Virus genome (UHGV): UHGV-0383221 | Length of the DNA stretch: 57,587 nt | Source: a virus | Strand: one strand, 5' to 3' | Part shown: in pieces, positions 1 to 57,587 of the stretch | Numbering within the stretch: the stretch's first letter is position 1 | Layout of the letters: each line of letters starts with the position of its first letter | The notes under the pieces: model-generated | What the model was told of the DNA's origin: nothing | The model's input: the letters and a program-made list of their open reading frames with translations, nothing else | Database searches by the model: none | Translations under genes and position numbers: made by a program

Positions 1-132
1 CATATCTGACGCCATTTTAATTCTTTCGATTGCCTTATGTTCTAAGTCCATTTTTCAAAAGGAGCCGGGATATCCCGTCAACGGTGGCCACCGCTCCGGC
101 CTCCTTTCTTAATCACTCAAATAGCGATTTTG

Positions 133-429
133 CTAACTTACAAATGCTTTATATTCCTCATAATCTACCAGTACGGTATCATATTCATCCCATTTCCTCA
201 CCAAGTCCATGGTCATTTTTACAGGCTTGTCACACTTGATCACGCCATGTCCATAATGCTTTCGGAAATCCTCAAGGCTATATAATTCGCACTTGTCATA
301 ATCCATAGTGCCTAAATATCCAGAAAAGCAACGCTTCTGCTCATCCTCGGTCCTTTCCCATCCCCATAAAGTGAATTGAGTACCGGAAGAGTGCTTGATA
401 CTTACGGCTAAATATTTTCTATCCTTCAT
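133..429 (-). CDS. hypothetical phage protein (98 aa)
   Basis: Intact ORF whose start overlaps the stop of the upstream DUF551 gene by ATGA, suggesting co-transcription. No recognisable motif. Confidence 0.45.
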   Translation of the reverse strand: MKDRKYLAVSIKHSSGTQFTLWGWERTEDEQKRCFSGYLGTMDYDKCELYSLEDFRKHYGHGVIKCDKPVKMTMDLVRKWDEYDTVLVDYEEYKAFVS

Positions 430-980
430 CCCTCTGCCTCCTTGTATGGCTCTGGTAATGGCATCCAGGCAATGATATCATCATGAGTAATCCCCGTTGG
501 AGTTATGTGCCAACTTTGTCCATTAGTACCATACCAAGCTACCAAAATCCACCTATCACCCGTACATACCAAGACATCCTCACGACCTTCTGGCATCCGC
601 TCCGCTACCGGGATCCATCCGGTAAGCATCTTGCCATTCATGATTTCTTCTGGTGTCAATCCGGTGTCCTCATACCTCATAAGCGCTTCCCTAACATCAG
701 CCAATGCCCACATAAGACGGTATACCAATGCAGTGCGTCCATTTGGGTCATTGATATCATATTGCAGGTCGTCCATCAGAACCTCTGCAAGGTCCCCATC
801 ATCATCTGGCAGTTTACTTACACCCTCTGCCTGGCCAAATCTACGGATAAAATCCCTTAGATCCATGTCTGAATCATAATCCCGATACCATGCCCATCTG
901 TCCTTTTGGTACATGCAATTATGTGCCAGTTCTGTCATGTTCATTTCTTTGGCTGGTTTTTCTGTTGTCATTCTTTTCAT
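426..980 (-). CDS. DUF551-domain phage protein
   Basis: C-terminal ...ILVAWYG...WMPLPEPYKE matches the conserved DUF551 tail (W-x-PLPEP). This family is common in the early/late junction of Firmicutes and enterobacterial phages. Confidence 0.6.
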   Translation of the reverse strand: MKRMTTEKPAKEMNMTELAHNCMYQKDRWAWYRDYDSDMDLRDFIRRFGQAEGVSKLPDDDGDLAEVLMDDLQYDINDPNGRTALVYRLMWALADVREALMRYEDTGLTPEEIMNGKMLTGWIPVAERMPEGREDVLVCTGDRWILVAWYGTNGQSWHITPTGITHDDIIAWMPLPEPYKEAEG

Positions 981-1278
981 TCCTCTGCCTCCTTACAATA
1001 GCCGCACAGCCCTTTACTAATTCCTCTTTTTCGGATAAGGTGATAGCCTCAATCATATAGGCAAACGAAATTTGACCGCGAATCCATGGCAAGTCTGCTC
1101 TATAGATAGGCTCCTCTGAACACCAATGGTCAACAAGGTTAAAAATTGTTTCCCTGACACGCTTTTTATTCATCATGGCTGATCCTCTTCTAAATCTGTG
1201 TTTACCGCTTCTGGCCTTCCAGGATGCAGTCCAACGCCAGCCTTGCAAAGATATTGGTTTCCTTTTCCGCCTCGGCAT
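919..1278 (-). CDS. hypothetical phage protein
   Basis: The ORF is real but its 5' end overlaps the 1202-1396 ORF. The true start is probably the internal MMNKKRVRET near 1176. Basic N-terminus. Confidence 0.35.
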   Translation of the reverse strand: MPRRKRKPISLQGWRWTASWKARSGKHRFRRGSAMMNKKRVRETIFNLVDHWCSEEPIYRADLPWIRGQISFAYMIEAITLSEKEELVKGCAAIVRRQRNEKNDNRKTSQRNEHDRTGT

Positions 1279-1396
1279 ATTCTTTTTGAGCGGCCTCTAC
1301 CCTGTCTCCAAGCGCATCGTCTATGTAGCCATCTTTCTTCCACATCTCGGCGAGCGCGTACCATTCGCGTCTCTTTCTCTCTCTTCGTCCCGACAT
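1202..1396 (-). CDS. small hypothetical protein (64 aa)
   Basis: Charged, coiled-coil-like small ORF. Overlaps the 3' end of 1321-1518 in another frame. Confidence 0.3.
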   Translation of the reverse strand: MSGRRERKRREWYALAEMWKKDGYIDDALGDRVEAAQKEYAEAEKETNIFARLALDCILEGQKR

Positions 1397-1518
1397 GCCT
1401 TATAATTCTCATAGAATCTTTCCGCAGTCTTTTTATCCGTCCCCATATTTTCCTCCTGTATCGCAAATAATTCTATTTGTCCATCACATTCGTAATGGTC
1501 AAATACCTCTAATCCCAT
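1321..1518 (-). CDS. small hypothetical protein (65 aa)
   Basis: Small ORF with good coding character. Its 76 nt overlap with 1202-1396 suggests a frameshift or sequencing error. Confidence 0.3.
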   Translation of the reverse strand: MGLEVFDHYECDGQIELFAIQEENMGTDKKTAERFYENYKACRDEERERDANGTRSPRCGRKMAT

Positions 1519-1553
1519 GGTTCCCGCTCTCCGCTAAAATGGGCATTTTCAGT

Positions 1554-2093
1554 TTACTTCATACCACTACATATTCTCTGCACAGTAGTCTGACTAGCTC
1601 CAATCTTCATGGCTATTTCCTTCAGAGTAAATCCTTGTTCTCTCAATTTAATTATTTCTGGATAGCACGGCCTACGTTTCCTAGTATGTATGCTTATAAT
1701 CTGTGTCACCGTAGAATACGAATAACCAGTTTCTTCAGAAATTCTCATTCTACTGATGCCCGATTTATATAACTCCATAATAATTCTAGAACGTTCTCTT
1801 TCGTCTGCTGCCTTCCTATTACGTTTTCCTGACCTCCCAGGTTTCTTGGAAATTAAAAGTTCTGGCCAAGTTAGACTTCTATGCATTTTTCCGGCTTCTA
1901 AGGTCACAAAGTATTTGTAAATTCCGCTGATTTCCATCTCTGTTTTTACAACCTTCAATCCACTGATTCCATCATCCCTTGGAACCTTCTCTGAATATTT
2001 TACTTTATCACCTATATGGATGGTTTTCTTGAAGGCATCCATTTCTTCCTTTGTGATTGGATTTCCTGACATTTTTCCGCTTCCCACATTCAT
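1554..2093 (-). CDS. HTH transcriptional regulator (sigma-70 region-4-like / ArpU-like late activator)
   Basis: C-terminal TLKEIAMKIGASQTTVQRICSGMK is a classic sigma-r4/LuxR-type HTH. A second HTH-like segment is ISRMRISEETGYSYSTVTQII. It sits between the replication genes and DUF551, where late-gene regulators usually lie. Confidence 0.5.
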   Translation of the reverse strand: MNVGSGKMSGNPITKEEMDAFKKTIHIGDKVKYSEKVPRDDGISGLKVVKTEMEISGIYKYFVTLEAGKMHRSLTWPELLISKKPGRSGKRNRKAADERERSRIIMELYKSGISRMRISEETGYSYSTVTQIISIHTRKRRPCYPEIIKLREQGFTLKEIAMKIGASQTTVQRICSGMK

Positions 2094-2109
2094 AGCAACA
2101 CCTCATTTC

Positions 2110-2346
2110 TCACAGCTTATATTCATAAAAATCCACATCCTCAACAAACCAGTCATCCCCAGCTCTGTACATTCTCATGCAGTCGATCTGCAAATCTGTG
2201 CACCCTTTCCACATCGGATTGACCATCAACATACTTCGCATGTACTGTCTCCGAAGGATAACTTCTTCCGGGGTCATCTCCAAGCCCATATGCGTTTCCA
2301 CATCTACCCGGTGCCTTGCAAGCTTTGCTGCATACCTTTCATCCAT
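2110..2346 (-). CDS. hypothetical phage protein (78 aa)
   Basis: Compact ORF in the minus-strand early operon. Overlaps the next gene by 8 nt. Confidence 0.4.
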   Translation of the reverse strand: MDERYAAKLARHRVDVETHMGLEMTPEEVILRRQYMRSMLMVNPMWKGCTDLQIDCMRMYRAGDDWFVEDVDFYEYKL

Positions 2347-2887
2347 TTGGAGGCTCCTTCATAGTGAGTGCGCAGACAGCCTGGGATATTTTTTGTTCCA
2401 ATAAGGCGGCCTTTTCATTCCTCACCGACAACGGAAGTGCATTTTCTTTTTTCTGCCGTTCCATCTTCACTTTGTAGTTATCCCGAAAGAATGCACGTTC
2501 TGCCATGATATTTTCACTTTGACATAGATTTTGCCATCCGATGTTTCTCACAACACTTTTGCACGGTTCTGGAAAGCTGTCCAATGCCTCAGATTCCCTC
2601 ATATAGCCGTATGTTCGTATTGCCCTGATTACTGTCCCCCACGCCTCATCTACATCCATCGTTACCGTTGTGAGTGTTTCTGTGGCCGCTTGGCGTATCT
2701 CAGCAACCGTTGGCGGAAACTTGTTGGTTACGGCATGCTGCTTAAGGGCACTCATTGCCGCTGGGAAAGGAAGATCGCCCAACAAATCATACCACCAGTC
2801 CATGGCATCCTTGGATGACAGTAGGTTGTCCTTGGGGTATGCTACTTTTACCCGGTCTGCAAATACAGCAAATTCCTTTCTCGTCAT
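2339..2887 (-). CDS. hypothetical replication-module protein (182 aa)
   Basis: ORF immediately downstream of the replisome-organiser gene, overlapping it by ATGA. No diagnostic motif. Confidence 0.45.
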   Translation of the reverse strand: MTRKEFAVFADRVKVAYPKDNLLSSKDAMDWWYDLLGDLPFPAAMSALKQHAVTNKFPPTVAEIRQAATETLTTVTMDVDEAWGTVIRAIRTYGYMRESEALDSFPEPCKSVVRNIGWQNLCQSENIMAERAFFRDNYKVKMERQKKENALPLSVRNEKAALLEQKISQAVCALTMKEPPNG

Positions 2888-3756
2888 TGTTCTTCACCCT
2901 CCATTGCCCAGTCATACATCATTTCACGGCACTGACGTTGCTTGTCCGCTACTACATTGACGGACTCATTTCGGGAAGCAAACCTATCGTTGTTGTAATT
3001 GCCATCAAGAACCTTTGCCATATTGGCATCACAGATTAGCCAGTCAAATGTGGCTGCCCAGTTCTTACGGTTTTTACCCTTCAGGAAATCGCTCCTCTCA
3101 GCTATATCAAACAACTGTCGGAAATCATCCACCGTGTATCCACTGTTTAATCGTGCTCTCAAAGCAGCGGTTCTCTTGTTAGACAGCTTTGTGACCCGGG
3201 GGTACGATTTGCAGAGCGAATTGTACAGAGTAATTATCTCCTGATAATTACGATAATCTTTTTTATTCCCTTCTTCTCTTTCTTCAGGTTCTTCCCTTAT
3301 TTCTTTATTTCCTTCTTCTATTGTTGTTAACTGCCTGTTAATAGCTTGTGGATTGCTTGTGAACTGATTGTTATCTGATTGTGAACTGCCTGTGGTTTCA
3401 GTGTGTTCCTGCGTGTGGATACATTGATACTGACAGTAGTTTTTTATTGTAAATACAGTGTATTTATTGTGTGAACTGCTTGTGATTTCGCCTGTTGACT
3501 TTAGATGTGAAATGGCTGTTCGCGCTTCGTTGATTGTTAGCCCGGTTTCCAGCGATAATATTGCCAATGATGATACAAATGCCCCCCTCGGAACATCTAT
3601 ACCCTTGAACCTACCATCTTTCCAGTTGGCCTTTATCAACATGTGCAGAAAAAGGACCTTGGTATTCAAGTCTTTATACCATTCCCATTCCATTATCTTT
3701 CGGCTGATAATGATATAATCTCCTGCCACATTCATCCCCTCATCATAATTCCTCAA
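2884..3756 (-). CDS. phage replisome organiser / replication initiation protein (DnaD-like N-terminus + conserved phage C-terminal domain)
   Basis: N-terminus IISRKIMEWEWYKD...KVLFLHMLIKANWKDGRF resembles the phage_rep_org_N family. C-terminus LSNKRTAALRARLNSGYTVDDFRQLFDIAERSDFLKGKN...WAATFDWLI resembles the conserved phage C-terminal domain that often accompanies it. Confidence 0.55.
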   Translation of the reverse strand: MRNYDEGMNVAGDYIIISRKIMEWEWYKDLNTKVLFLHMLIKANWKDGRFKGIDVPRGAFVSSLAILSLETGLTINEARTAISHLKSTGEITSSSHNKYTVFTIKNYCQYQCIHTQEHTETTGSSQSDNNQFTSNPQAINRQLTTIEEGNKEIREEPEEREEGNKKDYRNYQEIITLYNSLCKSYPRVTKLSNKRTAALRARLNSGYTVDDFRQLFDIAERSDFLKGKNRKNWAATFDWLICDANMAKVLDGNYNNDRFASRNESVNVVADKQRQCREMMYDWAMEGEEQ

Positions 3757-4138
3757 TTACCACCTCAACCCATGGTTCCTTGTCAGTGTAATAAAATTCA
3801 TGGGTGGTGTTTTTGACCCAGTCAGGCCCATCATCTGGTATCACCTTGCATTGCTGCAGGGCATCCTGAATAACTTTATCTGCCAGACTAAATATGTTCA
3901 TGAAATCCCTGCGTTGCCCCTTACGCGGCTCATAGAATCTGTAGTGGAGAATGATAGGCCTATTGACTTTTAACCGCCTTAATTGCAGCCTGATTGCGTT
4001 TGATGCAACCATCATGTAATCCCGTTTCATCTTTCCACCATTCTTCGGATTCTTTCCGCATTCGTGAAGATAATCATTTAAGCTTGGGAAGGTCTTGTCT
4101 CCATAGAACCTGCCACGTATAACAAATTTATGTTCCAT
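3743..4138 (-). CDS. RusA-like Holliday junction resolvase (putative)
   Basis: 131 aa, the size class of RusA. Contains DALQQCKVIPDDGPDWV, resembling the acidic catalytic segment of RusA. Sits next to the replication genes. Confidence 0.4.
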   Translation of the reverse strand: MEHKFVIRGRFYGDKTFPSLNDYLHECGKNPKNGGKMKRDYMMVASNAIRLQLRRLKVNRPIILHYRFYEPRKGQRRDFMNIFSLADKVIQDALQQCKVIPDDGPDWVKNTTHEFYYTDKEPWVEVVIEEL

Positions 4139-4274
4139 TATCCATCTCCTCGGGAGGAAGGGCAGCCGGTCAGGAACTGCCCCTCATGTCCAACCAATGG
4201 CAAATACTGTGACATATCTGGTAAAGATTGGACAAGTGCATTAACCATCTATGTAAAGGCTCTAGCCTATACAA

Positions 4275-4997
4275 CTAAGAAATAATAATAAACCTTCCAT
4301 ACCCTTTAAGCTGTTCTTTCAAATACTCTTTGATAGACGCTGTTGCATGGTTCTTCCACTCTCCTCCATCAGCCTCGAATATCGCACACTGGACGCCTTC
4401 ATACTTATCTGATTTCATTCGGAAGATAAAATCACTAGCAGGCTGCCGGACTTCTTGAAATGTCCTGTATGGCCTTAAGCGTACCGGATTAGGCACTTTT
4501 GCGTCTGTCTTAGATGAGATTCCGCTTTTAACAGTGGCCTTTTGAGTGACCCCATCATCTCCGTATTCAGCCACAGTTCCATCTTCAACCGTTCCAGCAA
4601 ATTTCAATACCAACGCCCGATCTGTATCGGAATCATCCATAAATTTGGATTGCAGACCAATACAGAAGTTCTCATGCTCTATAAACTTTCCAAACGGAAA
4701 CATTGGCACCTGGGCATTTACAACTACCATGTTTTCCCTGATTCTTTCATTGTCAAGCTGGGAATACAGTGCTACCTTAGTGGGATTCATAACATGAACA
4801 ATCATCTTATCCGCCATAGGATCAATGTTACCTTTTATGTAATCCACAAGACTGGTGAGGGTATTCATTTCTATTTCCTGGGCCTTAGGATTAAATGTAA
4901 TACGCGTTAACTCCTTATCAGAATATGTCTGGTTTCCAATCTCAGTAATCACCGGTGCCTTTAATCCTACAATGTACTGTAATGCCTCTTTAATCAT
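4275..4997 (-). CDS. hypothetical phage protein (240 aa)
   Basis: Long intact ORF with good coding character. No motif recognised. Confidence 0.5.
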   Translation of the reverse strand: MIKEALQYIVGLKAPVITEIGNQTYSDKELTRITFNPKAQEIEMNTLTSLVDYIKGNIDPMADKMIVHVMNPTKVALYSQLDNERIRENMVVVNAQVPMFPFGKFIEHENFCIGLQSKFMDDSDTDRALVLKFAGTVEDGTVAEYGDDGVTQKATVKSGISSKTDAKVPNPVRLRPYRTFQEVRQPASDFIFRMKSDKYEGVQCAIFEADGGEWKNHATASIKEYLKEQLKGYGRFIIIS

Positions 4998-5013
4998 AGT
5001 CCTTATCCTCCTC

Positions 5014-5466
5014 TTAAGCCTGCCTTATGGCCCTAAAATCAACTACAACGTTCTTTTCAACTGTTGGTTCTTCTAAAACCTCACCGGTACTGGTATCTAT
5101 TGTCTTTCCATCAACAACTGCTTTTCCAGCCTTCTCCTGCACTGCATTCCAGTCATTAAGGGACATCTGACCCTTAACCTGTTTTCCGTATTCTTCTGCA
5201 TAAACCTCTCCGGTATCTAAATCAGTTCCAATTGACATCCGGGTAACAATGGGGCTAGAATGTGCCAGTTTCTTCTCAACTACCACATCTACTGCTGTAT
5301 CATCCCGATCTTCGTTTTGCTGGAATGAAATCTTGATTGTAATTCCTCTCTTATTTTTCCATGGTGTATTCGGATCCTGCATATTCTGTAGTACCTCATC
5401 CATTGCTCGGTCTACCTTTTCCTGCAGGGCACCACCTGCAAATGTTTCCAGATTTACCTTTGACAT
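5014..5466 (-). CDS. hypothetical phage protein (150 aa)
   Basis: Intact ORF in the operon, 16 nt from the upstream gene. Confidence 0.45.
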   Translation of the reverse strand: MSKVNLETFAGGALQEKVDRAMDEVLQNMQDPNTPWKNKRGITIKISFQQNEDRDDTAVDVVVEKKLAHSSPIVTRMSIGTDLDTGEVYAEEYGKQVKGQMSLNDWNAVQEKAGKAVVDGKTIDTSTGEVLEEPTVEKNVVVDFRAIRQA

Positions 5467-5681
5467 TAGTCTTCTCCTCCCTCGTACTTTGCATTCTTAT
5501 TGGCAAACCCCGGTAACCTCAATTTCTGTAAAGTATTTGCCATCTTTTCAGCCAAGCTTATCCCAGGTGCCTTCTTAACACGCTTAGCATAAGCTCTATT
5601 CTCAAAATTCCTATAAATACTATCCGCTCCATTGTGATATGAATAGTGACTACGCTGCATATGTTTAATTCTTCCCGACAT
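5466..5681 (-). CDS. small basic protein (71 aa)
   Basis: Lys/Arg/Tyr-rich small ORF. Its stop overlaps the start of the next gene by 1 nt. Confidence 0.35.
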   Translation of the reverse strand: MSGRIKHMQRSHYSYHNGADSIYRNFENRAYAKRVKKAPGISLAEKMANTLQKLRLPGFANKNAKYEGGED

Positions 5682-5690
5682 GTTCTCCTC

Positions 5691-6002
5691 CTATAAATAA
5701 TTTATTTTGTATCGCCGCATAAATACCGCTTTGGCTTCCTCCAGGCTATGACCCTGTGCACAATAATTCCGTTCAAAAATAGCCTGTCCCAACATTCTTG
5801 ACAATTTTTCTGCTGCCGGATTATCATGTATACGCTCTAACAAACTTCCCATATTATGGTTCTTGTTGCAGGACGGAATAATCAATCCATCCTGATCAGC
5901 CAGTACGCGAAGAGAATTTCCAAAAATCAAATGATGATCACATTCCTTTAGGCCACCGCAAAAGAAACAGATTGTATCATATTCTGTTACAGTACTTTTC
6001 AT
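5691..6002 (-). CDS. Cys/His zinc-binding protein, HNH-like (putative)
   Basis: CFFCGG...CDHHLIFG...PSCNKNHN resembles an HNH / zinc-finger core. Sits next to the recombination genes. Confidence 0.35.
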   Translation of the reverse strand: MKSTVTEYDTICFFCGGLKECDHHLIFGNSLRVLADQDGLIIPSCNKNHNMGSLLERIHDNPAAEKLSRMLGQAIFERNYCAQGHSLEEAKAVFMRRYKINYL

Positions 6003-6844
6003 TAGACATCACCTATCAATTCTGAAAAATGAATGGGCTTACCCAGTACCTTTGTGGACTTGCAGTAATCGCACAGTTCACAGCGTATAGGTTCTATCTC
6101 GCCTGATTTAAGCATCTGAATCTTAGGGGCATTGGCCTTGACAGCTTCCAGACACTCCCGTAGCCGCATGTCATCTACGTAGATTACAGCAATGTCCGTT
6201 ACCTTGCCTTTATCTGCAGCACATATGTATGTAGGTAACCGCTCTCCTGTATTCTGATAATAGATTTCCTGGTAGATTGCAAGCTGAATATCATATCCCC
6301 AATATGTGATAAAATCCATATGGCCATAATCCCTTACCCAAAACTGTTTTGATAGGTCTTGCATCACCTTCAGATCAACAATACATTTCCCTCGATGCAA
6401 GCTATCCATTTTGATTTTGAAGGGTACACCAGCAATCTCGCCGGTCATAATTACTTGTTTCTCTCCGCTCATATATGCGGAGAATAGGGTATCTTTCTCG
6501 CAACGCCGGTATATCTGCTCTGCTTTTATAAATTCCGCCTTTAACTGGCCCTTGCGTTCTCCTCGGGATACAAACAATTCTGGATGTTCTTCCTGAAACT
6601 GCTCTATCGTACCCTCGTACCGGGCATCCACATATGATCCAATAAGCATATCTATGGATGTTTCAAATTCCCAATCACCTCGTAGCTGCGCCAACATAGT
6701 AGCCTCACAACCAGGACGGCCAATACAGCCTATCGCCTGTTTATATTGACTGGCAGAGCAGAATAGCTGATTTGTCTCAGGTAAATAATAGTTTTCCTGG
6801 CTTAATATAAACCCCTTATTCATGTGCAGTATCTCCCAATACAT
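6002..6844 (-). CDS. PD-(D/E)xK exonuclease with C-terminal Cys cluster (Cas4 / RecB-family, phage-type)
   Basis: GKCIVDLKVMQD is a D-x-K active-site motif. The C-terminal CELCDYC...C is a Cas4-like Fe-S cysteine cluster. Located next to a single-strand-annealing-type protein. Confidence 0.6.
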   Translation of the reverse strand: MYWEILHMNKGFILSQENYYLPETNQLFCSASQYKQAIGCIGRPGCEATMLAQLRGDWEFETSIDMLIGSYVDARYEGTIEQFQEEHPELFVSRGERKGQLKAEFIKAEQIYRRCEKDTLFSAYMSGEKQVIMTGEIAGVPFKIKMDSLHRGKCIVDLKVMQDLSKQFWVRDYGHMDFITYWGYDIQLAIYQEIYYQNTGERLPTYICAADKGKVTDIAVIYVDDMRLRECLEAVKANAPKIQMLKSGEIEPIRCELCDYCKSTKVLGKPIHFSELIGDV

Positions 6845-7475
6845 TTATTGCTTCTATTCGTTGAGGCTTGTGATTCATATCTTCTGCCTCACCTTCTGTG
6901 GCAAATCCATTTAGTTCGTTTGGACAATACATCCTTGCAAAAAAAGTTGCAGCCCTATATCCCAACATCTGTTCTGGCATGTTTTTCCACTTAGTATTAC
7001 TGATCCATCCCTCTGATTTAACCATCTGCATTGTAATTTCAGTTCCTTCAATCCGCTTTCCATCAGATATCCGAGTTGCAACCACCTTGCAACTTCTTGA
7101 ATCAGTTCCTTTTTCTCCAGAATACACATAATCAACGTCACGAAACTTTCCACATCCCTGAATAATCATCATGCACCCTTGACCACTCCAGCTAGGGACC
7201 CCCTTTACTACATATAAGTTCTGCATGACCATTAGAGGACTAACCCCCATCCTATTGGCTTGTTCAAGTGCAATTACGCAGTTCATTGGTTTTCCCTTAT
7301 ATGTTGCCGGAATCATATCAGACTGTGAAATTAGCTGTGCCATTTTGAAAATATTGTTAAACTGATCTGTATCCGAGAATGGATTAGTTGCTAAAGCCGT
7401 ACGCTTTACTGTGGAAACCACGTTTTCTGATTTATTCTCTTCTTGTAATAATGCTTGCTTTTCATTCTCTGCCAT
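6816..7475 (-). CDS. single-strand annealing protein, RecT-like (putative)
   Basis: 219 aa, immediately upstream of and overlapping the exonuclease gene, the classic exo/SSAP arrangement. Weak similarity to RecT-family features only. Confidence 0.35.
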   Translation of the reverse strand: MAENEKQALLQEENKSENVVSTVKRTALATNPFSDTDQFNNIFKMAQLISQSDMIPATYKGKPMNCVIALEQANRMGVSPLMVMQNLYVVKGVPSWSGQGCMMIIQGCGKFRDVDYVYSGEKGTDSRSCKVVATRISDGKRIEGTEITMQMVKSEGWISNTKWKNMPEQMLGYRAATFFARMYCPNELNGFATEGEAEDMNHKPQRIEAINVLGDTAHE

Positions 7476-7746
7476 TTAAAACCTCATCTTCCTTTACATA
7501 ACGATATCCGGGAACCCTTAAGGCTCTTGGAAATCCGGGATCATCTGTTTCCAGTTTTCCTTCCTTAATCAGCTGCTTCACATGGCTGTGTACGGAGCTG
7601 GTTGATTTGAGCCCAACTCCATCCCCAATTTCTTTTACGGTGGGTGAATACCCATGTTGGATAATATATCTGGTTATGAAATCCATGATTTTCTTTCTAA
7701 CTTGGATTCCGTGATATATTGTTTCATTGCCCAGTATCATCTCCAT
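7462..7746 (-). CDS. LexA N-terminal DNA-binding-domain protein (no peptidase domain)
   Basis: HGYSPTVKEIGDGVGLKSTSSVHSHVKQLIKEGKL matches the LexA winged-HTH almost residue for residue. The protein ends after 94 aa with no S24 peptidase domain. Confidence 0.55.
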   Translation of the reverse strand: MEMILGNETIYHGIQVRKKIMDFITRYIIQHGYSPTVKEIGDGVGLKSTSSVHSHVKQLIKEGKLETDDPGFPRALRVPGYRYVKEDEVLNGRE

Positions 7747-7893
7747 CCTCCCTTATGTAGTTCCCAGAAAAGAACCATTCAACGAAAGCCTGTTTGTCTT
7801 CTGGCGGTTCATTCCGCATTGCATTAAGTGCAAATTCAAACGCATCCTTTTCCTCAATCACAAATCCTGCCCTATGTCCTATACCTACATACC

Positions 7894-8103
7894 TCATGCG
7901 TAAGGAAGCTCCTCATTACTTGGGTCAAACGCTTTCGGATTATAATTTGTGTGTTCAAAGCCTGTGATCGTTTCAAAATCAGAACGGTACATAGCGTTAT
8001 TTTCCGGGCGGCTGAAGTGCCGGTCTAAAATATCTAGCTTTATCTTTGATTCAAGTAAAGATTGGTACTCTTCTTGACTTAACGAAATTCTCATATCATG
8101 CAT
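7894..8103 (-). CDS. small hypothetical protein (69 aa)
   Basis: Small acidic ORF in the operon. Confidence 0.3.
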   Translation of the reverse strand: MHDMRISLSQEEYQSLLESKIKLDILDRHFSRPENNAMYRSDFETITGFEHTNYNPKAFDPSNEELPYA

Positions 8104-8313
8104 TTACAAAATCCTCCTTCTTGTGCTATACTTATATTGAGTAAATATCCTAGCGCCGAAGAGAAGTTGCAGCTTCCTTGGCGCATTTTTTATTTCAACA
8201 ACGCGATAAGACAATTTCCGATTGCAATAATAAATGTAATAGCCCAGCTTAAACAGATCATGAAATCCTTTGTCCTGTCTTGTTGCTTCAATTCGCGATA
8301 TTTTCCTTTCCAA
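8104..8313 (-). CDS. small hypothetical protein (69 aa)
   Basis: Small basic ORF in the operon. Confidence 0.3.
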   Translation of the reverse strand: MERKISRIEATRQDKGFHDLFKLGYYIYYCNRKLSYRVVEIKNAPRKLQLLFGARIFTQYKYSTRRRIL

Positions 8314-8324
8314 TATGAATCCAT

Positions 8325-8549
8325 TTATCTATCACCCCTTTCCAAAATATTAATAGCCTGCACACCTTTATGGACATTAGTTATATCAAACAAAACCTTC
8401 TGACCAGGATAAGTTGTTTTAAAGCCATCTTTAAGCAAGTTGGTATAATGGAAAAAATAATCTTGTCCATTTTCTGCCGTGATATATCCATATCCCTTCT
8501 TTTTGTCAAACCATTTAACGGTTCCGGTGAAATTCCTTGATAATCCCAA
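8325..8549 (-). CDS. cold-shock protein (CspA family)
   Basis: GTVKWFDKKKGYGYITAENGQDYFFHYT...GQKVLFDI matches the RNP1/RNP2 motifs of the cold-shock domain. 74 aa. Confidence 0.7.
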   Translation of the reverse strand: MGLSRNFTGTVKWFDKKKGYGYITAENGQDYFFHYTNLLKDGFKTTYPGQKVLFDITNVHKGVQAINILERGDR

Positions 8550-8569
8550 CTCAAATTCCTCCTATCCTA

Positions 8570-8827
8570 TCAACTAATATCTAAAACATCTTCCTGCGGT
8601 AACTTAGGTTCTCCATCTGATAGATATACCTTGATTCCCATATTCCATAGTTCCTGTATGGAGAATTCTTCCGGATGTTTCTTCCGTTGCGAAAATGTCC
8701 ACGGTGATACCCCAGCTTTCCGTGCCATTTCTTCATCACCAAATCCATCCAATGTCTTGCGGCTGTTTATGCAGGCCATTATCCTGCGGCGTTTCATAGT
8801 AATCTCAAGAGGCTTACTTTTGGGCAC
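8570..8827 (-). CDS. small DNA-binding-like protein (85 aa)
   Basis: Basic N-terminus and a helix-turn-helix-like ARKAGVSPWTFSQRKK segment. Confidence 0.35.
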   Translation of the reverse strand: MPKSKPLEITMKRRRIMACINSRKTLDGFGDEEMARKAGVSPWTFSQRKKHPEEFSIQELWNMGIKVYLSDGEPKLPQEDVLDIS

Positions 8828-8913
8828 CCCTTTCCCCCTCCTTCCTGCTTGCCTTTTTTCTCCCCCTGGTCTATACTGTATTTACAGGTGTTACGGCGCT
8901 GAGTATAAAACTC

Positions 8914-9477
8914 TTGGAGAAGTATATGGAAAACTTTATTCTTGAAATGTCGCTTTCGGATTGCATTCAGTTGATGGGTATAATAACCTCACTCATTACA
9001 AGCATAGCCGCAATCATAATCTCAGTAAAAACTCTTAAACAGAACAGTCTAATGATTGAGGAATCGAGTCGCCCTGTAATTTCAGTCTATACGCAATCTA
9101 TAAATCCTGGTGTTCCAATGTTTTATCTCATTGTAAAAAACTTTGGACAATCTACTGCGTATATGATGAACTTTGAATCTGACTTCGACTTTTCAAACTG
9201 CTATGGAGTTAAAGATACGAGAAACTATATTGAAGATCTCAGCAAATGTGTAATTGCTCCTGGGCAATCCAAAACATGTTGGTTAGATTTTACGGAAATA
9301 AACCGCCCTGTCCATTTTTCAATTCAATATAAATCAGCTACTAAAACGTACACGGAGTGTTTTGATATAGACCTTACTGCCGCGGCTTGCTTACCAACAA
9401 GAAAATATGCAACTGACAATAAGGAGTTATTAAGTATCTCCTATTCTCTCCAAGAAATATTGCTTAAGAATTTATAG
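8914..9477 (+). CDS. N-terminally membrane-anchored protein of unknown function (187 aa), moron-like
   Basis: The only plus-strand gene in this stretch. AT-rich (about 33% GC). One N-terminal transmembrane helix (IITSLITSIAAIIISV). Embedded between minus-strand lysogeny genes. Confidence 0.5.
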   Translation: MEKYMENFILEMSLSDCIQLMGIITSLITSIAAIIISVKTLKQNSLMIEESSRPVISVYTQSINPGVPMFYLIVKNFGQSTAYMMNFESDFDFSNCYGVKDTRNYIEDLSKCVIAPGQSKTCWLDFTEINRPVHFSIQYKSATKTYTECFDIDLTAAACLPTRKYATDNKELLSISYSLQEILLKNL

Positions 9478-9655
9478 GATTGATGATAGAGTATTCACCA
9501 ACTAATTCTCTTGCCTTATCCAAAACAATACGTGCCTTATCAACGCTCAACTTCCTTTCAGCAAACTCATTAATTATTTGAACTGTCAGTTCACTTATTT
9601 CTTCACCACTAAAAATTTCTCTATTTGACATCAATATATCATTCACTACTCTCAC
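9464..9655 (-). CDS. small hypothetical protein (63 aa)
   Basis: Small ORF downstream of the cro-like operon. Confidence 0.3.
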   Translation of the reverse strand: MRVVNDILMSNREIFSGEEISELTVQIINEFAERKLSVDKARIVLDKARELVGEYSIINPINS

Positions 9656-9805
9656 CTCTGTTTTTGATATTTCTTTTGGCTAGCTTTGAACTTGCCCTTC
9701 AAGGTTAGCTACTCTTTTCTCTAATGCTTCTCTACTGATCTTTAGTTTTTGCAGTCTCATTATCCGAAAAATACTCTACAGGAATATCAAAATATTTTGC
9801 AAAGA

Positions 9806-10099
9806 TTAACAAATTGTCAAACAATTCTCACTCCATACATCTGCAAACTGTTTAAACAATTCAAAACAAGCTTCGGCATCTGCATATGTGAGAATCAAGC
9901 TTTTTACATTCCTACTTCGCCCTGTATTCTGCGCATAAAGCGCCCTAGCTGCTGTATCGCACGCATCAGCTAATCCCCACAAGTTTCTGTGGTATGTCTT
10001 TTGCAGTTTGTTCCAATACTCCATATACAAAGAACGGTATATGTAATTGGGAGATAAACCAAAATTGGGACACTCGTTTAAATCAATTGTGATTTTCAT
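9806..10099 (-). CDS. hypothetical protein (97 aa)
   Basis: Intact ORF directly downstream of the cro-like gene. Confidence 0.4.
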   Translation of the reverse strand: MKITIDLNECPNFGLSPNYIYRSLYMEYWNKLQKTYHRNLWGLADACDTAARALYAQNTGRSRNVKSLILTYADAEACFELFKQFADVWSENCLTIC

Positions 10100-10140
10100 T
10101 TGTTCTCACCATCTTTTCATAGTCTTTGCTTTTCCGTATT

Positions 10141-10332
10141 CTACTCTTTTACAAGGTCTGCGACCTGAACACCAATTACGCTTGAAACTTTTTTTAATGT
10201 GTCTATATTTGGGCTTACTTTTCCGTCTTTCCATCTGCTAATACAACCAGCTCCAAGTTCTGCTAATGATTCAATTTCTTGGAAGGTAATGTGCTTTTCT
10301 TTGCAAATTTCTTTTAGGTTGTCATAGACCAT
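10141..10332 (-). CDS. Cro-like XRE-family HTH regulator
   Basis: ITFQEIESLAELGAGCISRWKDGKVSPNIDTLKKVSSVIGV is an XRE HTH. Likely start is MVYDNL (ATG at plus 10330-10332), with a GGAGGAG RBS 7 nt upstream. The ORF track extends to 10380. Divergent from the repressor gene. Confidence 0.65.
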   Translation of the reverse strand: MVYDNLKEICKEKHITFQEIESLAELGAGCISRWKDGKVSPNIDTLKKVSSVIGVQVADLVKE

Positions 10333-10562
10333 TATCTCTCCTCCTTCCATATGTTTTTGTGAATTTGCGATAAATAACAAATTTAAGTTGATTTTTTTTG
10401 CGATTTATAGTAAAATAAAGTCACCACAACAATACTTAACAAACGCATTTTCTGTTTTATATTTGCCATTTATCGCAACTTCTGATTTTATTATACGCGT
10501 TTTTTGGCAAATGTCAAGTTGAGTTTGCGTTTTTTCGCAACTTTTTTTTGAAAGGCAGCCAT
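10333..10562. promoter_or_regulatory. divergent cro/repressor control region with four TTGCGAT-type operator half-sites
   Basis: TTGCGATAAAT at 10365-10375 and its exact inverted copy ATTTATCGCAA at 10468-10478. Related TTGCGATTTAT at 10398-10408 and TTCGCAAC at about 10534-10541. AT-rich. Confidence 0.5.
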
Positions 10563-10985
10563 ATGAACGTAAAAGAAAGAATTCAATTTCTATGTAGAAA
10601 GAATGGGATTACCAGTAAATCATTAGAAGAGCACCTTGGTTTTGGAAAGGGATACATCAGCAAAATAGATAAATCTGCCCCAAATCTATCAAAAATAAAA
10701 CCAATTGCTGATTATTTCGGAGTCACTGTCGATTATCTCATGACTGGAAAAGAGGCCAATAGTGGAGAGGTTGAATTAACGTCTAAAGATGAAAGAGATA
10801 TTACAAATGACTTACGAAAAATGATGGCAAATATCCGAAGTGCCAAGGATGGACCTCTATATTTTGAAGGTAAGGAAATTGACGAGGCATCTATGATACT
10901 GCTTGAAAATGCCTTAGGACATGCCATGAGAGAAACTAAAAAAATCAACAAACAGCGCTTCGGCCGCAGAAAGGACCCCAAATAG
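10548..10985 (+). CDS. ImmR/cI-like XRE-family repressor
   Basis: N-terminal HTH (KERIQFLCRKNGITSKSLEEHLGFGKGYISKI). Paired with a downstream ImmA-type metallopeptidase. Confidence 0.7.
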   Translation: MKGSHMNVKERIQFLCRKNGITSKSLEEHLGFGKGYISKIDKSAPNLSKIKPIADYFGVTVDYLMTGKEANSGEVELTSKDERDITNDLRKMMANIRSAKDGPLYFEGKEIDEASMILLENALGHAMRETKKINKQRFGRRKDPK

Positions 10986-10995
10986 GTGGTTTTGG

Positions 10996-11433
10996 TTGAA
11001 TAGACGTATCAAGCGTATTGTTGCCTATTACAAAAGAAAACTTGGAACCAATGATCCTCTAAAGATAGCGCAGTATCTTAAAATACAGGTGTATTTTTGT
11101 CCATTAGGAAATATTGCAGGAAACTATGTGTATATACGCCGTGTCAAATGGATATTTGTCAATTCAGATATAGGGGATGATGTTTTTAGGCAAATAGTGC
11201 TGGCACATGAATTAGGACATGCCATTCTGCACCCAAAGGAAAACTGTGCCTTTATGGCTCATCACACGCTATTACTGACCAGTCGTATTGAACGCCAGGC
11301 AAATATGTTTGCCGCTCATTTGCTTATTAGTGATAATTTATTAAGAAACTTTTCAGATTTTACCCATAGTCAATTTTGCGACTGCACAGGATACCCCGAA
11401 GAATTATTGAATTTACGTCTTATAGAACAATAA
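10996..11433 (+). CDS. ImmA/IrrE-family zinc metallopeptidase (anti-repressor protease)
   Basis: HEXXH motif VLAHELGHAILHP. Immediately downstream of the repressor, the classic ImmR/ImmA pair. Confidence 0.7.
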   Translation: MNRRIKRIVAYYKRKLGTNDPLKIAQYLKIQVYFCPLGNIAGNYVYIRRVKWIFVNSDIGDDVFRQIVLAHELGHAILHPKENCAFMAHHTLLLTSRIERQANMFAAHLLISDNLLRNFSDFTHSQFCDCTGYPEELLNLRLIEQ

Positions 11434-11593
11434 AAGCTCCTGCGCTACCAACGCAGAAGCTTTCACATAGATACTATTGCCTGATTGAGTCAATGCAATA
11501 ATATAGGCCTCGTAAACCTACTCGTATTATATCATTTGACTTCAAAAATGGCAATGGATGTATTTTGATTACTCATTTTTAGGAGGATATGAT

Positions 11594-12967
11594 ATGGCAG
11601 AAGCAAAACAACTTCCTTCCGGTTCATGGCGTTCCTTGGTATATACACATAGTGAACAGGTGTATGATGATTTAGGGGCACCTGTTCGTTACCAGAATGG
11701 GAAGTTAAAGAAAAAGAAAATGTATGAATCTTTCACAAGTACTCTTCCCGGAAAAAAAGGGAAAAAAGAAGCCGAACGGATGGCCAGTATCTTTGAGGCA
11801 GAAATGGAACGCAAAAGCCGTCCTGAAAGCTGCACTGTCTCTGATGCTATTGATAAATACATTGCATCCTGTGATGCATTGTTATCTCCGACTACCATCC
11901 AGGGATACAGAAAGATGCAGCGTAATGGTTTTAAAGGTATCATGAATATGAAGCTAAAGGACCTTACTACCGAACGGCTCCAAGAAGCTGTAAACGAAGA
12001 AGCTAAGCGGACATCAAAAAGAAATAAGACCAACCCTAAGCCGATATCCGCCAAAACTGTTATCAATGAGTATGGCTTATTAACTGCCGTATTTCAAAAG
12101 TATTACAAATCATTAGATTGCGCTGTACGACTTCCCAAAAAGGATGAAGTAATTAAAGAGCTTCCACCACCAGAAGTTATATATAATATTGTCAAAGATA
12201 CCAAAATAGAACTTGCTGTTATGTTGGCAATGTGGCTCAGTTTTTCTATGTCTGAAATAAGGGGGCTTACCAAATCAAAATCTGTAGATGGTGATTATCT
12301 TACCATCCGTGAAGTGGTCGTTGATGTGGATGGAAAACCACTGCGAAAAGGACAAGCCAAGCAGTCCACTCGCATAAGACGCCATGAAATTCCTCCCTAT
12401 ATAAAAGATTTAATTGACAACGTAGAAACCGATCAGCTTATTACATTAAGTGGACATGCAATATATTGTAGATTCGTCAGATTAATGCAAAAAAACGGAC
12501 TTCCACATATGACATTTCATGATCTGCGTCATATCAATGCATCTGTCATGGCTTTACTCCAGATTCCGGATAAATACGCCCAGGAACGCGGCGGATGGAA
12601 AACAGACTACACAATGAAGAAGGTATATACCCATACTTTCAGTCAAGGACGGTTGGAAGCAGATAATAAAGTTAATGACTACTTTGAGCGATCATTAAAC
12701 CTTGAAACTGAAAATAATACCCCTATATGTGTTGGAAAAATATCAGATACAGATTACATGTTCGTAGTTAATGGATTACAGCGTGTTGTCCGAATTGGTG
12801 ATCGGATACAAATAAAGTATGAGAAAAACAAAAATCTCATCAATGCCCGCGGCTATCTTACTAGTGTTAATTTAGATGAGATGATGCTTGGAAATAGAAA
12901 GTTCCTTATGCGTACAGTAAGAGATTTTATTAATTTGCCACAACACGAGCCACAACACGAAAGTTGA
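11594..12967 (+). CDS. int: tyrosine recombinase / phage integrase
   Basis: C-terminal catalytic region with HDLRH (TFHDLRHINAS) and a downstream tyrosine (KKVYTHTF). Start taken at ATG 11594, 7 nt after an AGGAGG RBS; the ORF track starts at 11558. Followed by an att-like repeat. Confidence 0.7.
   Translation: MAEAKQLPSGSWRSLVYTHSEQVYDDLGAPVRYQNGKLKKKKMYESFTSTLPGKKGKKEAERMASIFEAEMERKSRPESCTVSDAIDKYIASCDALLSPTTIQGYRKMQRNGFKGIMNMKLKDLTTERLQEAVNEEAKRTSKRNKTNPKPISAKTVINEYGLLTAVFQKYYKSLDCAVRLPKKDEVIKELPPPEVIYNIVKDTKIELAVMLAMWLSFSMSEIRGLTKSKSVDGDYLTIREVVVDVDGKPLRKGQAKQSTRIRRHEIPPYIKDLIDNVETDQLITLSGHAIYCRFVRLMQKNGLPHMTFHDLRHINASVMALLQIPDKYAQERGGWKTDYTMKKVYTHTFSQGRLEADNKVNDYFERSLNLETENNTPICVGKISDTDYMFVVNGLQRVVRIGDRIQIKYEKNKNLINARGYLTSVNLDEMMLGNRKFLMRTVRDFINLPQHEPQHES
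12937..12962 (+). repeat. 26 bp direct repeat, copy 1 (GCCACAACACGAGCCACAACACGAAA; itself two CCACAACACGA units)
   Basis: Exact copy again at 13141-13166. Copy 1 forms the last codons of the integrase gene. Confidence 0.6.
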
Positions 12968-13000
12968 AACTGTACGTATTTACAAGCATTATGTAACATC

Positions 13001-13029
13001 GGATTGTGGTTCGATTCCCCTCAGCTCCA
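13001..13029 (+). other. tRNA 3'-end-like fragment (T-loop GGTTCGATTCC + acceptor-like tail), candidate att core
   Basis: GGATTGTGGTTCGATTCCCCTCAGCTCCA carries the canonical T-loop 11-mer. No complete cloverleaf can be built upstream. Confidence 0.35.
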
Positions 13030-13140
13030 TTTTTAAGAGGTACGTATTTGCAGGAAACAACGTAAATACGTACTTTTTATTTTATTTAACCACATTGTAA
13101 ATGTGGTTAAACTAACGAAAAATGTGCATTTTTATGTTGT

Positions 13141-13166
13141 GCCACAACACGAGCCACAACACGAAA
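13141..13166 (+). repeat. 26 bp direct repeat, copy 2
   Basis: Identical to 12937-12962. Confidence 0.6.
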
Positions 13167-13188
13167 TTCAGTCTAAAAGGTATTAATT

Positions 13189-13216
13189 AAGGGATCTCTA
13201 AGGATCCCTCATTTTG
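13189..13216 (+). terminator. rho-independent terminator-like hairpin
   Basis: AAGGGATC-tctaag-GATCCCT stem followed by CATTTTG. Confidence 0.45.
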
Positions 13217-13400
13217 TCAATGAACTCAATTACATCCTGAATCATTCTTTTCTCCTGCTCAGAATGTTCTGCGCTAAGCAGGATACTCCTGAATATCATA
13301 TATTCCTCCTTTCTCATCAAAATTGCCTTGCTACACCACATGCAAATTTTATCATCTGTATCCATACCTCGCCCTCCTTTTAATTAGAGAACGAAGCAGA

Positions 13401-13706
13401 TCACTTTTCCCTTCGCTTTGTCCCGATATCGGGACACTTTTTAAATTTCACTGCTGAATCGAATAAATCCACAATTCCAATATGTAACTCTTCTGCTATC
13501 ATCTCGGCCTCATGGAGGGTCATTGATACCTCTCCATTCTCTATCCTACTCAAAGCCGACTTTGATAATCCAGTCATGATTTCCATCTGCCGAAGGGATA
13601 ATTTCTTCTCTTCTCTTATTTTTTTCAGCAGTATCTTCATAAATATGAATATACCACTTTTCTTTATAAAAATATCTGGAAAAAAGATCCATAAATGGGT
13701 ACACAT
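13401..13706 (-). CDS. XRE-family HTH protein
   Basis: LSLRQMEIMTGLSKSALSRIENGEVSMTLHEAEMIAEEL is an XRE HTH. The true start is likely the internal MKILLKK at about 13638. Confidence 0.5.
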   Translation of the reverse strand: MCTHLWIFFPDIFIKKSGIFIFMKILLKKIREEKKLSLRQMEIMTGLSKSALSRIENGEVSMTLHEAEMIAEELHIGIVDLFDSAVKFKKCPDIGTKRREK

Positions 13707-13810
13707 GGAATAATTGGCTGATCCGGTAGCCCATCTTATATTATTTATATTTACATGTGTTATATAATCTAAACAGCCGGGGATACTAACCTAAAACGAG
13801 AGGTGATCAC

Positions 13811-14621
13811 TATGCCAGCAGCGCACAAGGGAGCAATAAGTTTTGGGCTTGTACACATTCCTGTAGCATTACACACAGCTACACAGGACAACGATATACA
13901 CTTTAATCAGCTTTGCAAGGAGGACGGGTCCCGGGTAAAGTATAAAAAAGTCTGTGCCAATTGCGGCAAGGAAGTAGGCACACAGGATATAATTAAAGGG
14001 TTTGAGTTTGCGCCAGGTCAATATGTGACAATGACTGATGCAGATTTTGAGAAAGCCAAAACCGAAAAGGACAAAACAATCCAAATCCTACATTTTACAG
14101 ATATCCACAACATACGTCCCATCTATTTTGATAAAACGTATCATGCAGTTGTTGAGGCTGGCGGGGATAAAGCCTATGAATTACTCCGCAAGGCCATGTT
14201 AGATGAGGGTAAGGTGGCGATAGCCAAGACTGTAATGGGGCAATCAGAAAAGCTACTCTGTTTGATTCCTACGCCAAAGGGGATGCTTGTTGAAACTCTA
14301 TTTTTTGCGGACGAAGTGAAAGAAATCCCCAAGGAACCAGCGCACCCAGAATTGCAGCAGCAAGAACTGGATATGGCAAAGATGCTTATTAACTCCATGG
14401 ACAAAGAGTTTGAGCCAGAATTGTATCATGATGAATACCAAATAAGGCTAAGGCAAATTATAGAAGCTAAAATAAACGGTCAGGAAATTGTTAATGCACC
14501 AACAGAGCATCAGGACAACGTAATCGATATCATGGAGGCACTGCAGCGTAGCCTTGCGCAGGTATCAGACAATAAGCCTCCGACCAAACGTAAGCCGCGC
14601 AAAAAGGCTGCAACAGCATGA
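13811..14621 (+). CDS. ku: Ku protein (NHEJ DNA end-binding)
   Basis: N-terminal MPAAHKGAISFGLVHIPVALHTA is the hallmark bacterial Ku start. Basic Lys-rich C-terminal tail. ATG at 13811 with a GAGAGGTG RBS; the ORF track begins at an upstream GTG, 13803. Confidence 0.8.
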
Positions 14622-15568
14622 TGGACCTCTTTGACAGTAAAAATATTAAACCAATGCTGATCGGAAAAGAGATGGCTCCATTTGATGATCCAAACTATAT
14701 CTATGAGTTAAAATGGGACGGAGAACGGTGTGTGGCCTATTTGGAGCCAGGTAAGCCGCCAGAGTTACGTAACAAACGTAACGTCCGTATGCTATCCAAA
14801 GTACCAGAGTTGGCAGAAATCAGTAAGCAGGTCAAAAAACGTTGCATTTTGGATGGCGAACTTTTTATCCTTAAAGATGGACGTCCTGACTTTTCCTTGA
14901 TCCAGCGCCGCAGCCTTATGTCAGACCGGTTTAAAATCGAATTAGATTCCAAACATAATCCTGCTACATTTTCGGCCTTTGATATCCTGTACTATGACTG
15001 TCAGGAAACCATGCTCTTACCATTGATGGAACGCAAAGCTCTACTTGACAAATCTATTACAGATGGTCCCCGTATGGCTATCTCGCGCTATGTGGATGGA
15101 CAGGGTACACCACTTTTTGATTTTGCTATAGAAAGGGAACTGGAAGGAATAGTTGCAAAGGTCAAAGACAGTATCTACATCCAAGAAAAAAGGACCACAG
15201 ATTGGATAAAGATGAAGGTTATGATGGAGGATGATTATGTAGTATGTGGATATATCCTAAAAAGCAACCACATGACCAGTATTGTCCTGGGACAGTACCG
15301 GGGCAATACATTAATCTATAAAGGCCACGTTACCATGGGTGTCAGCGGGCAGGCGTTTGATATCATCTCCAGACATTCCACGCTCCCTGCTGCCCCATTT
15401 ATCGCATACCCGGCAGGCCACGGTAATGACCGGGCCGTCTGGCTCTCTCCAGATCTTGTGTGTATAGTCAAGTTTATGCACCGTACAAAATCTGGAGGGA
15501 TGAGACAGCCGGTATTCAAAGGATTACGTTTTGATAAATTGGCAAAAGAATGTATTGAAAATGTTTAG
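14618..15568 (+). CDS. ligD: ATP-dependent DNA ligase, LigD ligase-domain type
   Basis: Motif I ELKWDGERCVAY (K-x-DG-x-R adenylation lysine). 316 aa, ligase domain only, no polymerase or phosphoesterase modules. Start overlaps the Ku stop (ATGA). Confidence 0.75.
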   Translation: MMDLFDSKNIKPMLIGKEMAPFDDPNYIYELKWDGERCVAYLEPGKPPELRNKRNVRMLSKVPELAEISKQVKKRCILDGELFILKDGRPDFSLIQRRSLMSDRFKIELDSKHNPATFSAFDILYYDCQETMLLPLMERKALLDKSITDGPRMAISRYVDGQGTPLFDFAIERELEGIVAKVKDSIYIQEKRTTDWIKMKVMMEDDYVVCGYILKSNHMTSIVLGQYRGNTLIYKGHVTMGVSGQAFDIISRHSTLPAAPFIAYPAGHGNDRAVWLSPDLVCIVKFMHRTKSGGMRQPVFKGLRFDKLAKECIENV

Positions 15569-15604
15569 GCGGGCCCGGTCATCCGGTACCCGCCTCGTTA
15601 CATT
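15569..15604. terminator. bidirectional terminator hairpin between convergent genes
   Basis: GGCGGGCCCGG...CCGGTACCCGCC stem (15569-15594) flanked by T-runs on both strands. Confidence 0.45.
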
Positions 15605-15820
15605 TTAGTTTGACCGTGGACATGGACGCCTATTCCATCTCCCGTCTTCAAATCCTACTCTATAACCATCATTAAAACCTTCCCGATATGCCCAACGCCT
15701 CTCATTGGCGCATGGGTCCCAATTGTTACCCCAGTTTCCGCCCCAGTTATTTCCTCCACCAGAGCTGAACCACCACGGGCAGCAACAGCAGCATCTACAG
15801 CAACATCTACAGCAACACAT
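15605..15820 (-). CDS. Cys-rich / Gly-Asn-Trp-repeat micro-protein (71 aa)
   Basis: MCCCRCCCRCCCCCPWW... followed by GGGNNWGGNWGNNWD repeats. Strong GGAGGAG RBS 7 nt upstream of the ATG (plus 15828-15834). Confidence 0.45.
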   Translation of the reverse strand: MCCCRCCCRCCCCCPWWFSSGGGNNWGGNWGNNWDPCANERRWAYREGFNDGYRVGFEDGRWNRRPCPRSN

Positions 15821-15879
15821 TCTTTTCTCCTCCTCTAATATAGTTTGTACTATATTATATGGGACAGATAGACAAGGTG

Positions 15880-16077
15880 TTACTGCTTCCTTTCCTCCTG
15901 TATCCTCCTCCAGATTTCCTCAAATTCGCCCGGATCCGGCCTGGGAATGACATCATCCGGGACGTGATCCCTGGCCCATTCATACTCTTTCAACAGTTCT
16001 TCATCAGATTCTTTCAGTTTCTCCATATCTCCCATCCTTCCTTGTCTATTCTGTTTTATTTTAATAATACCATACAT
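15880..16077 (-). CDS. small acidic hypothetical protein (65 aa)
   Basis: Highly charged E/K/R/D-rich ORF. Confidence 0.3.
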   Translation of the reverse strand: MYGIIKIKQNRQGRMGDMEKLKESDEELLKEYEWARDHVPDDVIPRPDPGEFEEIWRRIQEERKQ

Positions 16078-16153
16078 TGGGGTCTAAAAACAGAACCTTT
16101 GGTTATATTAATCCTACATCTATAATTGGATTATAAAGGTCAAGGGTGATGAA

Positions 16154-16360
16154 ATGATTAAATATGATAAGCTGTGGAAGACCATGAAAGATAAAGGGAT
16201 CACCCAGTATATGCTGGTGAAAGAGTATAATATCAGTAAATCATTGCTGCACAGATTACGTAACAACCAAGGGGTAAATATGAATACCATTGATACCCTG
16301 TGTGACATACTGGATTGCGACATTGAAGATATAGCAACGCATTACAACAGCGAGGAATAA
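16154..16360 (+). CDS. XRE-family HTH protein (68 aa)
   Basis: ITQYMLVKEYNISKSLLHRLRNNQGVNMNTIDTLCDIL is a typical HTH_XRE. Confidence 0.55.
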   Translation: MIKYDKLWKTMKDKGITQYMLVKEYNISKSLLHRLRNNQGVNMNTIDTLCDILDCDIEDIATHYNSEE

Positions 16361-16377
16361 TCCCCGCTGTCTTTTTA

Positions 16378-17220
16378 TTATTCCCCCAACCCCGGCCACC
16401 GCAGCGCCCCGTCCTGATCGGGCGTCAACACCACCGTATCCATGGACAACTTGCCGTCCTGATCCAGATAATACCACTTATCACCGCTCGCCTGTAGGCC
16501 CTTTACCATTGCCCCATCAGCCCCCAAGTAATACCAATCACCCTTGTACTGATACCAGGTGTTGATCACCATGCGACCGGCGCCGTCAAACCAGTACCAC
16601 TTGCCGTCTGTATCCAGATACCAGCTGTTGCGCACACAATCTCCTGTGTTGCCCAGGTAAAAGCTTCGGGATCCATCTTCGTTCTGTCTCCATCCTGATA
16701 ATTTAGGTTCCTCCGGCTCCATCACTGCATCATCCTGTATGTATCGTTTTACAGCCACCAGACCCTTCCTCCAGCCCCCAGATGCCCAGGAGTTATACCG
16801 GCTCTTGCAGTAGGCCGCCAGGTCTTTGTAGGACGGTCTGCCTGATCCATGTCCGCAGATGATACCATCTCCGCAGTACATCTCCACGTGGCCGATCCGC
16901 TTTGGCCTGCTGGCATCCGTACCGGCAAACAGCAGCATGTCTCCTGGCCGTAACCGGGACGTGTCAGGGATGCCCTGGGCTATGTCTGCATCCACCGTGG
17001 TCAGTTTGGCAGAGTTGTACATGCCCGCGGTATTTGTGATCCCGAAGCCTTGCCCTGTCTGCTGATAAGCGTAGCAGATGGATGATGAGCAATCACTGTA
17101 GTAGTTGCCGTCCTTGTATGCCTTATAGCAATAATCCCGCAAGGACTGGCTGTATATGTTGCGGCCTATGATCTCTGCGTACTTGTCGATCACGGCCTGT
17201 CTCCTTAATAATGCTGTCAT
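16378..17220 (-). CDS. endolysin: NlpC/P60- or CHAP-type peptidase + cell-wall-binding (choline-binding-type) repeats
   Basis: N-terminal Cys/His catalytic residues (CSSSICYAYQQTG... GHVEMYCGDG). C-terminal repeated GDxWYYLxxDGxM motifs (DGKWYWFDGAGRMV, GDWYYLGADGAMVKG, DKWYYLDQDGKL). Confidence 0.7.
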   Translation of the reverse strand: MTALLRRQAVIDKYAEIIGRNIYSQSLRDYCYKAYKDGNYYSDCSSSICYAYQQTGQGFGITNTAGMYNSAKLTTVDADIAQGIPDTSRLRPGDMLLFAGTDASRPKRIGHVEMYCGDGIICGHGSGRPSYKDLAAYCKSRYNSWASGGWRKGLVAVKRYIQDDAVMEPEEPKLSGWRQNEDGSRSFYLGNTGDCVRNSWYLDTDGKWYWFDGAGRMVINTWYQYKGDWYYLGADGAMVKGLQASGDKWYYLDQDGKLSMDTVVLTPDQDGALRWPGLGE

Positions 17221-19550
17221 GTCGTACCTCCATTTCTTATTGTATCTATCTGTGCCATGATATCCGCGATCACCGCCTTAGTATCCTGCACATACTCCAC
17301 TGCCACGTCTGGTTCCGGCCCTCCTGCGGTAATGGTCACATGCGTAGTGCCGGTGTAGGTGGTAAGGGCGTTTAGGGCGGATTGGGTCGCGGCGGGGAGG
17401 GGTGTCCAGGTGGGGGTATCCAGCTGATAAACCAAGGTGATTGGGTGTTCCTGTAACCATGTCTTAAATTCTTCAAGCGGACGACCATGCAGATATACCT
17501 GTATATAGTCATTAGCAATGGTAAAACCACGGACGTTTTTAAACGTTGCCCCAGCTTCCATTAGGGGGAAATGGCTGCATAATGCAGTTTGGTGTATGAG
17601 ATCTGCCGTTCTTCCACTTACCTTACAGTTATATCTTTTCTTGGTCGCATCATTTGTATTCGTCTCGTTCCATTTTTCATCGGTGCTGCCGTCAAATGTA
17701 ATGGTGGGACAATATCGTTCGATCCCCCACTCGCCGTCCTTACACATGATCCTGTCCCTGTATTCCCCGATACCATATAGTGGGGCTGTCAGGGGGATGG
17801 TTGCGGTACAGGACTGGTAGGGCTGCCAGGGGAGGGCTGTGCTGCCAGCATTAACCATTACCTTCTGAGTACCAGCAACTATAGATTCATCAGCACGACC
17901 ATAATACCCAGTTTGGATATATAGGGTATCCATATCTGCTTCTGTCGGAAGCGACTTGGTAACGCTGGTTACATTTAATAGCAGCAGTCGCATGACTACT
18001 CCGTTTTTATCCCAAAACTCATAGAAAAAATATGGGTATGTCGCAATGTTAGCAGCTGCAGTAAATACCCTTTCGTCCCCAATCAATGCCATTGTATCCT
18101 CATGAGTTACCGTGACTGGCGTATAAAGCGTACCTGTCATAGCTCCTGTGCCGGATATTGTTATACTCCCATCGCCATTATTGGTTACTGTAGCACCACC
18201 AGTGCTTTTGTTAGGTATCCTGCTGGCATCAAACAACTGCACCCCCGTTGTAACCGTCCCTGTGCTGATAATCGGCTGGGGATAATCTGGGCTGGGGGAG
18301 GGCTGACCGCCGGTGTAAGGTTCCCAAGTCCCATCACCATCCTGATACAGCATTGGATAATAAGTTCCGGGCGTTACATTGCTGATCGCACCATAAAACA
18401 TATACTGTAGATACACGCCTTCTGTGCTCAGCATTTCTTCCGTTATTGTTCTTGTTTGATCTGCAGTAAGTTCAAATAATATTGTTGACGAACTATCCAT
18501 TAACCTAACCGAAAATTTAGGGACACTGCTTTCGCTTTTCAGCATAATGTTTCCAGCTTTTAACATGGTTAAATCTGTTATTTTCACTGTTTTATAAAAT
18601 GTCCCTGAATTTCCCGAACCAGAAATCTTATATCCTCCGTCTGCTGTGCCCTCAACTGTTACTCCTCCAGCTGTTAACGCCGGTATCAGGCTTGCATCAA
18701 ACAACTGCGCCCCCGTTGTGGTAAACTGATCACTCTTTCCCGCAACCTCCATGTCGGCCACCGGCGCCTCCCACGCATCCCCCACTGTAACCCGCCCAGT
18801 GCCAGACGCGGAGCCGATCAGGGCATTGGCGTACTTAAGATCAGTCTCGCGCTTGTTATAGCCCACAAATGTCTCTTTTTGGCTCTCCACGTAGTCCTTA
18901 TTCTCTGCCAGGGCCTGTGCTGATGCATCCGCAGACTGTGCCGCTGCCGTGGCTGATCCCGCAGCCGCAGTCTTGCTGGCCTGGGCATCATTGGCATATC
19001 CCTGGGCAGTGGATACCTTACCCTCCATCTGCGCTACGAATTGCTCATACCAGGACGGGTCCGGTTCCGGTATACCCCCGCCTATCTCCAGGCCGTCATG
19101 GATGGTGTAAGTTGCCGGCAGGGTTTTCCATATGGTTCTATCTCCCACGCTGTCCGTCCCGGTTGCATAGATCATCATCTGGATTGATCCGGGCTCCTGC
19201 GTTGCCTGTCCGGGTATCTTCCAACACATCCTGACGTAATTCGCTGACCAGGATACATTACAGGGGACGCCGTCACTGCCACCATAGACTGTCTGGTAGT
19301 GGATGTACAGATTTTGCTTGGTCAAATCCATGGCATCATCATACCGCGGCAGCTGGAAGCCCACAAACTGGGCGTTCTGCTCACCCCGGACTGATACCTG
19401 GTCATTAAAGTCTGCAATACGCTTGTTGGTGACCGGGACATACTCCGGCTCCGCGTACATGGTGTAGGATGGATAGTTATTATCTTTGGTCCATGTCTCA
19501 TCCTCGGCTGCATAAGCCTGTCTTGTAAGGATCTCGTCTACTGTTGCCAT
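17217..19550 (-). CDS. large tail fibre / receptor-binding-type structural protein (777 aa)
   Basis: Long Thr/Gly/Ser-rich beta-type sequence between holin and lysin. No enzymatic motif. Confidence 0.45.
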   Translation of the reverse strand: MATVDEILTRQAYAAEDETWTKDNNYPSYTMYAEPEYVPVTNKRIADFNDQVSVRGEQNAQFVGFQLPRYDDAMDLTKQNLYIHYQTVYGGSDGVPCNVSWSANYVRMCWKIPGQATQEPGSIQMMIYATGTDSVGDRTIWKTLPATYTIHDGLEIGGGIPEPDPSWYEQFVAQMEGKVSTAQGYANDAQASKTAAAGSATAAAQSADASAQALAENKDYVESQKETFVGYNKRETDLKYANALIGSASGTGRVTVGDAWEAPVADMEVAGKSDQFTTTGAQLFDASLIPALTAGGVTVEGTADGGYKISGSGNSGTFYKTVKITDLTMLKAGNIMLKSESSVPKFSVRLMDSSSTILFELTADQTRTITEEMLSTEGVYLQYMFYGAISNVTPGTYYPMLYQDGDGTWEPYTGGQPSPSPDYPQPIISTGTVTTGVQLFDASRIPNKSTGGATVTNNGDGSITISGTGAMTGTLYTPVTVTHEDTMALIGDERVFTAAANIATYPYFFYEFWDKNGVVMRLLLLNVTSVTKSLPTEADMDTLYIQTGYYGRADESIVAGTQKVMVNAGSTALPWQPYQSCTATIPLTAPLYGIGEYRDRIMCKDGEWGIERYCPTITFDGSTDEKWNETNTNDATKKRYNCKVSGRTADLIHQTALCSHFPLMEAGATFKNVRGFTIANDYIQVYLHGRPLEEFKTWLQEHPITLVYQLDTPTWTPLPAATQSALNALTTYTGTTHVTITAGGPEPDVAVEYVQDTKAVIADIMAQIDTIRNGGTT

Positions 19551-19903
19551 GCCTGTCCACTCCCCCTTTCTTGTTTGATGGTGATCAGATTGGTGGTAAT
19601 CCGCTGCCCGTTCTCACGCTGACCGACTACCCCGATTTTAAATTGATCACAGGGCGTTATCTCATCAGGTACAATGCAGACCCCGTCCCTGATCAGTCTG
19701 CCAACCTCCGGGGATTGCAGATACGGGTAAAAAGCTGCCACCCGGACCGTGTCGTCCCAATCCCTATCAAACTCAAACGCTACCTGCAGGTAACCGGATG
19801 TGCCCGCAATTATGTTGCTAAAATCACAGCCAGGAGCCCTCGTCAACTCCTGGCCGGATACTCTAAATCTTAGTGTCCTCATGCTGTACCACCTTTCTGG
19901 CAC
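19538..19903 (-). CDS. hypothetical structural-module protein (121 aa)
   Basis: Intact ORF overlapping the start of the fibre gene. Confidence 0.4.
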   Translation of the reverse strand: MPERWYSMRTLRFRVSGQELTRAPGCDFSNIIAGTSGYLQVAFEFDRDWDDTVRVAAFYPYLQSPEVGRLIRDGVCIVPDEITPCDQFKIGVVGQRENGQRITTNLITIKQERGSGQAWQQ

Positions 19904-20107
19904 CTATTCCTCGCTGTCATCCACACCATTATTATTGCGGTCACTGGGGCCGCCTTTGCCGCTCTGGTGGTTGCCTGGATGCGGCACATCAGATGGATGA
20001 TCATACATGTAAGGCGTGGGCTGCTTAGGGGCCAGATCCGGTCCCTCATCCACATAACCACCGTTTCCTGGGATCTGCGCTGCATGTTTGTCTGTCACTG
20101 TTGCCAT
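19904..20107 (-). CDS. Pro/Gly-rich small protein (67 aa)
   Basis: Small ORF immediately downstream of the holin. Several alternative-frame ORFs here look spurious. Confidence 0.3.
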   Translation of the reverse strand: MATVTDKHAAQIPGNGGYVDEGPDLAPKQPTPYMYDHPSDVPHPGNHQSGKGGPSDRNNNGVDDSEE

Positions 20108-20211
20108 AAATTGTACCTCTCTTTCTTATTTCCATATTTAGTATTCGTTGCGATATCGCAAAAGCACCGGCTCTGATCCTGCCGGCCGGAAGATGTCTGG
20201 ACCACCTCCTC

Positions 20212-20424
20212 TCAGGCGTCAGTCTTGGTGTCAAGCTCCGGTAGGCCGGCTATGGATGTGGCCAGGGACAGTATGCCAGCCAATACGGATGCGGATACCA
20301 CCATTCTGACATCCACCTGCCCTAATACGGTTGCTGTCCCCACTGTCGCTACAAATGTCTGAGCTACCGTCTTGACCGCCCTCCGGCCAGCTGCCCTGAA
20401 CCACCTTTTTGTGCTCTCACTCAT
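20212..20424 (-). CDS. holin (small two-transmembrane-helix protein)
   Basis: 70 aa with a charged N-terminus, two hydrophobic helices and a charged C-terminus. Sits 1 nt after XhlA. Confidence 0.6.
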   Translation of the reverse strand: MSESTKRWFRAAGRRAVKTVAQTFVATVGTATVLGQVDVRMVVSASVLAGILSLATSIAGLPELDTKTDA

Positions 20425-20425
20425 C

Positions 20426-20743
20426 TTAAAATCCTCCTTTGCTGATTAAATATAAAATACCAGCTGCCACCGCGGTTCCGATAGAGCTGGTAATCGCCGT
20501 AAAAAATGTTCTCTTGGTTGCTGACCACTGTTTTCCTGGTTCTCTTTCTAAGATATCTACTTTGTCTTTGAGCTCTGATACATTTTCGTTTGTGTGCTTG
20601 ACTTCTCCAATCAGTTCGACCATGGTCTTAGACATCGTGTGTATTTCCTCAATGACAGGTTTCAAGTCATTAATCTGATGGGTGTTACTTTTTGACCGTT
20701 CCTCTACTTTGGTAAGACGCTCCACAAATTCTGTTTCGATCAC
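20426..20743 (-). CDS. xhlA: XhlA-like haemolysin / lysis accessory protein
   Basis: N-terminal coiled coil plus one C-terminal transmembrane helix (FFTAITSSIGTAVAAGILYLI), matching XhlA topology. Paired with the holin. Confidence 0.55.
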   Translation of the reverse strand: MIETEFVERLTKVEERSKSNTHQINDLKPVIEEIHTMSKTMVELIGEVKHTNENVSELKDKVDILEREPGKQWSATKRTFFTAITSSIGTAVAAGILYLISKGGF

Positions 20744-20910
20744 ATAAGATACCTGCCTTTCCTATTTTTCCTTTAAAACCACCAGAATCTCGGCCTTTTC
20801 ATCTTCTGTTAGATTCCTGTACCCGTCCAAGATATCTGCCGGTTCTTCTCCCTGGCTCTTTCTAATTCGTAAAGCGCGGATGATGATTTTACGCTGTATG
20901 TTGGATAACA

Positions 20911-21213
20911 TTACATTGCACCCCCTATCATGTCAGCAAGGACCATGGTCATCTCCTGGTTTTCTGCCTGCAACTGCGCTACCTGCTGTTCCTGGGTAGG
21001 TAACCACGGTCTTGCTGTTCCATCTGGCGCATAAAATACCCCATCTACATATGTATCGCCCTCTTGACAGGGGCAATACAGGCAGTCTACCGCAAATGCA
21101 TCATCCCCATAGACACATCTGGCTACACGGTTGGCGTCCTCATAACTATAAGCTACGCCTACGGCCTTTACCTCTCCATTAAAAATCTGTGCGTATACTT
21201 CATGTGCTATCAT
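20911..21213 (-). CDS. hypothetical protein (100 aa)
   Basis: Intact ORF between the Gly-rich fibre gene and the lysis genes. Confidence 0.4.
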   Translation of the reverse strand: MIAHEVYAQIFNGEVKAVGVAYSYEDANRVARCVYGDDAFAVDCLYCPCQEGDTYVDGVFYAPDGTARPWLPTQEQQVAQLQAENQEMTMVLADMIGGAM

Positions 21214-21225
21214 TTCTAAACCTCC

Positions 21226-22488
21226 TTAATATAAGCGAATCAAGATGATACCAGAAGCGCCAGACCCTGGCATACCCTCCGCATTTGCTGACATGCTACT
21301 TCTGGCGCCTCCACCACCGCCTCCACCGCCGCCTCCAGTGTTGGCTGTTGCGGTAGTTCCGCTTTTTGCATATGACCATTCTGTTCCTTCTGAGGATGAC
21401 GAAATTGCGTAAGCTCCATCGCCGCCTCTTCCTCCACCCGTGGCACCCCCGGCTCCGGCATTTCTGGCAGAAGAGCCAGTACCTCCGCCACCCGCTCCGC
21501 CGCCTCCAGAATACGCTGTGCCAGAAGATGAACCAAACGCTCTTGTAGTGGTTCCCTGCCCTTTTCCCGGCGTAAGATTACCTCCGCCATCGCCACCGTT
21601 TGAACCACCGGATCCACCTGCGTTTTGTGCGCTGTTGGAGTGCCAATAACCACCAGAGCCTCCACCAGAGCCCCCATTCCCGCCGCTTGAATATGCAAAT
21701 CCACAGCTTTTTCCACCTGCGGCAGAATTGATCGTGGTTCCAGATCTTATAATACTGGTAGTCCCACCATCTATAGGATTTGTAGCAGAGCTTCCACCTG
21801 CACCTATTGTGCAAGCCAATACCTGCCCTGCCGATATTGCAGTCCCTGTAACGGTCTTGGTATATCCACCTCCACCACCTCCACCGCCATGTCCGGCAGT
21901 GGAAGAATCGCCATCTTCACCACGTGCTCCACCTCCACCTCCACCAACACAAAACGTATCCATCTTACTAAATCCCACAGGGATCGTGTAATTCTGCGTA
22001 GCCTTAATGGTAACTGTCTGTTCGGCGGACGTCTTGACTGTGGCATTAAGCGTATCCCCAAGCAGATCCCCCTGATTAGTGGTCACATATGGGGTGCAGC
22101 TTAGGTAATAGGTTGTATTAAGTGCCGGCATGTCCAGATATGTCTGGGACTGCCCCCCAGATGCAGTGTTACTGCCAGCCCCCTTATAAATTTGTGTTCC
22201 CCCAGTCTTACCAGGATATCCGCTGGTGCTGTAGCGGATGATCACACCACTGTATGGTTTTCCGGTCGCCGCCTTTGGATTCTGCCATTTTGCCAATATA
22301 CGGCGGCCAGAATAGGCGGCACAACTAAAAGACAGTAAACTGTTGACTGTCATACGACCATTGCCTGGCTCGTCATTACTGTCGCTTGCAATTGCTGTTT
22401 TACCTGCCAGAACATAGTCTAGGGAGGCCGTACAGTCATCACTGCCATATCCCCCGCCGCTTCCTAAACTTATTGGTGCATGTGCCAT
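21226..22488 (-). CDS. glycine-rich tail fibre-like protein (420 aa)
   Basis: Long poly-Gly / GGxGG tracts in the C-terminal two-thirds. N-terminal beta-rich domain. Confidence 0.5.
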   Translation of the reverse strand: MAHAPISLGSGGGYGSDDCTASLDYVLAGKTAIASDSNDEPGNGRMTVNSLLSFSCAAYSGRRILAKWQNPKAATGKPYSGVIIRYSTSGYPGKTGGTQIYKGAGSNTASGGQSQTYLDMPALNTTYYLSCTPYVTTNQGDLLGDTLNATVKTSAEQTVTIKATQNYTIPVGFSKMDTFCVGGGGGGARGEDGDSSTAGHGGGGGGGGYTKTVTGTAISAGQVLACTIGAGGSSATNPIDGGTTSIIRSGTTINSAAGGKSCGFAYSSGGNGGSGGGSGGYWHSNSAQNAGGSGGSNGGDGGGNLTPGKGQGTTTRAFGSSSGTAYSGGGGAGGGGTGSSARNAGAGGATGGGRGGDGAYAISSSSEGTEWSYAKSGTTATANTGGGGGGGGGGARSSMSANAEGMPGSGASGIILIRLY

Positions 22489-22932
22489 TTAAACCACTCC
22501 TTTCAAGCCCAATGTGATGTCTACTGTGGGCTTCTTTGTGCATCTCAGGGTAACTGTCCCATCCCCGGTTTCCAGGTCATATATGTAACCTACCGCCTTG
22601 TTGATTGCCATCTGCTGTGCTCTGGTACATCCTGTAGGATAGACTACACCCTGCCCTGGGATATCATTAGCTGTGATCCCGGCTACTGCAACAGTTTGTA
22701 TGTAAGGTGATGCAGTCCCCGTCCATCCAGCCGCTGTGAAAGTTACATTCTTACTGCTCTGGATGCGGTTTACCTCCTCACCAATCTGCTGCATCTGTAA
22801 GGCACTCAGGACATCTCCCTTCTGCGTATATGACGTTACATCCTCAATATATTTCTTGCCATCCGGTGCATCCGTAATGCTGTACAGTCGATGCTCTCCC
22901 TCAAATATGTCGTCCTTCCAATCAGTCTTCAA
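22489..22932 (-). CDS. tail-module hypothetical protein (147 aa)
   Basis: Intact ORF abutting its neighbours. Confidence 0.4.
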   Translation of the reverse strand: MKTDWKDDIFEGEHRLYSITDAPDGKKYIEDVTSYTQKGDVLSALQMQQIGEEVNRIQSSKNVTFTAAGWTGTASPYIQTVAVAGITANDIPGQGVVYPTGCTRAQQMAINKAVGYIYDLETGDGTVTLRCTKKPTVDITLGLKGVV

Positions 22933-23336
22933 AACCTGCTACCTCCTAATCTTATTGCCAGCCTGCGCCGCCCGTGGATCTGCCCGGTCAGGTTGTTGTA
23001 TATCAAAAGACAAGCAGATTCAATCCGGTTAAACTCCTTATAATCTGGCGTGGGCTGATTCGGATAATACGTCTGCTGCTCACCGATCACAAACGGATAT
23101 GTATGGACCGGCAGGGCAGCCAGATTGGCTTCTATGGTATTGATTTCGTCAGCATAGATATAGTCTGTATAGGCCTTGTCCGTCCCCATATCTGTCAATG
23201 TGTACGCCTTGTATACCTCCAGGGACAGTTCCCGTAGGTAAGTGATATTGTTTTTCCAACGGTTATAATCTTGTATGTTAACCTTGTCCCCCGGTTTCCA
23301 ATTGGTCTTAGGTGTCTGCCACGCCATCAGCACCAC
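22929..23336 (-). CDS. tail-module hypothetical protein (135 aa)
   Basis: Intact ORF overlapping the upstream fibre gene by about 29 nt. Confidence 0.4.
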   Translation of the reverse strand: MVLMAWQTPKTNWKPGDKVNIQDYNRWKNNITYLRELSLEVYKAYTLTDMGTDKAYTDYIYADEINTIEANLAALPVHTYPFVIGEQQTYYPNQPTPDYKEFNRIESACLLIYNNLTGQIHGRRRLAIRLGGSRF

Positions 23337-24393
23337 CTCCTATCATGTCCTCAAGCTTCTGTATCCGCTCCTCCAAGCTATCTATTTTTCGTTGCTGTGT
23401 CTGTACCATCTTAATCAATGGTGCCACAAACTCCTCATAGCGTAGGCCATACTCGTAAACCGGGTTACCGTCCTCATCCAGTACAGGACTTAACTCCCCG
23501 GTCCGCTCGTCTACCTGCTCCTTCTGGGACTTTACAAACCCGGCAAAGTCTGCTGCATCTATCCCAACCTCAGCCAGCAGTGACTCAATATCCTGTGCGA
23601 TTAGCCCCCAATGGATACGGCCGGATGTCCCATCATTGTATTTGTAAGTTACAGGCCTTGCGCCCATGATCAGCGCAGTTGCCCGCTCCTCATCCAGTTC
23701 CGCCTCATCATGTTTTTGAGACCGGTCAGAGGTTGATATGCTGGATGCCGTAGAATATATCTGTCCCCAGCGTAGTGATGATGTGCCCAGAGTAAATGCC
23801 CCGTTTGTCCCCGGATACAATGCTGATGCAGATAGGTAGGCTGTTTTGCGGTTGGCTATTGTCTGGCAGTTGGGTACCAGCGCAATGCTGTTATCCGATG
23901 TAATGTATAATGTTTCACCGGCACTTACTCCCTGGGCATTATACAGGTTCGTAGCACTCTCACCGGAGCCGACATACATGTTGCCGCCACCCTCCAAAAT
24001 GACCTCGGAACCGTAATTGTATTCATCCCCATCATCGTATACCTTGAGGACTGGACGGTTGTTTTTTCCATCATATGCTTCAAGAGTTTGGCTAAATCTT
24101 AGTCTGCTGTTAAATATGGCAATCTGAGGACTAAAAGTCGTCCCTCCGTCCGTTGAACTATAGACAGTGATCGTCCCATTCGCTTGCAGCTGCAGCCGGT
24201 ACATGTTCCCATTATCGGGATTTTCTGACTGTAGGCTTGCCCAGCCTGTGTCACCAAAAACAATCTTGTTATTTAATCCCCCAGCTATGTTGATACGCTC
24301 ATATAAATCGTCCAATCTAACTTTCATCCGGGGGATATCTGCGGATTGCCTCTGTCCCTGCCCCTCGTAACTGGCATTCGCTTCCCTCGCCAT
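23308..24393 (-). CDS. tail fibre with C-terminal peptidase-S74-type intramolecular chaperone domain
   Basis: C-terminal ...SSISTSDRSQKHD... (S-D-x-x-x-K autoproteolysis motif), followed by GLIAQDIESL and a terminal coiled coil. Confidence 0.55.
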   Translation of the reverse strand: MAREANASYEGQGQRQSADIPRMKVRLDDLYERINIAGGLNNKIVFGDTGWASLQSENPDNGNMYRLQLQANGTITVYSSTDGGTTFSPQIAIFNSRLRFSQTLEAYDGKNNRPVLKVYDDGDEYNYGSEVILEGGGNMYVGSGESATNLYNAQGVSAGETLYITSDNSIALVPNCQTIANRKTAYLSASALYPGTNGAFTLGTSSLRWGQIYSTASSISTSDRSQKHDEAELDEERATALIMGARPVTYKYNDGTSGRIHWGLIAQDIESLLAEVGIDAADFAGFVKSQKEQVDERTGELSPVLDEDGNPVYEYGLRYEEFVAPLIKMVQTQQRKIDSLEERIQKLEDMIGGGADGVADT

Positions 24394-24395
24394 CT

Positions 24396-26627
24396 CTATC
24401 CCTCCTGTCCTACGGCTTTTCTGGCCTTAATCGTGCCAGACAATGCCCCTCCATTGAAATTCAGCTTATGCTCGTACAACTGCACTTGCAGCCCATCTAC
24501 ATATCGATTCTCTAGGAATACAATATCCCCTGCATCCAGCCTCGGTTCTCCGCGGTACGCTATGTCGTACTCAATGTCATTTTTGAAATAGTTCCCCAGC
24601 CAGTCCGCCTGCAGCTGTGCCAGGTCCTCCTCGCTGATTAGCGGATTGCTCCACTCCTCCACGGTGCCGGTTGTATTGATGGCCTTGGAATATAGCTTAC
24701 TGGTCACCACATAGGCCTTGCCGTCCACCACAAACTCATGCTCCCCGGTCAGCCTTGATACGTCCACGGATGCATAATAGTTACTGCTGCCTGTGATGGC
24801 AAGTGGCTGCCCATCAGCTGTGGCCGTGATATCATAGGACGCTTCGGAAAAGTAAAATGTATATATGTCATAGTCAGTTACATCTACCGTCTCCTGGAAG
24901 ATGTTTTTGACCTCATCTGTCTCACCATAGATGCTCCGGACCACATCCACCCGGCTGACCTTTTCCTTTTGCCGCCCAACCGGCGTCTTGGTCATGACAC
25001 GGTAATCCATGTTGTAATCCGTCACATCACCAAAGACTACAGAATCCACAAAGATCCTGCTGTTGGGCCGCCCCTGGGTAAACTCAAACTCTATCGTGTC
25101 AAATTGCGGAAACTCATGCTCTATCAGGTTCTCAGGGCCAAACGGTCCCGGCACCACATAGCTTTCCTGCAATGCCCCCTCAAAGTAGGTATGTATGATC
25201 ACACCCTGGGCCGGGTTGCTGGAAAAGTTAAGGAGCAGGCTGTAATAGACCATAGCTGCCTCAAGTACGATGGTAAACTTTGGATTGCTCTGGAAGTTCC
25301 CGGCCCCATCCGCAACCTCCGCAGATGCAAACCCGGCGGCCAGATATTGACCGGATCGCGGCAGGAAGTACATGGTCCCGTCTGCTCTCCAATGATCCTG
25401 CGACATAGTGGCATACTCATACTTTGTCACGCCATTGACCACGGACGGGAGGTTGCTCCATGGTGCTGCATCCTCTGACTGCACGATCATGCGCTCCGGG
25501 GATATGACAGTCACAAAAGCTGCCTGGATGCGGATGATTCCCTTCCGGTCCTGATACAGCTTGCACCGGCCTGCATTGGCAATGATCTGCAGGCATTCCT
25601 TGTGTGTCACGCAGGGCAGCGGATTGTATACCGTGACCTTTGTCAGGTACTCATCCAGTTCATATGCCCGTTCGTCCAGTCCGGCGTCCGTCAGGACATC
25701 CAGTGCCAGATCATACAACGTGATCCCTTCCGGGCGGTACAGGCCCCGGTAATATATGTCACTTAGATCATCTATCTTATCTTTGCTGTTAAAACTCATC
25801 ATGGTATCATCTGCTTCCCAATCGGACAGATAGGTGACACAGCCGTCCATCCATACCGTCTTATCATACCGCACATCATACCCATAACGGACCGTGACCT
25901 CTTGCCCCACTTCCAGGTAATGGATGGCACTGGCTTTGTTCTCTACATCAAACATGCGGTTGTAATTCTCAATCTGCAGGCTGAAATCTACCGTGGATAA
26001 CTCCTCCGTCACCGGGCTGATGTATTCGGTTTTGGTGGATTTCATGATTTTCTTATTTTCAAAGCTGATACCTATACCCATAAGCATCTTCTGGATCCGC
26101 AGCCTCCCCTGCCCATTGACCATCTTTGTAGGCGTGATCAGCAGGTATTCCGTCCCGTCAAATATCTCATCGGTTGTCCAATAACTCAGTGTATTGCCGG
26201 TATATTCCACGGTTTTGATCCCATTGGTAATACTAAAATCCACCGGGTAATTCCGTCCCCAGTTGATGGTCAGGCCGCGGATATCATAGGCAGCCCCAAA
26301 CGTAAAGCAGATAGGCCCCAACAATCCCTTTGAGATAACACCATTGTTGTACAGGTAATCCACATCCTCAAGTCGAGGTGGAAATACCATGGATCCATCC
26401 GCCCTCCAATGATCCTGCTCCAGGGTGGCATATTCCAGTTCCACGTCATAGTTGTCCAGGAGCCGTGTAAAATTGGATAGGTAGCTGTATTCAGCACCAT
26501 GTTCTGCTGCCACGGAGGAATCCTTCTGGGCTACCTGATTGATGACACCTATGGTTACTACCATGTAGGATTGACTACGCAAATCCCGTGACATTGCCTG
26601 CTTATACTCGGATGATGCCTTTTGCAT
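24396..26627 (-). CDS. tail-associated (Tal-like) large tail protein (743 aa)
   Basis: Long beta-rich protein directly downstream of the Dit-like gene. Confidence 0.5.
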   Translation of the reverse strand: MQKASSEYKQAMSRDLRSQSYMVVTIGVINQVAQKDSSVAAEHGAEYSYLSNFTRLLDNYDVELEYATLEQDHWRADGSMVFPPRLEDVDYLYNNGVISKGLLGPICFTFGAAYDIRGLTINWGRNYPVDFSITNGIKTVEYTGNTLSYWTTDEIFDGTEYLLITPTKMVNGQGRLRIQKMLMGIGISFENKKIMKSTKTEYISPVTEELSTVDFSLQIENYNRMFDVENKASAIHYLEVGQEVTVRYGYDVRYDKTVWMDGCVTYLSDWEADDTMMSFNSKDKIDDLSDIYYRGLYRPEGITLYDLALDVLTDAGLDERAYELDEYLTKVTVYNPLPCVTHKECLQIIANAGRCKLYQDRKGIIRIQAAFVTVISPERMIVQSEDAAPWSNLPSVVNGVTKYEYATMSQDHWRADGTMYFLPRSGQYLAAGFASAEVADGAGNFQSNPKFTIVLEAAMVYYSLLLNFSSNPAQGVIIHTYFEGALQESYVVPGPFGPENLIEHEFPQFDTIEFEFTQGRPNSRIFVDSVVFGDVTDYNMDYRVMTKTPVGRQKEKVSRVDVVRSIYGETDEVKNIFQETVDVTDYDIYTFYFSEASYDITATADGQPLAITGSSNYYASVDVSRLTGEHEFVVDGKAYVVTSKLYSKAINTTGTVEEWSNPLISEEDLAQLQADWLGNYFKNDIEYDIAYRGEPRLDAGDIVFLENRYVDGLQVQLYEHKLNFNGGALSGTIKARKAVGQEG

Positions 26628-27046
26628 TACTCAATCACCCCACAGTCTATAAGGTTATATCTGCAATCAGTATATGCAATTGGCAAATGCGTTTCTTTAT
26701 CAAACCAATACGGCTTCGCGCTTCTATCTCCCGGGTACATCTTGATAGTAATCCAGCTATTGTTAACCATATCTGGAATTGTCGCAATCACAAAATGCCC
26801 TTTAGAGTCTACTCTTGTTTTTGTAAATTCTTTAAGTATAGAAGACCATGTGACAGCATCTAAATAGGGCCAAAGTAAATTGTTAAGCTTGTAATTGTCT
26901 CGTCCAACCACCTGCCCTACAACTTCACCATTTGCATTTCGTCCACTACTCACAAATGTGGATACAATGAACTCCAGACCACGTGCCGGCGCAGGAAACG
27001 GTTTTCCATTTACAGTAATTATTGATTCCAATTCAATCACCACCAA
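26627..27046 (-). CDS. distal-tail (Dit-like) small tail protein (139 aa)
   Basis: Its stop overlaps the Tal-like gene's start codon by 1 nt. Position and size fit a siphovirus distal tail component. Confidence 0.4.
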   Translation of the reverse strand: MVVIELESIITVNGKPFPAPARGLEFIVSTFVSSGRNANGEVVGQVVGRDNYKLNNLLWPYLDAVTWSSILKEFTKTRVDSKGHFVIATIPDMVNNSWITIKMYPGDRSAKPYWFDKETHLPIAYTDCRYNLIDCGVIE

Positions 27047-27125
27047 TCAAAAAAAGAGCACCAATTAACCCGTTGCGATTAACTGGTACTCTAGGTACTC
27101 TCATTATTTAAGAAGGAAGGAAAAT

Positions 27126-27929
27126 CTATCCCACAGCTCTATCCTTCCCAAGAAATTTATTTATAAAATACTGTTGTCCTTTTCCTGTCACCAAAGTTGT
27201 CCTGGTTAGCCGAACGCTACCATCCGGGTTATCAATTGCCCTTTCTTTTACTTCAAACAAACCTAATTCCATAGCCTTCTGAGTAGGCATCCTGCGCCGG
27301 TCCCCATTCTTAATTAGGTATCCATTGTCATACATCCACGTAAATAATCTGTTCTGGCCAATAGGTACACCGTTCTGAGAAATCAGTTTTGCCAAATTAC
27401 CAATAAGAATTGATTCTTTACTGGCAGCTACAGCATCCGCAAAGATAGCCTTTGGTTTCATTGATTCATTCTCTGCCTCCAAGGCCCTTCGCTTTTCACG
27501 TTCTTCTTTCAATGCCGTAAATGCCTTGATTGCCAAGTCAGGATCATCCAGCAAATCATCAACTGCATACATACCATGTCGCCGAATGGTTTTTAGGATT
27601 TCTTTGACCTTTTTCTTGAACTCCTTTGCAATCGGCTTTCGGCTCAGCATCAGGACTTCATACAGCCCTTCTTCGGTCAAAAACCATAATTCAGAACCAC
27701 TCGGATTATTTATCGTAGTGCGGATTTTAACTTTCTCATCCTCATCCACGGATCTGAGCATTCCTGATACATCGTAATACCCTTGCCCTGTTTTGTTAAA
27801 GTCAATCCACTCTGCCACATCCCTGGCCATAAACAATGGCTGCTCTGGTGTTCCGTAAACCCTAAAGTTCTTCCCTAATACTTCCTGTTCCTTAATAATT
27901 GATAATTCGCCCATATTATCACTCTCCAT
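27126..27929 (-). CDS. phage antirepressor (Bro-N + KilA-C domains)
   Basis: N-terminal ELSIIKEQEVLGKNFRVYGTPEQPLFMARDVAEWI is a Bro-N domain. The C-terminal half resembles KilA-C (ILIGNLAKLISQNGVPIGQNRLFTWMYDNGYLI). Confidence 0.6.
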   Translation of the reverse strand: MESDNMGELSIIKEQEVLGKNFRVYGTPEQPLFMARDVAEWIDFNKTGQGYYDVSGMLRSVDEDEKVKIRTTINNPSGSELWFLTEEGLYEVLMLSRKPIAKEFKKKVKEILKTIRRHGMYAVDDLLDDPDLAIKAFTALKEEREKRRALEAENESMKPKAIFADAVAASKESILIGNLAKLISQNGVPIGQNRLFTWMYDNGYLIKNGDRRRMPTQKAMELGLFEVKERAIDNPDGSVRLTRTTLVTGKGQQYFINKFLGKDRAVG

Positions 27930-28190
27930 AATAAGTGGGGTGTAGAGGGACTTAGTGCTACCTCACGGTAGGAGCCCGACCTATTAGTGACTACCGGTAT
28001 TTCCCCCAGATGCCTTTCGCAATCTGGAGGAGACGAAGCAAGTTCGGAGCATACCCGAACAGGACTTTTGCTTCTGTATCCCGGAGAACGAAAAAATCGC
28101 TCAATCGGGATACTACTTGCGGCCCCGATTAAGCGACCTTATGAATATATTATATACTATTTGCATGTGGATTTCAATGACAATTTTATC
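27930..28190 (-). ncRNA. GC-rich structured leader / candidate structured RNA upstream of the antirepressor gene
   Basis: About 260 nt noncoding at about 50% GC with several perfect stems: GTTCGG-agcatac-CCGAAC, CTACC-tcac-GGTAG, TATCCCG...CGGGATA. Confidence 0.25.
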
Positions 28191-28718
28191 TTATAAAGGC
28201 ATAAGTGAAGCGTTAATTTTAATTAAGTTTTTAACAATTTGTTTAACCTTATTACTACCCCAAATTTTATATAATAGCTCTTCAAAATTTTTCTGATTAT
28301 TTATTTCTAATTCCGTTTGTACTTCTATCTCTTGTGCAATTGACTCATCCAACGCAATCGATACCGGATAGAGCATTATATCATATGCAATAATCATAAT
28401 CCTATATTTATATTTAGGCGTTGCGGTAGATGTTAAGTATAATTCATATGCCATCTTAGGATCTTCTCCAGCACTCCCCAACACATTTTGAACATTAAAA
28501 TCTTCTCCGATTATTTTTCCAAAGCTTCTCATCACAGATAATCCAGCTTGAGATGTATAGCTATGATATGGTCCATCATATTCTGATATTCGTGCAATAA
28601 TTCTACCGCCTGAATTATTATTCAATATTTCACACTGATCCAGTATTATATCCCTTGGTATAACAATGCTATTATCGTCCTCTTCATTAAAAAAATTCTT
28701 ATCCATTATGCTTGTCAT
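28191..28718 (-). CDS. unknown partner protein (175 aa) translationally coupled to the EEP-family gene
   Basis: Its start overlaps the EEP gene's stop by 4 nt (ATGA). About 30% GC. No motif recognised. Confidence 0.5.
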   Translation of the reverse strand: MTSIMDKNFFNEEDDNSIVIPRDIILDQCEILNNNSGGRIIARISEYDGPYHSYTSQAGLSVMRSFGKIIGEDFNVQNVLGSAGEDPKMAYELYLTSTATPKYKYRIMIIAYDIMLYPVSIALDESIAQEIEVQTELEINNQKNFEELLYKIWGSNKVKQIVKNLIKINASLMPL

Positions 28719-29545
28719 TGTAGCCTCTCCTCCTCAATAGAAAAACAAATTGGTAAATGATCACTAACTTTCTTAACATTCGGCTTTCCATTGCTATCAA
28801 TCAAAGACTCTTCATTTATATTACGAATAATTTTTAATGTGTCCCTCAAGAAACACTCTACCATACTGCTACTAAAAATTACTTGGTCGTAAATATTCCA
28901 AAAAAAATTAGTCAACTGAGAATTATTATAAAAATAAGTGCAAACAGGAGACTTCGTAAATTCCATCAAATTCCACATTGGATTATAGTACATTTCATAC
29001 TCCACTTCCCTTACCTTTCTTTTCTTGTCCTTCTTAACTTTATTCAGAAATGGTAAAGCATGAAGACAATCAGCCTGATAGCATGCCCGATCGAATGGAT
29101 TGAAATTAAAATCACCAATAATTATTACATTATCAATGGTTTCTTCAGTGCGTACTTCAACTAGCCCCTTTACTAATCTTCTCGTTTCATCCTTTTGCTC
29201 ATCTTCAGACCAGATACGACATTTACTAATAAAGTGAACACCTGCTATTAAGACCCTTTTTTTAGAGATTTCCATCATATATAATGAAAAGTGCCTGTTC
29301 TGATCTCGTATAACTGATATTTTGATACGTTTATCGTGTATCAATCGTATTCTATTGGCACCATCTATCACAATAGCTGGCGCAAAATCTCTTTTTTCCT
29401 TTGACAATAAATTACACAAGTTATTCAAATCATTAGGGTACTCTGACAAAACCACTATATGACATCTATTTTCAATAATTGCAGAAACAAGATATGTATC
29501 TATGTCTTTATTATTATGCGTATTCCAATACATAACCCCTATCAT
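28715..29545 (-). CDS. endonuclease/exonuclease/phosphatase (EEP) family protein
   Basis: EEP signature blocks are all present: N-terminal MYWNTHNN (beta1 Asn), VVLSEYP (Mg-binding Glu), IIIGDFNFNP (GDxN), and C-terminal VSDHLPI (SDH catalytic His). Confidence 0.65.
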   Translation of the reverse strand: MIGVMYWNTHNNKDIDTYLVSAIIENRCHIVVLSEYPNDLNNLCNLLSKEKRDFAPAIVIDGANRIRLIHDKRIKISVIRDQNRHFSLYMMEISKKRVLIAGVHFISKCRIWSEDEQKDETRRLVKGLVEVRTEETIDNVIIIGDFNFNPFDRACYQADCLHALPFLNKVKKDKKRKVREVEYEMYYNPMWNLMEFTKSPVCTYFYNNSQLTNFFWNIYDQVIFSSSMVECFLRDTLKIIRNINEESLIDSNGKPNVKKVSDHLPICFSIEEERLQ

Positions 29546-29603
29546 ATCTACTTCCTCTTTCGCATATGGTTCACAAAAATCTTACTTTTTCATCAATTGC
29601 GAA

Positions 29604-29954
29604 CTAATCTTTATCTAGTTTTGTGATCATATTGCAGACAGGGCACTGATACTCTCCGCAAGCGGCATCCTCCATCTGTATCATTTTGTCGTCTTTTCCA
29701 TAACAAGTAGAACAATATGGTATTTTTCTATCATCCTCCTTTAATGTTATATAAATCCCATTGTGCCGCTCAATATTCTGCTGTCTGTATAAATCTCCCT
29801 TAAGCTTTGCATTTTCCTCCTGCAAGCGCTTAATTTCGGACTGCATATCAAGGGCCTGGGCTCCCAAGTCCAATAGTTGCCTGTATAAATCGATATTATC
29901 CGCCTGCTGCACTATTTTAGCTACGTCCTTTATTCCTTCATATAACCCCATCAA
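29604..29954 (-). CDS. coiled-coil + C4 zinc-ribbon small protein (116 aa)
   Basis: N-terminal heptad-rich segment (EIKRLQEENAKLKGDL). C-terminal CSTC...CPVC zinc ribbon. 58 nt upstream of the EEP gene. Confidence 0.45.
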   Translation of the reverse strand: MMGLYEGIKDVAKIVQQADNIDLYRQLLDLGAQALDMQSEIKRLQEENAKLKGDLYRQQNIERHNGIYITLKEDDRKIPYCSTCYGKDDKMIQMEDAACGEYQCPVCNMITKLDKD

Positions 29955-30053
29955 AATCCCCTCCCTTATGATATCTCAAGAATACCATATAAAAAAGGTA
30001 TTGTAAATATTTTGCAAACATAAGAAAAGCCACCTTTCGGCGGCTTTGTTCTA

Positions 30054-30590
30054 CTATTTACTTTTCTTAAGTCTCCTATAGCCAGCACTATAAACAAAGG
30101 AGCAGATAACCATTAACCAACCATAATATTTTAAATCTTTAAAAATTCCATTATATACATAGCCTATCAAAAAACCGTATACCAGTAATATCAGAGCTAA
30201 GACCATTGGAATCTTAGGGTTTCCAGTTTTTCTAGTAACAATGCTTACAATTCCAATGATTATCATGAGTAAGCCGGTAAAAGTCCCGATTAATCCGTCA
30301 GAGCCATTCCCTCCTTCCAGTGCATTAACCATCCCGGCGGCACAAGACTGAAATAGCACCATTGCCGAAAAAACTATAAATATAATTCCAACAATAAGCC
30401 TTCCCGTTGATGAATATCCATTTTTTAAATCTTTTGCGTTATTGACTTTTGAAAATGACTTTGCGTTAGCATACAAATTTTCATACTCCTGTTTTTTACT
30501 ATCTACTATCACAGGACAGCCACAATGTGGACAAGCAGACGCCTTATCCGAAATTTCTTTACCACACTCAGAACATTTTATTAATGCCAT
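30054..30590 (-). CDS. zinc-ribbon + four-transmembrane-helix membrane protein (178 aa)
   Basis: N-terminal CSECGKE...CPHCGC zinc ribbon, then four hydrophobic helices. A terminator hairpin follows (AAAGCCGCCGAAAGGTGGCTTTT then TTTTCTTATGTTT on the minus strand). Confidence 0.5.
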   Translation of the reverse strand: MALIKCSECGKEISDKASACPHCGCPVIVDSKKQEYENLYANAKSFSKVNNAKDLKNGYSSTGRLIVGIIFIVFSAMVLFQSCAAGMVNALEGGNGSDGLIGTFTGLLMIIIGIVSIVTRKTGNPKIPMVLALILLVYGFLIGYVYNGIFKDLKYYGWLMVICSFVYSAGYRRLKKSK

Positions 30591-30655
30591 AAAGACATAT
30601 CCCCCTCCTATTTGATGAAGCTATTATATCAAAATAGGAAAGGGAAGTAAATGCT

Positions 30656-33600
30656 TTAGATCGTCCTAAAATTGAATCCACCACGGCGCACCACTTTGTC
30701 CGTCTGCTTGACGAGTGTCCTCCCGTCCATATCAACATGTGTTTCAATAATTGCGATATCGCCATTCTGTGCATATGATGAAAGTACTTCGCTCATGGCC
30801 TTTGAAACAGCATTGTATACACCACTTTCAATCCCTGCCACTATCTGATCATTGTTTGCAACCGCAGTTCGTCCGCCAATCCTGCCCACTAACTCAGGCC
30901 CGCGTTCCCTTGCAAGGAACATTTCCCCAGTGTTCGGAAATCCACCGGTAGCAAATCCTCTTACTGGTGAGTTTGTACCATAATCCCAATCATCACTATC
31001 ATCTAAGCCGCCGTCACTATCAAACAGAGATTCAATTCTTCTCTTGATACCATCAATAAAATTATCAAAAACCGTCTTTGCTGAATTTATGGCCAGTTCA
31101 AATCCTTTTTTGAATGCATTAGGGAGTTCCTTTAGAGCATCCAACCAAGTATTATACGAAAACCATTTGGTTACATCATTGTCCCACCAAGCTTGGATAT
31201 CTAGTTTCCATTGAGAAACTGTTTCTGCAAACTTTTCAATGATTGCTGTTTTAATATGCCCTGCCTCAGTTTTCCATGTTTCTAAATCAAACCATTTTGC
31301 CACATCATTAGTCCACCAATTACTAAGGTCTGTTTTCCATTGGCCTACTGTTGAATCCCATTTGGTCTTGATGGCTTTTTTAATATTATCTGCTATTCCT
31401 TCCCACTTTTCAGTTGTAAACCATGGAGATACATGCAAGTCCCACCAAGTCTGAACATCAGATGACCACTGACCCACTGTTTCATCCCACTTAGTTTTCA
31501 AGCTAGTTTTTATGGAATCGTATAACTCAGACCATTTCTGAGTGGTAAACCAAGGTGCAATATGATCATCAAACCATTCGTTTAGCGCATCCGTCCATTC
31601 GCTGAACGTGTTTCTAAATCCTTCAATAACTCCTTCTAGGATATACCCGCCCAGCGGCTTCATATTTTCGGCCGGTGAATGTATTCCGAAAATATCACAA
31701 ATTGCTTTTACTATGGCATCAAATAAATCCATTATAGGTTCTATCACCCAGGCAGCACCAGCAGCGATCCCATTAATGATTCCTTCAACCATATTGATTC
31801 CGAAAGAAGCAAAATCATACTCTTGGAAAGCTTCATCTGCTAGTCTAAAAAACTCTTTTGCACATTTGGCAAGTTCTCCTGCCACATCCCAATTAAAAAT
31901 GCTCTGTCCGAGTTGGTTCCAGAATTCTCCTACCCACGTCCCACCACGTGCAACCTCTAAGACAATTCCTGTAAGCGCGCCACCTATAGCAGCTCCAATT
32001 GGCCCTCCTGCTAAAAATCCGCCTCCAGCGCCCATGGCTAATATAAGTGCCTCTCCCATAGCATCGGATACTTTATCGCCAAAATTATTTCTAATGAATT
32101 CATCTACGCCATCTATTATTTTATTTCCAATTACATCAAATCCAGCAGTTCCCATAAAAGTAGGAGCAACTGATGACAAATCCAACGCTATACTTGGAAG
32201 CTTTATGGATATTCCAAGCAATGCCAGTCTAATTTTCTCTCCAACCAAATTTGCTAGGCTCTTAAATTTTAGTGCCGCTGATGTCTTTATGCTTGTAAGC
32301 ATGGCATTAGCTAAAACCGCACCCAAACCAGTAAATTTCAACGCTGCTACAGCTGTTATAATAGTGGTTTCTATTGGGGCCGCCTTAAACATTGCAGCAT
32401 ATAGTTCCAATCCAGCGTTAATAGCTTTCCAGATAGCTTTCCCGGCTTTCTCTGATAAATCTGAAAAGTCAAGTGTTTCAAAGAATTGCCCTATCTTTGT
32501 TCCAATCAGGCTCCAATCCGTTTCATCCAGCGCAGTGATTAATGCAGTTAAAAGTCCTCCTGCCCAAACATTGATTGTGGTAGCTAGTGCTGCAAAGTCA
32601 AAGGTGGAAAAGAAGTTATTAATTCCGCTGGCAATGGAAACTCCAAGATTCTCCCAATTAAATTCTTCTCCAAATGCCAATGCCGAATAAATAGCGGTAT
32701 TCAAAGCCCCAGCAATAGTTCTGCCTGTTGCCCCAAACAGTTCAGGGGAAATCAGCCCGTTTAGGAATTGGGCAAACCCTGTACCAAAGTTTCTTGCCCC
32801 CTCATAAATTCGATCCCAATCGATATTATCCATGGCTTTGGTAAGTGCATCTCCAATATAAGACCCAACAAATTCCCAGTCATGGTTCTTAATTGCATCT
32901 TCCAATTCTTTATTGAGCCTATCAATGAAACTTTCACCGGATGGAAGTTCGCCATAATCAACATCTGCTCCGCCTCCAGCACCACCGCCACCGGAACCAC
33001 CTTTATCATTAGGAGAAATAATATTCAGTTCATCAATACCAGAAGTTGCATTGGCAAGGTCTTTTGCTGCCTGTGCTGCCCCGCCTAGATTTCCTGCCAA
33101 TCCACCGGCTGCATCCTCTGCATCCTCAATTCCCCCTGCAATACCTCCACCAGCCTGGGCAGAATTGTCTCCAAAGATAAGTGCAGTAAGTGCGCGGAAT
33201 GCATTGGCAACCGTCTGCAAATAAGCCAGAAGTGTATTAAGTGCTCTCACAACATGGACAATGATATTTATGAACCCTTGCCCCATGGTTGTGCTGAACT
33301 GCTGGAACTGCAATTGAAGGATTCTAAGCTGGTTTGCAAAGGATCCCTGAGTACGCACAAAATCCCCGGCTGTCTGATCCGTGGTTGACATGATATACTG
33401 ATACCGGAGCATGGCCTGTTCTGCCAGGGTCATCTTATTGTAAAGTTTTCCGAATCCATTGGACAGAGCAAAGGCATTCAGGTTTGCAACGTTCATGTTA
33501 ACGCCTAGCTGCTTCATCGGCTCCGTTTCACCGGATACGGCAGAACGGATCTTATAATAGGCATTATCAGTACTGATATTATAAAAGGATGCAATATCTC

Positions 33601-34672
33601 CAGCCCTTCCGGTCAATCCCATTGCCATGTTCGCCGCATTCTCCTGCGCAACTCCCAAGGACCGATACATGGACATAAGGACACCGGAATACTGCTTTGC
33701 TGATAGTTCAGACACACCGAACTGTGTTGCCGTGGTCTTAGCGAATGCATTTGCTTTACTTGCCATGCTTCCGAATGCCACGTCAACCACGTTCTGAGTT
33801 TCTGTCATTGAGGATCCAAGTTCTATACAAGATTTTCCGAACTGGATAATCTGACGGATTCCCAGCATGATCCCGGCTGCTCCCAACATGCTCCTTATGG
33901 ACGCTCCAAAGGACAGAACCCCGGTGCTTGCCCTGCGGCCAGATGTTGATACCCGATCCATAGCAGTAGCAAGCCCATTGGAGGCCGAACGTGCCTTGTT
34001 CCCCTGGGATGCCAGATTAGCCAAAGCATTCGTAAGAGAAATGACATTCTGGCTTACCTTTGGTGCTTTGGACAGCGTATTCATAGTCTGTGTTAGGCTA
34101 TCTGCAAGCTGCGGTAAATTAGTAATAGCATTGGTAGTGGCCTTTCCACCAAGCTTAGCAACGGAAGATACAAACTCAGAAATATTGGGTAAAGGAGTAA
34201 TCCCACCAGCAAAGGCGTTATTCAGCGCTGCCACTGCTGGTCCAACACTGTGCATATTAACAATCGCCCTCTGCACTTGTACTCCGCCCATTTTTGCGAT
34301 ACTGGATGCAGCTGTAGCCAAGTTCCCGGCACCATTCGCAACGCCTGAAAGCCCCTGGAATCCTACCAGGAGCGAACTAAGTCCTCGCCCTACTGCCGCA
34401 AGGTTTGAAACGTCAACTCTATTAAGTTTGTCTATTCCATTGGAAATCCGGTTAAAATCAGCCGCTTTTATGCCCGATGCTGATTTCATGGAGACAGCCA
34501 GATTACCTACTCCATTACCGATTGCAGAAAACTTGCCAGTATCAAAACCACCAAGTGCTGCAGACATCTTTGAAAGGCTTGCCGACAGGCGGTCAAGAGC
34601 CTTATCGGCATTCCCAAGATTAGAAATTATATCTATACTTAATTCTTCAATACTTGCCATCTGAGTACCCAC
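30656..34672 (-). CDS. tail tape-measure protein (1338 aa)
   Basis: Very long, Ala/Gly/Leu-rich helical protein with internal W-rich repeats (WFTTQKW / WFTTEKW / WFDLETW). Downstream of the tail-chaperone genes. Confidence 0.75.
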   Translation of the reverse strand: MGTQMASIEELSIDIISNLGNADKALDRLSASLSKMSAALGGFDTGKFSAIGNGVGNLAVSMKSASGIKAADFNRISNGIDKLNRVDVSNLAAVGRGLSSLLVGFQGLSGVANGAGNLATAASSIAKMGGVQVQRAIVNMHSVGPAVAALNNAFAGGITPLPNISEFVSSVAKLGGKATTNAITNLPQLADSLTQTMNTLSKAPKVSQNVISLTNALANLASQGNKARSASNGLATAMDRVSTSGRRASTGVLSFGASIRSMLGAAGIMLGIRQIIQFGKSCIELGSSMTETQNVVDVAFGSMASKANAFAKTTATQFGVSELSAKQYSGVLMSMYRSLGVAQENAANMAMGLTGRAGDIASFYNISTDNAYYKIRSAVSGETEPMKQLGVNMNVANLNAFALSNGFGKLYNKMTLAEQAMLRYQYIMSTTDQTAGDFVRTQGSFANQLRILQLQFQQFSTTMGQGFINIIVHVVRALNTLLAYLQTVANAFRALTALIFGDNSAQAGGGIAGGIEDAEDAAGGLAGNLGGAAQAAKDLANATSGIDELNIISPNDKGGSGGGGAGGGADVDYGELPSGESFIDRLNKELEDAIKNHDWEFVGSYIGDALTKAMDNIDWDRIYEGARNFGTGFAQFLNGLISPELFGATGRTIAGALNTAIYSALAFGEEFNWENLGVSIASGINNFFSTFDFAALATTINVWAGGLLTALITALDETDWSLIGTKIGQFFETLDFSDLSEKAGKAIWKAINAGLELYAAMFKAAPIETTIITAVAALKFTGLGAVLANAMLTSIKTSAALKFKSLANLVGEKIRLALLGISIKLPSIALDLSSVAPTFMGTAGFDVIGNKIIDGVDEFIRNNFGDKVSDAMGEALILAMGAGGGFLAGGPIGAAIGGALTGIVLEVARGGTWVGEFWNQLGQSIFNWDVAGELAKCAKEFFRLADEAFQEYDFASFGINMVEGIINGIAAGAAWVIEPIMDLFDAIVKAICDIFGIHSPAENMKPLGGYILEGVIEGFRNTFSEWTDALNEWFDDHIAPWFTTQKWSELYDSIKTSLKTKWDETVGQWSSDVQTWWDLHVSPWFTTEKWEGIADNIKKAIKTKWDSTVGQWKTDLSNWWTNDVAKWFDLETWKTEAGHIKTAIIEKFAETVSQWKLDIQAWWDNDVTKWFSYNTWLDALKELPNAFKKGFELAINSAKTVFDNFIDGIKRRIESLFDSDGGLDDSDDWDYGTNSPVRGFATGGFPNTGEMFLARERGPELVGRIGGRTAVANNDQIVAGIESGVYNAVSKAMSEVLSSYAQNGDIAIIETHVDMDGRTLVKQTDKVVRRGGFNFRTI

Positions 34673-34679
34673 CTACCTT

Positions 34680-35027
34680 TCAAGAAGGTACTCTGGGTAC
34701 TCGATTTGTTATATCTATAAAACTGTCATCTACTGCCTTACAATACTGTCTGAACTTAAGAGCATCCAATTGATAATCATGATCCTCTGGATTCTCCTGC
34801 AGCTCCTTAAGCTGTGAAAATGGAAGCCTGGGATAAATGTCTGGCTTACCATTAAGTGCCGCACCTATGGATGCCATGAAATATCTACCCGTTTCCCATG
34901 CTATACGGTCCTCGTGCTCTAACCTCATTTCATAGGCCTTTTTCCATGGCTTCATTTTCCTCGGATTCAGCTGCCAAAAGCGTTCCTCTGGTATTCCCAA
35001 GAATAGTGCCTGTGGCAGCCACACCAT
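34680..35027 (-). CDS. tail assembly-module protein (115 aa; possible gpT-like partner)
   Basis: Small ORF between the chaperone gene and the tape-measure gene. Confidence 0.4.
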   Translation of the reverse strand: MVWLPQALFLGIPEERFWQLNPRKMKPWKKAYEMRLEHEDRIAWETGRYFMASIGAALNGKPDIYPRLPFSQLKELQENPEDHDYQLDALKFRQYCKAVDDSFIDITNRVPRVPS

Positions 35028-35050
35028 ATAAACAGCTTCCCTAAAGCTTT

Positions 35051-35491
35051 TTACTTCACTACCTTCGGAAGATGGTCCTGAGGCTGAATCGGCGGATTCT
35101 CCTCGGTTCCCATCAGCTTTGATAAAAAATCAGCTTCCTCCAGGCATTCGTTGATAATATTATAAATATCAATAATGCTCTTTTTGTTTTCAGTGATCAA
35201 ACGCTGGACTAGCGTACCGGCCTGTTTCTCCGATGTTATTTCTTCGCTATGGTTATCCTGTAAACATACAAACAGCAGATAACGCACCATTCCCATCATC
35301 TTTATGGATGCTTTCATTTGAGCCGCAAAATTTTTGGATTTAGCGGACTTTTTAAGATCATCCATAACAGCCTGACATCCGCCCGCCTGTTCCATAAAGT
35401 CAGTTTCAACAACTGTATTAAATGACAATTCCAGCTGATACTCCTTCTGTTCTTTGCCAGTTCCCACTAATACCTTAACCATTATAAACAC
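35051..35491 (-). CDS. tail assembly chaperone (gpG-like)
   Basis: 146 aa acidic protein directly upstream of the tape-measure region. Confidence 0.45.
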   Translation of the reverse strand: MFIMVKVLVGTGKEQKEYQLELSFNTVVETDFMEQAGGCQAVMDDLKKSAKSKNFAAQMKASIKMMGMVRYLLFVCLQDNHSEEITSEKQAGTLVQRLITENKKSIIDIYNIINECLEEADFLSKLMGTEENPPIQPQDHLPKVVK

Positions 35492-35508
35492 TCTCCTTTT
35501 TAATCATC

Positions 35509-35967
35509 TTACTCAGCTGCCGGTGTAGAAAAGGTAATGGATGACCTTCTTGCAATCGTGATCGTCATATCCCTGGCACCGTTCACATCGCCGCCAACTG
35601 CAAATACACTATGGCTTCCCTGAAAAGCAAATATGCCATCCTTTCCTGCCTCATCTCCAAAACGTACCTCATAAAAGCTATCGATATTGGCCTTATCGTC
35701 CACCTTCTTATAGTCCTCCGGTGTATAGTTCGCGGTAAATGCCATGTCAGAAGCCTTTCTAACTCCCGGGATTTTGGATTCATCCTCATCCTCCAAATCC
35801 GTAATATCAATCATATCCGGTGCCGCGCCTAAATCAGGATACTTCTTGATACGGCACAGCTTTGTCAAGCTCGATGCACTCGTTCCCTGAAATAAAAATG
35901 TTCCAATTGTGCTGCGTCCGTCAGCCATAATAAATTTCCTCCTGCACTGTGTATGTATGGTACTCAA
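35509..35967 (-). CDS. major tail protein
   Basis: About 140 aa, Thr/Ser/Gly-rich, upstream of the chaperone pair. The true start is likely MADGR at about 35931. Confidence 0.5.
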   Translation of the reverse strand: MSTIHTQCRRKFIMADGRSTIGTFLFQGTSASSLTKLCRIKKYPDLGAAPDMIDITDLEDEDESKIPGVRKASDMAFTANYTPEDYKKVDDKANIDSFYEVRFGDEAGKDGIFAFQGSHSVFAVGGDVNGARDMTITIARRSSITFSTPAAE

Positions 35968-35982
35968 AGTACTCTTAGCCTG

Positions 35983-36381
35983 TTACCTGCTCCAAATAGT
36001 TCCTTTATCATCAACCTTCGCTTCGTACTTTGCTATATAGCGAAGGACTGAATCATCAACTACATTCTTAACTTCTTGTGGCCCGAATGTTCTGATCCAT
36101 CCGTCAGAAACCATCTGCCCATCAGCCAATGCCATGATCGCTTCATTGTCCACAAGACTTGTATCTCCTTTTGTGTAAATAGTAATCTGTACTGTAGGCG
36201 TAACTGCGTTCTCTATGTTCTCACTATCAATTCGATCCTTTGCAATTGGATTATTGAGTTGTTCAAACAGCAAATGTGGCAGTTTGGGAAGCGTCTGTGT
36301 TTCAAGCCTTGAAGTATTCTTGCAAAGCGGCTTCACTGCCTTCTTAACACGCTCATATTGCTCAATTACTATGTTAATCAT
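35983..36381 (-). CDS. tail-completion / head-tail joining protein (132 aa)
   Basis: Position in the head-tail connector block. Confidence 0.4.
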   Translation of the reverse strand: MINIVIEQYERVKKAVKPLCKNTSRLETQTLPKLPHLLFEQLNNPIAKDRIDSENIENAVTPTVQITIYTKGDTSLVDNEAIMALADGQMVSDGWIRTFGPQEVKNVVDDSVLRYIAKYEAKVDDKGTIWSR

Positions 36382-36886
36382 GGAATACCTCCTTCGCCAA
36401 ACTTATTACCTGTTCAATCATCTTTTGAGATGCATTGTACATAGGCATTTGCGCCCGTATGCCGTATGTATGATGCCAGACACCAGAGGCATCCTGATAA
36501 CTCCATCCGTTCGGATCATCCCAATGGCCTTTTCCTGGATAAGTTCCTGGGCCCATCCCCAGTTCTCCCGATTTTGGGTTCTGGGTGCTGGCATATTTGA
36601 TGCCAGTTCCAAACTCCACAAACAGAATCATGCTGGAGGCCACTACGATCTTCATTCGTACTGCGCTATACAGATTTGTATTTTCAATATAGGCCGTCCC
36701 AATAGGTTCATCATGAGATATTTTCCCGCTGATTGCCTGTAGCTGCGTATTAATATCCCTTGCCCCCATCTCAGCCAAACGGTGAGCAAAAATCTCATTC
36801 TTTCTATGGAGTTGTTCTTTAAACTGCTGAACCTGTTGGATCGCCTTATTAACACTCGCCTTGTCCAGAATTACTTTAATCCTCAT
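36374..36886 (-). CDS. head-tail connector block protein (HK97 gp10-like, putative)
   Basis: 170 aa in the connector block. Overlaps its neighbours by a few nt. Confidence 0.4.
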   Translation of the reverse strand: MRIKVILDKASVNKAIQQVQQFKEQLHRKNEIFAHRLAEMGARDINTQLQAISGKISHDEPIGTAYIENTNLYSAVRMKIVVASSMILFVEFGTGIKYASTQNPKSGELGMGPGTYPGKGHWDDPNGWSYQDASGVWHHTYGIRAQMPMYNASQKMIEQVISLAKEVFHD

Positions 36887-37352
36887 CTGTTATCAGCCTC
36901 TTTATGTATAATTCATATTCAGACTGTGATATGGCCCCAGAATTGAGCAACTGCTTCAAATATTCAGTATCATCTACGCTATTTACCCGTTTCTTGATTG
37001 CATATGCTTTCTGTCCGCCCCATGCTGCCAATTTCTCTACTGTATAATCATAGGGGGTATCCGTACTCCCATCTGGTCTTATAACCGGCATTGAATCAAT
37101 CCACAAAATTGAATGTTCATCTGCTTTGAAGTCCTCATTTGCTGTGGTCATAATTTTATCGTAGTCTGTAAACGCTCCAAATGGGGTATTCTCAGTAGTT
37201 CCTGACGGGGTTGATACACAAGCTGCTGATTGTCTTGGAATAGTAAATTGAGGGGCTGGCTGTCCCGTTGGCTTTCCATCCTTTACTCCCTCCATGTACC
37301 CAACATACATTGCATAATAAACGGTAGAGAGGTTCACTTGCAAATCCCTCAT
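36876..37352 (-). CDS. head closure / head-tail adaptor protein (158 aa)
   Basis: Position in the connector block. Confidence 0.4.
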   Translation of the reverse strand: MRDLQVNLSTVYYAMYVGYMEGVKDGKPTGQPAPQFTIPRQSAACVSTPSGTTENTPFGAFTDYDKIMTTANEDFKADEHSILWIDSMPVIRPDGSTDTPYDYTVEKLAAWGGQKAYAIKKRVNSVDDTEYLKQLLNSGAISQSEYELYIKRLITDED

Positions 37353-37708
37353 AATACCCCCACTTCTGGGATAATGTCATAGAAGAAATCAGATGGTACG
37401 CCAGCACCCCCATACTGTCTGGTTACTCCGGCTGCAGTATGCTGCGTTTCTCCTATTGCCCCGTCTTTACTATAAATATAATCAGCAACGTTTATAACCA
37501 CATGGGAATACTCCTTAAGAGCAGCTGCTACTTTGGCTTCGGTTGCTCCGAATGGATAGGCTTTCCTTATCACCTGGCGCTCCGCATCTTCCAGAAAATC
37601 ATAAAGGGTCAGTACATCTACATCATCCAGGGATGTAATATCTTTTTTTATCCGGCGGCAAAACCGTTTGAATAATTCATCCTTTTTAATCTCCACTGCT
37701 TCTGCCAT
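37349..37708 (-). CDS. gp6-like head-tail connector protein
   Basis: 119 aa. DVDVLTLYDFLEDAERQVIRKAYP resembles the phage gp6-like connector family. Confidence 0.45.
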   Translation of the reverse strand: MAEAVEIKKDELFKRFCRRIKKDITSLDDVDVLTLYDFLEDAERQVIRKAYPFGATEAKVAAALKEYSHVVINVADYIYSKDGAIGETQHTAAGVTRQYGGAGVPSDFFYDIIPEVGVL

Positions 37709-37720
37709 GCCATTCTCTCC

Positions 37721-37999
37721 TTACTGCCTTTCCAAAATCAGACCGATAAGAACACCCTTAGTTGCATCTTCTGTAAATTCAATGCCTTTTTCACCGCAAA
37801 TCTCAGTCAACTTGTCCCGGTTCATGGCCTTAAGCTGCCATTCCTTAAATATTCCTTCTGCTGGATTATCATCTTGCATGTTTTCCTCAGAAGTCTTATC
37901 CATTTTTTTGTTTTCCTGGAAGGTGCCAGTGTCCTCCGGCACATCTTCTCCAGGCCAGTAAAATTTCCCGCATACTTTTACCAGATGGTCATACTTCAT
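37721..37999 (-). CDS. small protein with Rho-N/SAP-like helix-extension motif (92 aa)
   Basis: LTEICGEKGIEFTEDATKGVLIGLILE motif. Sits directly after the capsid gene. Confidence 0.35.
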   Translation of the reverse strand: MKYDHLVKVCGKFYWPGEDVPEDTGTFQENKKMDKTSEENMQDDNPAEGIFKEWQLKAMNRDKLTEICGEKGIEFTEDATKGVLIGLILERQ

Positions 38000-38012
38000 A
38001 TTACTGCCTCCC

Positions 38013-39095
38013 TTACGCCACCTTCATCAGATGAGTGTCCATGATCCTCTCATAAGTCGGCAGCACAATTTCAGAGCAAATACACTGAGTTACAAGTGGA
38101 TGCGGAGTGGTAAAGGTATAAAGTGCCACGCCGGTATCAACAATGGAAAGCTCCCCGGTTGACTGATTTCCGGTTCTTTCCTCTGGTGTCCTGCCGTAAC
38201 AAGTGTTTCCAAGCATTCCCGTCCCTGGCAACATAACCACCATATAATCAGGAACAAATGTCTTTGACTCTTTCGCCTCATTTTTATACATCAAATCATA
38301 TATAACTATGGTGAGTTTCAGCTGTTCACGGAAGAACTTCTTTACAATTTCATCAGTAACCATAATGTTCACGCTTAAATTCTGAGCCAGAAGATAATTA
38401 TGGATTTTCTTATTCTTCACAATCAGCTGAAATGTGTTGTCATTCATGATTGCTACGGTTGGGACCGTGCCGTATTCCTTCCTATGTGCCTTCTGGGCCA
38501 TCCTCAGGTCCTCATATGGGTCTGAATTTTCAAAGTCAGTCCATTTGTCGGTCGCCGTGGTTAATTCAACATAGTTCTTACTTTTATACACCCCATCCGG
38601 GTCATAGTTATAATCGTAGTTTACTCCATTGGCAGAAATTGCAATCTTTGGTGCCCCATCGACTGGAGCAAGCAGCTGCCAAATCATACGCTCCGGCACG
38701 ACATTTGCACCCTGTATAAGGTCTGTCGGCCCTACCATGATGCGCTGCAAAATTTCTTGCACAAATGCCTCGTCAGAATTCATCAGTTTCTCATATTCCG
38801 CTGCATCCTTTTCCTTCACCAGATAAGACTCACGGAAGAAAGGCATTTCAGTTTCAATTTGCTTGAAACCAATTCTGTCCCTAAGAGTTGCCTGTGCGTC
38901 ATAATTAGACGGAGTAAGGGATACGGGCAGTCCACTGGAACCATAAAACCACTTCAGATCCATCAGAGGTGTTTTCTTTTTAGGAAATAATGTGGTTCCC
39001 AGATAAGGCGGAAGACCAAGCGACTTCTGGTAGCTGTTCCAAAATACACCCAAGGCCCTCGCTGTAAAAGCTTCATTTAATGGTAATGCAGGCAT
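38013..39095 (-). CDS. major capsid protein (lambda gpE-type)
   Basis: 360 aa. Preceded by a scaffold gene and a roughly 110 aa decoration-like gene, as in the lambda D/E arrangement. Confidence 0.6.
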   Translation of the reverse strand: MPALPLNEAFTARALGVFWNSYQKSLGLPPYLGTTLFPKKKTPLMDLKWFYGSSGLPVSLTPSNYDAQATLRDRIGFKQIETEMPFFRESYLVKEKDAAEYEKLMNSDEAFVQEILQRIMVGPTDLIQGANVVPERMIWQLLAPVDGAPKIAISANGVNYDYNYDPDGVYKSKNYVELTTATDKWTDFENSDPYEDLRMAQKAHRKEYGTVPTVAIMNDNTFQLIVKNKKIHNYLLAQNLSVNIMVTDEIVKKFFREQLKLTIVIYDLMYKNEAKESKTFVPDYMVVMLPGTGMLGNTCYGRTPEERTGNQSTGELSIVDTGVALYTFTTPHPLVTQCICSEIVLPTYERIMDTHLMKVA

Positions 39096-39126
39096 GATAT
39101 ACCTCCTTTATGTTTTATGTTGTGAG

Positions 39127-39450
39127 TTAATTGAAAAAAGTAATCCTCGGAAGCGCCGCCTTTGCCTCATCGGAAACGGTGATGCCATTTTCTGTCAGAA
39201 CAGGTGTTTTGACCGATCCCTCAAAGATATACGTTCCAGGATGTTCCCCATATGTTACATCAACGTCATGGAGTAACAGACCTTTGCATGTGGCATCATT
39301 TGCCGGCCAGGGTGTTCCTGCCTTAACAATCTTCAACCCGTTTGCATCTGCTGTAACTCCGCTATCAGATACCATGCAGGCCGCTCCTTTAAAATCATTA
39401 AACTTCAAGATTTCTTTCGGCTGCCCATATGATTTTCCGGTTACCTTCAT
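39127..39450 (-). CDS. head decoration protein (gpD-like)
   Basis: 107 aa beta-rich protein between the scaffold and capsid genes. Confidence 0.45.
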   Translation of the reverse strand: MKVTGKSYGQPKEILKFNDFKGAACMVSDSGVTADANGLKIVKAGTPWPANDATCKGLLLHDVDVTYGEHPGTYIFEGSVKTPVLTENGITVSDEAKAALPRITFFN

Positions 39451-39462
39451 CAGTTTTACCTC

Positions 39463-40044
39463 CTATTTATAAAAGTCAAATGCGCTGTTCTCCTGTGCTT
39501 TCGGAAGAGAACTAGCAAGTTTCTCAGCAAATTCCACGTCTGGGGACTTTTCGCCTTGACTCTTCCCATCGTCACCGCCGCCATCATCTCCCAAGTCATC
39601 CGTTAACTCTTTTTCTTTAGCCTTTGCTGCAGCAGTGTTTTTAGATGCAAGTGTTTTTGTAAATGCCTGGACACTCGCCAGGGATGCCGACAGATCCTCA
39701 CCAACAAAACTATCAATGAAGCCTGTGTAATCATCCTCTGTCAGACCAGCCTTCACCAGTTCCTCCGCAATTTTCACCTTGTTCTGGGCCTTAATATACT
39801 TTGATTTCTCGGTTTCTGCATCTTTCAGGGCCTTATCAAGCTTTTCTTGATCAGTCAGTTTATCAGCTTTCAGATCATCTAATTCCTTTTCAATGCTTTT
39901 CAACCGCTTAATTTCAGCGGCATCCATTGCAGCCTTATTTTTTTCAGCTTGAATGTCAATCTGGTATGCATTTAAGATTGCTGTGATCTGTTCATCCGTT
40001 GCATCTGGGAACTGTTTCTTAATGTCCTCGCGTGTTAATGCCAT
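39463..40044 (-). CDS. capsid scaffolding protein
   Basis: 193 aa, highly charged coiled coil (EKELDDLKADKLTDQEKLDKALKDAE). Acidic Gly/Asp tail. Confidence 0.6.
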   Translation of the reverse strand: MALTREDIKKQFPDATDEQITAILNAYQIDIQAEKNKAAMDAAEIKRLKSIEKELDDLKADKLTDQEKLDKALKDAETEKSKYIKAQNKVKIAEELVKAGLTEDDYTGFIDSFVGEDLSASLASVQAFTKTLASKNTAAAKAKEKELTDDLGDDGGGDDGKSQGEKSPDVEFAEKLASSLPKAQENSAFDFYK

Positions 40045-40178
40045 ATTTTCTCTCTCCTTCTGTATGCCTACGCTTTGTTATCGCGGGTTGCTCCGCTGGC
40101 ACCTGCTGTTTTTACGCCACAACTGGCAAAATAAAAAAGTACCAATCAAGCACCATTTCTGGTGTTATGAAAGGTACT

Positions 40179-40379
40179 CTAGGTACTCTGTTTTTTTCTC
40201 CCTGGCGGGAAATATTTGCATTCATTTGCCTCATAATCAAATGCCGTAATCCCTTTGCATTTCCGGCACTTGATTTCCGCATCCCCTCCGGCACGCCCCA
40301 GCAATCGGTCGCACTTAGGATTTGCGCATCTTATTTCCACCAGTGGCTTTTTTTGAATCTTGATTCTGCTGTTGTCCAT
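40179..40379 (-). CDS. small Zn-ribbon protein, Mu Com-like (66 aa)
   Basis: IRCANPKCDRLLGRAGGDAEIKCRKCKGIT carries a CxxC...CxxC motif with the spacing of the Com family. Its start lies inside the portal gene's 3' end (65 nt overlap). Confidence 0.4.
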   Translation of the reverse strand: MDNSRIKIQKKPLVEIRCANPKCDRLLGRAGGDAEIKCRKCKGITAFDYEANECKYFPPGRKKQST

Positions 40380-41778
40380 TTTCTGTTGCTCCTATCTTAG
40401 GTGTTGACTTTGCATCAAACCTTTTCTGCATTCGTTCCTTGGATTTTGAGTACACCCGCTGCGGGTCGCTAAACAGTGAAACAATGCCCAATGCTATTTC
40501 ATCATCAACTCCGCAGTCCTGTAAAATCTGTAATGCCTGCGCCTTAACAAGCATATTATCAGTCTTATTTCTGGTTATATTTACATCTATATCTCTAAGC
40601 TGGATATCCAGGATATCGTAGTTTCTTAGGATCCGGGTAACTACGCGCAGGAACTCCATTTCTGACTTCTTTTCTATGGGTTCCCCGATTTCTTCCCGCT
40701 TTTCAGCAAAGTCCCAACCATTACGCAGGTAAACCGCAGAGCCTGTATCTCCTCCGGTGTTCTGTTCCCTTGACGGCATTCCCTGTACAATCAGGAACGA
40801 TTTATAGAGGTCATCTTTTGTTACTTGGGTCTGGCTCTGATCCAACTGTGAGGATACCATATCCACATCTGCCGGCAGCCCCGGCTCTCCCTTAACAGTG
40901 ACCGCTCCGAGGTTGACCATTTCCATGAATTTGGTTTCGTCAATCTTGCAGTTTACAAACTTCATAAAGGCTTGTATGAACTGTTCAATACCATCCATCC
41001 GGTTCGAGGTTGCATTGTTTATTGCATCTGACAGTGTGATTGTCAATTCAATAACCCCTATCCTCCGGCTATTCTTCGGATACTCAATTATGGGGATTGC
41101 ATTAAGAGGATTGATTTTGCGTTCGATTATCTTACCGCCCTGTATCTTCCACCTCCGCTGCCTGGTGTAACATTCATATATGTCCCCATCCTTTTCGTTT
41201 TCAATGATTCTTACTCCCATTGCCGCCTTTTTACCTATTCGTTTGGAATAAACCACAAAAGCCAGCCGTGGATCTAAAACATCAAGTGTAAATGGGCATT
41301 CGCTGTTCTTCACATCTGCACCTTTGTTTGGTAGGACAAATCTGTATGCGGTGCCACATACATTCTGCCAGGTTCCAAGTTCAACATCCCAATATGCTTT
41401 ATTCTCCAACCTCATAAGAGTATTCAGTTCATTTATCTCTGTTGAAATATCCCTATCAGGGGAAGCATTCACATATTGTATTGGCTCACCATAATTTTGG
41501 GCCGTGTGGAAATTGGTAGCATCGAAAGCATAATTCTCCACAACTCTGTTGCAGATTTCCGGCCTAACCTTTTTATATCGGTAAAGAATAGGTTGATCAC
41601 CACGGTAATAGTTATCCAGATATTCGATCTCACCGCGGTTGATCTCATGATACACCAAGGCTTTACTCAGAATTTCAACAACATTGGTATCATTAATCGC
41701 CAATTCATCCGTGGAATAAACCCGGCGGCCAAAAAGATTCTCTCTCTTTTTATAGTTCCTTGTCCGTATTGGTTTCAT
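40315..41778 (-). CDS. portal protein (SPP1 gp6-like)
   Basis: 487 aa. Position after the terminase. Length and composition typical of this portal family. Confidence 0.65.
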   Translation of the reverse strand: MKPIRTRNYKKRENLFGRRVYSTDELAINDTNVVEILSKALVYHEINRGEIEYLDNYYRGDQPILYRYKKVRPEICNRVVENYAFDATNFHTAQNYGEPIQYVNASPDRDISTEINELNTLMRLENKAYWDVELGTWQNVCGTAYRFVLPNKGADVKNSECPFTLDVLDPRLAFVVYSKRIGKKAAMGVRIIENEKDGDIYECYTRQRRWKIQGGKIIERKINPLNAIPIIEYPKNSRRIGVIELTITLSDAINNATSNRMDGIEQFIQAFMKFVNCKIDETKFMEMVNLGAVTVKGEPGLPADVDMVSSQLDQSQTQVTKDDLYKSFLIVQGMPSREQNTGGDTGSAVYLRNGWDFAEKREEIGEPIEKKSEMEFLRVVTRILRNYDILDIQLRDIDVNITRNKTDNMLVKAQALQILQDCGVDDEIALGIVSLFSDPQRVYSKSKERMQKRFDAKSTPKIGATENGQQQNQDSKKATGGNKMRKS

Positions 41779-41939
41779 GGTTCACCTTCTATGTATTATC
41801 CAGTACTGCATCATGCGCAGTTGGTTGATTGCAAAGGCGGCCAGGGGTGGGGCCGCCATAACGGAAGTACAATGGAGTCATAAAAATATGACCATCCATA
41901 TACACCATAACACAAAACCATGTCCCGTATTCTGGCAAC

Positions 41940-42293
41940 TTAATCTTTTTCACGATTTAAAATTACAAAGAATCTCTTGCGGGCTGCATAAAACTCCTTG
42001 TCCCGGTAGGGCATACACATGACCTGTTTTAAGTACCAATAGGGCCTATCTTCGGTTACGTTCTTGATTATGTACTCTGCAAGTCCACAGTCCCCTCTTA
42101 TATCTTCGGAACTTTTGTTTGCCGCATACTCAACCAAGTTGACCTTCTGACGTAATCTGGGGGTTTCCTGACGGCTTAATCCATCTATCCATTCTTTATA
42201 CTGCATGGAGAATGCAACCAGCTCCTGCCTACGCTCATCTGATATTCCATATTGTGATAGGTTTACATATCTTTTACTCGGCAATTGCATCAC
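41940..42293 (-). CDS. hypothetical protein (117 aa)
   Basis: Intact ORF between the terL and portal genes. Confidence 0.4.
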   Translation of the reverse strand: MMQLPSKRYVNLSQYGISDERRQELVAFSMQYKEWIDGLSRQETPRLRQKVNLVEYAANKSSEDIRGDCGLAEYIIKNVTEDRPYWYLKQVMCMPYRDKEFYAARKRFFVILNREKD

Positions 42294-42341
42294 TCTCCTA
42301 AATTTTGAATTCGCTTATACTGCTCCAGTTTTCTCTGTGTC

Positions 42342-42626
42342 TTATTTTATAATTTTCACTATACACATCCTGTCATAGCGGCATTTTATTTTTTGCATAT
42401 CATCTATGATGTTCCATAAATTATTCTTTTCATCATTAAGCGCTTTCTCAGCATCAGCCTCTGTTTTGCATAGTGTATGAGGAATTATGTTTATTTTAAT
42501 ACCATCTAATTCCGAATTAATATAAGCAAATGCATATGGATATTCTTGTAACAAATCATTATTCGATATATCTTTAGATATGGATCCATATTTCATTCGC
42601 TTTTTGAAAGAGTTTAGTATTTTCAT
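42342..42626 (-). CDS. AT-rich hypothetical protein (94 aa)
   Basis: About 30% GC against the roughly 48% backbone. Confidence 0.4.
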   Translation of the reverse strand: MKILNSFKKRMKYGSISKDISNNDLLQEYPYAFAYINSELDGIKINIIPHTLCKTEADAEKALNDEKNNLWNIIDDMQKIKCRYDRMCIVKIIK

Positions 42627-42766
42627 CTTACGCTCTCACTTTCTTAATTCCCTCTCACAATCAGCTAAAAATCTCGGTCACAGGATATTATATATGGGTT
42701 GCAGTTTGGTGCGATACCAGCAGCGGTTTTCTCTAATCTTCCGTTTATAACCAATACTGTAAAATC

Positions 42767-43129
42767 CTAAATATTGCTTATTTTCCAGCTTATCGGACGT
42801 ACTCGTTCAGTAATATCTTTATACCCTAATTTTTTTAACCTGGCAGAGAACTCTCCCATAGATGGCTTCTCTTTATTGTGGTCTATCTCACCCATCAAAT
42901 GTAATAACTCCGGCATTTTGCTTAATGCCTCCCATGAATCATCATAGGCTTTTAATCTTATTCCTATATCTTCCCACACAATTTGAAACTCGCCTTCTGT
43001 TCCATCATTTTCATAATAGAAGCCAATCATCATATATGGGTATTCTGAAAACGGCTTAACAGAAGTTTCTCCATACCAGGCTTCATGCGGGATTGAAAAA
43101 GCTTTGGCTGATTCTAAAAATTCTTTCAT
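42767..43129 (-). CDS. AT-rich hypothetical protein (120 aa), immunity-protein-like size and composition
   Basis: AT-rich, W/Y/E-rich small cytoplasmic protein immediately after terL. Confidence 0.4.
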   Translation of the reverse strand: MKEFLESAKAFSIPHEAWYGETSVKPFSEYPYMMIGFYYENDGTEGEFQIVWEDIGIRLKAYDDSWEALSKMPELLHLMGEIDHNKEKPSMGEFSARLKKLGYKDITERVRPISWKISNI

Positions 43130-43155
43130 ATCTGTCCTCCAATTGCTATAGTTTA

Positions 43156-44769
43156 CTACCAGGGACGCTGCATAGGCTCACACCATCCACCACCATCCCT
43201 CCAGAAAGCTACCAATTGGGCCAAACTGTCTGGAGCATCGTCATGTTCATTCTTTCCCTCGCATGACAATTCAGTGAGTTCACTCATAAATTTCCTATAT
43301 TCTGGTGTAGCATTCTTATCGTCAATAAAATACAATCTTTTTATATCTGGGGCATGTTGGACAATCCTGGACATCTTTGCCTGTGTTCCTGGAGCATTAG
43401 CCCAAGAAAGATTACATGAAAAATTATCCTCCTGAAGAATACCATCCACGATTGTACAATACTCATGACCACCGTTATTTGCTTCAAAACGAACCATATG
43501 GGGGTGATTTCGCTTTATTGTTCCCACTACCAAAGGTCTAGTGACATCTTTGTCTCCCTGACTAAATACTAAATCATGGACATATCCCACCCCATTGAAT
43601 ACATAGACCACGGGCATTGAAAGGCTATCTCCGCCACCCCAAGCCACGTCACAGGCCGCCAAAATAAGGTCCGGCTCAATTGATGGAAGTATACCGTTAT
43701 AGTATTTCAAATCTTCGGCCGGGAACAACAAACCCTCTCGTTTAAATGGACGCCCCTGATACTTCGCCATCCACTCATTATTATCCAGTGTCTCTCGCAG
43801 GTTCTTATAATACTGAGTTGAAAACCCTTTTCCAAACTTGTAGACGAAATTACTCTCATCATTCTCATTCAGTGCCGGAATAACCCGGAATCTATACCTT
43901 GGGTCATCCTTATGCTGCGCCTGTACTTTTCCCAGCGGATCAGCTACATTCCACCGGGTTCCAACCATCAATTCTTTGGCATTATCCAGCTTACGATCAA
44001 GAATCTTATTCAGATAGTCCTGATATTTCCCCTCTAAACGCTGTGGACTTAGGGATTCCTTGCGATCCTTTATCAAGTCATCCGTATATAGAAGGTTTGC
44101 CGCTTCCACAGCACCTGTTGTGGTCCCTTCAATGGATCGGCAGGTCAATGTAGGGAACCGGCTAGGAGTATTGAGGTTGATCGCCTCATCTTCTGCGGAT
44201 GAACTTTCAAAGGTGACCCCCGGGAAAACATCCTTCCAGCAATATTCCTCGCTGCTGATAATATTCAGAGTTTCTTTGTAAAATCCTTTGGTAAGAGGGT
44301 CCGAATGGCCTGACATAAGGTTTGCAAGATCAGGATACTTTCCCATTTGCCAAGACATGAAAAAGATACAGGTTGTAGACTTACCAACTCGCGGCGGCAT
44401 GGACACGCCTAAAAAATCTATCTTTCCATCTTCCAGGTCCTGCAGGTCCTCAACCACCACCCGAAGCACATGACACCGCGGCAGATAGAACTGTTTTTCA
44501 GGGATACGCTTATGTTCCACATACAGTAGATACTCATGGAAGTAATGCGGTGCCAGAAATAGAAGTGACCGAATATATAATTCATAGAACCTGGTATCCT
44601 TCCTAGCAAGCGTATTGGCCTTGTTTTCAATTTTCCGTGCAAGCTTCAATGCTTGGACACGGTCCTCATCCAGTAAGTTCCGGCACATCTCAAAAAGCAT
44701 GGAGAGATTATCATACTGGTTCAGGTCCGTTTTTAAAAGGCGATTTACAATTTGATTGTTCTTTGACAC
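43156..44769 (-). CDS. terL: terminase large subunit
   Basis: Walker A GVSMPPRVGKST. C-terminal nuclease-type acidic motifs. 537 aa. Followed by the portal. Confidence 0.75.
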   Translation of the reverse strand: MSKNNQIVNRLLKTDLNQYDNLSMLFEMCRNLLDEDRVQALKLARKIENKANTLARKDTRFYELYIRSLLFLAPHYFHEYLLYVEHKRIPEKQFYLPRCHVLRVVVEDLQDLEDGKIDFLGVSMPPRVGKSTTCIFFMSWQMGKYPDLANLMSGHSDPLTKGFYKETLNIISSEEYCWKDVFPGVTFESSSAEDEAINLNTPSRFPTLTCRSIEGTTTGAVEAANLLYTDDLIKDRKESLSPQRLEGKYQDYLNKILDRKLDNAKELMVGTRWNVADPLGKVQAQHKDDPRYRFRVIPALNENDESNFVYKFGKGFSTQYYKNLRETLDNNEWMAKYQGRPFKREGLLFPAEDLKYYNGILPSIEPDLILAACDVAWGGGDSLSMPVVYVFNGVGYVHDLVFSQGDKDVTRPLVVGTIKRNHPHMVRFEANNGGHEYCTIVDGILQEDNFSCNLSWANAPGTQAKMSRIVQHAPDIKRLYFIDDKNATPEYRKFMSELTELSCEGKNEHDDAPDSLAQLVAFWRDGGGWCEPMQRPW

Positions 44770-44934
44770 AAATACCGCCCCTTTCTATGGTACGCTGCGG
44801 TACTCTCTATATTTTATATCTGTTATATATTCCTGTTTCTGTAACCCTTGAGGATTGATATAGTCAAAACTTCCATTCCTACTTCTTTTCTTTAATATAA
44901 AAACAACCACCAGTATTGATGGTTGTATATAAGC

Positions 44935-46227
44935 TTATGCCATTCTTATTTTTTTTAAAATATATTGCTTATCATAAGATGTTACATCAAAATCTGGAGA
45001 TGTAAAATGTTCTCCATTGTCCGGCGTAAACATATATGTATATAGCCTATATAGCACCTCAAGCTTCTCACTATCTGTTTTAGTGAAAGGCATCATTTTG
45101 AAAGCATAGTTTCTTAACTCTATCACCTCCGCCAAAACCTTTTCAAGTTCAGATAATAAATTCCCTGATGTAAATTCCCTTCCATTTGTTGTATTTGTAA
45201 GGCTTAACGCCCATACTATAGGCGCTAAAACATTAAAGCAAATCGCATAAGCTTTTGTTGTACATAGCGATCCCATTGTTTTAAATTTGGAATAATAAAT
45301 ATTATATTCTCTCATAGAAAACTTATAATAATTCCCAATAGCAATGACTATATATTGACAACTCAAACACGGGTTCCGAGAGTTATCTATAAAGTTAAGA
45401 TACTTATCTACGTTTATTTTTTCTAAGGTAAATTGGTATTCAAAAAATCTATTCAAGTATGCTGTCGCATTAAATTCAGCGCCATAATAATTCTTTATAG
45501 TATGAATCAATTGTGCTTTGTTTGTAGAGAACACAAAAATAATTCGTTCATCATTAAAAAAATGTTTAACACGTTCCAGTAATTTAATAGCATAATCAGG
45601 CTTACATCTATCAAGTTCATCCACAAAAAATATTAACTTATCACAATTCTCTACAATAATTTCTTCACATAACCGGCCTAAAAGTCTTGTGTTATATTCT
45701 GTGGAATATATAGAATTTAACTCATCGGATGAATCCATCAGTTTTTCAAAATCTAGGTTCACACCTTTTAATTTCAATAAACTTTCGCAGAATACCGAAG
45801 CTTTTTTTAACAGTCTTTCCTTTTTAGTTTCATCGTTTCCCACATAACCATTGACAACCAAATTATAAACTAAAGATAGTATCGGGTCCTGGTGTTCATC
45901 GGACAACCAGGCATCATAGTATACAGGAATAAATGTTTGATTCAAACTTATCTTATCTTTAACTACATTGCTCATGATATTACTATTCTCATTGCTTGAG
46001 TTAATTCCAAATTCAATGTCTCTTAAATGTTTTAATAGTAAAGCGGACTGCCTAACAAAAAAAGTCTTCCCATCTCCCCAATCTGCATCAAGTGATATCT
46101 TAACGCAACCATCTACATTATCCAAAAACCTCATAAAATCAAACAATTCTTCATTTCTACCAATTGGATTGATTTCTAATGTTTTTATGAGATTGGTTTC
46201 AATTGCATCCAATTCATATTTCTTCAT
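44935..46227 (-). CDS. KAP-family P-loop NTPase (430 aa)
   Basis: Walker A LDADWGDGKTFF. Walker B-like hhhhDELD (IFFVDELDRC). Length and layout typical of the KAP NTPase domain. About 28% GC. Confidence 0.6.
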   Translation of the reverse strand: MKKYELDAIETNLIKTLEINPIGRNEELFDFMRFLDNVDGCVKISLDADWGDGKTFFVRQSALLLKHLRDIEFGINSSNENSNIMSNVVKDKISLNQTFIPVYYDAWLSDEHQDPILSLVYNLVVNGYVGNDETKKERLLKKASVFCESLLKLKGVNLDFEKLMDSSDELNSIYSTEYNTRLLGRLCEEIIVENCDKLIFFVDELDRCKPDYAIKLLERVKHFFNDERIIFVFSTNKAQLIHTIKNYYGAEFNATAYLNRFFEYQFTLEKINVDKYLNFIDNSRNPCLSCQYIVIAIGNYYKFSMREYNIYYSKFKTMGSLCTTKAYAICFNVLAPIVWALSLTNTTNGREFTSGNLLSELEKVLAEVIELRNYAFKMMPFTKTDSEKLEVLYRLYTYMFTPDNGEHFTSPDFDVTSYDKQYILKKIRMA

Positions 46228-46308
46228 TTGTATCCTCCACTATAATTTTCATATAGATATGATACATCATATTGGAACAACCATCAATATTTAATTCTCA
46301 ATGTACAA

Positions 46309-46382
46309 TGGGGCGAACTGGTATCGAACCAGCACCCTCCGGTTTTTCAGACCGGCGCTCCGTCCTCGTAAGCTATCGCCCC
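46309..46382 (-). tRNA. tRNA-Phe (GAA)
   Basis: Manual fold of the reverse complement: acceptor GGGGCGA/TCGCCCC, D-stem GCTT/GAGC, anticodon stem CCGGT/ACCGG with loop CTGAAAA, T-arm GCTGG-TTCGATA-CCAGT, discriminator A. 74 nt. Confidence 0.7.
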
Positions 46383-46564
46383 TCAACGGGATCCCTCCCG
46401 TTAGCAACTTTGTTTATCGTGCCATGCATTTGCACTATCCGGTTCCAATTGTCACCAGCAACCTAACCCTCACGGCAGATTCGCTCCGCCTTAACAGCAA
46501 ACAGCTATGAGGGGGAAAGGATAAAGGCGAAATACCTCGCATGAATACGTCACATTCATGCTAT

Positions 46565-46637
46565 TGGAGAGAATGGGATTTGAACCCATGTATAACCAGA
46601 TAGCCTCCGGCCCCTTACCTGACTTGGGTATCTCTCC
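46565..46637 (-). tRNA. tRNA, atypical (anticodon unclear; GCU under one fold)
   Basis: Perfect acceptor GGAGAGA/TCTCTCC and T-arm ATGGG-TTCAAAT-CCCAT. The D-arm and anticodon arm fold poorly, so this may be a phage-type or pseudo-tRNA. 73 nt. Confidence 0.45.
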
Positions 46638-47015
46638 TGAATCCGGCCATTTCTGGCCGGACATGTATACCAGACTTATTCACTACTCGTATTGGTGTTG
46701 CAAACTGCCCGCAGCATTCCGCTTATCGCATGGGATAAGACTTACGCTCTTATGCCGCAGGCTACAGCTATACCGGATGCCTCGACCTGTCTGATTCATA
46801 GGACATCCCAAAACCTTCTGAAACCGCAGGTGGACTTGATTTTATGAATTTCACCCATTCCAAAGTAAATATAAAGAATTGGTAAATCCCAAAGATAATT
46901 AACAACAGGGTATCTCCTTTAGAATATTACTAACAGTAGCAACAACCATCCATAGAATATTTAACCGCCATATATACTGCTAGGAATATAACAGCCGTTT
47001 GGAAAAGGCATTTCA

Positions 47016-47255
47016 TCAATCTACTCCTCCAATAATCATGACAACTATATAAGCGACTCCCGCGATCAGACTTCCAACAACAGATGCGAAAATACATTTT
47101 ATAACCGTCATTCCAACAATGGATGCTGTTAACATGCCGGCATCAAAGGCCTTGCATGCCAGCAGGATCGGCTTAACAAATAAAACCCATCCTCCCACAT
47201 ACAGTCCAAGCAACAAACCTGCCAGCCCAATAATAATTGCAATAAACGTCCTCAT
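47016..47255 (-). CDS. small two-transmembrane-helix membrane protein (79 aa)
   Basis: Two hydrophobic helices. A further roughly 50 aa hydrophobic micro-ORF lies just upstream (about 47271-47405). Confidence 0.4.
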   Translation of the reverse strand: MRTFIAIIIGLAGLLLGLYVGGWVLFVKPILLACKAFDAGMLTASIVGMTVIKCIFASVVGSLIAGVAYIVVMIIGGVD

Positions 47256-47400
47256 ATCCTACCTCCCAATCATGAACATGTTTACACAGGAGCATATCCC
47301 GCACAAGATGCAAAACAGCCTATAATAGAACCCTTTTCCTTCCAAAGAAGCCCAGGCAAAAAAAGCAACCATAAAGGCATTAAATACAATTAGCAGCACA

Positions 47401-47628
47401 TTAATCATTGTCATTTCCTTTCCATGGACTGACCTCATAGGATGCTACCTCTGATAATTCCACCGTTATTGTTCTAGTTTTGTCAATGGACCAAAATGTC
47501 AATTCGGCCATCTTATGTATTGCATCTGATAATTCTTCTGTCATTTTTGCCAAATTATTCTCTGAGCTAATCTGCCCATATAGAATATGCCCGCTCTTAA
47601 GAACAAACCTCACGAACCACTTATTCAT
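47401..47628 (-). CDS. hypothetical protein (75 aa)
   Basis: Intact ORF overlapping the upstream gene by 4 nt. Confidence 0.35.
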   Translation of the reverse strand: MNKWFVRFVLKSGHILYGQISSENNLAKMTEELSDAIHKMAELTFWSIDKTRTITVELSEVASYEVSPWKGNDND

Positions 47629-48008
47629 GAACTTTCCTCCAATCCTACGATCCTGTTTGCCAGCCCAACCACCATATCTGCGGCTTCCTCTGGGTCAATT
47701 ACTCCTTCGTAGTACTCGATCAAATAGCCCGCAATAGAATCTATCAGGGCCTTATACCAATCACCCTTTTTCATTAACTCGGCCTGGACAATTTCTGCTG
47801 CCACAGCAAGGGTCATACTGTATTTGATATTACACGGATCCAGAACAAACTCACCTGTACCCCATGGAATATTTAATTTTGCAACCGGAATGTGCCCCGG
47901 GTGAATACTTATATCCGTTCCTGTCACAATACTGTTCATTTCTTTTCCGTCAATTTTAATTGAATATCCATACTTCTCCCGTGTTCTAATCTCTACCCTC
48001 GCCATCAT
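47625..48008 (-). CDS. hypothetical protein (127 aa)
   Basis: Intact ORF downstream of the DUF551 gene. Confidence 0.4.
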   Translation of the reverse strand: MMARVEIRTREKYGYSIKIDGKEMNSIVTGTDISIHPGHIPVAKLNIPWGTGEFVLDPCNIKYSMTLAVAAEIVQAELMKKGDWYKALIDSIAGYLIEYYEGVIDPEEAADMVVGLANRIVGLEESS

Positions 48009-48241
48009 CTTCTCTGCTCCGCTCCCAGTAAGGATCTCATGAAAATTTCTGCCTGTATACGTGCCTCTTTTTCATCAAACCTTTTCTTAAACTCCTCATA
48101 AACTTTTACCTGTATTTCCACCATTTGAAGTATAGAAAGTACCATTTCTGAATTAACAAATCCCACTTCGACACCGCCTTTTTGTTTTTTATTTTTTTTA
48201 ATTACCTTACAGCCCTATATACAAACGGCAACAATGGGCAG

Positions 48242-48589
48242 CTAAAACGTATTAATCGATTTGTCTTCCTCTTTCTGTAGGGTTTCAATCCAATAAGATT
48301 CCGGTAGGGGCATCCAGGCCAGTACCATTGTTTGATGTTCTTCCTCGTTCACCGCGCACACCCAAGTCTTTTCAGATCTATAAGAATACCCTATTCCTCC
48401 GTGATCATGAGCCGTCAATACCGTTTCATAAGTTGCTGGCAATCGCTCTGCTACCGGTATCCATTCTCGACTCTTTTGCAAACTTTCATACTGTCTCTTA
48501 TACCAATCCGCTCTTTCAGTTTCATTTGACCATGGTGTATTTCCCATCTCACTTCTCCTTCCGAAAATTTTAAATTTGAGCGTGTACAT
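48242..48589 (-). CDS. DUF551-domain phage protein (second copy in window)
   Basis: C-terminal MVLAWMPLPESYWIE parallels the ...ILVAWYG...WMPLPEPYKE tail of the 426-980 protein. Confidence 0.55.
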   Translation of the reverse strand: MYTLKFKIFGRRSEMGNTPWSNETERADWYKRQYESLQKSREWIPVAERLPATYETVLTAHDHGGIGYSYRSEKTWVCAVNEEEHQTMVLAWMPLPESYWIETLQKEEDKSINTF

Positions 48590-48936
48590 TCCAACACCGC
48601 AACCATCTTTACTCTAAAGGTCTGGAAAACTGTGTTTTTATCCTATTCTGCCCTTCTGTATAAGCCATATAAACGCTCCTTTTTCTTTTAAATTTAGATG
48701 GGGGACTCATTTGCCGTCTGGGAACCCTCGAATATACCCCCTGGCCCCCTATCTTATGTTTTGTTTCATCAATAGCCACAATTCAATGGGCACAATATTC
48801 ATTCCGTTCAACTATGCGCGAAAGACAGCTTTCGCGCAGTCTTGATCCGACACTATGCATAAAACAGCGTCACATTATTGTGCAGGTTGTACATAAGCAA
48901 GGCAATCAGCATCCTATTGTCCCTATTGTGTCTCAC

Positions 48937-49761
48937 TCACCCATCATTATCTGACAATACGCCACTGGCAGAGGGCTGAATCTCCTTGAAATCTGCATCT
49001 ATGATGCCACTGTCATCTCCCGAATCAGGAAGCCGTTGGGCTATGTCATCTGCGCTCATGCGATCACCAAGGGGTAAGTCTGTAGTTATGTTAACCTCTG
49101 ACCTGTCCACATAGCCGTGGTTGTTTTTGGACAGGAAAATGAACGTCACTGGGTTTATCTTGCCTTTAAGGGCTAAAAACTCGTTATATGAGGCAATTAA
49201 TTGCTTTGCTTTTTTTATAACGTCTCTCCTGTCTGGGCCATTTTCCCCATGTTCCCACCGGTTTAATGTGCCTCTAGTGACCCCACAAGCTAGTGCAAGC
49301 GCCTCCACGCCAGGGCGTATACAGTTATCCTTGCACCAGTTAAAGAACCATGCCACACGCTCTGCAAGCTGATCTCTATTGCCTGTGTCTATTGGAGGAA
49401 GGTTGTATAACTCTATCATCTGGGATATGGCTTCCTCCCTATCTTCTGGCTTTACTCCCTTGTAACGGCCTCCAGATACAGGGCTTGCCTTATTTGCCTT
49501 GGCGACAGGTGTAAGCATCCCGCTGGGGCTTTGATCGCTCTCCTGTTGCTGGTTTGCAATCCTTTGTGCCTGCTGAACCGCCTTATACTCCGCTATCACA
49601 TCCGCATGTTCCGGCCCCAGTTCCCTTTCCAGCAGTCCGGGTTTGTATGGCCTGGTTCTGGGCCTGCCTATTTTCTTTTTCTCCTCTTCCATCTCCCGGC
49701 CTCCTTTCTGAGCAAAATAAAAAGCGCCTATCCTGGATTGCCCAAAATAAGCGCTGTACAT
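48937..49761 (-). CDS. terminase small subunit-like HTH DNA-packaging protein (putative)
   Basis: AT-hook-like GRPRTRPYKPG. HTH ALALACGVTRGTLNRWEHG of the kind seen in terS families. The true start is probably MEEEKKKIGRPRT. It is 4 kb from terL, so the assignment is tentative. Confidence 0.35.
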   Translation of the reverse strand: MYSAYFGQSRIGAFYFAQKGGREMEEEKKKIGRPRTRPYKPGLLERELGPEHADVIAEYKAVQQAQRIANQQQESDQSPSGMLTPVAKANKASPVSGGRYKGVKPEDREEAISQMIELYNLPPIDTGNRDQLAERVAWFFNWCKDNCIRPGVEALALACGVTRGTLNRWEHGENGPDRRDVIKKAKQLIASYNEFLALKGKINPVTFIFLSKNNHGYVDRSEVNITTDLPLGDRMSADDIAQRLPDSGDDSGIIDADFKEIQPSASGVLSDNDG

Positions 49762-49804
49762 AATCTTTATCTAGTTCCAGGGGCTACGCCTGGTTGCTTG
49801 TCCC

Positions 49805-50014
49805 CTACATTTTAACAAACTCTATTCTTGTTTTGTATCCAAGGGCCGTGGCTATCTCTTCCAGATCCGCCGGGGTGAATGCCCCTCGCTTTAACCGTTG
49901 CCCCATATTCTGGCGTGTGGTCTTTAACCGCCGGGCCAGCTCCGCCGTGCTTACACCTTCCAACGCCATTAATACCTTTATTTGATCCGCTGGCGTGTAA
50001 TCGTTAATATCCAC
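49805..50014 (-). CDS. XRE-family HTH regulator (69 aa)
   Basis: QIKVLMALEGVSTAELARRLKTTRQNMGQRLKRG. Confidence 0.55.
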   Translation of the reverse strand: MDINDYTPADQIKVLMALEGVSTAELARRLKTTRQNMGQRLKRGAFTPADLEEIATALGYKTRIEFVKM

Positions 50015-50139
50015 GGCTATCTCCCTCCGCCTGCCTGCGTTTATATATAGTGTAGCAGAATGCGTTTACATTCGCAATCCCGGAATGTACATTCGCTGTA
50101 CTGGCCCGAGGGTTGTTAAACTATTGCAAATAATGTAGT

Positions 50140-50367
50140 TTACGCCTTTTCTTCTACATACTCCATTATCTGCCCCGGCTGGCATTTCAACAGCCTACAC
50201 AGATTGCATAGTACCTCACAGGTGACATTCCCATTGTCAACCAGCTTATATATTGTAGCCCTGTGTATACCGTTATCAATCAGCCACTGCTTTTTGTGTC
50301 CTCTTTTTTCAAGCATAGCCCATAGCCTTGTAAAATCCATATATCCATTCTCTCCATAATTCGCCAT
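50140..50367 (-). CDS. XRE-family HTH regulator (75 aa)
   Basis: MDFTRLWAMLEKRGHKKQWLIDNGIHRATIYKLV. Divergent from the plus-strand micro-ORF operon, with the repeat array between them. Confidence 0.55.
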   Translation of the reverse strand: MANYGENGYMDFTRLWAMLEKRGHKKQWLIDNGIHRATIYKLVDNGNVTCEVLCNLCRLLKCQPGQIMEYVEEKA

Positions 50368-50405
50368 AAGTCCACCCCACTCTTAGATATAGTATCAATT
50401 CAATA

Positions 50406-50521
50406 ATATTCTATTTTCATGTAATTGTCAATATTCTATTTTCGTGTAATATGCACAATATTTTTGTTCTATTTTCGTGTAATATGCAAATTGCAAAATA
50501 TTCTATTATCGTGTAATATAT
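50406..50521 (+). repeat. four direct iteron/operator-like repeats of about 22-25 bp (ATATTCTATTTTCGTGTAATATGCA)
   Basis: Copies at 50406-50425, 50431-50455, 50467-50488 and 50498-50521, with 1-3 mismatches and a period of about 25-33 bp. They lie in the divergent promoter region. Confidence 0.6.
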
Positions 50522-50584
50522 AGACATAAAGAAAAGCGCTACACAAAGCGCCAATCTTTATAAACCAATTGAGAGGAGGTGGAC

Positions 50585-50659
50585 ATGATGGGATTGATAG
50601 CCATCCTCGTTATCAAAGTCTTTATAGTAGCCGCTATACTGACAAGCATTAACGAGTAA
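50585..50659 (+). CDS. 24 aa hydrophobic micro-peptide (MMGLIAILVIKVFIVAAILTSINE)
   Basis: Strong GAGGAGG RBS 5-6 nt upstream. Entirely hydrophobic single helix. First gene after the repeat array. Confidence 0.4.
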   Translation: MMGLIAILVIKVFIVAAILTSINE

Positions 50660-50768
50660 TCCACCGAAGCAAGTACCAGTGTCGTGAGACAACCGGGAAC
50701 GCTTCCCTCACAATTGAAATATAACATATGACTACCCAAAAATCAAGCAAAAACAAGGAGGTAAAACA

Positions 50769-50942
50769 ATGAGAAACGAATATAAAGCACATCACACAGC
50801 ATTAACCAGAGGTTATGTAAGCATTAAGGCAACCGAAGGAATCAAGGAGCCGTACAAAGGTAAGTTTGGAGAGGGTTACACAATTCGGAGCCACAACCCT
50901 AACAGCACACGCTATTGCTACATCACCTATTATGTAGCCTAA
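50769..50942 (+). CDS. micro-ORF (57 aa)
   Basis: AAGGAGG RBS 7 nt upstream. Not in the ORF track because it is under 60 aa. Confidence 0.4.
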   Translation: MRNEYKAHHTALTRGYVSIKATEGIKEPYKGKFGEGYTIRSHNPNSTRYCYITYYVA

Positions 50943-50988
50943 CCACAATACACCCGCCCACCAGGATCAGAGAGGAGAAAGTGATAAT

Positions 50989-51129
50989 ATGAAGAACCTA
51001 TATCTGGAAGATAAGGAAGGTAATTTAATTTACTGGGTAACGGAGCGCAACGGGGAAATTATCCGGGAATATCCGGACGGATACACCGAAGTAGCAAATG
51101 TACAAGAAATTGAGTTATACAACAGATAG
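50989..51129 (+). CDS. micro-ORF (46 aa)
   Basis: AGAGGAG RBS upstream. Translated manually (MKNLYLEDKEGNLIYWVTERNGEIIREYPDGYTEVANVQEIELYNR). Confidence 0.4.
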   Translation: MKNLYLEDKEGNLIYWVTERNGEIIREYPDGYTEVANVQEIELYNR

Positions 51130-51294
51130 GCGGCATCTGCCGCCCCTCTAATGCCGGTATCCGGTCGCAACCCCGGAGGAAGTCGCAGAGCGGAGGAAAA
51201 CAGAAATCATAGGTGAAGTAGTAACGTCCTGGCGGTTGAATCAATCAGCCGGGATCGTGAAAAGTAGCCGCCATCCATAAGGAGGAAAAGAGAA

Positions 51295-51420
51295 ATGAGA
51301 ACCTATGAATTTTATGTAAAAGCCGCGGATTACTTTTTCCGCAAGGGCAACCAGAAACTTTTCAACAACTTTTATCGTATCGTAAAAGAATTGCAGGCAC
51401 GAGGCCATAGCGGAATTTGA
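51295..51420 (+). CDS. micro-ORF (41 aa)
   Basis: AAGGAGG RBS 8 nt upstream. Translated manually (MRTYEFYVKAADYFFRKGNQKLFNNFYRIVKELQARGHSGI). Confidence 0.4.
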   Translation: MRTYEFYVKAADYFFRKGNQKLFNNFYRIVKELQARGHSGI

Positions 51421-51471
51421 CCGCACATATACGGCGGACCCGGCCCCCAGGAACAAGGAGAGAAAGAAAAA

Positions 51472-51678
51472 ATGAAAAAATATAATAAGGAACTTTTTGA
51501 GGCTATGATAAATGATTGGTTGGCTGACCATGGCGAGGAGATGGAGGATTTAAAAATCGAGGAGATTTATCTGGGGGAAAACGGCTGGGAGTCATACGCG
51601 CATGATAATAAGGCCGCGTATCTGCTGACCGATGACGGTACAGGAAATATTTGCATTAATTACATCGGCGCATTGTAA
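51472..51678 (+). CDS. small acidic protein (68 aa)
   Basis: GGAGAGAAAG RBS region upstream. In operon with the micro-ORFs. Confidence 0.45.
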   Translation: MKKYNKELFEAMINDWLADHGEEMEDLKIEEIYLGENGWESYAHDNKAAYLLTDDGTGNICINYIGAL

Positions 51679-51717
51679 AATTCCCGGCCCTCAGGGAGAC
51701 AGGAGAGAAAGTACAAC

Positions 51718-52071
51718 ATGAAACAGATCGAGAAATGGTTACAGGATAATAACATCACATACTGTACCGCAAAATGGGGTAATCCTGATTATTTTAATGA
51801 TGGATTTACGGTATGCGGGTTAATGGTGACGTTTGATTTTTACCAGGACCGGGACGCCCCCGCTAAAATGTCCGCCTTTGAGCGGTACATGGGCCGGAAA
51901 CGAGCCTATAATTGCGAATACTATAAGTACGGCGCTGGCTGGTGGATCCGCGTCTTAACAGCCGCAGATGCGCCCAAACTGGAGGAACACGAAAAGCGCG
52001 TTTCCGATGCCGTAGAAGCATTTTGGCAGGCGGAGCACGCCCGCAGACAAGCAATGCAAAAAGCCTCATAA
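51718..52071 (+). CDS. hypothetical protein (117 aa)
   Basis: Last gene of the plus-strand operon. Ends 20 nt before the tRNA-like hairpin. Confidence 0.45.
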   Translation: MKQIEKWLQDNNITYCTAKWGNPDYFNDGFTVCGLMVTFDFYQDRDAPAKMSAFERYMGRKRAYNCEYYKYGAGWWIRVLTAADAPKLEEHEKRVSDAVEAFWQAEHARRQAMQKAS

Positions 52072-52090
52072 TTCAGGCCGTTAGGATTTA

Positions 52091-52116
52091 CCCGGGTTCG
52101 ATTCCCGGGCGGCTCT
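52091..52116 (+). other. tRNA T-arm/acceptor-like fragment (CCGGG-TTCGATT-CCCGG + GCGGCTC): candidate att core or terminator hairpin
   Basis: Perfect 5 bp T-stem and a 7 nt TTCGATT loop. No complementary 5' acceptor strand can be found upstream. Followed by CTCTATTTCA. Confidence 0.3.
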
Positions 52117-52348
52117 ATTTCAGGTCATCCACCTATGTATTGACCCTGCAACGGTTTTGGATCACGCCGTATAATGTGATCCGCTACGACTATACAGCCG
52201 TGAAAAGCACTCACGACACGCCTGGCGCCTGCCCGCTGCATACAATGAGCCGGCTACTTGTCAATCTTGCCATGCCCCGGTGACGTGATCCGGCGCTTAA
52301 CGATTGTGCGATAACATCCACCATGCAGGACTTATATCACCCTACATG

Positions 52349-52681
52349 CTACGGGACGTGGCACGGCCCATAATTGACCGTACACTCAGCCCACCGGCGA
52401 CATATTGTCCAGTATGCAATCTGGCCTAATGTGCCCTTTTTGGCGTTGACAATGGCCCATAATGGCATTATAGTGTATGTAGGCATGATTTCCTGGTTCA
52501 TTGCGAAAAGGCTCATAGCGTTCGTTTTAGCGCACCATGACACGGATTTGTTATGCCGGTTCGCAGGTAAGGAGTGCCCAAATTTCCCTAGTATTTTATC
52601 TGAATATTCTGACATTTTATTATATCTTAGAACAATAAAAAAACTGGCCCGATTTCTCCAAAAATCCGAGAGAAAATTCAT
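52349..52681 (-). CDS. hypothetical protein (110 aa)
   Basis: Intact ORF downstream of the DUF4417 gene. Confidence 0.35.
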   Translation of the reverse strand: MNFLSDFWRNRASFFIVLRYNKMSEYSDKILGKFGHSLPANRHNKSVSWCAKTNAMSLFAMNQEIMPTYTIMPLWAIVNAKKGTLGQIAYWTICRRWAECTVNYGPCHVP

Positions 52682-52872
52682 CTGTGAATTTGGAGAAGTC
52701 AGGCCTCAAAAATTATTTATTCAATTTGCACATGGTAAAACAGTTGCTGACATAGTCGTATTATGAAGTTTTATTTTGAGTTTTCTTTACCACATTTGCT
52801 TCATCAAATCTCTTCCTCGTATTTACCACTTTTTGGTTCTTAATGCGCTTCCTCTCACGTTCGCCTGTTCCT

Positions 52873-53541
52873 TTAGCATTCCGGCGCCGGGTTCCGTATG
52901 CGTTTCTTCCTCCCATGCCTACTCTCCAATCTCTTCTGCATCTGCTGGCTGTACCCATCAAGATATATGATTGGTACATCGACATCTATGTCTTGCTGCT
53001 TTCCAATCACCAATATCTTTTCCGGCCGAATTGTTGCTACCATAAAGCGTAGCCCCATTTCAAAGTAGTATCTCCCTTGTTTAGACAAACACCCATTGTT
53101 ACTCACAGCAATAACGCTATTACATGGCATACCATCAAAGCACCATTGAAAGCTTTTCCTGTCGCTCCATCCGGCCGTGGGTATGATATTCACTCCATTT
53201 TGCTGCATATAATATGCCAGAGCCCTGTTCCTATAACAGTTCCATATTTGCATGGCTGCTGGCATATCTGCATAAATCGAAAAATCGGGTGAGCATATAT
53301 ACTGGAAGTTCTGAAGCAGTGCAAGGTATTTGTCAGGATCGTTCCATATTCCAGTAAATCTCTTGTCGTCAATAAAAAAATGAAGAGTAGATTTTTTAGG
53401 AACTTTGCAGTGTCTAGCCTCACTATATGGAACGGGATTGCATGGTTCAGCATCAATATGTATTGGTTCTAACTGTGGAAATCCGTAGTTGCCTACCAAT
53501 TCTGCACCTTTGATCAGATACTCTCTCATTATATCATTCAT
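52873..53541 (-). CDS. DUF4417-family phage protein (222 aa)
   Basis: Composition and length fit the DUF4417 family, which is common next to phage integrases. Assignment is by overall resemblance; no catalytic motif. Confidence 0.4.
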   Translation of the reverse strand: MNDIMREYLIKGAELVGNYGFPQLEPIHIDAEPCNPVPYSEARHCKVPKKSTLHFFIDDKRFTGIWNDPDKYLALLQNFQYICSPDFSIYADMPAAMQIWNCYRNRALAYYMQQNGVNIIPTAGWSDRKSFQWCFDGMPCNSVIAVSNNGCLSKQGRYYFEMGLRFMVATIRPEKILVIGKQQDIDVDVPIIYLDGYSQQMQKRLESRHGRKKRIRNPAPEC

Positions 53542-53543
53542 AT

Positions 53544-53861
53544 TTACCCCTTCTTCAGTGCATTTAAGATCTTCTGGGCCATCACAGCAACACCGATTGC
53601 CTTTATTGCCAATTCTATGGACGCCTTATATATAGCCTGGAATCTCACTTCAATTACATTATGCTTAGCACCTGCTGTTGTTGCTTTCCAGGCGCATCTA
53701 ACACTACTTTCAAGCTTATCCATCCTATCCTTGGTTTTCTCTAATTCATTATAACAAAATGCACAAGATTCAAAATTACTTCTCGGCGGTCTACTCTCAT
53801 TTAAAGCAACTGCATCTTCAATAAGTTGTTTCACTTTTTCGTCCATTTTATCACCATCCAA
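53544..53861 (-). CDS. hypothetical helical protein (105 aa)
   Basis: Intact ORF between the integrase and DUF4417 genes, 3 nt from the latter. Confidence 0.4.
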   Translation of the reverse strand: MDGDKMDEKVKQLIEDAVALNESRPPRSNFESCAFCYNELEKTKDRMDKLESSVRCAWKATTAGAKHNVIEVRFQAIYKASIELAIKAIGVAVMAQKILNALKKG

Positions 53862-53898
53862 CTAACTTTTTATGCTGTTTTATCTTAGATTGCTTTTC

Positions 53899-54955
53899 CT
53901 ACACATTAATTCGTTCCCTGATTGATCGAAGGGTGCGTGGCGTAGACTGTGCATAATACCGTGCTGTCACCCCTGGATCAGCATGTCCCATAATTTCCTG
54001 TATAGTCCCAATATCAACTCCTCTGTTTTTGAGATTCATCCCCAGCGTCTTGCGTGACTTATGCGGATATACCCGGCATGTTAGTCCAGCCCTCTTTCTT
54101 ATGGCTTTCAATATTGCTCGGAATCCGCAAGTAGTCATTTTTCCATACGGCTTTCTGGAGCGTGGGAACATATATGGACATTCATCTTTCCTTCTATTCA
54201 AATACAGGCCATAGTAATGACGCGCATCATCATCCAGATAGATAGTACGGTATCTTCCGCTTTTCTCTCCCTGTATCCATATATCCCCGGTCCTCAAGTC
54301 TATCTGATCCAGGGTTATATCTGCAATTTCTCCTATCCTGGCTCCAGTACTGCGCAGCACCTCCAGTAATGCCCTCTCACGGATATTTTTGCACGCGTCC
54401 CTTAACCTTGCAGATTCTTCCGGGCTGTAATAGTCTATCGGCTTAAGAGGCACTTTCTTGGCAGGTATAGACTCTACCGGATTATCTGTAATAAGCTTTT
54501 CAAGGCGCATCCATGTGAAGAATGCTGATAGAAAACGGCGTTCATTGTTGTAAGTACTGGGCTGATTTTTCTTTCCACCACCGGACACATTTCTAATTTC
54601 ATACCGCGATAAATACCAATCAATATCTGTGGTGTCCATCTGATCAAGTGATTTTGCAGTTATCTCTGTCAGCAATCTTCTTATGGCATTAAGATAGTTT
54701 TCTTTTGTTCCTCTCGTCAAATCACGTTTTTTAACCAGGAATAATTGTATTATGTACTGATTCCGCTGGCTTATATCATCCTTTCTCTCTGCCGGAAGAG
54801 TAGTTATCTCCTCCATATTCACTCTTACCAATTCCTGCTGCATTATTTTTTCAAGTATGCTAAGAGTTTGCTGCTCCATGATATATAAGGACATTGCTAC
54901 CAGTACATTGTTGATTATTTCAGCTTTAATTGTCTGTGTACTCATAATTATATCC
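53899..54955 (-). CDS. int: tyrosine recombinase / phage integrase (second copy)
   Basis: Catalytic region with R (TGARIGEI), HxxR (GHADPGVTARYY) and an RVYPHKSRKT segment. Start taken at MSTQTIKAEI (ATG at plus 54953-54955) with a GAGGAGG RBS 8 nt upstream. The ORF track extends to 55047 across a promoter-like inverted repeat. Confidence 0.7.
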
Positions 54956-54986
54956 TCCTCATTCGTATTGATTTTCACGTCTGAGT

Positions 54987-55060
54987 AAGGTATAATATAC
55001 TCAGACGTATTTACAGGAGCGGTGGAATCATCTTGGCGGGTGACCACCGCTCAGTTTTTA
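54987..55060. promoter_or_regulatory. inverted repeat ACGTCTGAGTA-N12-TACTCAGACGT enclosing TATAAT, then a GC hairpin GAGCGGTGG...CCACCGCTC + T-run
   Basis: Perfect 11 bp inverted repeat (54987-55018) with a -10-like TATAAT in its loop. Stem-loop at 55017-55052 followed by AGTTTTTA. Confidence 0.4.
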
Positions 55061-55127
55061 TCCTCTGCATATAACTGTCCCTTTACTTAATTGATATTTT
55101 TATTGTTAAATGCTAATACTTCTGATG

Positions 55128-55364
55128 TCAGTTTAGCAGTTTCTCTATGATAAATTTCGGTACATAAACCACTCCATTTTCTTCATTGTCTCTTAAGTAG
55201 TGTTTTAAATCTGCTTCCATAATAATCCACTTTTTCAACGCTTTAATACCCATCTCGCAGGCCTCACGCCCTTCCAATGTTTGATGTGCACCATCAGATT
55301 TAGCTACTACCTGTCTATCAAATACTGCTAATATATTCATAGCCTCTGTTTTTGTCATAATCAT
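55128..55364 (-). CDS. hypothetical protein (78 aa)
   Basis: Intact ORF upstream of the integrase. Confidence 0.4.
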   Translation of the reverse strand: MIMTKTEAMNILAVFDRQVVAKSDGAHQTLEGREACEMGIKALKKWIIMEADLKHYLRDNEENGVVYVPKFIIEKLLN

Positions 55365-55407
55365 TCCCTTTCTGGATTATAATTTAAATATCAGTTTTGG
55401 TGCACAA

Positions 55408-55593
55408 TCATGCACCTATTTTATAGGTTGCTCCCAGGGCCTTAAGTACCTTATCGGCCACCTCCACGCTCATATCCCTGCCCTGCTCCCAATAGATAAG
55501 GGAGCGCTTTGACACTCCGGCTGTCTTTGCCAGCTTCGCATGGGACAGGCCCTGCTGTTCACGCTGCTCTTTCAGATACTCTCCAACCTTCAT
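55408..55593 (-). CDS. XRE-family HTH regulator (61 aa)
   Basis: QQGLSHAKLAKTAGVSKRSLIYWEQGR. Confidence 0.55.
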   Translation of the reverse strand: MKVGEYLKEQREQQGLSHAKLAKTAGVSKRSLIYWEQGRDMSVEVADKVLKALGATYKIGA

Positions 55594-55650
55594 ATGTACA
55601 CGCTCCTCTCTTGTTATAATTATTCTGTATCAAATATCACAAATATCAGT

Positions 55651-56097
55651 TTAGGCAAGTAAGCGATACCACCGAGTTTTCATTTCAGCGGGTATCTCCT
55701 GCCCCTTGTTTCGCTCTCCTGTCCAGTGTGTTCCGCCAGCTTCTCCGTCACACAAAAAGCCGCTGGCCTTCAAACTGGTTCCCGGTTCACTCTGTAAAAT
55801 ATAGGTGATGATCTTCCGGTACCCCATATCCTTTGCGATCCGGCAGCATGCCCCATATAACATGCTGCAAGCATTGTATGTACCGTCAGTACATAATCTA
55901 TTAATTTCACAGGTCAGACCATCATCCAGGTATCGGCTCACTGGCCTACCACATACGGCACAGCCTATTATCTGTTCTCCCTCATACAGCCCGACCGAAA
56001 ACTTATGGCCGACTGTAGCATTATGATGGCGGTGATACAAATTTATAAAGTCACTGGCCTGTCTGAATGTGATTGGTTTAATTTCCGTATCCCTCAC
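55651..56097 (-). CDS. hypothetical Cys-rich protein (148 aa)
   Basis: Intact ORF with several Cys/His residues. No confident family assignment. Confidence 0.35.
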   Translation of the reverse strand: MRDTEIKPITFRQASDFINLYHRHHNATVGHKFSVGLYEGEQIIGCAVCGRPVSRYLDDGLTCEINRLCTDGTYNACSMLYGACCRIAKDMGYRKIITYILQSEPGTSLKASGFLCDGEAGGTHWTGERNKGQEIPAEMKTRWYRLLA

Positions 56098-56118
56098 TCC
56101 TTCCAGTTACGGAAAATG

Positions 56119-56361
56119 CTAATCTTCATTGATTCTATAACATTTCAATTTTCTATCTGCAATGTTATATTCAAAATTCACTGCAACGCCATCACAATGC
56201 CAAACTCCGACCAAAAATGGCACACCTGCCCATGTTCCTATAGTTTCGCACTTTACAATTCCGTATGATTCAATTTCCGGGCAGTGTACAGGTTTTCCAG
56301 CCATTTCTTGTAATTCATGCTGAGTAAGCGGTTCCTTATTCATTATTCTTTTCACCTCCAA
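56119..56361 (-). CDS. hypothetical protein (80 aa)
   Basis: Intact ORF. Confidence 0.35.
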   Translation of the reverse strand: MEVKRIMNKEPLTQHELQEMAGKPVHCPEIESYGIVKCETIGTWAGVPFLVGVWHCDGVAVNFEYNIADRKLKCYRINED

Positions 56362-56744
56362 ATGCTAATTCTCGTGCTTTCTAATTAGCTGTTCACATTC
56401 CTCCGCTGTTAATTTACACTGACAACATTGGCAATATTCTCCCGTTGCATCACATCCATAATCCTCATCATACTCATTCCCATTGCGAAATGGGATAACT
56501 ATGACATAAGGGCAATTATAAAAATCCATATACTATTCCTCTCTCCAGAACTCACGGAAACTTTAAATTACATCAATGCCCACAGAACAACCATACTTAT
56601 AACCCACAGTATTGTGATCACATTTAATGCTGTCTCGTCCCTAACTGGTGTCTTTAACCCTAAAGTAAAAACCATGACAGCCAATGCTAATGCCTGTGGG
56701 GTGCTGATATATTCTTTAATCATTTTCTTCCTCCCAATTCTAAT

Positions 56745-57584
56745 TTACTGAACAAAACCATCTGCAAATAGGTCCATCTGCCCCTCTACGTTCTGATCCT
56801 CCATCCACCATAAAAATACATCATAACCGGTTTGCCATCTTGGCGGTTTATTTTTATGTTTAGCCTTTAATCCATCAAGCATTTTATCGAATGCCCTAAT
56901 ATAGGCCCTCTGATATGTTGGGAAGTCAGAAAATTCCTTCCATCTACTTTTTGATGCCATTGGACACCCTATACAGCCTACACGCTTATATCCACAATCG
57001 TAGAGATGATTATAATCAATGTGTTCCGATTGTATGAAATCCCAGATATCTCGGTGTTTCCAATCAATAATCGGATTTACCACCATTTTATTTTTCTTCA
57101 TACAATTCTCTGTCATTTTACGCTTTGTTGAGTTATCGTTCATTAACATAATTTCGTCTGTTGCTGTTGTTTTTTCTGCCTTGGTCTTTCCAATAATCTC
57201 ATAGGCTGCCCGTTCTGCTCTTGCATTGCTTTCGTCCCATCGAACCCCTGTTGCAATAAAACGATTGGCGCACCCTGTCTCTTTTAAAACTGAACAGCAA
57301 TATCTCATCAATCTGCTTGGAGGCATTCCTTTTTGTGGTATCAGGCTCCACATTGTCACTTGTTTATTTTTGTAAGTTGGCATTTCTATTTTTGCATTGA
57401 TTCCTTTTTCCTCTAATTCCCGGAACTTTTTACGTATATGGTAAACCGTTGGTGGTGCATCTACTGTGGTATGGCTATTGTGTGCCTCAAACAGGACGCC
57501 TGATCGTTTAAACAACTCCAGCATCACATCACTATCTTTCCCTCCGCTGTATGTGCATACCAATGGTTGTCCATAATGGTGCAA
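56745..57584 (-). CDS. PAPS-reductase-family (PP-loop ATP pyrophosphatase) protein, phage-type
   Basis: N-terminal CTYSGGKDSDVM is the SGGxDS PP-loop motif. 279 aa, with its 5' end at the window edge. Confidence 0.55.
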   Translation of the reverse strand: MHHYGQPLVCTYSGGKDSDVMLELFKRSGVLFEAHNSHTTVDAPPTVYHIRKKFRELEEKGINAKIEMPTYKNKQVTMWSLIPQKGMPPSRLMRYCCSVLKETGCANRFIATGVRWDESNARAERAAYEIIGKTKAEKTTATDEIMLMNDNSTKRKMTENCMKKNKMVVNPIIDWKHRDIWDFIQSEHIDYNHLYDCGYKRVGCIGCPMASKSRWKEFSDFPTYQRAYIRAFDKMLDGLKAKHKNKPPRWQTGYDVFLWWMEDQNVEGQMDLFADGFVQ

Positions 57585-57587
57585 TGA

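What the first reader, a model, noticed from the sequence alone, without database searches (positions are those of the whole stretch)
13811..15568. Ku + LigD-type ATP-dependent ligase operon (two-component NHEJ) between two prophage modules
Ku has the hallmark start (MPAAHKGAISFGLVHIPV) and the ligase has the hallmark KxDG motif (KWDGER). The two genes overlap by ATGA. The pair lies between an integrase/att end (about 13.0-13.2 kb) and a phage lysin (16.4 kb), flanked by small XRE regulators. It is either phage cargo or a 3 kb host islet trapped between tandem prophages. If cargo, a phage that brings its own ligase as well as Ku would be the less common case; Ku-only phages are documented, for example mycobacteriophages Omega and Corndog, which recruit host LigD. 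The ligase is the ligase domain only, with no Pol or PE domains, which itself constrains the end chemistry it can handle.
Basis: partly seen in the sequence, partly recalled or inferred. Interest (0 to 1): 0.55.

Follow-up and report, generated by a model that had tools for sequence, protein, structure and literature searches.

The report
Phage-borne Ku plus ligase repair cassette
A temperate phage of gut Enterocloster bacteria carries a two-gene DNA end-joining kit (Ku plus a minimal LigD-type ligase) as swappable cargo beside its attachment site, apparently wired for expression in the developing spore; the genes are ordinary, and only the phage vehicle and the wiring are mildly new.

Summary
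Ku (13812-14621) and a 316-aa ligase-domain-only LigD-type ligase (14618-15568) are intact, overlap by ATGA and have all the catalytic motifs.

The "two prophage modules" reading does not hold. The window is one complete, circularly permuted 57.6-kb temperate phage genome. An independent contig joins the window's end to its start at 100% identity, and a gene runs intact across that junction. The "att end" is attP, a copy of the tmRNA (ssrA) 3' end flanked by four arm repeats.

Ku-ligase lies in the attP-to-endolysin interval, so it is phage cargo. At Enterocloster-type ssrA loci, Ku appears only where the phage arm is present (3 of 17 loci) and never without it (0 of 41). The roughly 1.85-kb unit, from promoter to terminator hairpin, recurs at 97-99% nucleotide identity in other phages with different flanks and att sites. 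It is under strong purifying selection (omega 0.01-0.04).

Relatives at 60-85% identity sit in ordinary chromosomal contexts across Clostridia. Phage and chromosomal copies share a forespore-type promoter (GAATA-N14-GGNNATACTA).

Most likely function (inferred, not shown): lysogenic conversion that gives spores double-strand-break repair. No cultured phage record searched carries both genes.

The parts
10548..11433 (+). Lysogeny module: cI-like XRE repressor (10548-10985) and ImmA/IrrE-type M78 metallopeptidase (10996-11433)
   Evidence: Pfam HTH_19/HTH_3 and Peptidase_M78 at 9.7e-17
11558..12967 (+). Tyrosine integrase (called as 457 aa from 11594 on public contigs)
   Evidence: Pfam Phage_integrase plus Phage_int_SAM_3; phrog_1 integrase at 1e-36
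12938..12960 (.). Left pair of arm-type repeats, 2 x CCACAACACGA, overlapping the integrase 3' end
   Evidence: Four exact copies in the window against 0.57 expected; 0 of 100 shuffles reach 4
12999..13029 (+). attP core: a copy of the 3' end of the tmRNA (ssrA) gene. GGTTCGATTCCCCTCAGCTCCA occupies 13008-13029.
   Evidence: L006 carries a tmRNA gene at 1539-1875. Homology to the window starts at L006:1845, which equals window 12999. A four-way alignment of attP forms against host junctions is identical from the core rightwards and diverges to its left.
13142..13164 (.). Right pair of arm-type repeats, 2 x CCACAACACGA
13198..13365 (-). 55-aa ORF of unknown function in the att-proximal arm
   Evidence: Called as a gene on public contigs; no Pfam or PHROG hit
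13401..13706 (-). XRE-family HTH regulator (79 aa as called, start about 13640), divergent from Ku
   Evidence: Pfam HTH_3 at 5.9e-10; phrog_3. It is not a constant partner of the cassette: L001, L023 and L124 have other upstream genes.
13759..13788 (+). Candidate forespore (sigmaF/sigmaG-type) promoter: -35-like GTTATA 13759-13764, a 14-nt spacer, then -10 GGGGATACTA 13779-13788
   Evidence: ATACTA lies 23-34 nt upstream of Ku in 50 of 88 distinct loci, against 6 of 672 control ORF upstream regions. The column consensus is GAATA-N14-GG[A/G]N-ATACTA-A. It matches mapped C. difficile sigmaF/sigmaG promoters. Function is inferred, not shown.
13812..14621 (+). Ku, 269 aa, with the basic C-terminal tail KPPTKRKPRKKAATA
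14618..15568 (+). Stand-alone LigD-type ATP-dependent DNA ligase (nucleotidyltransferase plus OB domains only), translationally coupled to Ku by ATGA
15567..15595 (.). G+C-rich hairpin at the 3' end of the cassette, which also marks the right edge of the mosaic unit
   Evidence: RNA fold -22.4 kcal/mol, z = -4.0, 0 of 200 shuffles fold as well. Homology with other phages ends at 15594.
15605..16077 (-). Two small cargo ORFs: a 71-aa Cys/Gly/Trp-rich ORF (15605-15820) and a 65-aa ORF (15880-16077)
   Evidence: no family hit. The second is called as 48 aa on public contigs.
16154..16360 (+). Small Cro/C1-type HTH protein
   Evidence: Pfam HTH_26 at 4.8e-18
16378..17220 (-). Endolysin (NlpC/P60 plus choline-binding repeats), the last gene of the late operon
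   Evidence: Pfam; PHROG endolysin families

Best explanation
WHAT IT IS (shown).
- The feature is a self-contained two-gene non-homologous end-joining cassette. It consists of a promoter, Ku, a stand-alone LigD-type ligase domain and a terminator hairpin, about 1.85 kb in all (13748-15594).
- It is carried as exchangeable cargo (a 'moron') in the interval between attP and the endolysin gene of a complete 57.6-kb temperate tailed phage.
- The phage integrates into the 3' end of the tmRNA gene of Enterocloster (Lachnospiraceae).
- In the prophage the cassette therefore sits at the end opposite the integrase, just inside the junction with ssrA.
- The same cassette has been swapped between at least three phage backbones with different lysins, integrases and att sites. 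It is under strong purifying selection.
- It descends from the ordinary chromosomal Ku-plus-ligase-only operon of Clostridia.

HOW IT MOST LIKELY WORKS (inferred).
- In a lysogen the cassette is insulated from the phage early and late operons. It is transcribed from its own forespore-type (sigmaF/sigmaG) promoter, as B. subtilis ykoV-ykoU is.
- Ku and ligase would then be laid down in the spore.
- At germination, when there is one chromosome copy and no template for recombination, the Ku dimer threads onto broken ends and bridges them. It recruits or stimulates the ligase, which seals compatible, blunt or microhomology-paired ends. With no Pol or PE domains, the pair itself does no fill-in and no 3' cleaning.
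- The phage gains because its own genome is part of the spore chromosome being repaired.
For: One circular phage genome:
- vOTU_11035 joins window 57587 to window 1 at 100% identity.
- A 297-aa PAPS-reductase-like gene crosses the junction intact.
- Contigs of 57,642 and 57,696 nt equal the window plus short terminal overlaps.
- Portal, capsid, TerS-like protein, tail fibre, holin, endolysin, RecT and integrase are all present.

attP and the ssrA junction.

The pair is tied to the phage, not to the chromosomal site:
- Of 58 Enterocloster-type ssrA loci, 17 have the phage arm and 3 of those have Ku, within 0.5-2.1 kb of the junction.
- 8 arm-bearing loci with at least 3 kb of downstream sequence carry no Ku, and at least five of them carry other genes in that slot.
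- 41 loci without the arm have no Ku, 20 of them with at least 3 kb of downstream sequence.

Mosaic unit:
- L001, L008, L009, L023 and L044 share only 13738/13748-15594 (97.8-98.7% nt).
- There the unit lies next to tRNA-Val/tRNA-Met or a CHAP lysin.
- An E. bolteae prophage variant also sits at ssrA.
- IMG/VR locus L029 has the order lysin, Ku, ligase, integrase, with proteins only 77% and 56% identical.

Selection:
- Ku has dN 0.011 and dS 1.07; the ligase has omega 0.04.
- Window against L001 shows 31 synonymous and 0 non-synonymous Ku changes.

Chromosomal ancestry:
- The same gene pair sits in non-mobile contexts in C. symbiosum, Hungatella hathewayi, Blautia hominis, C. leptum and L130.
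- All of the top 120 ligase homologues are ligase-only.

Promoter:
- ATACTA at -23 to -34 occurs in 50 of 88 Ku upstream regions against 6 of 672 controls. GGNNATACTA occurs in 34 of 88 against 1 of 672.
- The column consensus is GAATA at -22 to -18.
- This is the form of mapped C. difficile forespore promoters such as CD1789 GAATT-N14-GGATATACTAA and spoIIR GAATA-N14-GGACATAAT (PMC3789822 Table S6).
- B. subtilis ykoVU belongs to the sigmaG/SpoVT forespore regulon and protects spores (PMC3656841).
- Sigma-70-type sites in the region are no more frequent than chance.

Terminator hairpin.
Against: - There are no expression data.
- Within this window alone the -10 motif is not rarer than chance: 3 matches against 1.5 expected.
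- The window copy has GATACTA where close relatives have CATACTA (a 1-nt deletion), and a weak -35 (GTTATA).
- A strict GHATR -35 at a 17-18 nt spacer is found in only 7 of 63 loci.
- A weak sigma-70-like site (TTGGCT-17-TATATT, 13714-13742) lies just upstream in this backbone.
- Flanking XRE regulators could impose a different control.
- Whether Enterocloster already has a chromosomal NHEJ system, which would make the cargo redundant, could not be determined.
- How a ligase without the Pol domain engages Ku has not been established for this clade.
Confidence: 0.6

Rival explanations
1. The cassette serves the phage life cycle. Ku caps and bridges the ends of the injected or replicating linear genome, protecting it from AddAB/RecBCD-type nucleases. 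The phage's own ligase then circularises it or reseals breaks made by restriction enzymes or CRISPR nucleases. This would be a self-sufficient version of what mycobacteriophages Omega and Corndog do with their Ku and host LigD.
For: - Phage Ku has a documented role in genome circularisation (Pitcher 2006, as summarised in PMC12848934).
- Mu Gam is a Ku homologue that promotes end joining with a host ligase.
- Ku and ATP-dependent ligases each form PHROG phage families.
- The attP-form junction (lysin, Ku, ligase, attP, integrase) was assembled from several independent samples, which fits actively replicating phage.
Against: - The cassette lies outside the early and late operons and on the opposite strand to the late genes. 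Hairpins lie between it and the integrase operon.
- Its conserved upstream element is forespore-type, shared with chromosomal copies, and is not a sigma-A or phage-type promoter.
- The phage has its own RecT and a DUF3799 protein read here as its partner nuclease. It also has a P22 gp3-like small terminase and an SPP1-type portal, which suggest headful packaging and circularisation by recombination.
- Phages at the same att site do without Ku-ligase.
Confidence: 0.25
2. The pair is a passively carried, recently captured piece of host DNA. It would have been picked up by imprecise excision or illegitimate recombination and would benefit neither phage nor host.
For: - The closest chromosomal relatives are in the host's own family, Lachnospiraceae (Ku 84-85% identical in C. 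symbiosum and Hungatella).
- The position next to att is where imprecise excision would put host DNA.
Against: - The chromosomal ssrA flank has no Ku-ligase to capture.
- The unit recurs in several phage backbones and at two or more att sites, with precise promoter-to-terminator edges.
- Omega is 0.01-0.04 at near-saturated dS.
- All 24 contigs read encode a ligase of identical amino-acid sequence, and the index lists that sequence in 47 blocks of the collection.
Confidence: 0.08
3. The pair is a 3-kb host islet trapped between two tandemly integrated prophages.
For: Integrase-side and lysin-side phage modules flank the pair in the linear window.
Against: - The two modules are joined to each other across the window ends in an independent assembly, and a gene spans that junction.
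- The element between the integrase and the pair is attP, not attL or attR.
- Prophage-free ssrA loci lack the pair.
- In integrated forms the pair lies on the phage side of the ssrA junction.
Confidence: 0.02

Closest known systems
Bacillus subtilis YkoV (Ku) / YkoU (LigD) spore NHEJ operon
   Same: - Ku comes first and the ligase second in one operon.
- The upstream element is forespore-type here, and the B. subtilis operon is sigmaG/SpoVT-dependent (PMC3656841).
[quoted passage not shown]
   Different: - YkoU is bimodular (Pol plus ligase); the ligase here has the ligase domain only.
- The B. subtilis operon is chromosomal; this cassette is on a temperate phage.
- Expression was not tested here.
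Ku of mycobacteriophages Omega and Corndog (cluster J/O actinophages)
   Same: A phage-encoded bacterial-type Ku. The window Ku matches 87 mycobacteriophage Ku genes at 34-36% identity, and phrog_4873 at 1e-58.
   Different: - Those phages carry Ku alone and borrow host LigD to circularise cos genomes with short overhangs.
- Here the ligase is supplied too, the host is a Firmicute, and the gene sits in the moron slot of a temperate phage behind a sporulation-type promoter.
- The packaging genes suggest headful packaging rather than cos.
Prophage-borne LigD-like ligases without Ku: SPbeta LigB (YoqV), Sinorhizobium phiLM21, Rhizobium phages
   Same: Ligase-domain-only ATP-dependent ligases of the NHEJ type on temperate phages. 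They are 27-31% identical over more than 90% of the query. The phiLM21 ligase also lies near the genome end.
   Different: No Ku relative was detected in those records. They are only distantly related to the ligase here.
Chromosomal Ku + ligase-only operons of Clostridia (C. symbiosum, Hungatella, Blautia, C. leptum and others)
   Same: Same two-gene architecture, usually overlapping or within about 70 nt, and the same upstream GGNNATACTA element. Ku is 65-85% identical and the ligase 55-60%.
   Different: Those copies are flanked by housekeeping or metabolic genes. This one lies inside a phage and moves between phages.
M. tuberculosis LigD ligase domain / LigC, and the Methanocella paludicola split NHEJ system
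   Same: The best structural relative is the LigD LigDom (1vs0), aligned end to end. A stand-alone ligase working with Ku has precedent in the archaeal split system (cited in PMC7719229).
   Different: No separate Pol or PE genes accompany the pair in the phage. Mycobacterial Ku is generally held to recruit LigD through the Pol domain (my own knowledge, not checked here), which is absent.

Membership tests
Bacterial Ku (PF02735) | Full-length Ku core beta-barrel/bridge domain | tested here: met
   Pfam Ku at 2.4e-49, profile positions 1-190 of 190. Bacterial Ku structures match at 4.6e-47 and 1.5e-42.
Bacterial Ku (PF02735) | C-terminal arm with a basic (Lys/Arg-rich) extension | tested here: met
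   The sequence ends ...SDNKPPTKRKPRKKAATA. Its role is inferred from PMC4889933, which was listed but not read.
Bacterial Ku (PF02735) | Homodimeric ring that binds DNA ends | not testable with these tools
   No structure prediction or biochemistry was done.
LigD-type ATP-dependent DNA ligase (ligase domain) | Nucleotidyltransferase motifs I, III, IIIa, IV and V, including the adenylated lysine | tested here: met
   KWDG 32-35, LDGE 78-81, FSAFD 118-122, EGIVAK 176-181, WIKMK 196-200
LigD-type ATP-dependent DNA ligase (ligase domain) | OB-fold C-terminal domain, and closest solved relative is a LigD LigDom | tested here: met
   PF04679 at 2e-13; 1vs0 aligned over residues 5-313 at 5.5e-20
Full multifunctional LigD | Polymerase (Prim-Pol) domain | tested here: not met
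   The 316-aa protein is fully covered by the two ligase domains. All of the top 120 homologues carry PF01068+PF04679 only, two of them truncated to PF01068 alone. No Prim-Pol hit was found in the other window ORFs scanned.
Full multifunctional LigD | 3'-phosphoesterase (PE) domain | tested here: not met
   Same scans as for the Pol domain. Only a weak, unrelated EEP-family hit at 28715-29545.
Two-component bacterial NHEJ operon | Ku and ligase adjacent, co-oriented, and conserved as a pair | tested here: met
   ATGA overlap. A ligase follows Ku directly in about 100 of 112 loci.
Two-component bacterial NHEJ operon | End-joining activity in vivo or in vitro | not testable with these tools
   Needs plasmid recircularisation or ligation assays.
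Phage moron / lysogenic-conversion cassette | Located between the late (lysis) genes and the attachment site, inside the prophage boundary | tested here: met
Phage moron / lysogenic-conversion cassette | Autonomous unit (own promoter and terminator) present or absent among otherwise related phages | tested here: met
   The mosaic edges 13748 and 15594 coincide with the promoter region and the hairpin. Arm-bearing prophages without Ku exist.
Phage moron / lysogenic-conversion cassette | Expressed from the repressed prophage and changes the host phenotype | not testable with these tools
   Requires transcriptomics and phenotyping of lysogens.
Forespore sigmaF/sigmaG-dependent promoter | -10 element of the form (G)GnnAnAnTA / CATAnTA at promoter distance from the start codon | tested here: met
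   GGGGATACTA at 13779-13788, 24 nt before the ATG. It is conserved across loci: 34 of 88 against 1 of 672 controls. It matches mapped C. difficile promoters.
Forespore sigmaF/sigmaG-dependent promoter | -35 element G(A/T)ATA about 14-15 nt upstream of the GG | tested here: inconclusive
   The column consensus is GAATA at -22 to -18, but a strict match occurs in only 7 of 63 loci. The window has GTTATA, the same as the C. difficile gpr -35.
Forespore sigmaF/sigmaG-dependent promoter | Dependence of transcription on sigF or sigG | not testable with these tools
   Genetic test needed.
Omega/Corndog-type phage Ku system | Ku only, dependent on host LigD, with a cos genome and short overhangs | tested here: not met
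   A ligase is encoded next to Ku. The packaging genes are P22 gp3-like TerS and an SPP1-type portal. The genome ends themselves were not determined.

The most novel reading that the evidence does not exclude
Temperate phages are a main vehicle for moving complete NHEJ systems among gut Clostridia. In Enterocloster, end joining would be supplied only by prophages and switched on in the forespore. A virus would then give its host's spores double-strand-break repair, which also protects the prophage. This would be a concrete mechanism for the patchy, horizontally transferred distribution of bacterial NHEJ.
Probability: 0.3. Interest if true: 0.7.

Novelty: new variant of a known kind. Interest (0 to 1): 0.5.

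Why it matters
- Bacterial NHEJ is patchily distributed and clearly transferred horizontally. The survey read here found it on plasmids but not in detectably foreign chromosomal regions, and it does not mention phages (PMC7719229).
- Catalogued viral Ku proteins are all from actinophages and come without a ligase (PMC11936186).
- A complete Ku-plus-ligase unit that hops between temperate phages of abundant human-gut Clostridia supplies a concrete vector for that transfer.
- If the forespore wiring is real, it adds DNA repair to the short list of sporulation-related functions that phages bring to their hosts.
- It is also a compact, naturally minimal two-protein end-joining kit from an anaerobe, which could be useful for genome engineering in Clostridia.
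- Each protein on its own is an ordinary family member.

Tried and rejected
- blastn of 13000-16400 against INPHARED phages gave no match.
- Exact-protein look-ups failed twice: once with the GTG-start Ku and once with a minus-strand ORF given with the wrong stop offset.
- The two unverified human-faecal 'Bacteriophage sp.' contigs in INPHARED were checked for the pair. MT838252 has only Ku and MT838835 only the ligase.
- The sigma-70 scan found 9 sites against 8.9 expected, so there is no convincing vegetative promoter.
- The -10 motif within the window alone is not significant. Only its conservation across loci is.
- A strict GHATR -35 test was weak, at 7 of 63 loci.
- A literature string search for consensus motifs returned noise.
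- Searches for a prior report of a phage with Ku plus a ligase found none. That library omits most subscription journals.
- The Ku homologue search did not show whether Enterocloster also has a chromosomal Ku, because few hits carry names.
- I considered building a weight matrix from the C. difficile promoter table. I dropped it because the extracted table is not in register.
- LexA/SOS control was considered. No GAAC-N4-GTTC-like box is visible upstream of Ku in the sequence. This rests on inspection only.
Full report
**1. Observation**

The two ORFs exist as described.

- Ku runs 13812-14621 on the + strand. Its ATG sits 5 nt after the RBS GAGAGGTG, so the finding's start is one base early. 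It matches Pfam Ku over the full model (E=2.4e-49) and solved bacterial Ku proteins (9vnq 4.6e-47; M. tuberculosis Ku 1.5e-42).
- The ligase runs 14618-15568 on the + strand. It has the adenylation and OB domains only and aligns end to end with the ligase domain of M. tuberculosis LigD (1vs0, 5.5e-20).
- The ligase carries motifs I KWDG, III LDGE, IIIa FSAFD, IV EGIVAK and V WIKMK.
- The stop of Ku and the start of the ligase overlap as ATGA.

**2. The window is one phage, not two prophages**

- Exact-protein look-ups found the identical ligase on contigs of 57,642 and 57,696 nt.
- One of them, vOTU_11035, starts near window 9153. It runs through window 57587 straight into window 1 at 100% identity and ends at 9262.
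- A 297-aa PAPS-reductase-like gene crosses the window's end/start junction without interruption.
- The other contig, scaffold_339, maps onto the window from position 1 and is 55 nt longer. That is the size of an assembler's circular overlap.
- The window holds a full phage gene set: SPP1-type portal, E-type capsid, gp3-like small terminase, tape measure, tail fibre, r1t-type holin, endolysin, RecT plus a DUF3799 protein read here as its partner nuclease, a repressor with ImmA-like peptidase, and an integrase.
- The 'left module' and 'right module' are therefore the two arms of one circularly permuted 57.6-kb temperate phage genome.

**3. The att element is attP for the tmRNA gene**

- Window 13008-13029 (GGTTCGATTCCCCTCAGCTCCA) is a copy of a tmRNA 3' end.
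- In L006 and L124 a real tmRNA gene, next to a host SIMPL-family gene, runs into this core. The sequence then continues into window 13030 onwards.
- To the left of the core, the host junctions carry the tmRNA body where the window carries the integrase 3' end.
- The core is bracketed by four copies of CCACAACACGA, at 12938-12960 and 13142-13164. None of 100 shuffles gives four copies. These are plausible arm-type integrase sites.
- In the prophage the order is therefore: ssrA, 55-aa ORF, XRE, Ku, ligase, small ORFs, HTH, endolysin, structural genes, early genes, integrase.

**4.

I fetched 65 metagenome stretches that carry an exact 40-nt piece of this tmRNA. I then classified what follows the 3' end. 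Of 58 loci with at least 300 nt of downstream sequence:

| Class | Loci | With Ku |
|---|---|---|
| Phage arm present | 17 | 3 (Ku 0.5-2.1 kb from the junction) |
| Phage arm absent | 41 | 0 (20 have at least 3 kb downstream) |

- Eight arm-bearing loci with at least 3 kb of downstream sequence have no Ku, and at least five of them hold other genes in that slot.
- The loci without the arm start with terminator-like hairpins. Those whose ORFs were listed (for example L178, L181, L190) continue into host-looking genes.
- The pair therefore follows the phage, not the chromosomal site, and it is optional cargo even for phages that use this site.

**5. A mobile promoter-to-terminator unit**

- Other phages share only 13738/13748-15594 with the window, at 97.8-98.7% nt identity. 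These are L001, L008, L009, L023 and L044, the last being Enterocloster citroniae DSM 19261.
- L001, L005, L008 and L009 have a CHAP endolysin, and in L001 and L005 the junction follows tRNA-Val/tRNA-Met instead of ssrA. L044 and L023 share the same narrow homology edges, but their flanks were not annotated.
- The right edge coincides with a G+C-rich hairpin at 15567-15595 (-22.4 kcal/mol, z = -4.0).
- An E. bolteae prophage at ssrA carries a variant with Ku 98% and ligase 93% identical in protein.
- IMG/VR holds 22 loci with relatives. One of them, L029, has the order amidase endolysin, Ku, ligase, integrase, with proteins only 77% and 56% identical.
- Other copies sit on non-phage mobile elements. 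L031 has a MobL relaxase, L042 an FtsK-like protein, and L133 an ERF/YqaJ/SSB module.
- Selection is strongly purifying. Ku has dN 0.011 and dS 1.07, and the ligase has omega about 0.04. Window against L001 shows 31 synonymous and no non-synonymous changes in Ku.

**6. Origin**

- Ku followed directly by a 310-320-aa ligase-only gene is the standard arrangement across Clostridia. It occurs in about 100 of 112 loci, and all of the top 120 ligase homologues are ligase-only.
- In C. symbiosum, Hungatella hathewayi, Blautia hominis, C. leptum and L130 the neighbours are transporters, regulators and metabolic enzymes, with no phage genes.
- The phage cassette is thus a captured copy of an ordinary clostridial operon. 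Its nearest chromosomal relatives are in the host's own family (Ku 84-85% identical).

**7. Regulation**

- Aligning 88 distinct Ku upstream regions shows ATACTA 23-34 nt before the start codon in 50 of them. The same hexamer occurs in 6 of 672 upstream regions of other ORFs in the same loci, and in 0.7% of random 40-nt windows.
- GGNNATACTA occurs in 34 of 88 Ku upstream regions against 1 of 672 controls.
- Column counts give GAATA at -22 to -18, then 14 nt, then GG[A/G]N-ATACTA-A.
- This is the shape of experimentally mapped forespore promoters of C. difficile. Examples are CD1789 (GAATT-N14-GGATATACTAA), spoIIR (GAATA-N14-GGACATAAT) and CD2465 (GGGAATACTAA).
- In that study a G upstream of the -10 marks sigmaF promoters and an A downstream marks sigmaG promoters (PMC3789822).
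- B. subtilis ykoV-ykoU is a sigmaG/SpoVT forespore operon needed for spore resistance to break-inducing treatments (PMC3656841).
- The window has GTTATA-N14-GGGGATACTAA at 13759-13789. Compared with the closest relatives (GGGGCATACTAA) it has lost one base.
- Sigma-70-type sites in the region are at chance level.
- The promoter assignment rests on comparative inference. Taken alone in this window the motif is not significant, and no expression data exist.

**8. Mechanism and rivals**

- The best-supported reading is a lysogenic-conversion cassette made in the forespore. It would let germinating spores, which have one chromosome and no recombination template, rejoin breaks. Ku binds and bridges the ends. 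The ligase seals ends that need neither fill-in nor 3' cleaning, because Pol and PE are absent.
- The main rival is a life-cycle role: end protection, circularisation or resealing of cleaved phage DNA, as in Omega and Corndog.
- Four things argue against that rival: the cassette's insulation from the phage operons, its host-type sporulation promoter, the phage's own RecT system and headful-type packaging genes, and the sister phages that lack the cassette. It is not excluded.
- A neutral hitchhiker is unlikely given the selection and the recurrence. The host-islet reading is refuted.

**9. Novelty**

- None of 50,697 INPHARED records has detectable relatives of both genes. Ku is found in 87 mycobacteriophages and one 5.5-kb faecal contig. 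The ligase is found in SPbeta-like and rhizobial phages and another faecal contig.
- Surveys list 11 viral Ku proteins. In the one that names them, all are from actinophages.
- A pan-bacterial NHEJ study reports plasmid-borne systems and does not mention phages.
- I found no paper that describes a phage with Ku plus a ligase, but the searchable library is incomplete.
- The proteins are ordinary family members. What is new is the vehicle (temperate phages of gut Clostridia), the completeness of the pair, and the retained sporulation-type promoter. I rate it a new variant of a known kind, of moderate interest.

Noticed in passing
window 15605-15820 (-): A 71-aa ORF with a strong RBS (GAGGAGGAG). 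Its N-terminus is MCCCRCCCRCCCCC, followed by a Gly/Asn/Trp-rich stretch. It has no Pfam or PHROG match and lies immediately after the Ku-ligase terminator, in the same cargo slot.
   Followed up: partly
window 46309-46382 and 46565-46637 (-); 44935-46227 (-): The phage encodes tRNA-Phe(GAA) and tRNA-Ser(GCT) next to a KAP-family P-loop NTPase (Pfam 2.6e-26). These lie just downstream of the large terminase gene (43156-44769) on the coordinate axis.
   Followed up: partly
window 27100-30600: A low-GC island (0.33-0.36 against about 0.5 in neighbouring tail genes) sits inside the structural region. It holds a Bro-N/ANT antirepressor (27126-27929), a 175-aa unknown, a weak endonuclease/exonuclease/phosphatase-family protein (28715-29545) and a zinc-ribbon membrane protein (30054-30590). 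It looks like a second cargo insertion.
   Followed up: partly
window 53899-55047 (-): A second tyrosine recombinase (Phage_int_SAM_4 plus Phage_integrase, 4.1e-30) lies in the early-to-late transition region, upstream of a DUF4417 protein and the packaging genes. It is distinct from the att-side integrase.
   Followed up: no
window 50409-50522: Four direct copies of a 22-nt unit (TTCTATTTTCGTGTAATATGCA), spaced 25-34 nt, lie upstream of the small-terminase region. They could be operators, iterons or a pac-related site.
   Followed up: no
window 56745-57587 joined to 1-~50 (-): A 297-aa PAPS-reductase-family gene is split by the arbitrary window ends and is intact once the sequence is circularised.
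   Followed up: yes
L004 7536-7877 and 11946-12287; L007 11934-12275; L148 downstream of Ku-ligase: In sister phages the Ku-ligase cassette is flanked by small (113-aa) proteins that consist of the Spo0A C-terminal DNA-binding domain. In L004 a Fe/Mn superoxide dismutase is also nearby. This is further sporulation- and stress-themed cargo in the same slot.
   Followed up: no
L081 6448-7716 (Clostridium leptum DSM 753): The chromosomal Ku-ligase operon there has a Y-family (ImpB/MucB/DinB-type) DNA polymerase gene divergently upstream. It is a possible stand-in for the missing LigD polymerase domain.
   Followed up: no
window 13812-14621 compared with L124 and L024: Ku stays 98% identical in protein while synonymous sites are at or near saturation (dS about 1.07 against L024, saturated against L124). 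The adjacent ligase drops to 87-94%. Constraint on Ku is unusually tight.
   Followed up: partly

What the first reader, a model, noticed from the sequence alone, without database searches (positions are those of the whole stretch)
28191..30590. AT-rich four-gene island in the tail module: EEP-family enzyme translationally coupled to an unknown partner, led by two zinc-ribbon proteins
A 2.4 kb block at about 30-36% GC interrupts the canonical tape-measure/Dit/Tal order, which is a known moron hotspot in a backbone of about 48% GC. Genes in transcription order are 30054-30590, 29604-29954, 28715-29545 and 28191-28718. The first encodes a zinc ribbon fused to four transmembrane helices and has its own terminator. 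The second is a coiled-coil protein ending in a C4 zinc ribbon. The third is an EEP (ExoIII / DNase I / sphingomyelinase fold) protein carrying every catalytic block (WN, E, GDxN, SDH). The fourth is a 175 aa orphan whose ATG overlaps the EEP stop (ATGA). EEP enzymes cut DNA, RNA, phospholipid or phosphoinositide, and a membrane partner plus a tightly coupled small protein suggests a toxin/immunity or abortive-infection effector/regulator arrangement. This cassette does not correspond to any named defence system I can recall, so it is a plausible undescribed prophage-encoded defence or exclusion module.
Basis: partly seen in the sequence, partly recalled or inferred. Interest (0 to 1): 0.75.

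Follow-up and report, generated by a model that had tools for sequence, protein, structure and literature searches.

The report
Two-gene EEP enzyme–partner defence candidate
The AT-rich island in this phage's tail module is a cargo slot, and its real unit is a strictly conserved, unnamed two-gene cassette (an active EEP-fold phosphodiesterase plus a small acidic partner) that also sits in prophages, defence islands and restriction operons across bacteria, so it is a credible but untested anti-phage system.

Summary
All four ORFs, the low GC, the ATGA overlap, the zinc-ribbon motifs and the full EEP catalytic set are real. The four genes are not one system.

Only the EEP gene (28715-29545) and the 175-aa gene (28191-28718) travel together:
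- The partner lies directly downstream, on the same strand, in 79 of 80 genome loci.
- It does so in 24 of 32 viral loci.
- Searching from the partner instead, 58 of 63 assessable metagenome loci have the EEP directly upstream.

No homologue of either zinc-ribbon protein or of the antirepressor appears in any of 89 loci that carry the pair.

The pair occurs at phage cargo sites, on mobilisable elements and a Bacillus megaplasmid, in a TIR/SIR2/SLATT island, and between hsdS and hsdR of type I restriction operons. In related phages the tape-measure-to-next-gene gap ranges from 29 nt to 6.8 kb, and a sister phage carries a PD-T4-9-like gene there.

The EEP model is confident (pLDDT 92), but its fold is equally distant from every characterised EEP branch, so the substrate is unknown. 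The partner has no known domain or informative fold match. Neither protein matches PADLOC 2023, Pfam above its cut-offs, or NCBIfam 2026.

Best reading: an undescribed effector-plus-regulator defence or abortive-infection cassette. No function has been tested.

The parts
28715..29545 (-). EEP-fold (endonuclease/exonuclease/phosphatase) enzyme, 276 aa; predicted effector of the two-gene module. RBS GAGGAAG at 29557-29551.
28191..28718 (-). Partner, 175 aa, acidic (pI 4.7); a new stand-alone family. Predicted regulator (inhibitor or sensor) of the EEP enzyme. RBS GAGGAGGAGAGG at 28735-28724.
28715..28718 (-). ATGA overlap: the EEP stop codon (TGA) overlaps the partner start codon (ATG), giving translational coupling.
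   Evidence: Read directly from the sequence. In other loci the gap between the EEP stop and the partner start is at most 31 nt.
29604..29951 (-). Coiled-coil plus C4 zinc-ribbon protein (115 aa). Neighbouring cargo that may be co-transcribed here, but not a conserved part of the module.
   Evidence: CSTC/CPVC motifs. phrog_1244, function unknown. No homologue in 89 loci carrying the pair. GC 40% vs 31-32% for the pair. Lone homologue in a Latilactobacillus phage.
30054..30590 (-). Zinc-ribbon plus 3-4 TM membrane protein (178 aa). An independent cargo gene that recurs in this slot; not part of the module.
   Evidence: PF13240 Zn_Ribbon_1 and phrog_9418. Hydropathy profile. Homologues in the same slot of L196, L197, L201 and L203, which lack the EEP pair. 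Absent from all other loci carrying the pair.
27126..27929 (-). Bro-N/KilAC antirepressor (267 aa).
   Evidence: PF03374 E 1e-34, PF02498 E 2e-13, phrog_130 E 2e-71. 99% identical copy next to the Dit-like gene in L196.
29979..30007 (-). Promoter-like site upstream of the CCZn-EEP-partner genes (TTTACA-17-TATTCT with TG).
   Evidence: Consensus scan only, and not enriched over shuffled sequence. No terminator-like site lies between CCZn and the EEP gene.
30026..30047 (-). Terminator-like hairpin after the ZnTM gene.
27047..30655 (.). Variable cargo slot between the tape measure gene stop and the start of the Dit-like gene (3.6 kb here).
   Evidence: In phages with a related Dit-like gene this gap is 29, 42, 66, 122, about 300, 588, about 870, 1202 or 6814 nt. 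L090 (EEP 70% identical) also has the pair upstream of the Dit-like gene; its contig ends inside the EEP gene, so the tape measure side is unseen.

Best explanation
The functional unit is a two-gene operon: a soluble cytoplasmic EEP-fold metal-dependent phosphodiesterase/phosphatase (28715-29545) and a translationally coupled small acidic alpha/beta protein (28191-28718).

It is a mobile, self-contained cassette that this temperate siphophage carries as cargo in a variable slot between the tape measure gene and the Dit-like gene.

The most likely role is anti-phage defence of the lysogen, of the abortive-infection or toxin-antitoxin-like type:
- The EEP enzyme is the effector. Its most plausible targets are nucleic acids.
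- The partner is made in roughly equimolar amounts through coupling and holds the enzyme in check. It releases or activates it on infection, either by being titrated or degraded, or by sensing a phage component.

What is shown: gene structure, coupling, an intact catalytic set, the fold, strict pairing across phyla, mobility, and contexts rich in defence genes.

What is inferred: the defence function, the effector/regulator roles, the substrate and the trigger.

The two zinc-ribbon genes and the antirepressor are separate cargo.
For: Strict pairing:
- The partner lies directly downstream on the same strand in 79/80 genome loci, separated by at most 31 nt.
- It does so in 24/32 viral loci. The more distant EEPs still have a coupled 138-228 aa ORF carrying the family's Y-P motif, with hhalign probability up to 90%.
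- Seeding from the partner gives an EEP directly upstream in 58/63 loci. The other five are one decayed locus: four show a split EEP and a truncated partner, and in the fifth (L186) no EEP ORF was detected.
- The two proteins co-diverge (r 0.88, Mantel p 0.001), and the partner diverges faster.
- No third gene is conserved next to the pair.

Sporadic, cross-phylum distribution: 351 of 185,579 species carry a relative, including Clostridia, Heliobacterium, Syntrophorhabdus, Natronospirillum, Desulfococcaceae and Acidobacteriota.

Contexts:
- Between hsdS and hsdR of type I R-M operons in six loci whose EEPs are only 47-59% identical, plus L123.
- A TIR/SIR2/RdrB-like/SLATT island.
- A GmrSD/Fic island.
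- A B. cereus megaplasmid next to DUF4365, RelA/SpoT and SIR2 genes.
- A Mob_Pre/TnpV/Fic mobilisable element.
- Three kinds of phage cargo site: tape measure to Dit-like gene, upstream of terS, and next to an integrase.

The slot itself is variable, and a sister phage holds a PD-T4-9_C-like gene there (E 4e-22).

The catalytic residues are invariant, the model is confident, and neither protein has a secretion signal or TM segment.
Against: - No experiment exists. Neither toxicity nor phage resistance has been shown.
- The EEP is not basic (family median pI 5.7), which is weak evidence against a non-specific DNase.
- The partner has no DNA-binding domain, unlike most type II antitoxins.
- No complex model could be made, so a physical interaction is inferred only from coupling and co-divergence, both of which linkage alone can produce.
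- Some loci sit among housekeeping genes (nadE/nrtR, polysaccharide genes).
- Enrichment near defence genes was not quantified against a genome-wide background.
- PADLOC is the 2023 release, DefenseFinder models were not available, and the paper search could not match the slash-written family name. A recent description could therefore have been missed.
Confidence: 0.6

Rival explanations
1. A plain toxin-antitoxin addiction module. The EEP is a toxin and the partner its antitoxin, and the pair persists because it stabilises the prophages, plasmids and islands that carry it, with no dedicated anti-phage role.
For: - Two small, tightly coupled genes on mobile elements and plasmids.
- An acidic partner (pI about 4.9).
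- No EEP was seen without a downstream partner-like ORF.
Against: - The partner lacks the HTH/RHH/AbrB-type DNA-binding domain usual in type II antitoxins.
- The deep association with type I R-M operons and immune islands fits defence better than simple addiction.
- In the decayed locus, both genes are broken in four of its five copies.
- The two roles are not exclusive, since many TA modules also defend.
Confidence: 0.15
2. A phage counter-defence or host-takeover enzyme. The EEP would hydrolyse an immune second messenger or a host nucleotide or cofactor, in the way the EEP enzyme PDE12 degrades 2'-5' oligoadenylate and nocturnin dephosphorylates NADP(H). The partner would act as a specificity or regulatory subunit.
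For: - Several occurrences are in phages and prophages.
Against: - These neighbours are no closer than DNases or AP endonucleases.
- The pair is embedded in chromosomal type I R-M operons and immune islands with no phage genes nearby. That is unexpected for an anti-defence gene.
- From my own knowledge, not tested here: the known anti-signalling enzymes I recall (Acb1, Apyc1, ring nucleases) act as single proteins.
Confidence: 0.1
3. The Zn-ribbon membrane protein and the coiled-coil Zn-ribbon protein would act with the EEP and its partner as one sensor/membrane/effector cassette.
For: - All four genes lie on one strand in one AT-rich block.
- CCZn, the EEP and the partner have no terminator-like site between them.
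Against: - Neither Zn-ribbon protein has a homologue in any of 89 other loci with the pair, and no third gene is conserved.
- ZnTM homologues occur in the slot without the pair.
- The ZnTM gene has its own promoter-like site and terminator-like hairpin.
- CCZn has a different GC.
Confidence: 0.04
4. A housekeeping DNA-repair or metabolic EEP enzyme (ExoIII-like AP endonuclease or NAD-related phosphatase) picked up by chance.
For: - Weak profile matches to ExoIII/Xth.
- Five Lachnospiraceae loci lie between nadE and nrtR.
Against: - Scores are far below the Xth cut-offs (21 vs 99 bits).
- The pair is present in only 351 of 185,579 species.
- It always comes with the partner, and its neighbourhoods vary widely.
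- The nadE/nrtR loci are a single lineage, with EEPs 80-97% identical.
Confidence: 0.03

Closest known systems
PrrC / EcoprrI (abortive-infection nuclease embedded in a type I restriction-modification operon)
   Same: In six genome loci plus L123 the pair lies inside a type I R-M operon, downstream of hsdS and upstream of hsdR (directly adjacent to both in the six genome loci). From my own knowledge this is the layout of prrC. That suggests a backup effector linked to restriction.
   Different: The effector is an EEP fold, not a PrrC-type ATPase plus anticodon nuclease. It always brings its own partner. Most copies, including the one in this window, are not in R-M operons, so the pair is autonomous.
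Nuclease-inhibitor and toxin-antitoxin abortive-infection pairs (for example colicin DNase-Im, barnase-barstar, RnlAB-type defence TAs)
   Same: A two-gene operon in which an enzyme with destructive potential is paired with a small acidic cognate protein, tightly coupled, mobile, and with the smaller protein diverging faster.
   Different: Both protein families are unrelated to these examples. The partner lies downstream of the enzyme and has no DNA-binding domain. Inhibition has not been shown.
Characterised EEP-superfamily enzymes (DNase I/DNase1L3, CdtB, ExoIII/APE1, LINE-1 and TRAS1 endonucleases, TDP2, EEPD1, nocturnin, PDE12, neutral sphingomyelinases)
   Different: Identity to every one of them is only 11-18%, and none is clearly nearest. 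The Pfam and NCBIfam cut-offs are not reached. None of these enzymes is known to me to come with this partner.
PD-T4-9 / SecB-like chaperone-containing defence cassette
   Same: It occupies the equivalent cargo slot, just upstream of the antirepressor, in the sister phage L196 (PD-T4-9_C E 4e-22). The slot therefore swaps defence-type cassettes.
   Different: There is no sequence or domain relationship to the EEP pair.

Membership tests
EEP superfamily (endonuclease/exonuclease/phosphatase fold) | Four-layer alpha/beta sandwich fold shared with DNase I and ExoIII | tested here: met
EEP superfamily (endonuclease/exonuclease/phosphatase fold) | Catalytic and metal-binding residues: N and E (blocks I-II), H/Y (III), D-x-N (IV), D (V), S/D-H (VI) | tested here: met
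   N8, E35, H104, D145, N147, D220, D262 and H263 are invariant in 34 homologues that are 23-43% identical to the query.
Pfam PF03372 / PF19580 curated families | Score at or above Pfam's gathering threshold | tested here: not met
   PF19580 24.3 bits vs 27; PF03372 22.3 bits vs 24.5. It is a divergent branch outside the curated models.
ExoIII/Xth AP endonucleases | Equivalog score (TIGR00633/TIGR00195) and near-universal housekeeping distribution | tested here: not met
   No NCBIfam hit for the window protein. Homologues score about 21 bits against a cut-off of 99. Present in 351 of 185,579 species. Block III has His rather than the ExoIII Tyr (the Tyr comparison is from my own knowledge).
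Named anti-phage defence systems (PADLOC-DB v2.0.0, 2023) | HMM match of any component | tested here: not met
   No hit at E <= 0.1 for any of the five proteins of the slot. Newer catalogues such as the current DefenseFinder could not be searched.
Defence system in the operational (genomic) sense | Self-contained conserved gene set | tested here: met
   The pair is conserved in 79/80, 24/32 and 58/63 loci, with no conserved third gene.
Defence system in the operational (genomic) sense | Patchy, horizontally transferred distribution on mobile elements, and co-location with or embedding in known defence genes | tested here: inconclusive
   Many qualitative examples support it: type I R-M embedding, a TIR/SIR2/SLATT island, GmrSD, a megaplasmid island, prophage cargo sites, and integrases within four genes of the pair in 12 loci. 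No statistical enrichment against a background was computed, and some loci are among housekeeping genes.
Defence system in the operational (genomic) sense | Measured protection against phage | not testable with these tools
   Requires cloning and phage challenge.
Type II toxin-antitoxin module | Adjacent co-transcribed toxin and antitoxin genes | tested here: met
   ATGA overlap in the window. The gap is at most 31 nt elsewhere.
Type II toxin-antitoxin module | Antitoxin with a DNA-binding autoregulatory domain | tested here: not met
   No Pfam domain in the partner or in any of the 120 listed homologues. The fold search gave only generic alpha/beta sandwiches.
Type II toxin-antitoxin module | Toxicity of the enzyme neutralised by direct binding of the partner | not testable with these tools
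There are no expression data.
PrrC-like R-M-embedded abortive-infection genes | Location between hsdS and hsdR | tested here: inconclusive
   Met in L014, L016, L024, L026, L049, L066 and L123. Not met in the window or in most other loci.
PrrC-like R-M-embedded abortive-infection genes | PrrC ATPase plus anticodon-nuclease domains | tested here: not met
   No PADLOC or Pfam hit of that kind. The fold is EEP.

The most novel reading that the evidence does not exclude
The pair is a new kind of abortive-infection system. Its EEP effector would not be a nuclease. On a signal read by the partner (whose invariant Tyr/Arg residues and conserved flexible loop might bind a phage protein or a nucleotide), it would destroy a small-molecule or lipid target such as NADP(H), a nucleotide cofactor or a membrane phospholipid. 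That would add an EEP-based metabolic or membrane effector to bacterial immunity.
Probability: 0.15. Interest if true: 0.8.

Novelty: new variant of a known kind. Interest (0 to 1): 0.55.

Why it matters
If the pair protects against phages, it adds an enzyme fold (EEP) that I could not find described as the core effector of any defence system. It also adds a new regulator family of about 620 sequence clusters.

The cassette is small, which makes it easy to clone and mutate. It is common in human and animal gut Clostridia, whose immune repertoire is poorly explored.

The work also shows that the tape-measure-to-Dit-like gap of this phage group is a cassette-swapping slot. Such a slot can be mined for further defence genes.

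Tried and rejected
- Four-gene system: rejected by synteny.
- Membrane partner idea: rejected. ZnTM homologues occur in the slot without the pair.
- Known defence system: no PADLOC hit, no NCBIfam model, and no PHROG for the EEP or the partner.
- Literature: ten searches and the papers I opened gave no EEP-based defence system. I checked Payne 2024 on embedded defences, DefensePredictor 2026, the component-modularity preprint, the P2/P4 hotspot paper and the YprA paper. The search tool cannot match the slash-written name 'endonuclease/exonuclease/phosphatase', so this check is weak.
- Substrate from nearest structure: rejected, because all EEP branches are about equally distant.
- Fusion (Rosetta-stone) proteins: none among the 189 proteins fetched up to that point. 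Almost all of the 150 best-scoring of the 620 partner clusters are stand-alone in length, and the two longer ones (P0318, P0235) have no Pfam domain.
- Functional link to NAD metabolism from the nadE/nrtR neighbours: set aside as a single lineage.
- Structured RNA in the slot: no Rfam hit.
- Close DNA relatives among deposited phages: none.
- Partner-seeded scans with the diverse alignment A3 failed for lack of a conserved stretch. The A4 scan of metagenome contigs worked.
Full report
OBSERVATION

Independent gene calls on the source contig agree (an ENA viral OTU of 57,696 bp, seen in several samples). The exception is the second gene, which is called from ATG 29951 (115 aa); the sequence shows a good RBS there.

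The block is the most AT-rich 2.4 kb of the contig: 34.0% GC against a mean of 43.0% (sd 4.3). The EEP gene (32.4%) and its partner (30.9%) are the lowest, and the coiled-coil gene is closer to the backbone at 40.2%. The backbone is about 43%, not 48%.

The upstream neighbour is a tape measure protein (phrog_1535, E 2e-87). The downstream genes are 'Dit' and 'Tal' by position only: phrog_1194 and phrog_13879 have no assigned function, and the DUF6711 hit is weak. The insert is really 3.6 kb and contains a fifth gene, a Bro-N/KilAC antirepressor at 27126-27929.

The ATGA overlap, the RBS inside the EEP 3' end, both CxxC...CxxC zinc-ribbon motifs, the three to four hydrophobic helices of the first protein and the terminator-like hairpin after it are all present.

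THE EEP ENZYME

Pfam matches are below the curated cut-offs. The protein is nevertheless clearly an active-type EEP enzyme:
- In 34 homologues that are 23-43% identical to it, W7, N8, E35, H104, G144, D145, N147, D220, S261, D262 and H263 never change.
- The AlphaFold model is confident (pLDDT 92, pTM 0.91).

The neighbours are EEPD1, neutral sphingomyelinase 2, DNase1L3, the TRAS1 and LINE-1 endonucleases, ExoIII, TDP2, nocturnin, PDE12, CNOT6L and the inositol 5-phosphatases. All are at 11-18% identity with no clear nearest branch. The substrate therefore cannot be read from homology.

The protein has no signal peptide or membrane segment, so it acts in the cytoplasm.

WHAT THE UNIT IS

I collected homologues of the EEP protein (67 by word-indexed search) and scanned one genome per species. 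Of 185,579 species, 351 encode a relative, and 80 loci were fetched.

A profile of the 175-aa protein finds a homologue directly downstream, on the same strand and at most 31 nt from the EEP stop, in 79 of those 80 loci. The one exception (Emticicia, L077) and the most distant viral and Acinetobacter-phage relatives still have a tightly coupled 138-228 aa downstream ORF. It carries the family's invariant Tyr-Pro motif, and several of these ORFs reach 65-90% hhalign probability.

In IMG/VR, 24 of 32 loci show the pair by direct HMM hit.

The converse also holds. Starting from the partner in metagenome contigs, 58 of 63 assessable loci have the EEP directly upstream. The other five are copies of one decayed locus: four show a split EEP and a truncated partner, and in the fifth (L186) no EEP ORF was detected.

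Pairwise distances of the two proteins correlate strongly (r 0.88, Mantel p 0.001), and the partner diverges faster.

By contrast, neither zinc-ribbon protein nor the antirepressor has any homologue in 89 loci that carry the pair. Clustering the four genes on either side of the pair finds no conserved third gene; the largest neighbour family is integrases, in 12 loci.

The system is therefore two genes, not four.

THE PARTNER

An exhaustive HMM search finds 620 clusters at 50% identity. Nearly all of the 150 best-scoring proteins listed are 160-200 aa, consistent with stand-alone proteins, and the two longer ones have no Pfam domain. No member has a Pfam or NCBIfam assignment, and RefSeq calls both genes 'hypothetical protein'.

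The proteins are consistently acidic (median pI 4.9), while the EEPs have a median pI of 5.7.

The model (pLDDT 79) is a helix / four-to-five-strand sheet / two-helix sandwich. Its low-confidence loop (51-84) nevertheless holds conserved residues (Y47, Y54 and the D-I-Q-x-x-L-G-E motif). Other invariant positions are Y103, Y105, R106, Y117 and P118.

WHERE THE PAIR LIVES

- Phage cargo sites of three kinds: (a) upstream of the Dit-like gene, seen in this window (between tape measure and Dit-like gene) and in the closest relative L090 (EEP 70% identical), whose contig ends inside the EEP gene so the tape measure side is unseen; (b) just upstream of the small terminase, in an Enterocloster citroniae prophage and a Clostridium estertheticum phage-plasmid; (c) next to an integrase.
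- A mobilisable element with Mob_Pre, TnpV and Fic genes.
- A Bacillus cereus megaplasmid, beside DUF4365, RelA/SpoT-domain, integrase and SIR2 genes.
- An island with SIR2, TIR, FRG, RdrB-like deaminase, SLATT_5 and NUDIX genes.
- An island with GmrSD and Fic/RhuM genes.
- Inside type I restriction operons. In six genome loci the order is hsdM-hsdS-EEP-partner-hsdR, and the EEPs of these loci are only 47-59% identical to one another. A seventh locus (L123) also carries three Schlafen/AlbA_2 genes inside the operon. From my own knowledge this is the arrangement known for PrrC.
- A minority of loci sit among ordinary genes. Five related Lachnospiraceae have the pair between nadE and nrtR, but their EEPs are 80-97% identical, so this is one insertion event.

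THE SLOT IN THIS PHAGE

Among 38 viral contigs with a related Dit-like gene, the distance from the tape measure stop to the start of that gene is 29-122 nt in some, and about 300, 588, about 870, 1202 or 6814 nt in others. Here it is 3609 nt.

The closest relative, L196 (Dit-like protein 87% and antirepressor 99% identical), has a homologue of the Zn-ribbon membrane protein next to the tape measure gene and the same antirepressor next to the Dit-like gene. In between it carries different genes, including a SecB-like protein that matches PD-T4-9_C at E 4e-22.

The two outer genes are thus recurrent residents of the slot, and the middle is exchanged. The EEP pair is one such exchangeable cassette.

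Promoter-like and terminator-like sites suggest the following units: the membrane gene as its own unit, CCZn-EEP-partner transcribed together, and the antirepressor separately. These are consensus matches that are not enriched over shuffled sequence.

The phage looks temperate. It has two integrase-family genes and an antirepressor, and its choline-binding endolysin fits a Gram-positive host.

MECHANISM

My best-supported reading (confidence about 0.6) is that this is a defence cassette of the effector-plus-regulator type. The EEP enzyme is the effector and most plausibly cuts nucleic acid. The partner, made in step with it through translational coupling, keeps it inactive until infection, or senses the infection.

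Shown: the gene structure, the coupling, the intact active site, the fold, the obligate pairing, the mobility and the company it keeps.

Inferred: the defence function, which protein does what, the substrate and the trigger.

Arguments for caution:
- There is no experiment.
- Association with defence genes was shown by examples, not by statistics.
- The EEP is not basic, and the partner has no DNA-binding domain.

Rivals:
- A pure addiction TA module (0.15; not exclusive with defence).
- A phage anti-defence or takeover phosphodiesterase of the PDE12/nocturnin kind (0.10; weakened by chromosomal R-M embedding and by the obligate partner).
- The four-gene system (0.04; contradicted by synteny).
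- A housekeeping repair or metabolic enzyme (0.03; contradicted by distribution and scores).

NOVELTY

Neither protein matches PADLOC-DB 2.0.0, any PHROG with a function, Pfam above its thresholds or NCBIfam release 20 of June 2026.

Ten literature searches and targeted reading of recent discovery papers found no EEP-based defence system. The only defence-related mention was of inactivated EEP domains in ARMADA YprA helicases. The search tool cannot match the slash-written family name, and DefenseFinder's current models were not available, so a recent description could have been missed.

I class it as a new variant of a known kind: a two-gene mobile defence or abortive-infection-like cassette built from two uncharacterised families. 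Candidate systems of this sort are now found in large numbers, so interest is moderate (0.55) until a phenotype or an unusual substrate is shown.

Noticed in passing
window 13803-14621 (+) and 14618-15568 (+): Adjacent Ku (PF02735, E 2e-49) and ATP-dependent DNA ligase (PF01068/PF04679) genes. This is a phage-borne non-homologous end-joining pair.
   Followed up: no
window 11558-12967 (+) and 53899-55047 (-): Two tyrosine-integrase-family genes, one weak and one strong. An NlpC/P60 endolysin with choline-binding repeats lies at 16378-17220. Together these fit a temperate phage of a Gram-positive host.
   Followed up: partly
L196 4574-5858 (sister phage, same slot between tape measure and Dit-like gene): A SecB-like gene (5448-5858) matches PD-T4-9_C at E 4e-22. 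It is preceded by 204-aa and 86-aa ORFs and may be a toxin-antitoxin-chaperone-type defence cassette occupying the place of the EEP pair.
   Followed up: partly
window 27930-28190 (-): A 260-nt intergenic region at 45.6% GC between the partner and the antirepressor. It has a strong promoter-like site (TTGAAA-17-TATAAT, 28177..28149) followed by an inverted repeat, AATCGGG (28130-28124) / CCCGATT (28109-28103). There is no Rfam match.
   Followed up: partly
window about 7-11 kb and 43-45 kb: Two further stretches where 2.4-kb windows fall below 38% GC. These may be other acquired cargo.
   Followed up: no
L060, L062, L064, L067, L081 (Lachnospiraceae MAGs): In L060, L064, L067 and L081 the EEP pair is inserted between NAD synthetase (nadE) and the NUDIX/NrtR regulator; in L062 only the nrtR neighbour was seen. 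Their EEPs are 80-97% identical, so this is a single lineage.
   Followed up: yes
L185-L189 (metagenome contigs): A decayed copy of the cassette. In four of the five copies the EEP is split into two ORFs and the partner is reduced to about 92 aa; in the fifth (L186) no EEP ORF was detected.
   Followed up: partly
L123 2094-14789: A type I R-M operon carrying, between hsdM and hsdR, three SLFN_AlbA_2/HATPase_c_4 genes, the EEP pair and a 311-aa gene with a weak nucleoside 2-deoxyribosyltransferase match. It is a heavily embedded operon.
   Followed up: no
L001 4489-5818 (Acinetobacter phage vB_AbaSI_1, next to the integrase): A distant EEP relative (24% identical) that is apparently annotated too short (4489-5010), because the protein match continues to 5363. 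A 151-aa ORF starts exactly at that point. It may be a very divergent version of the pair.
   Followed up: partly
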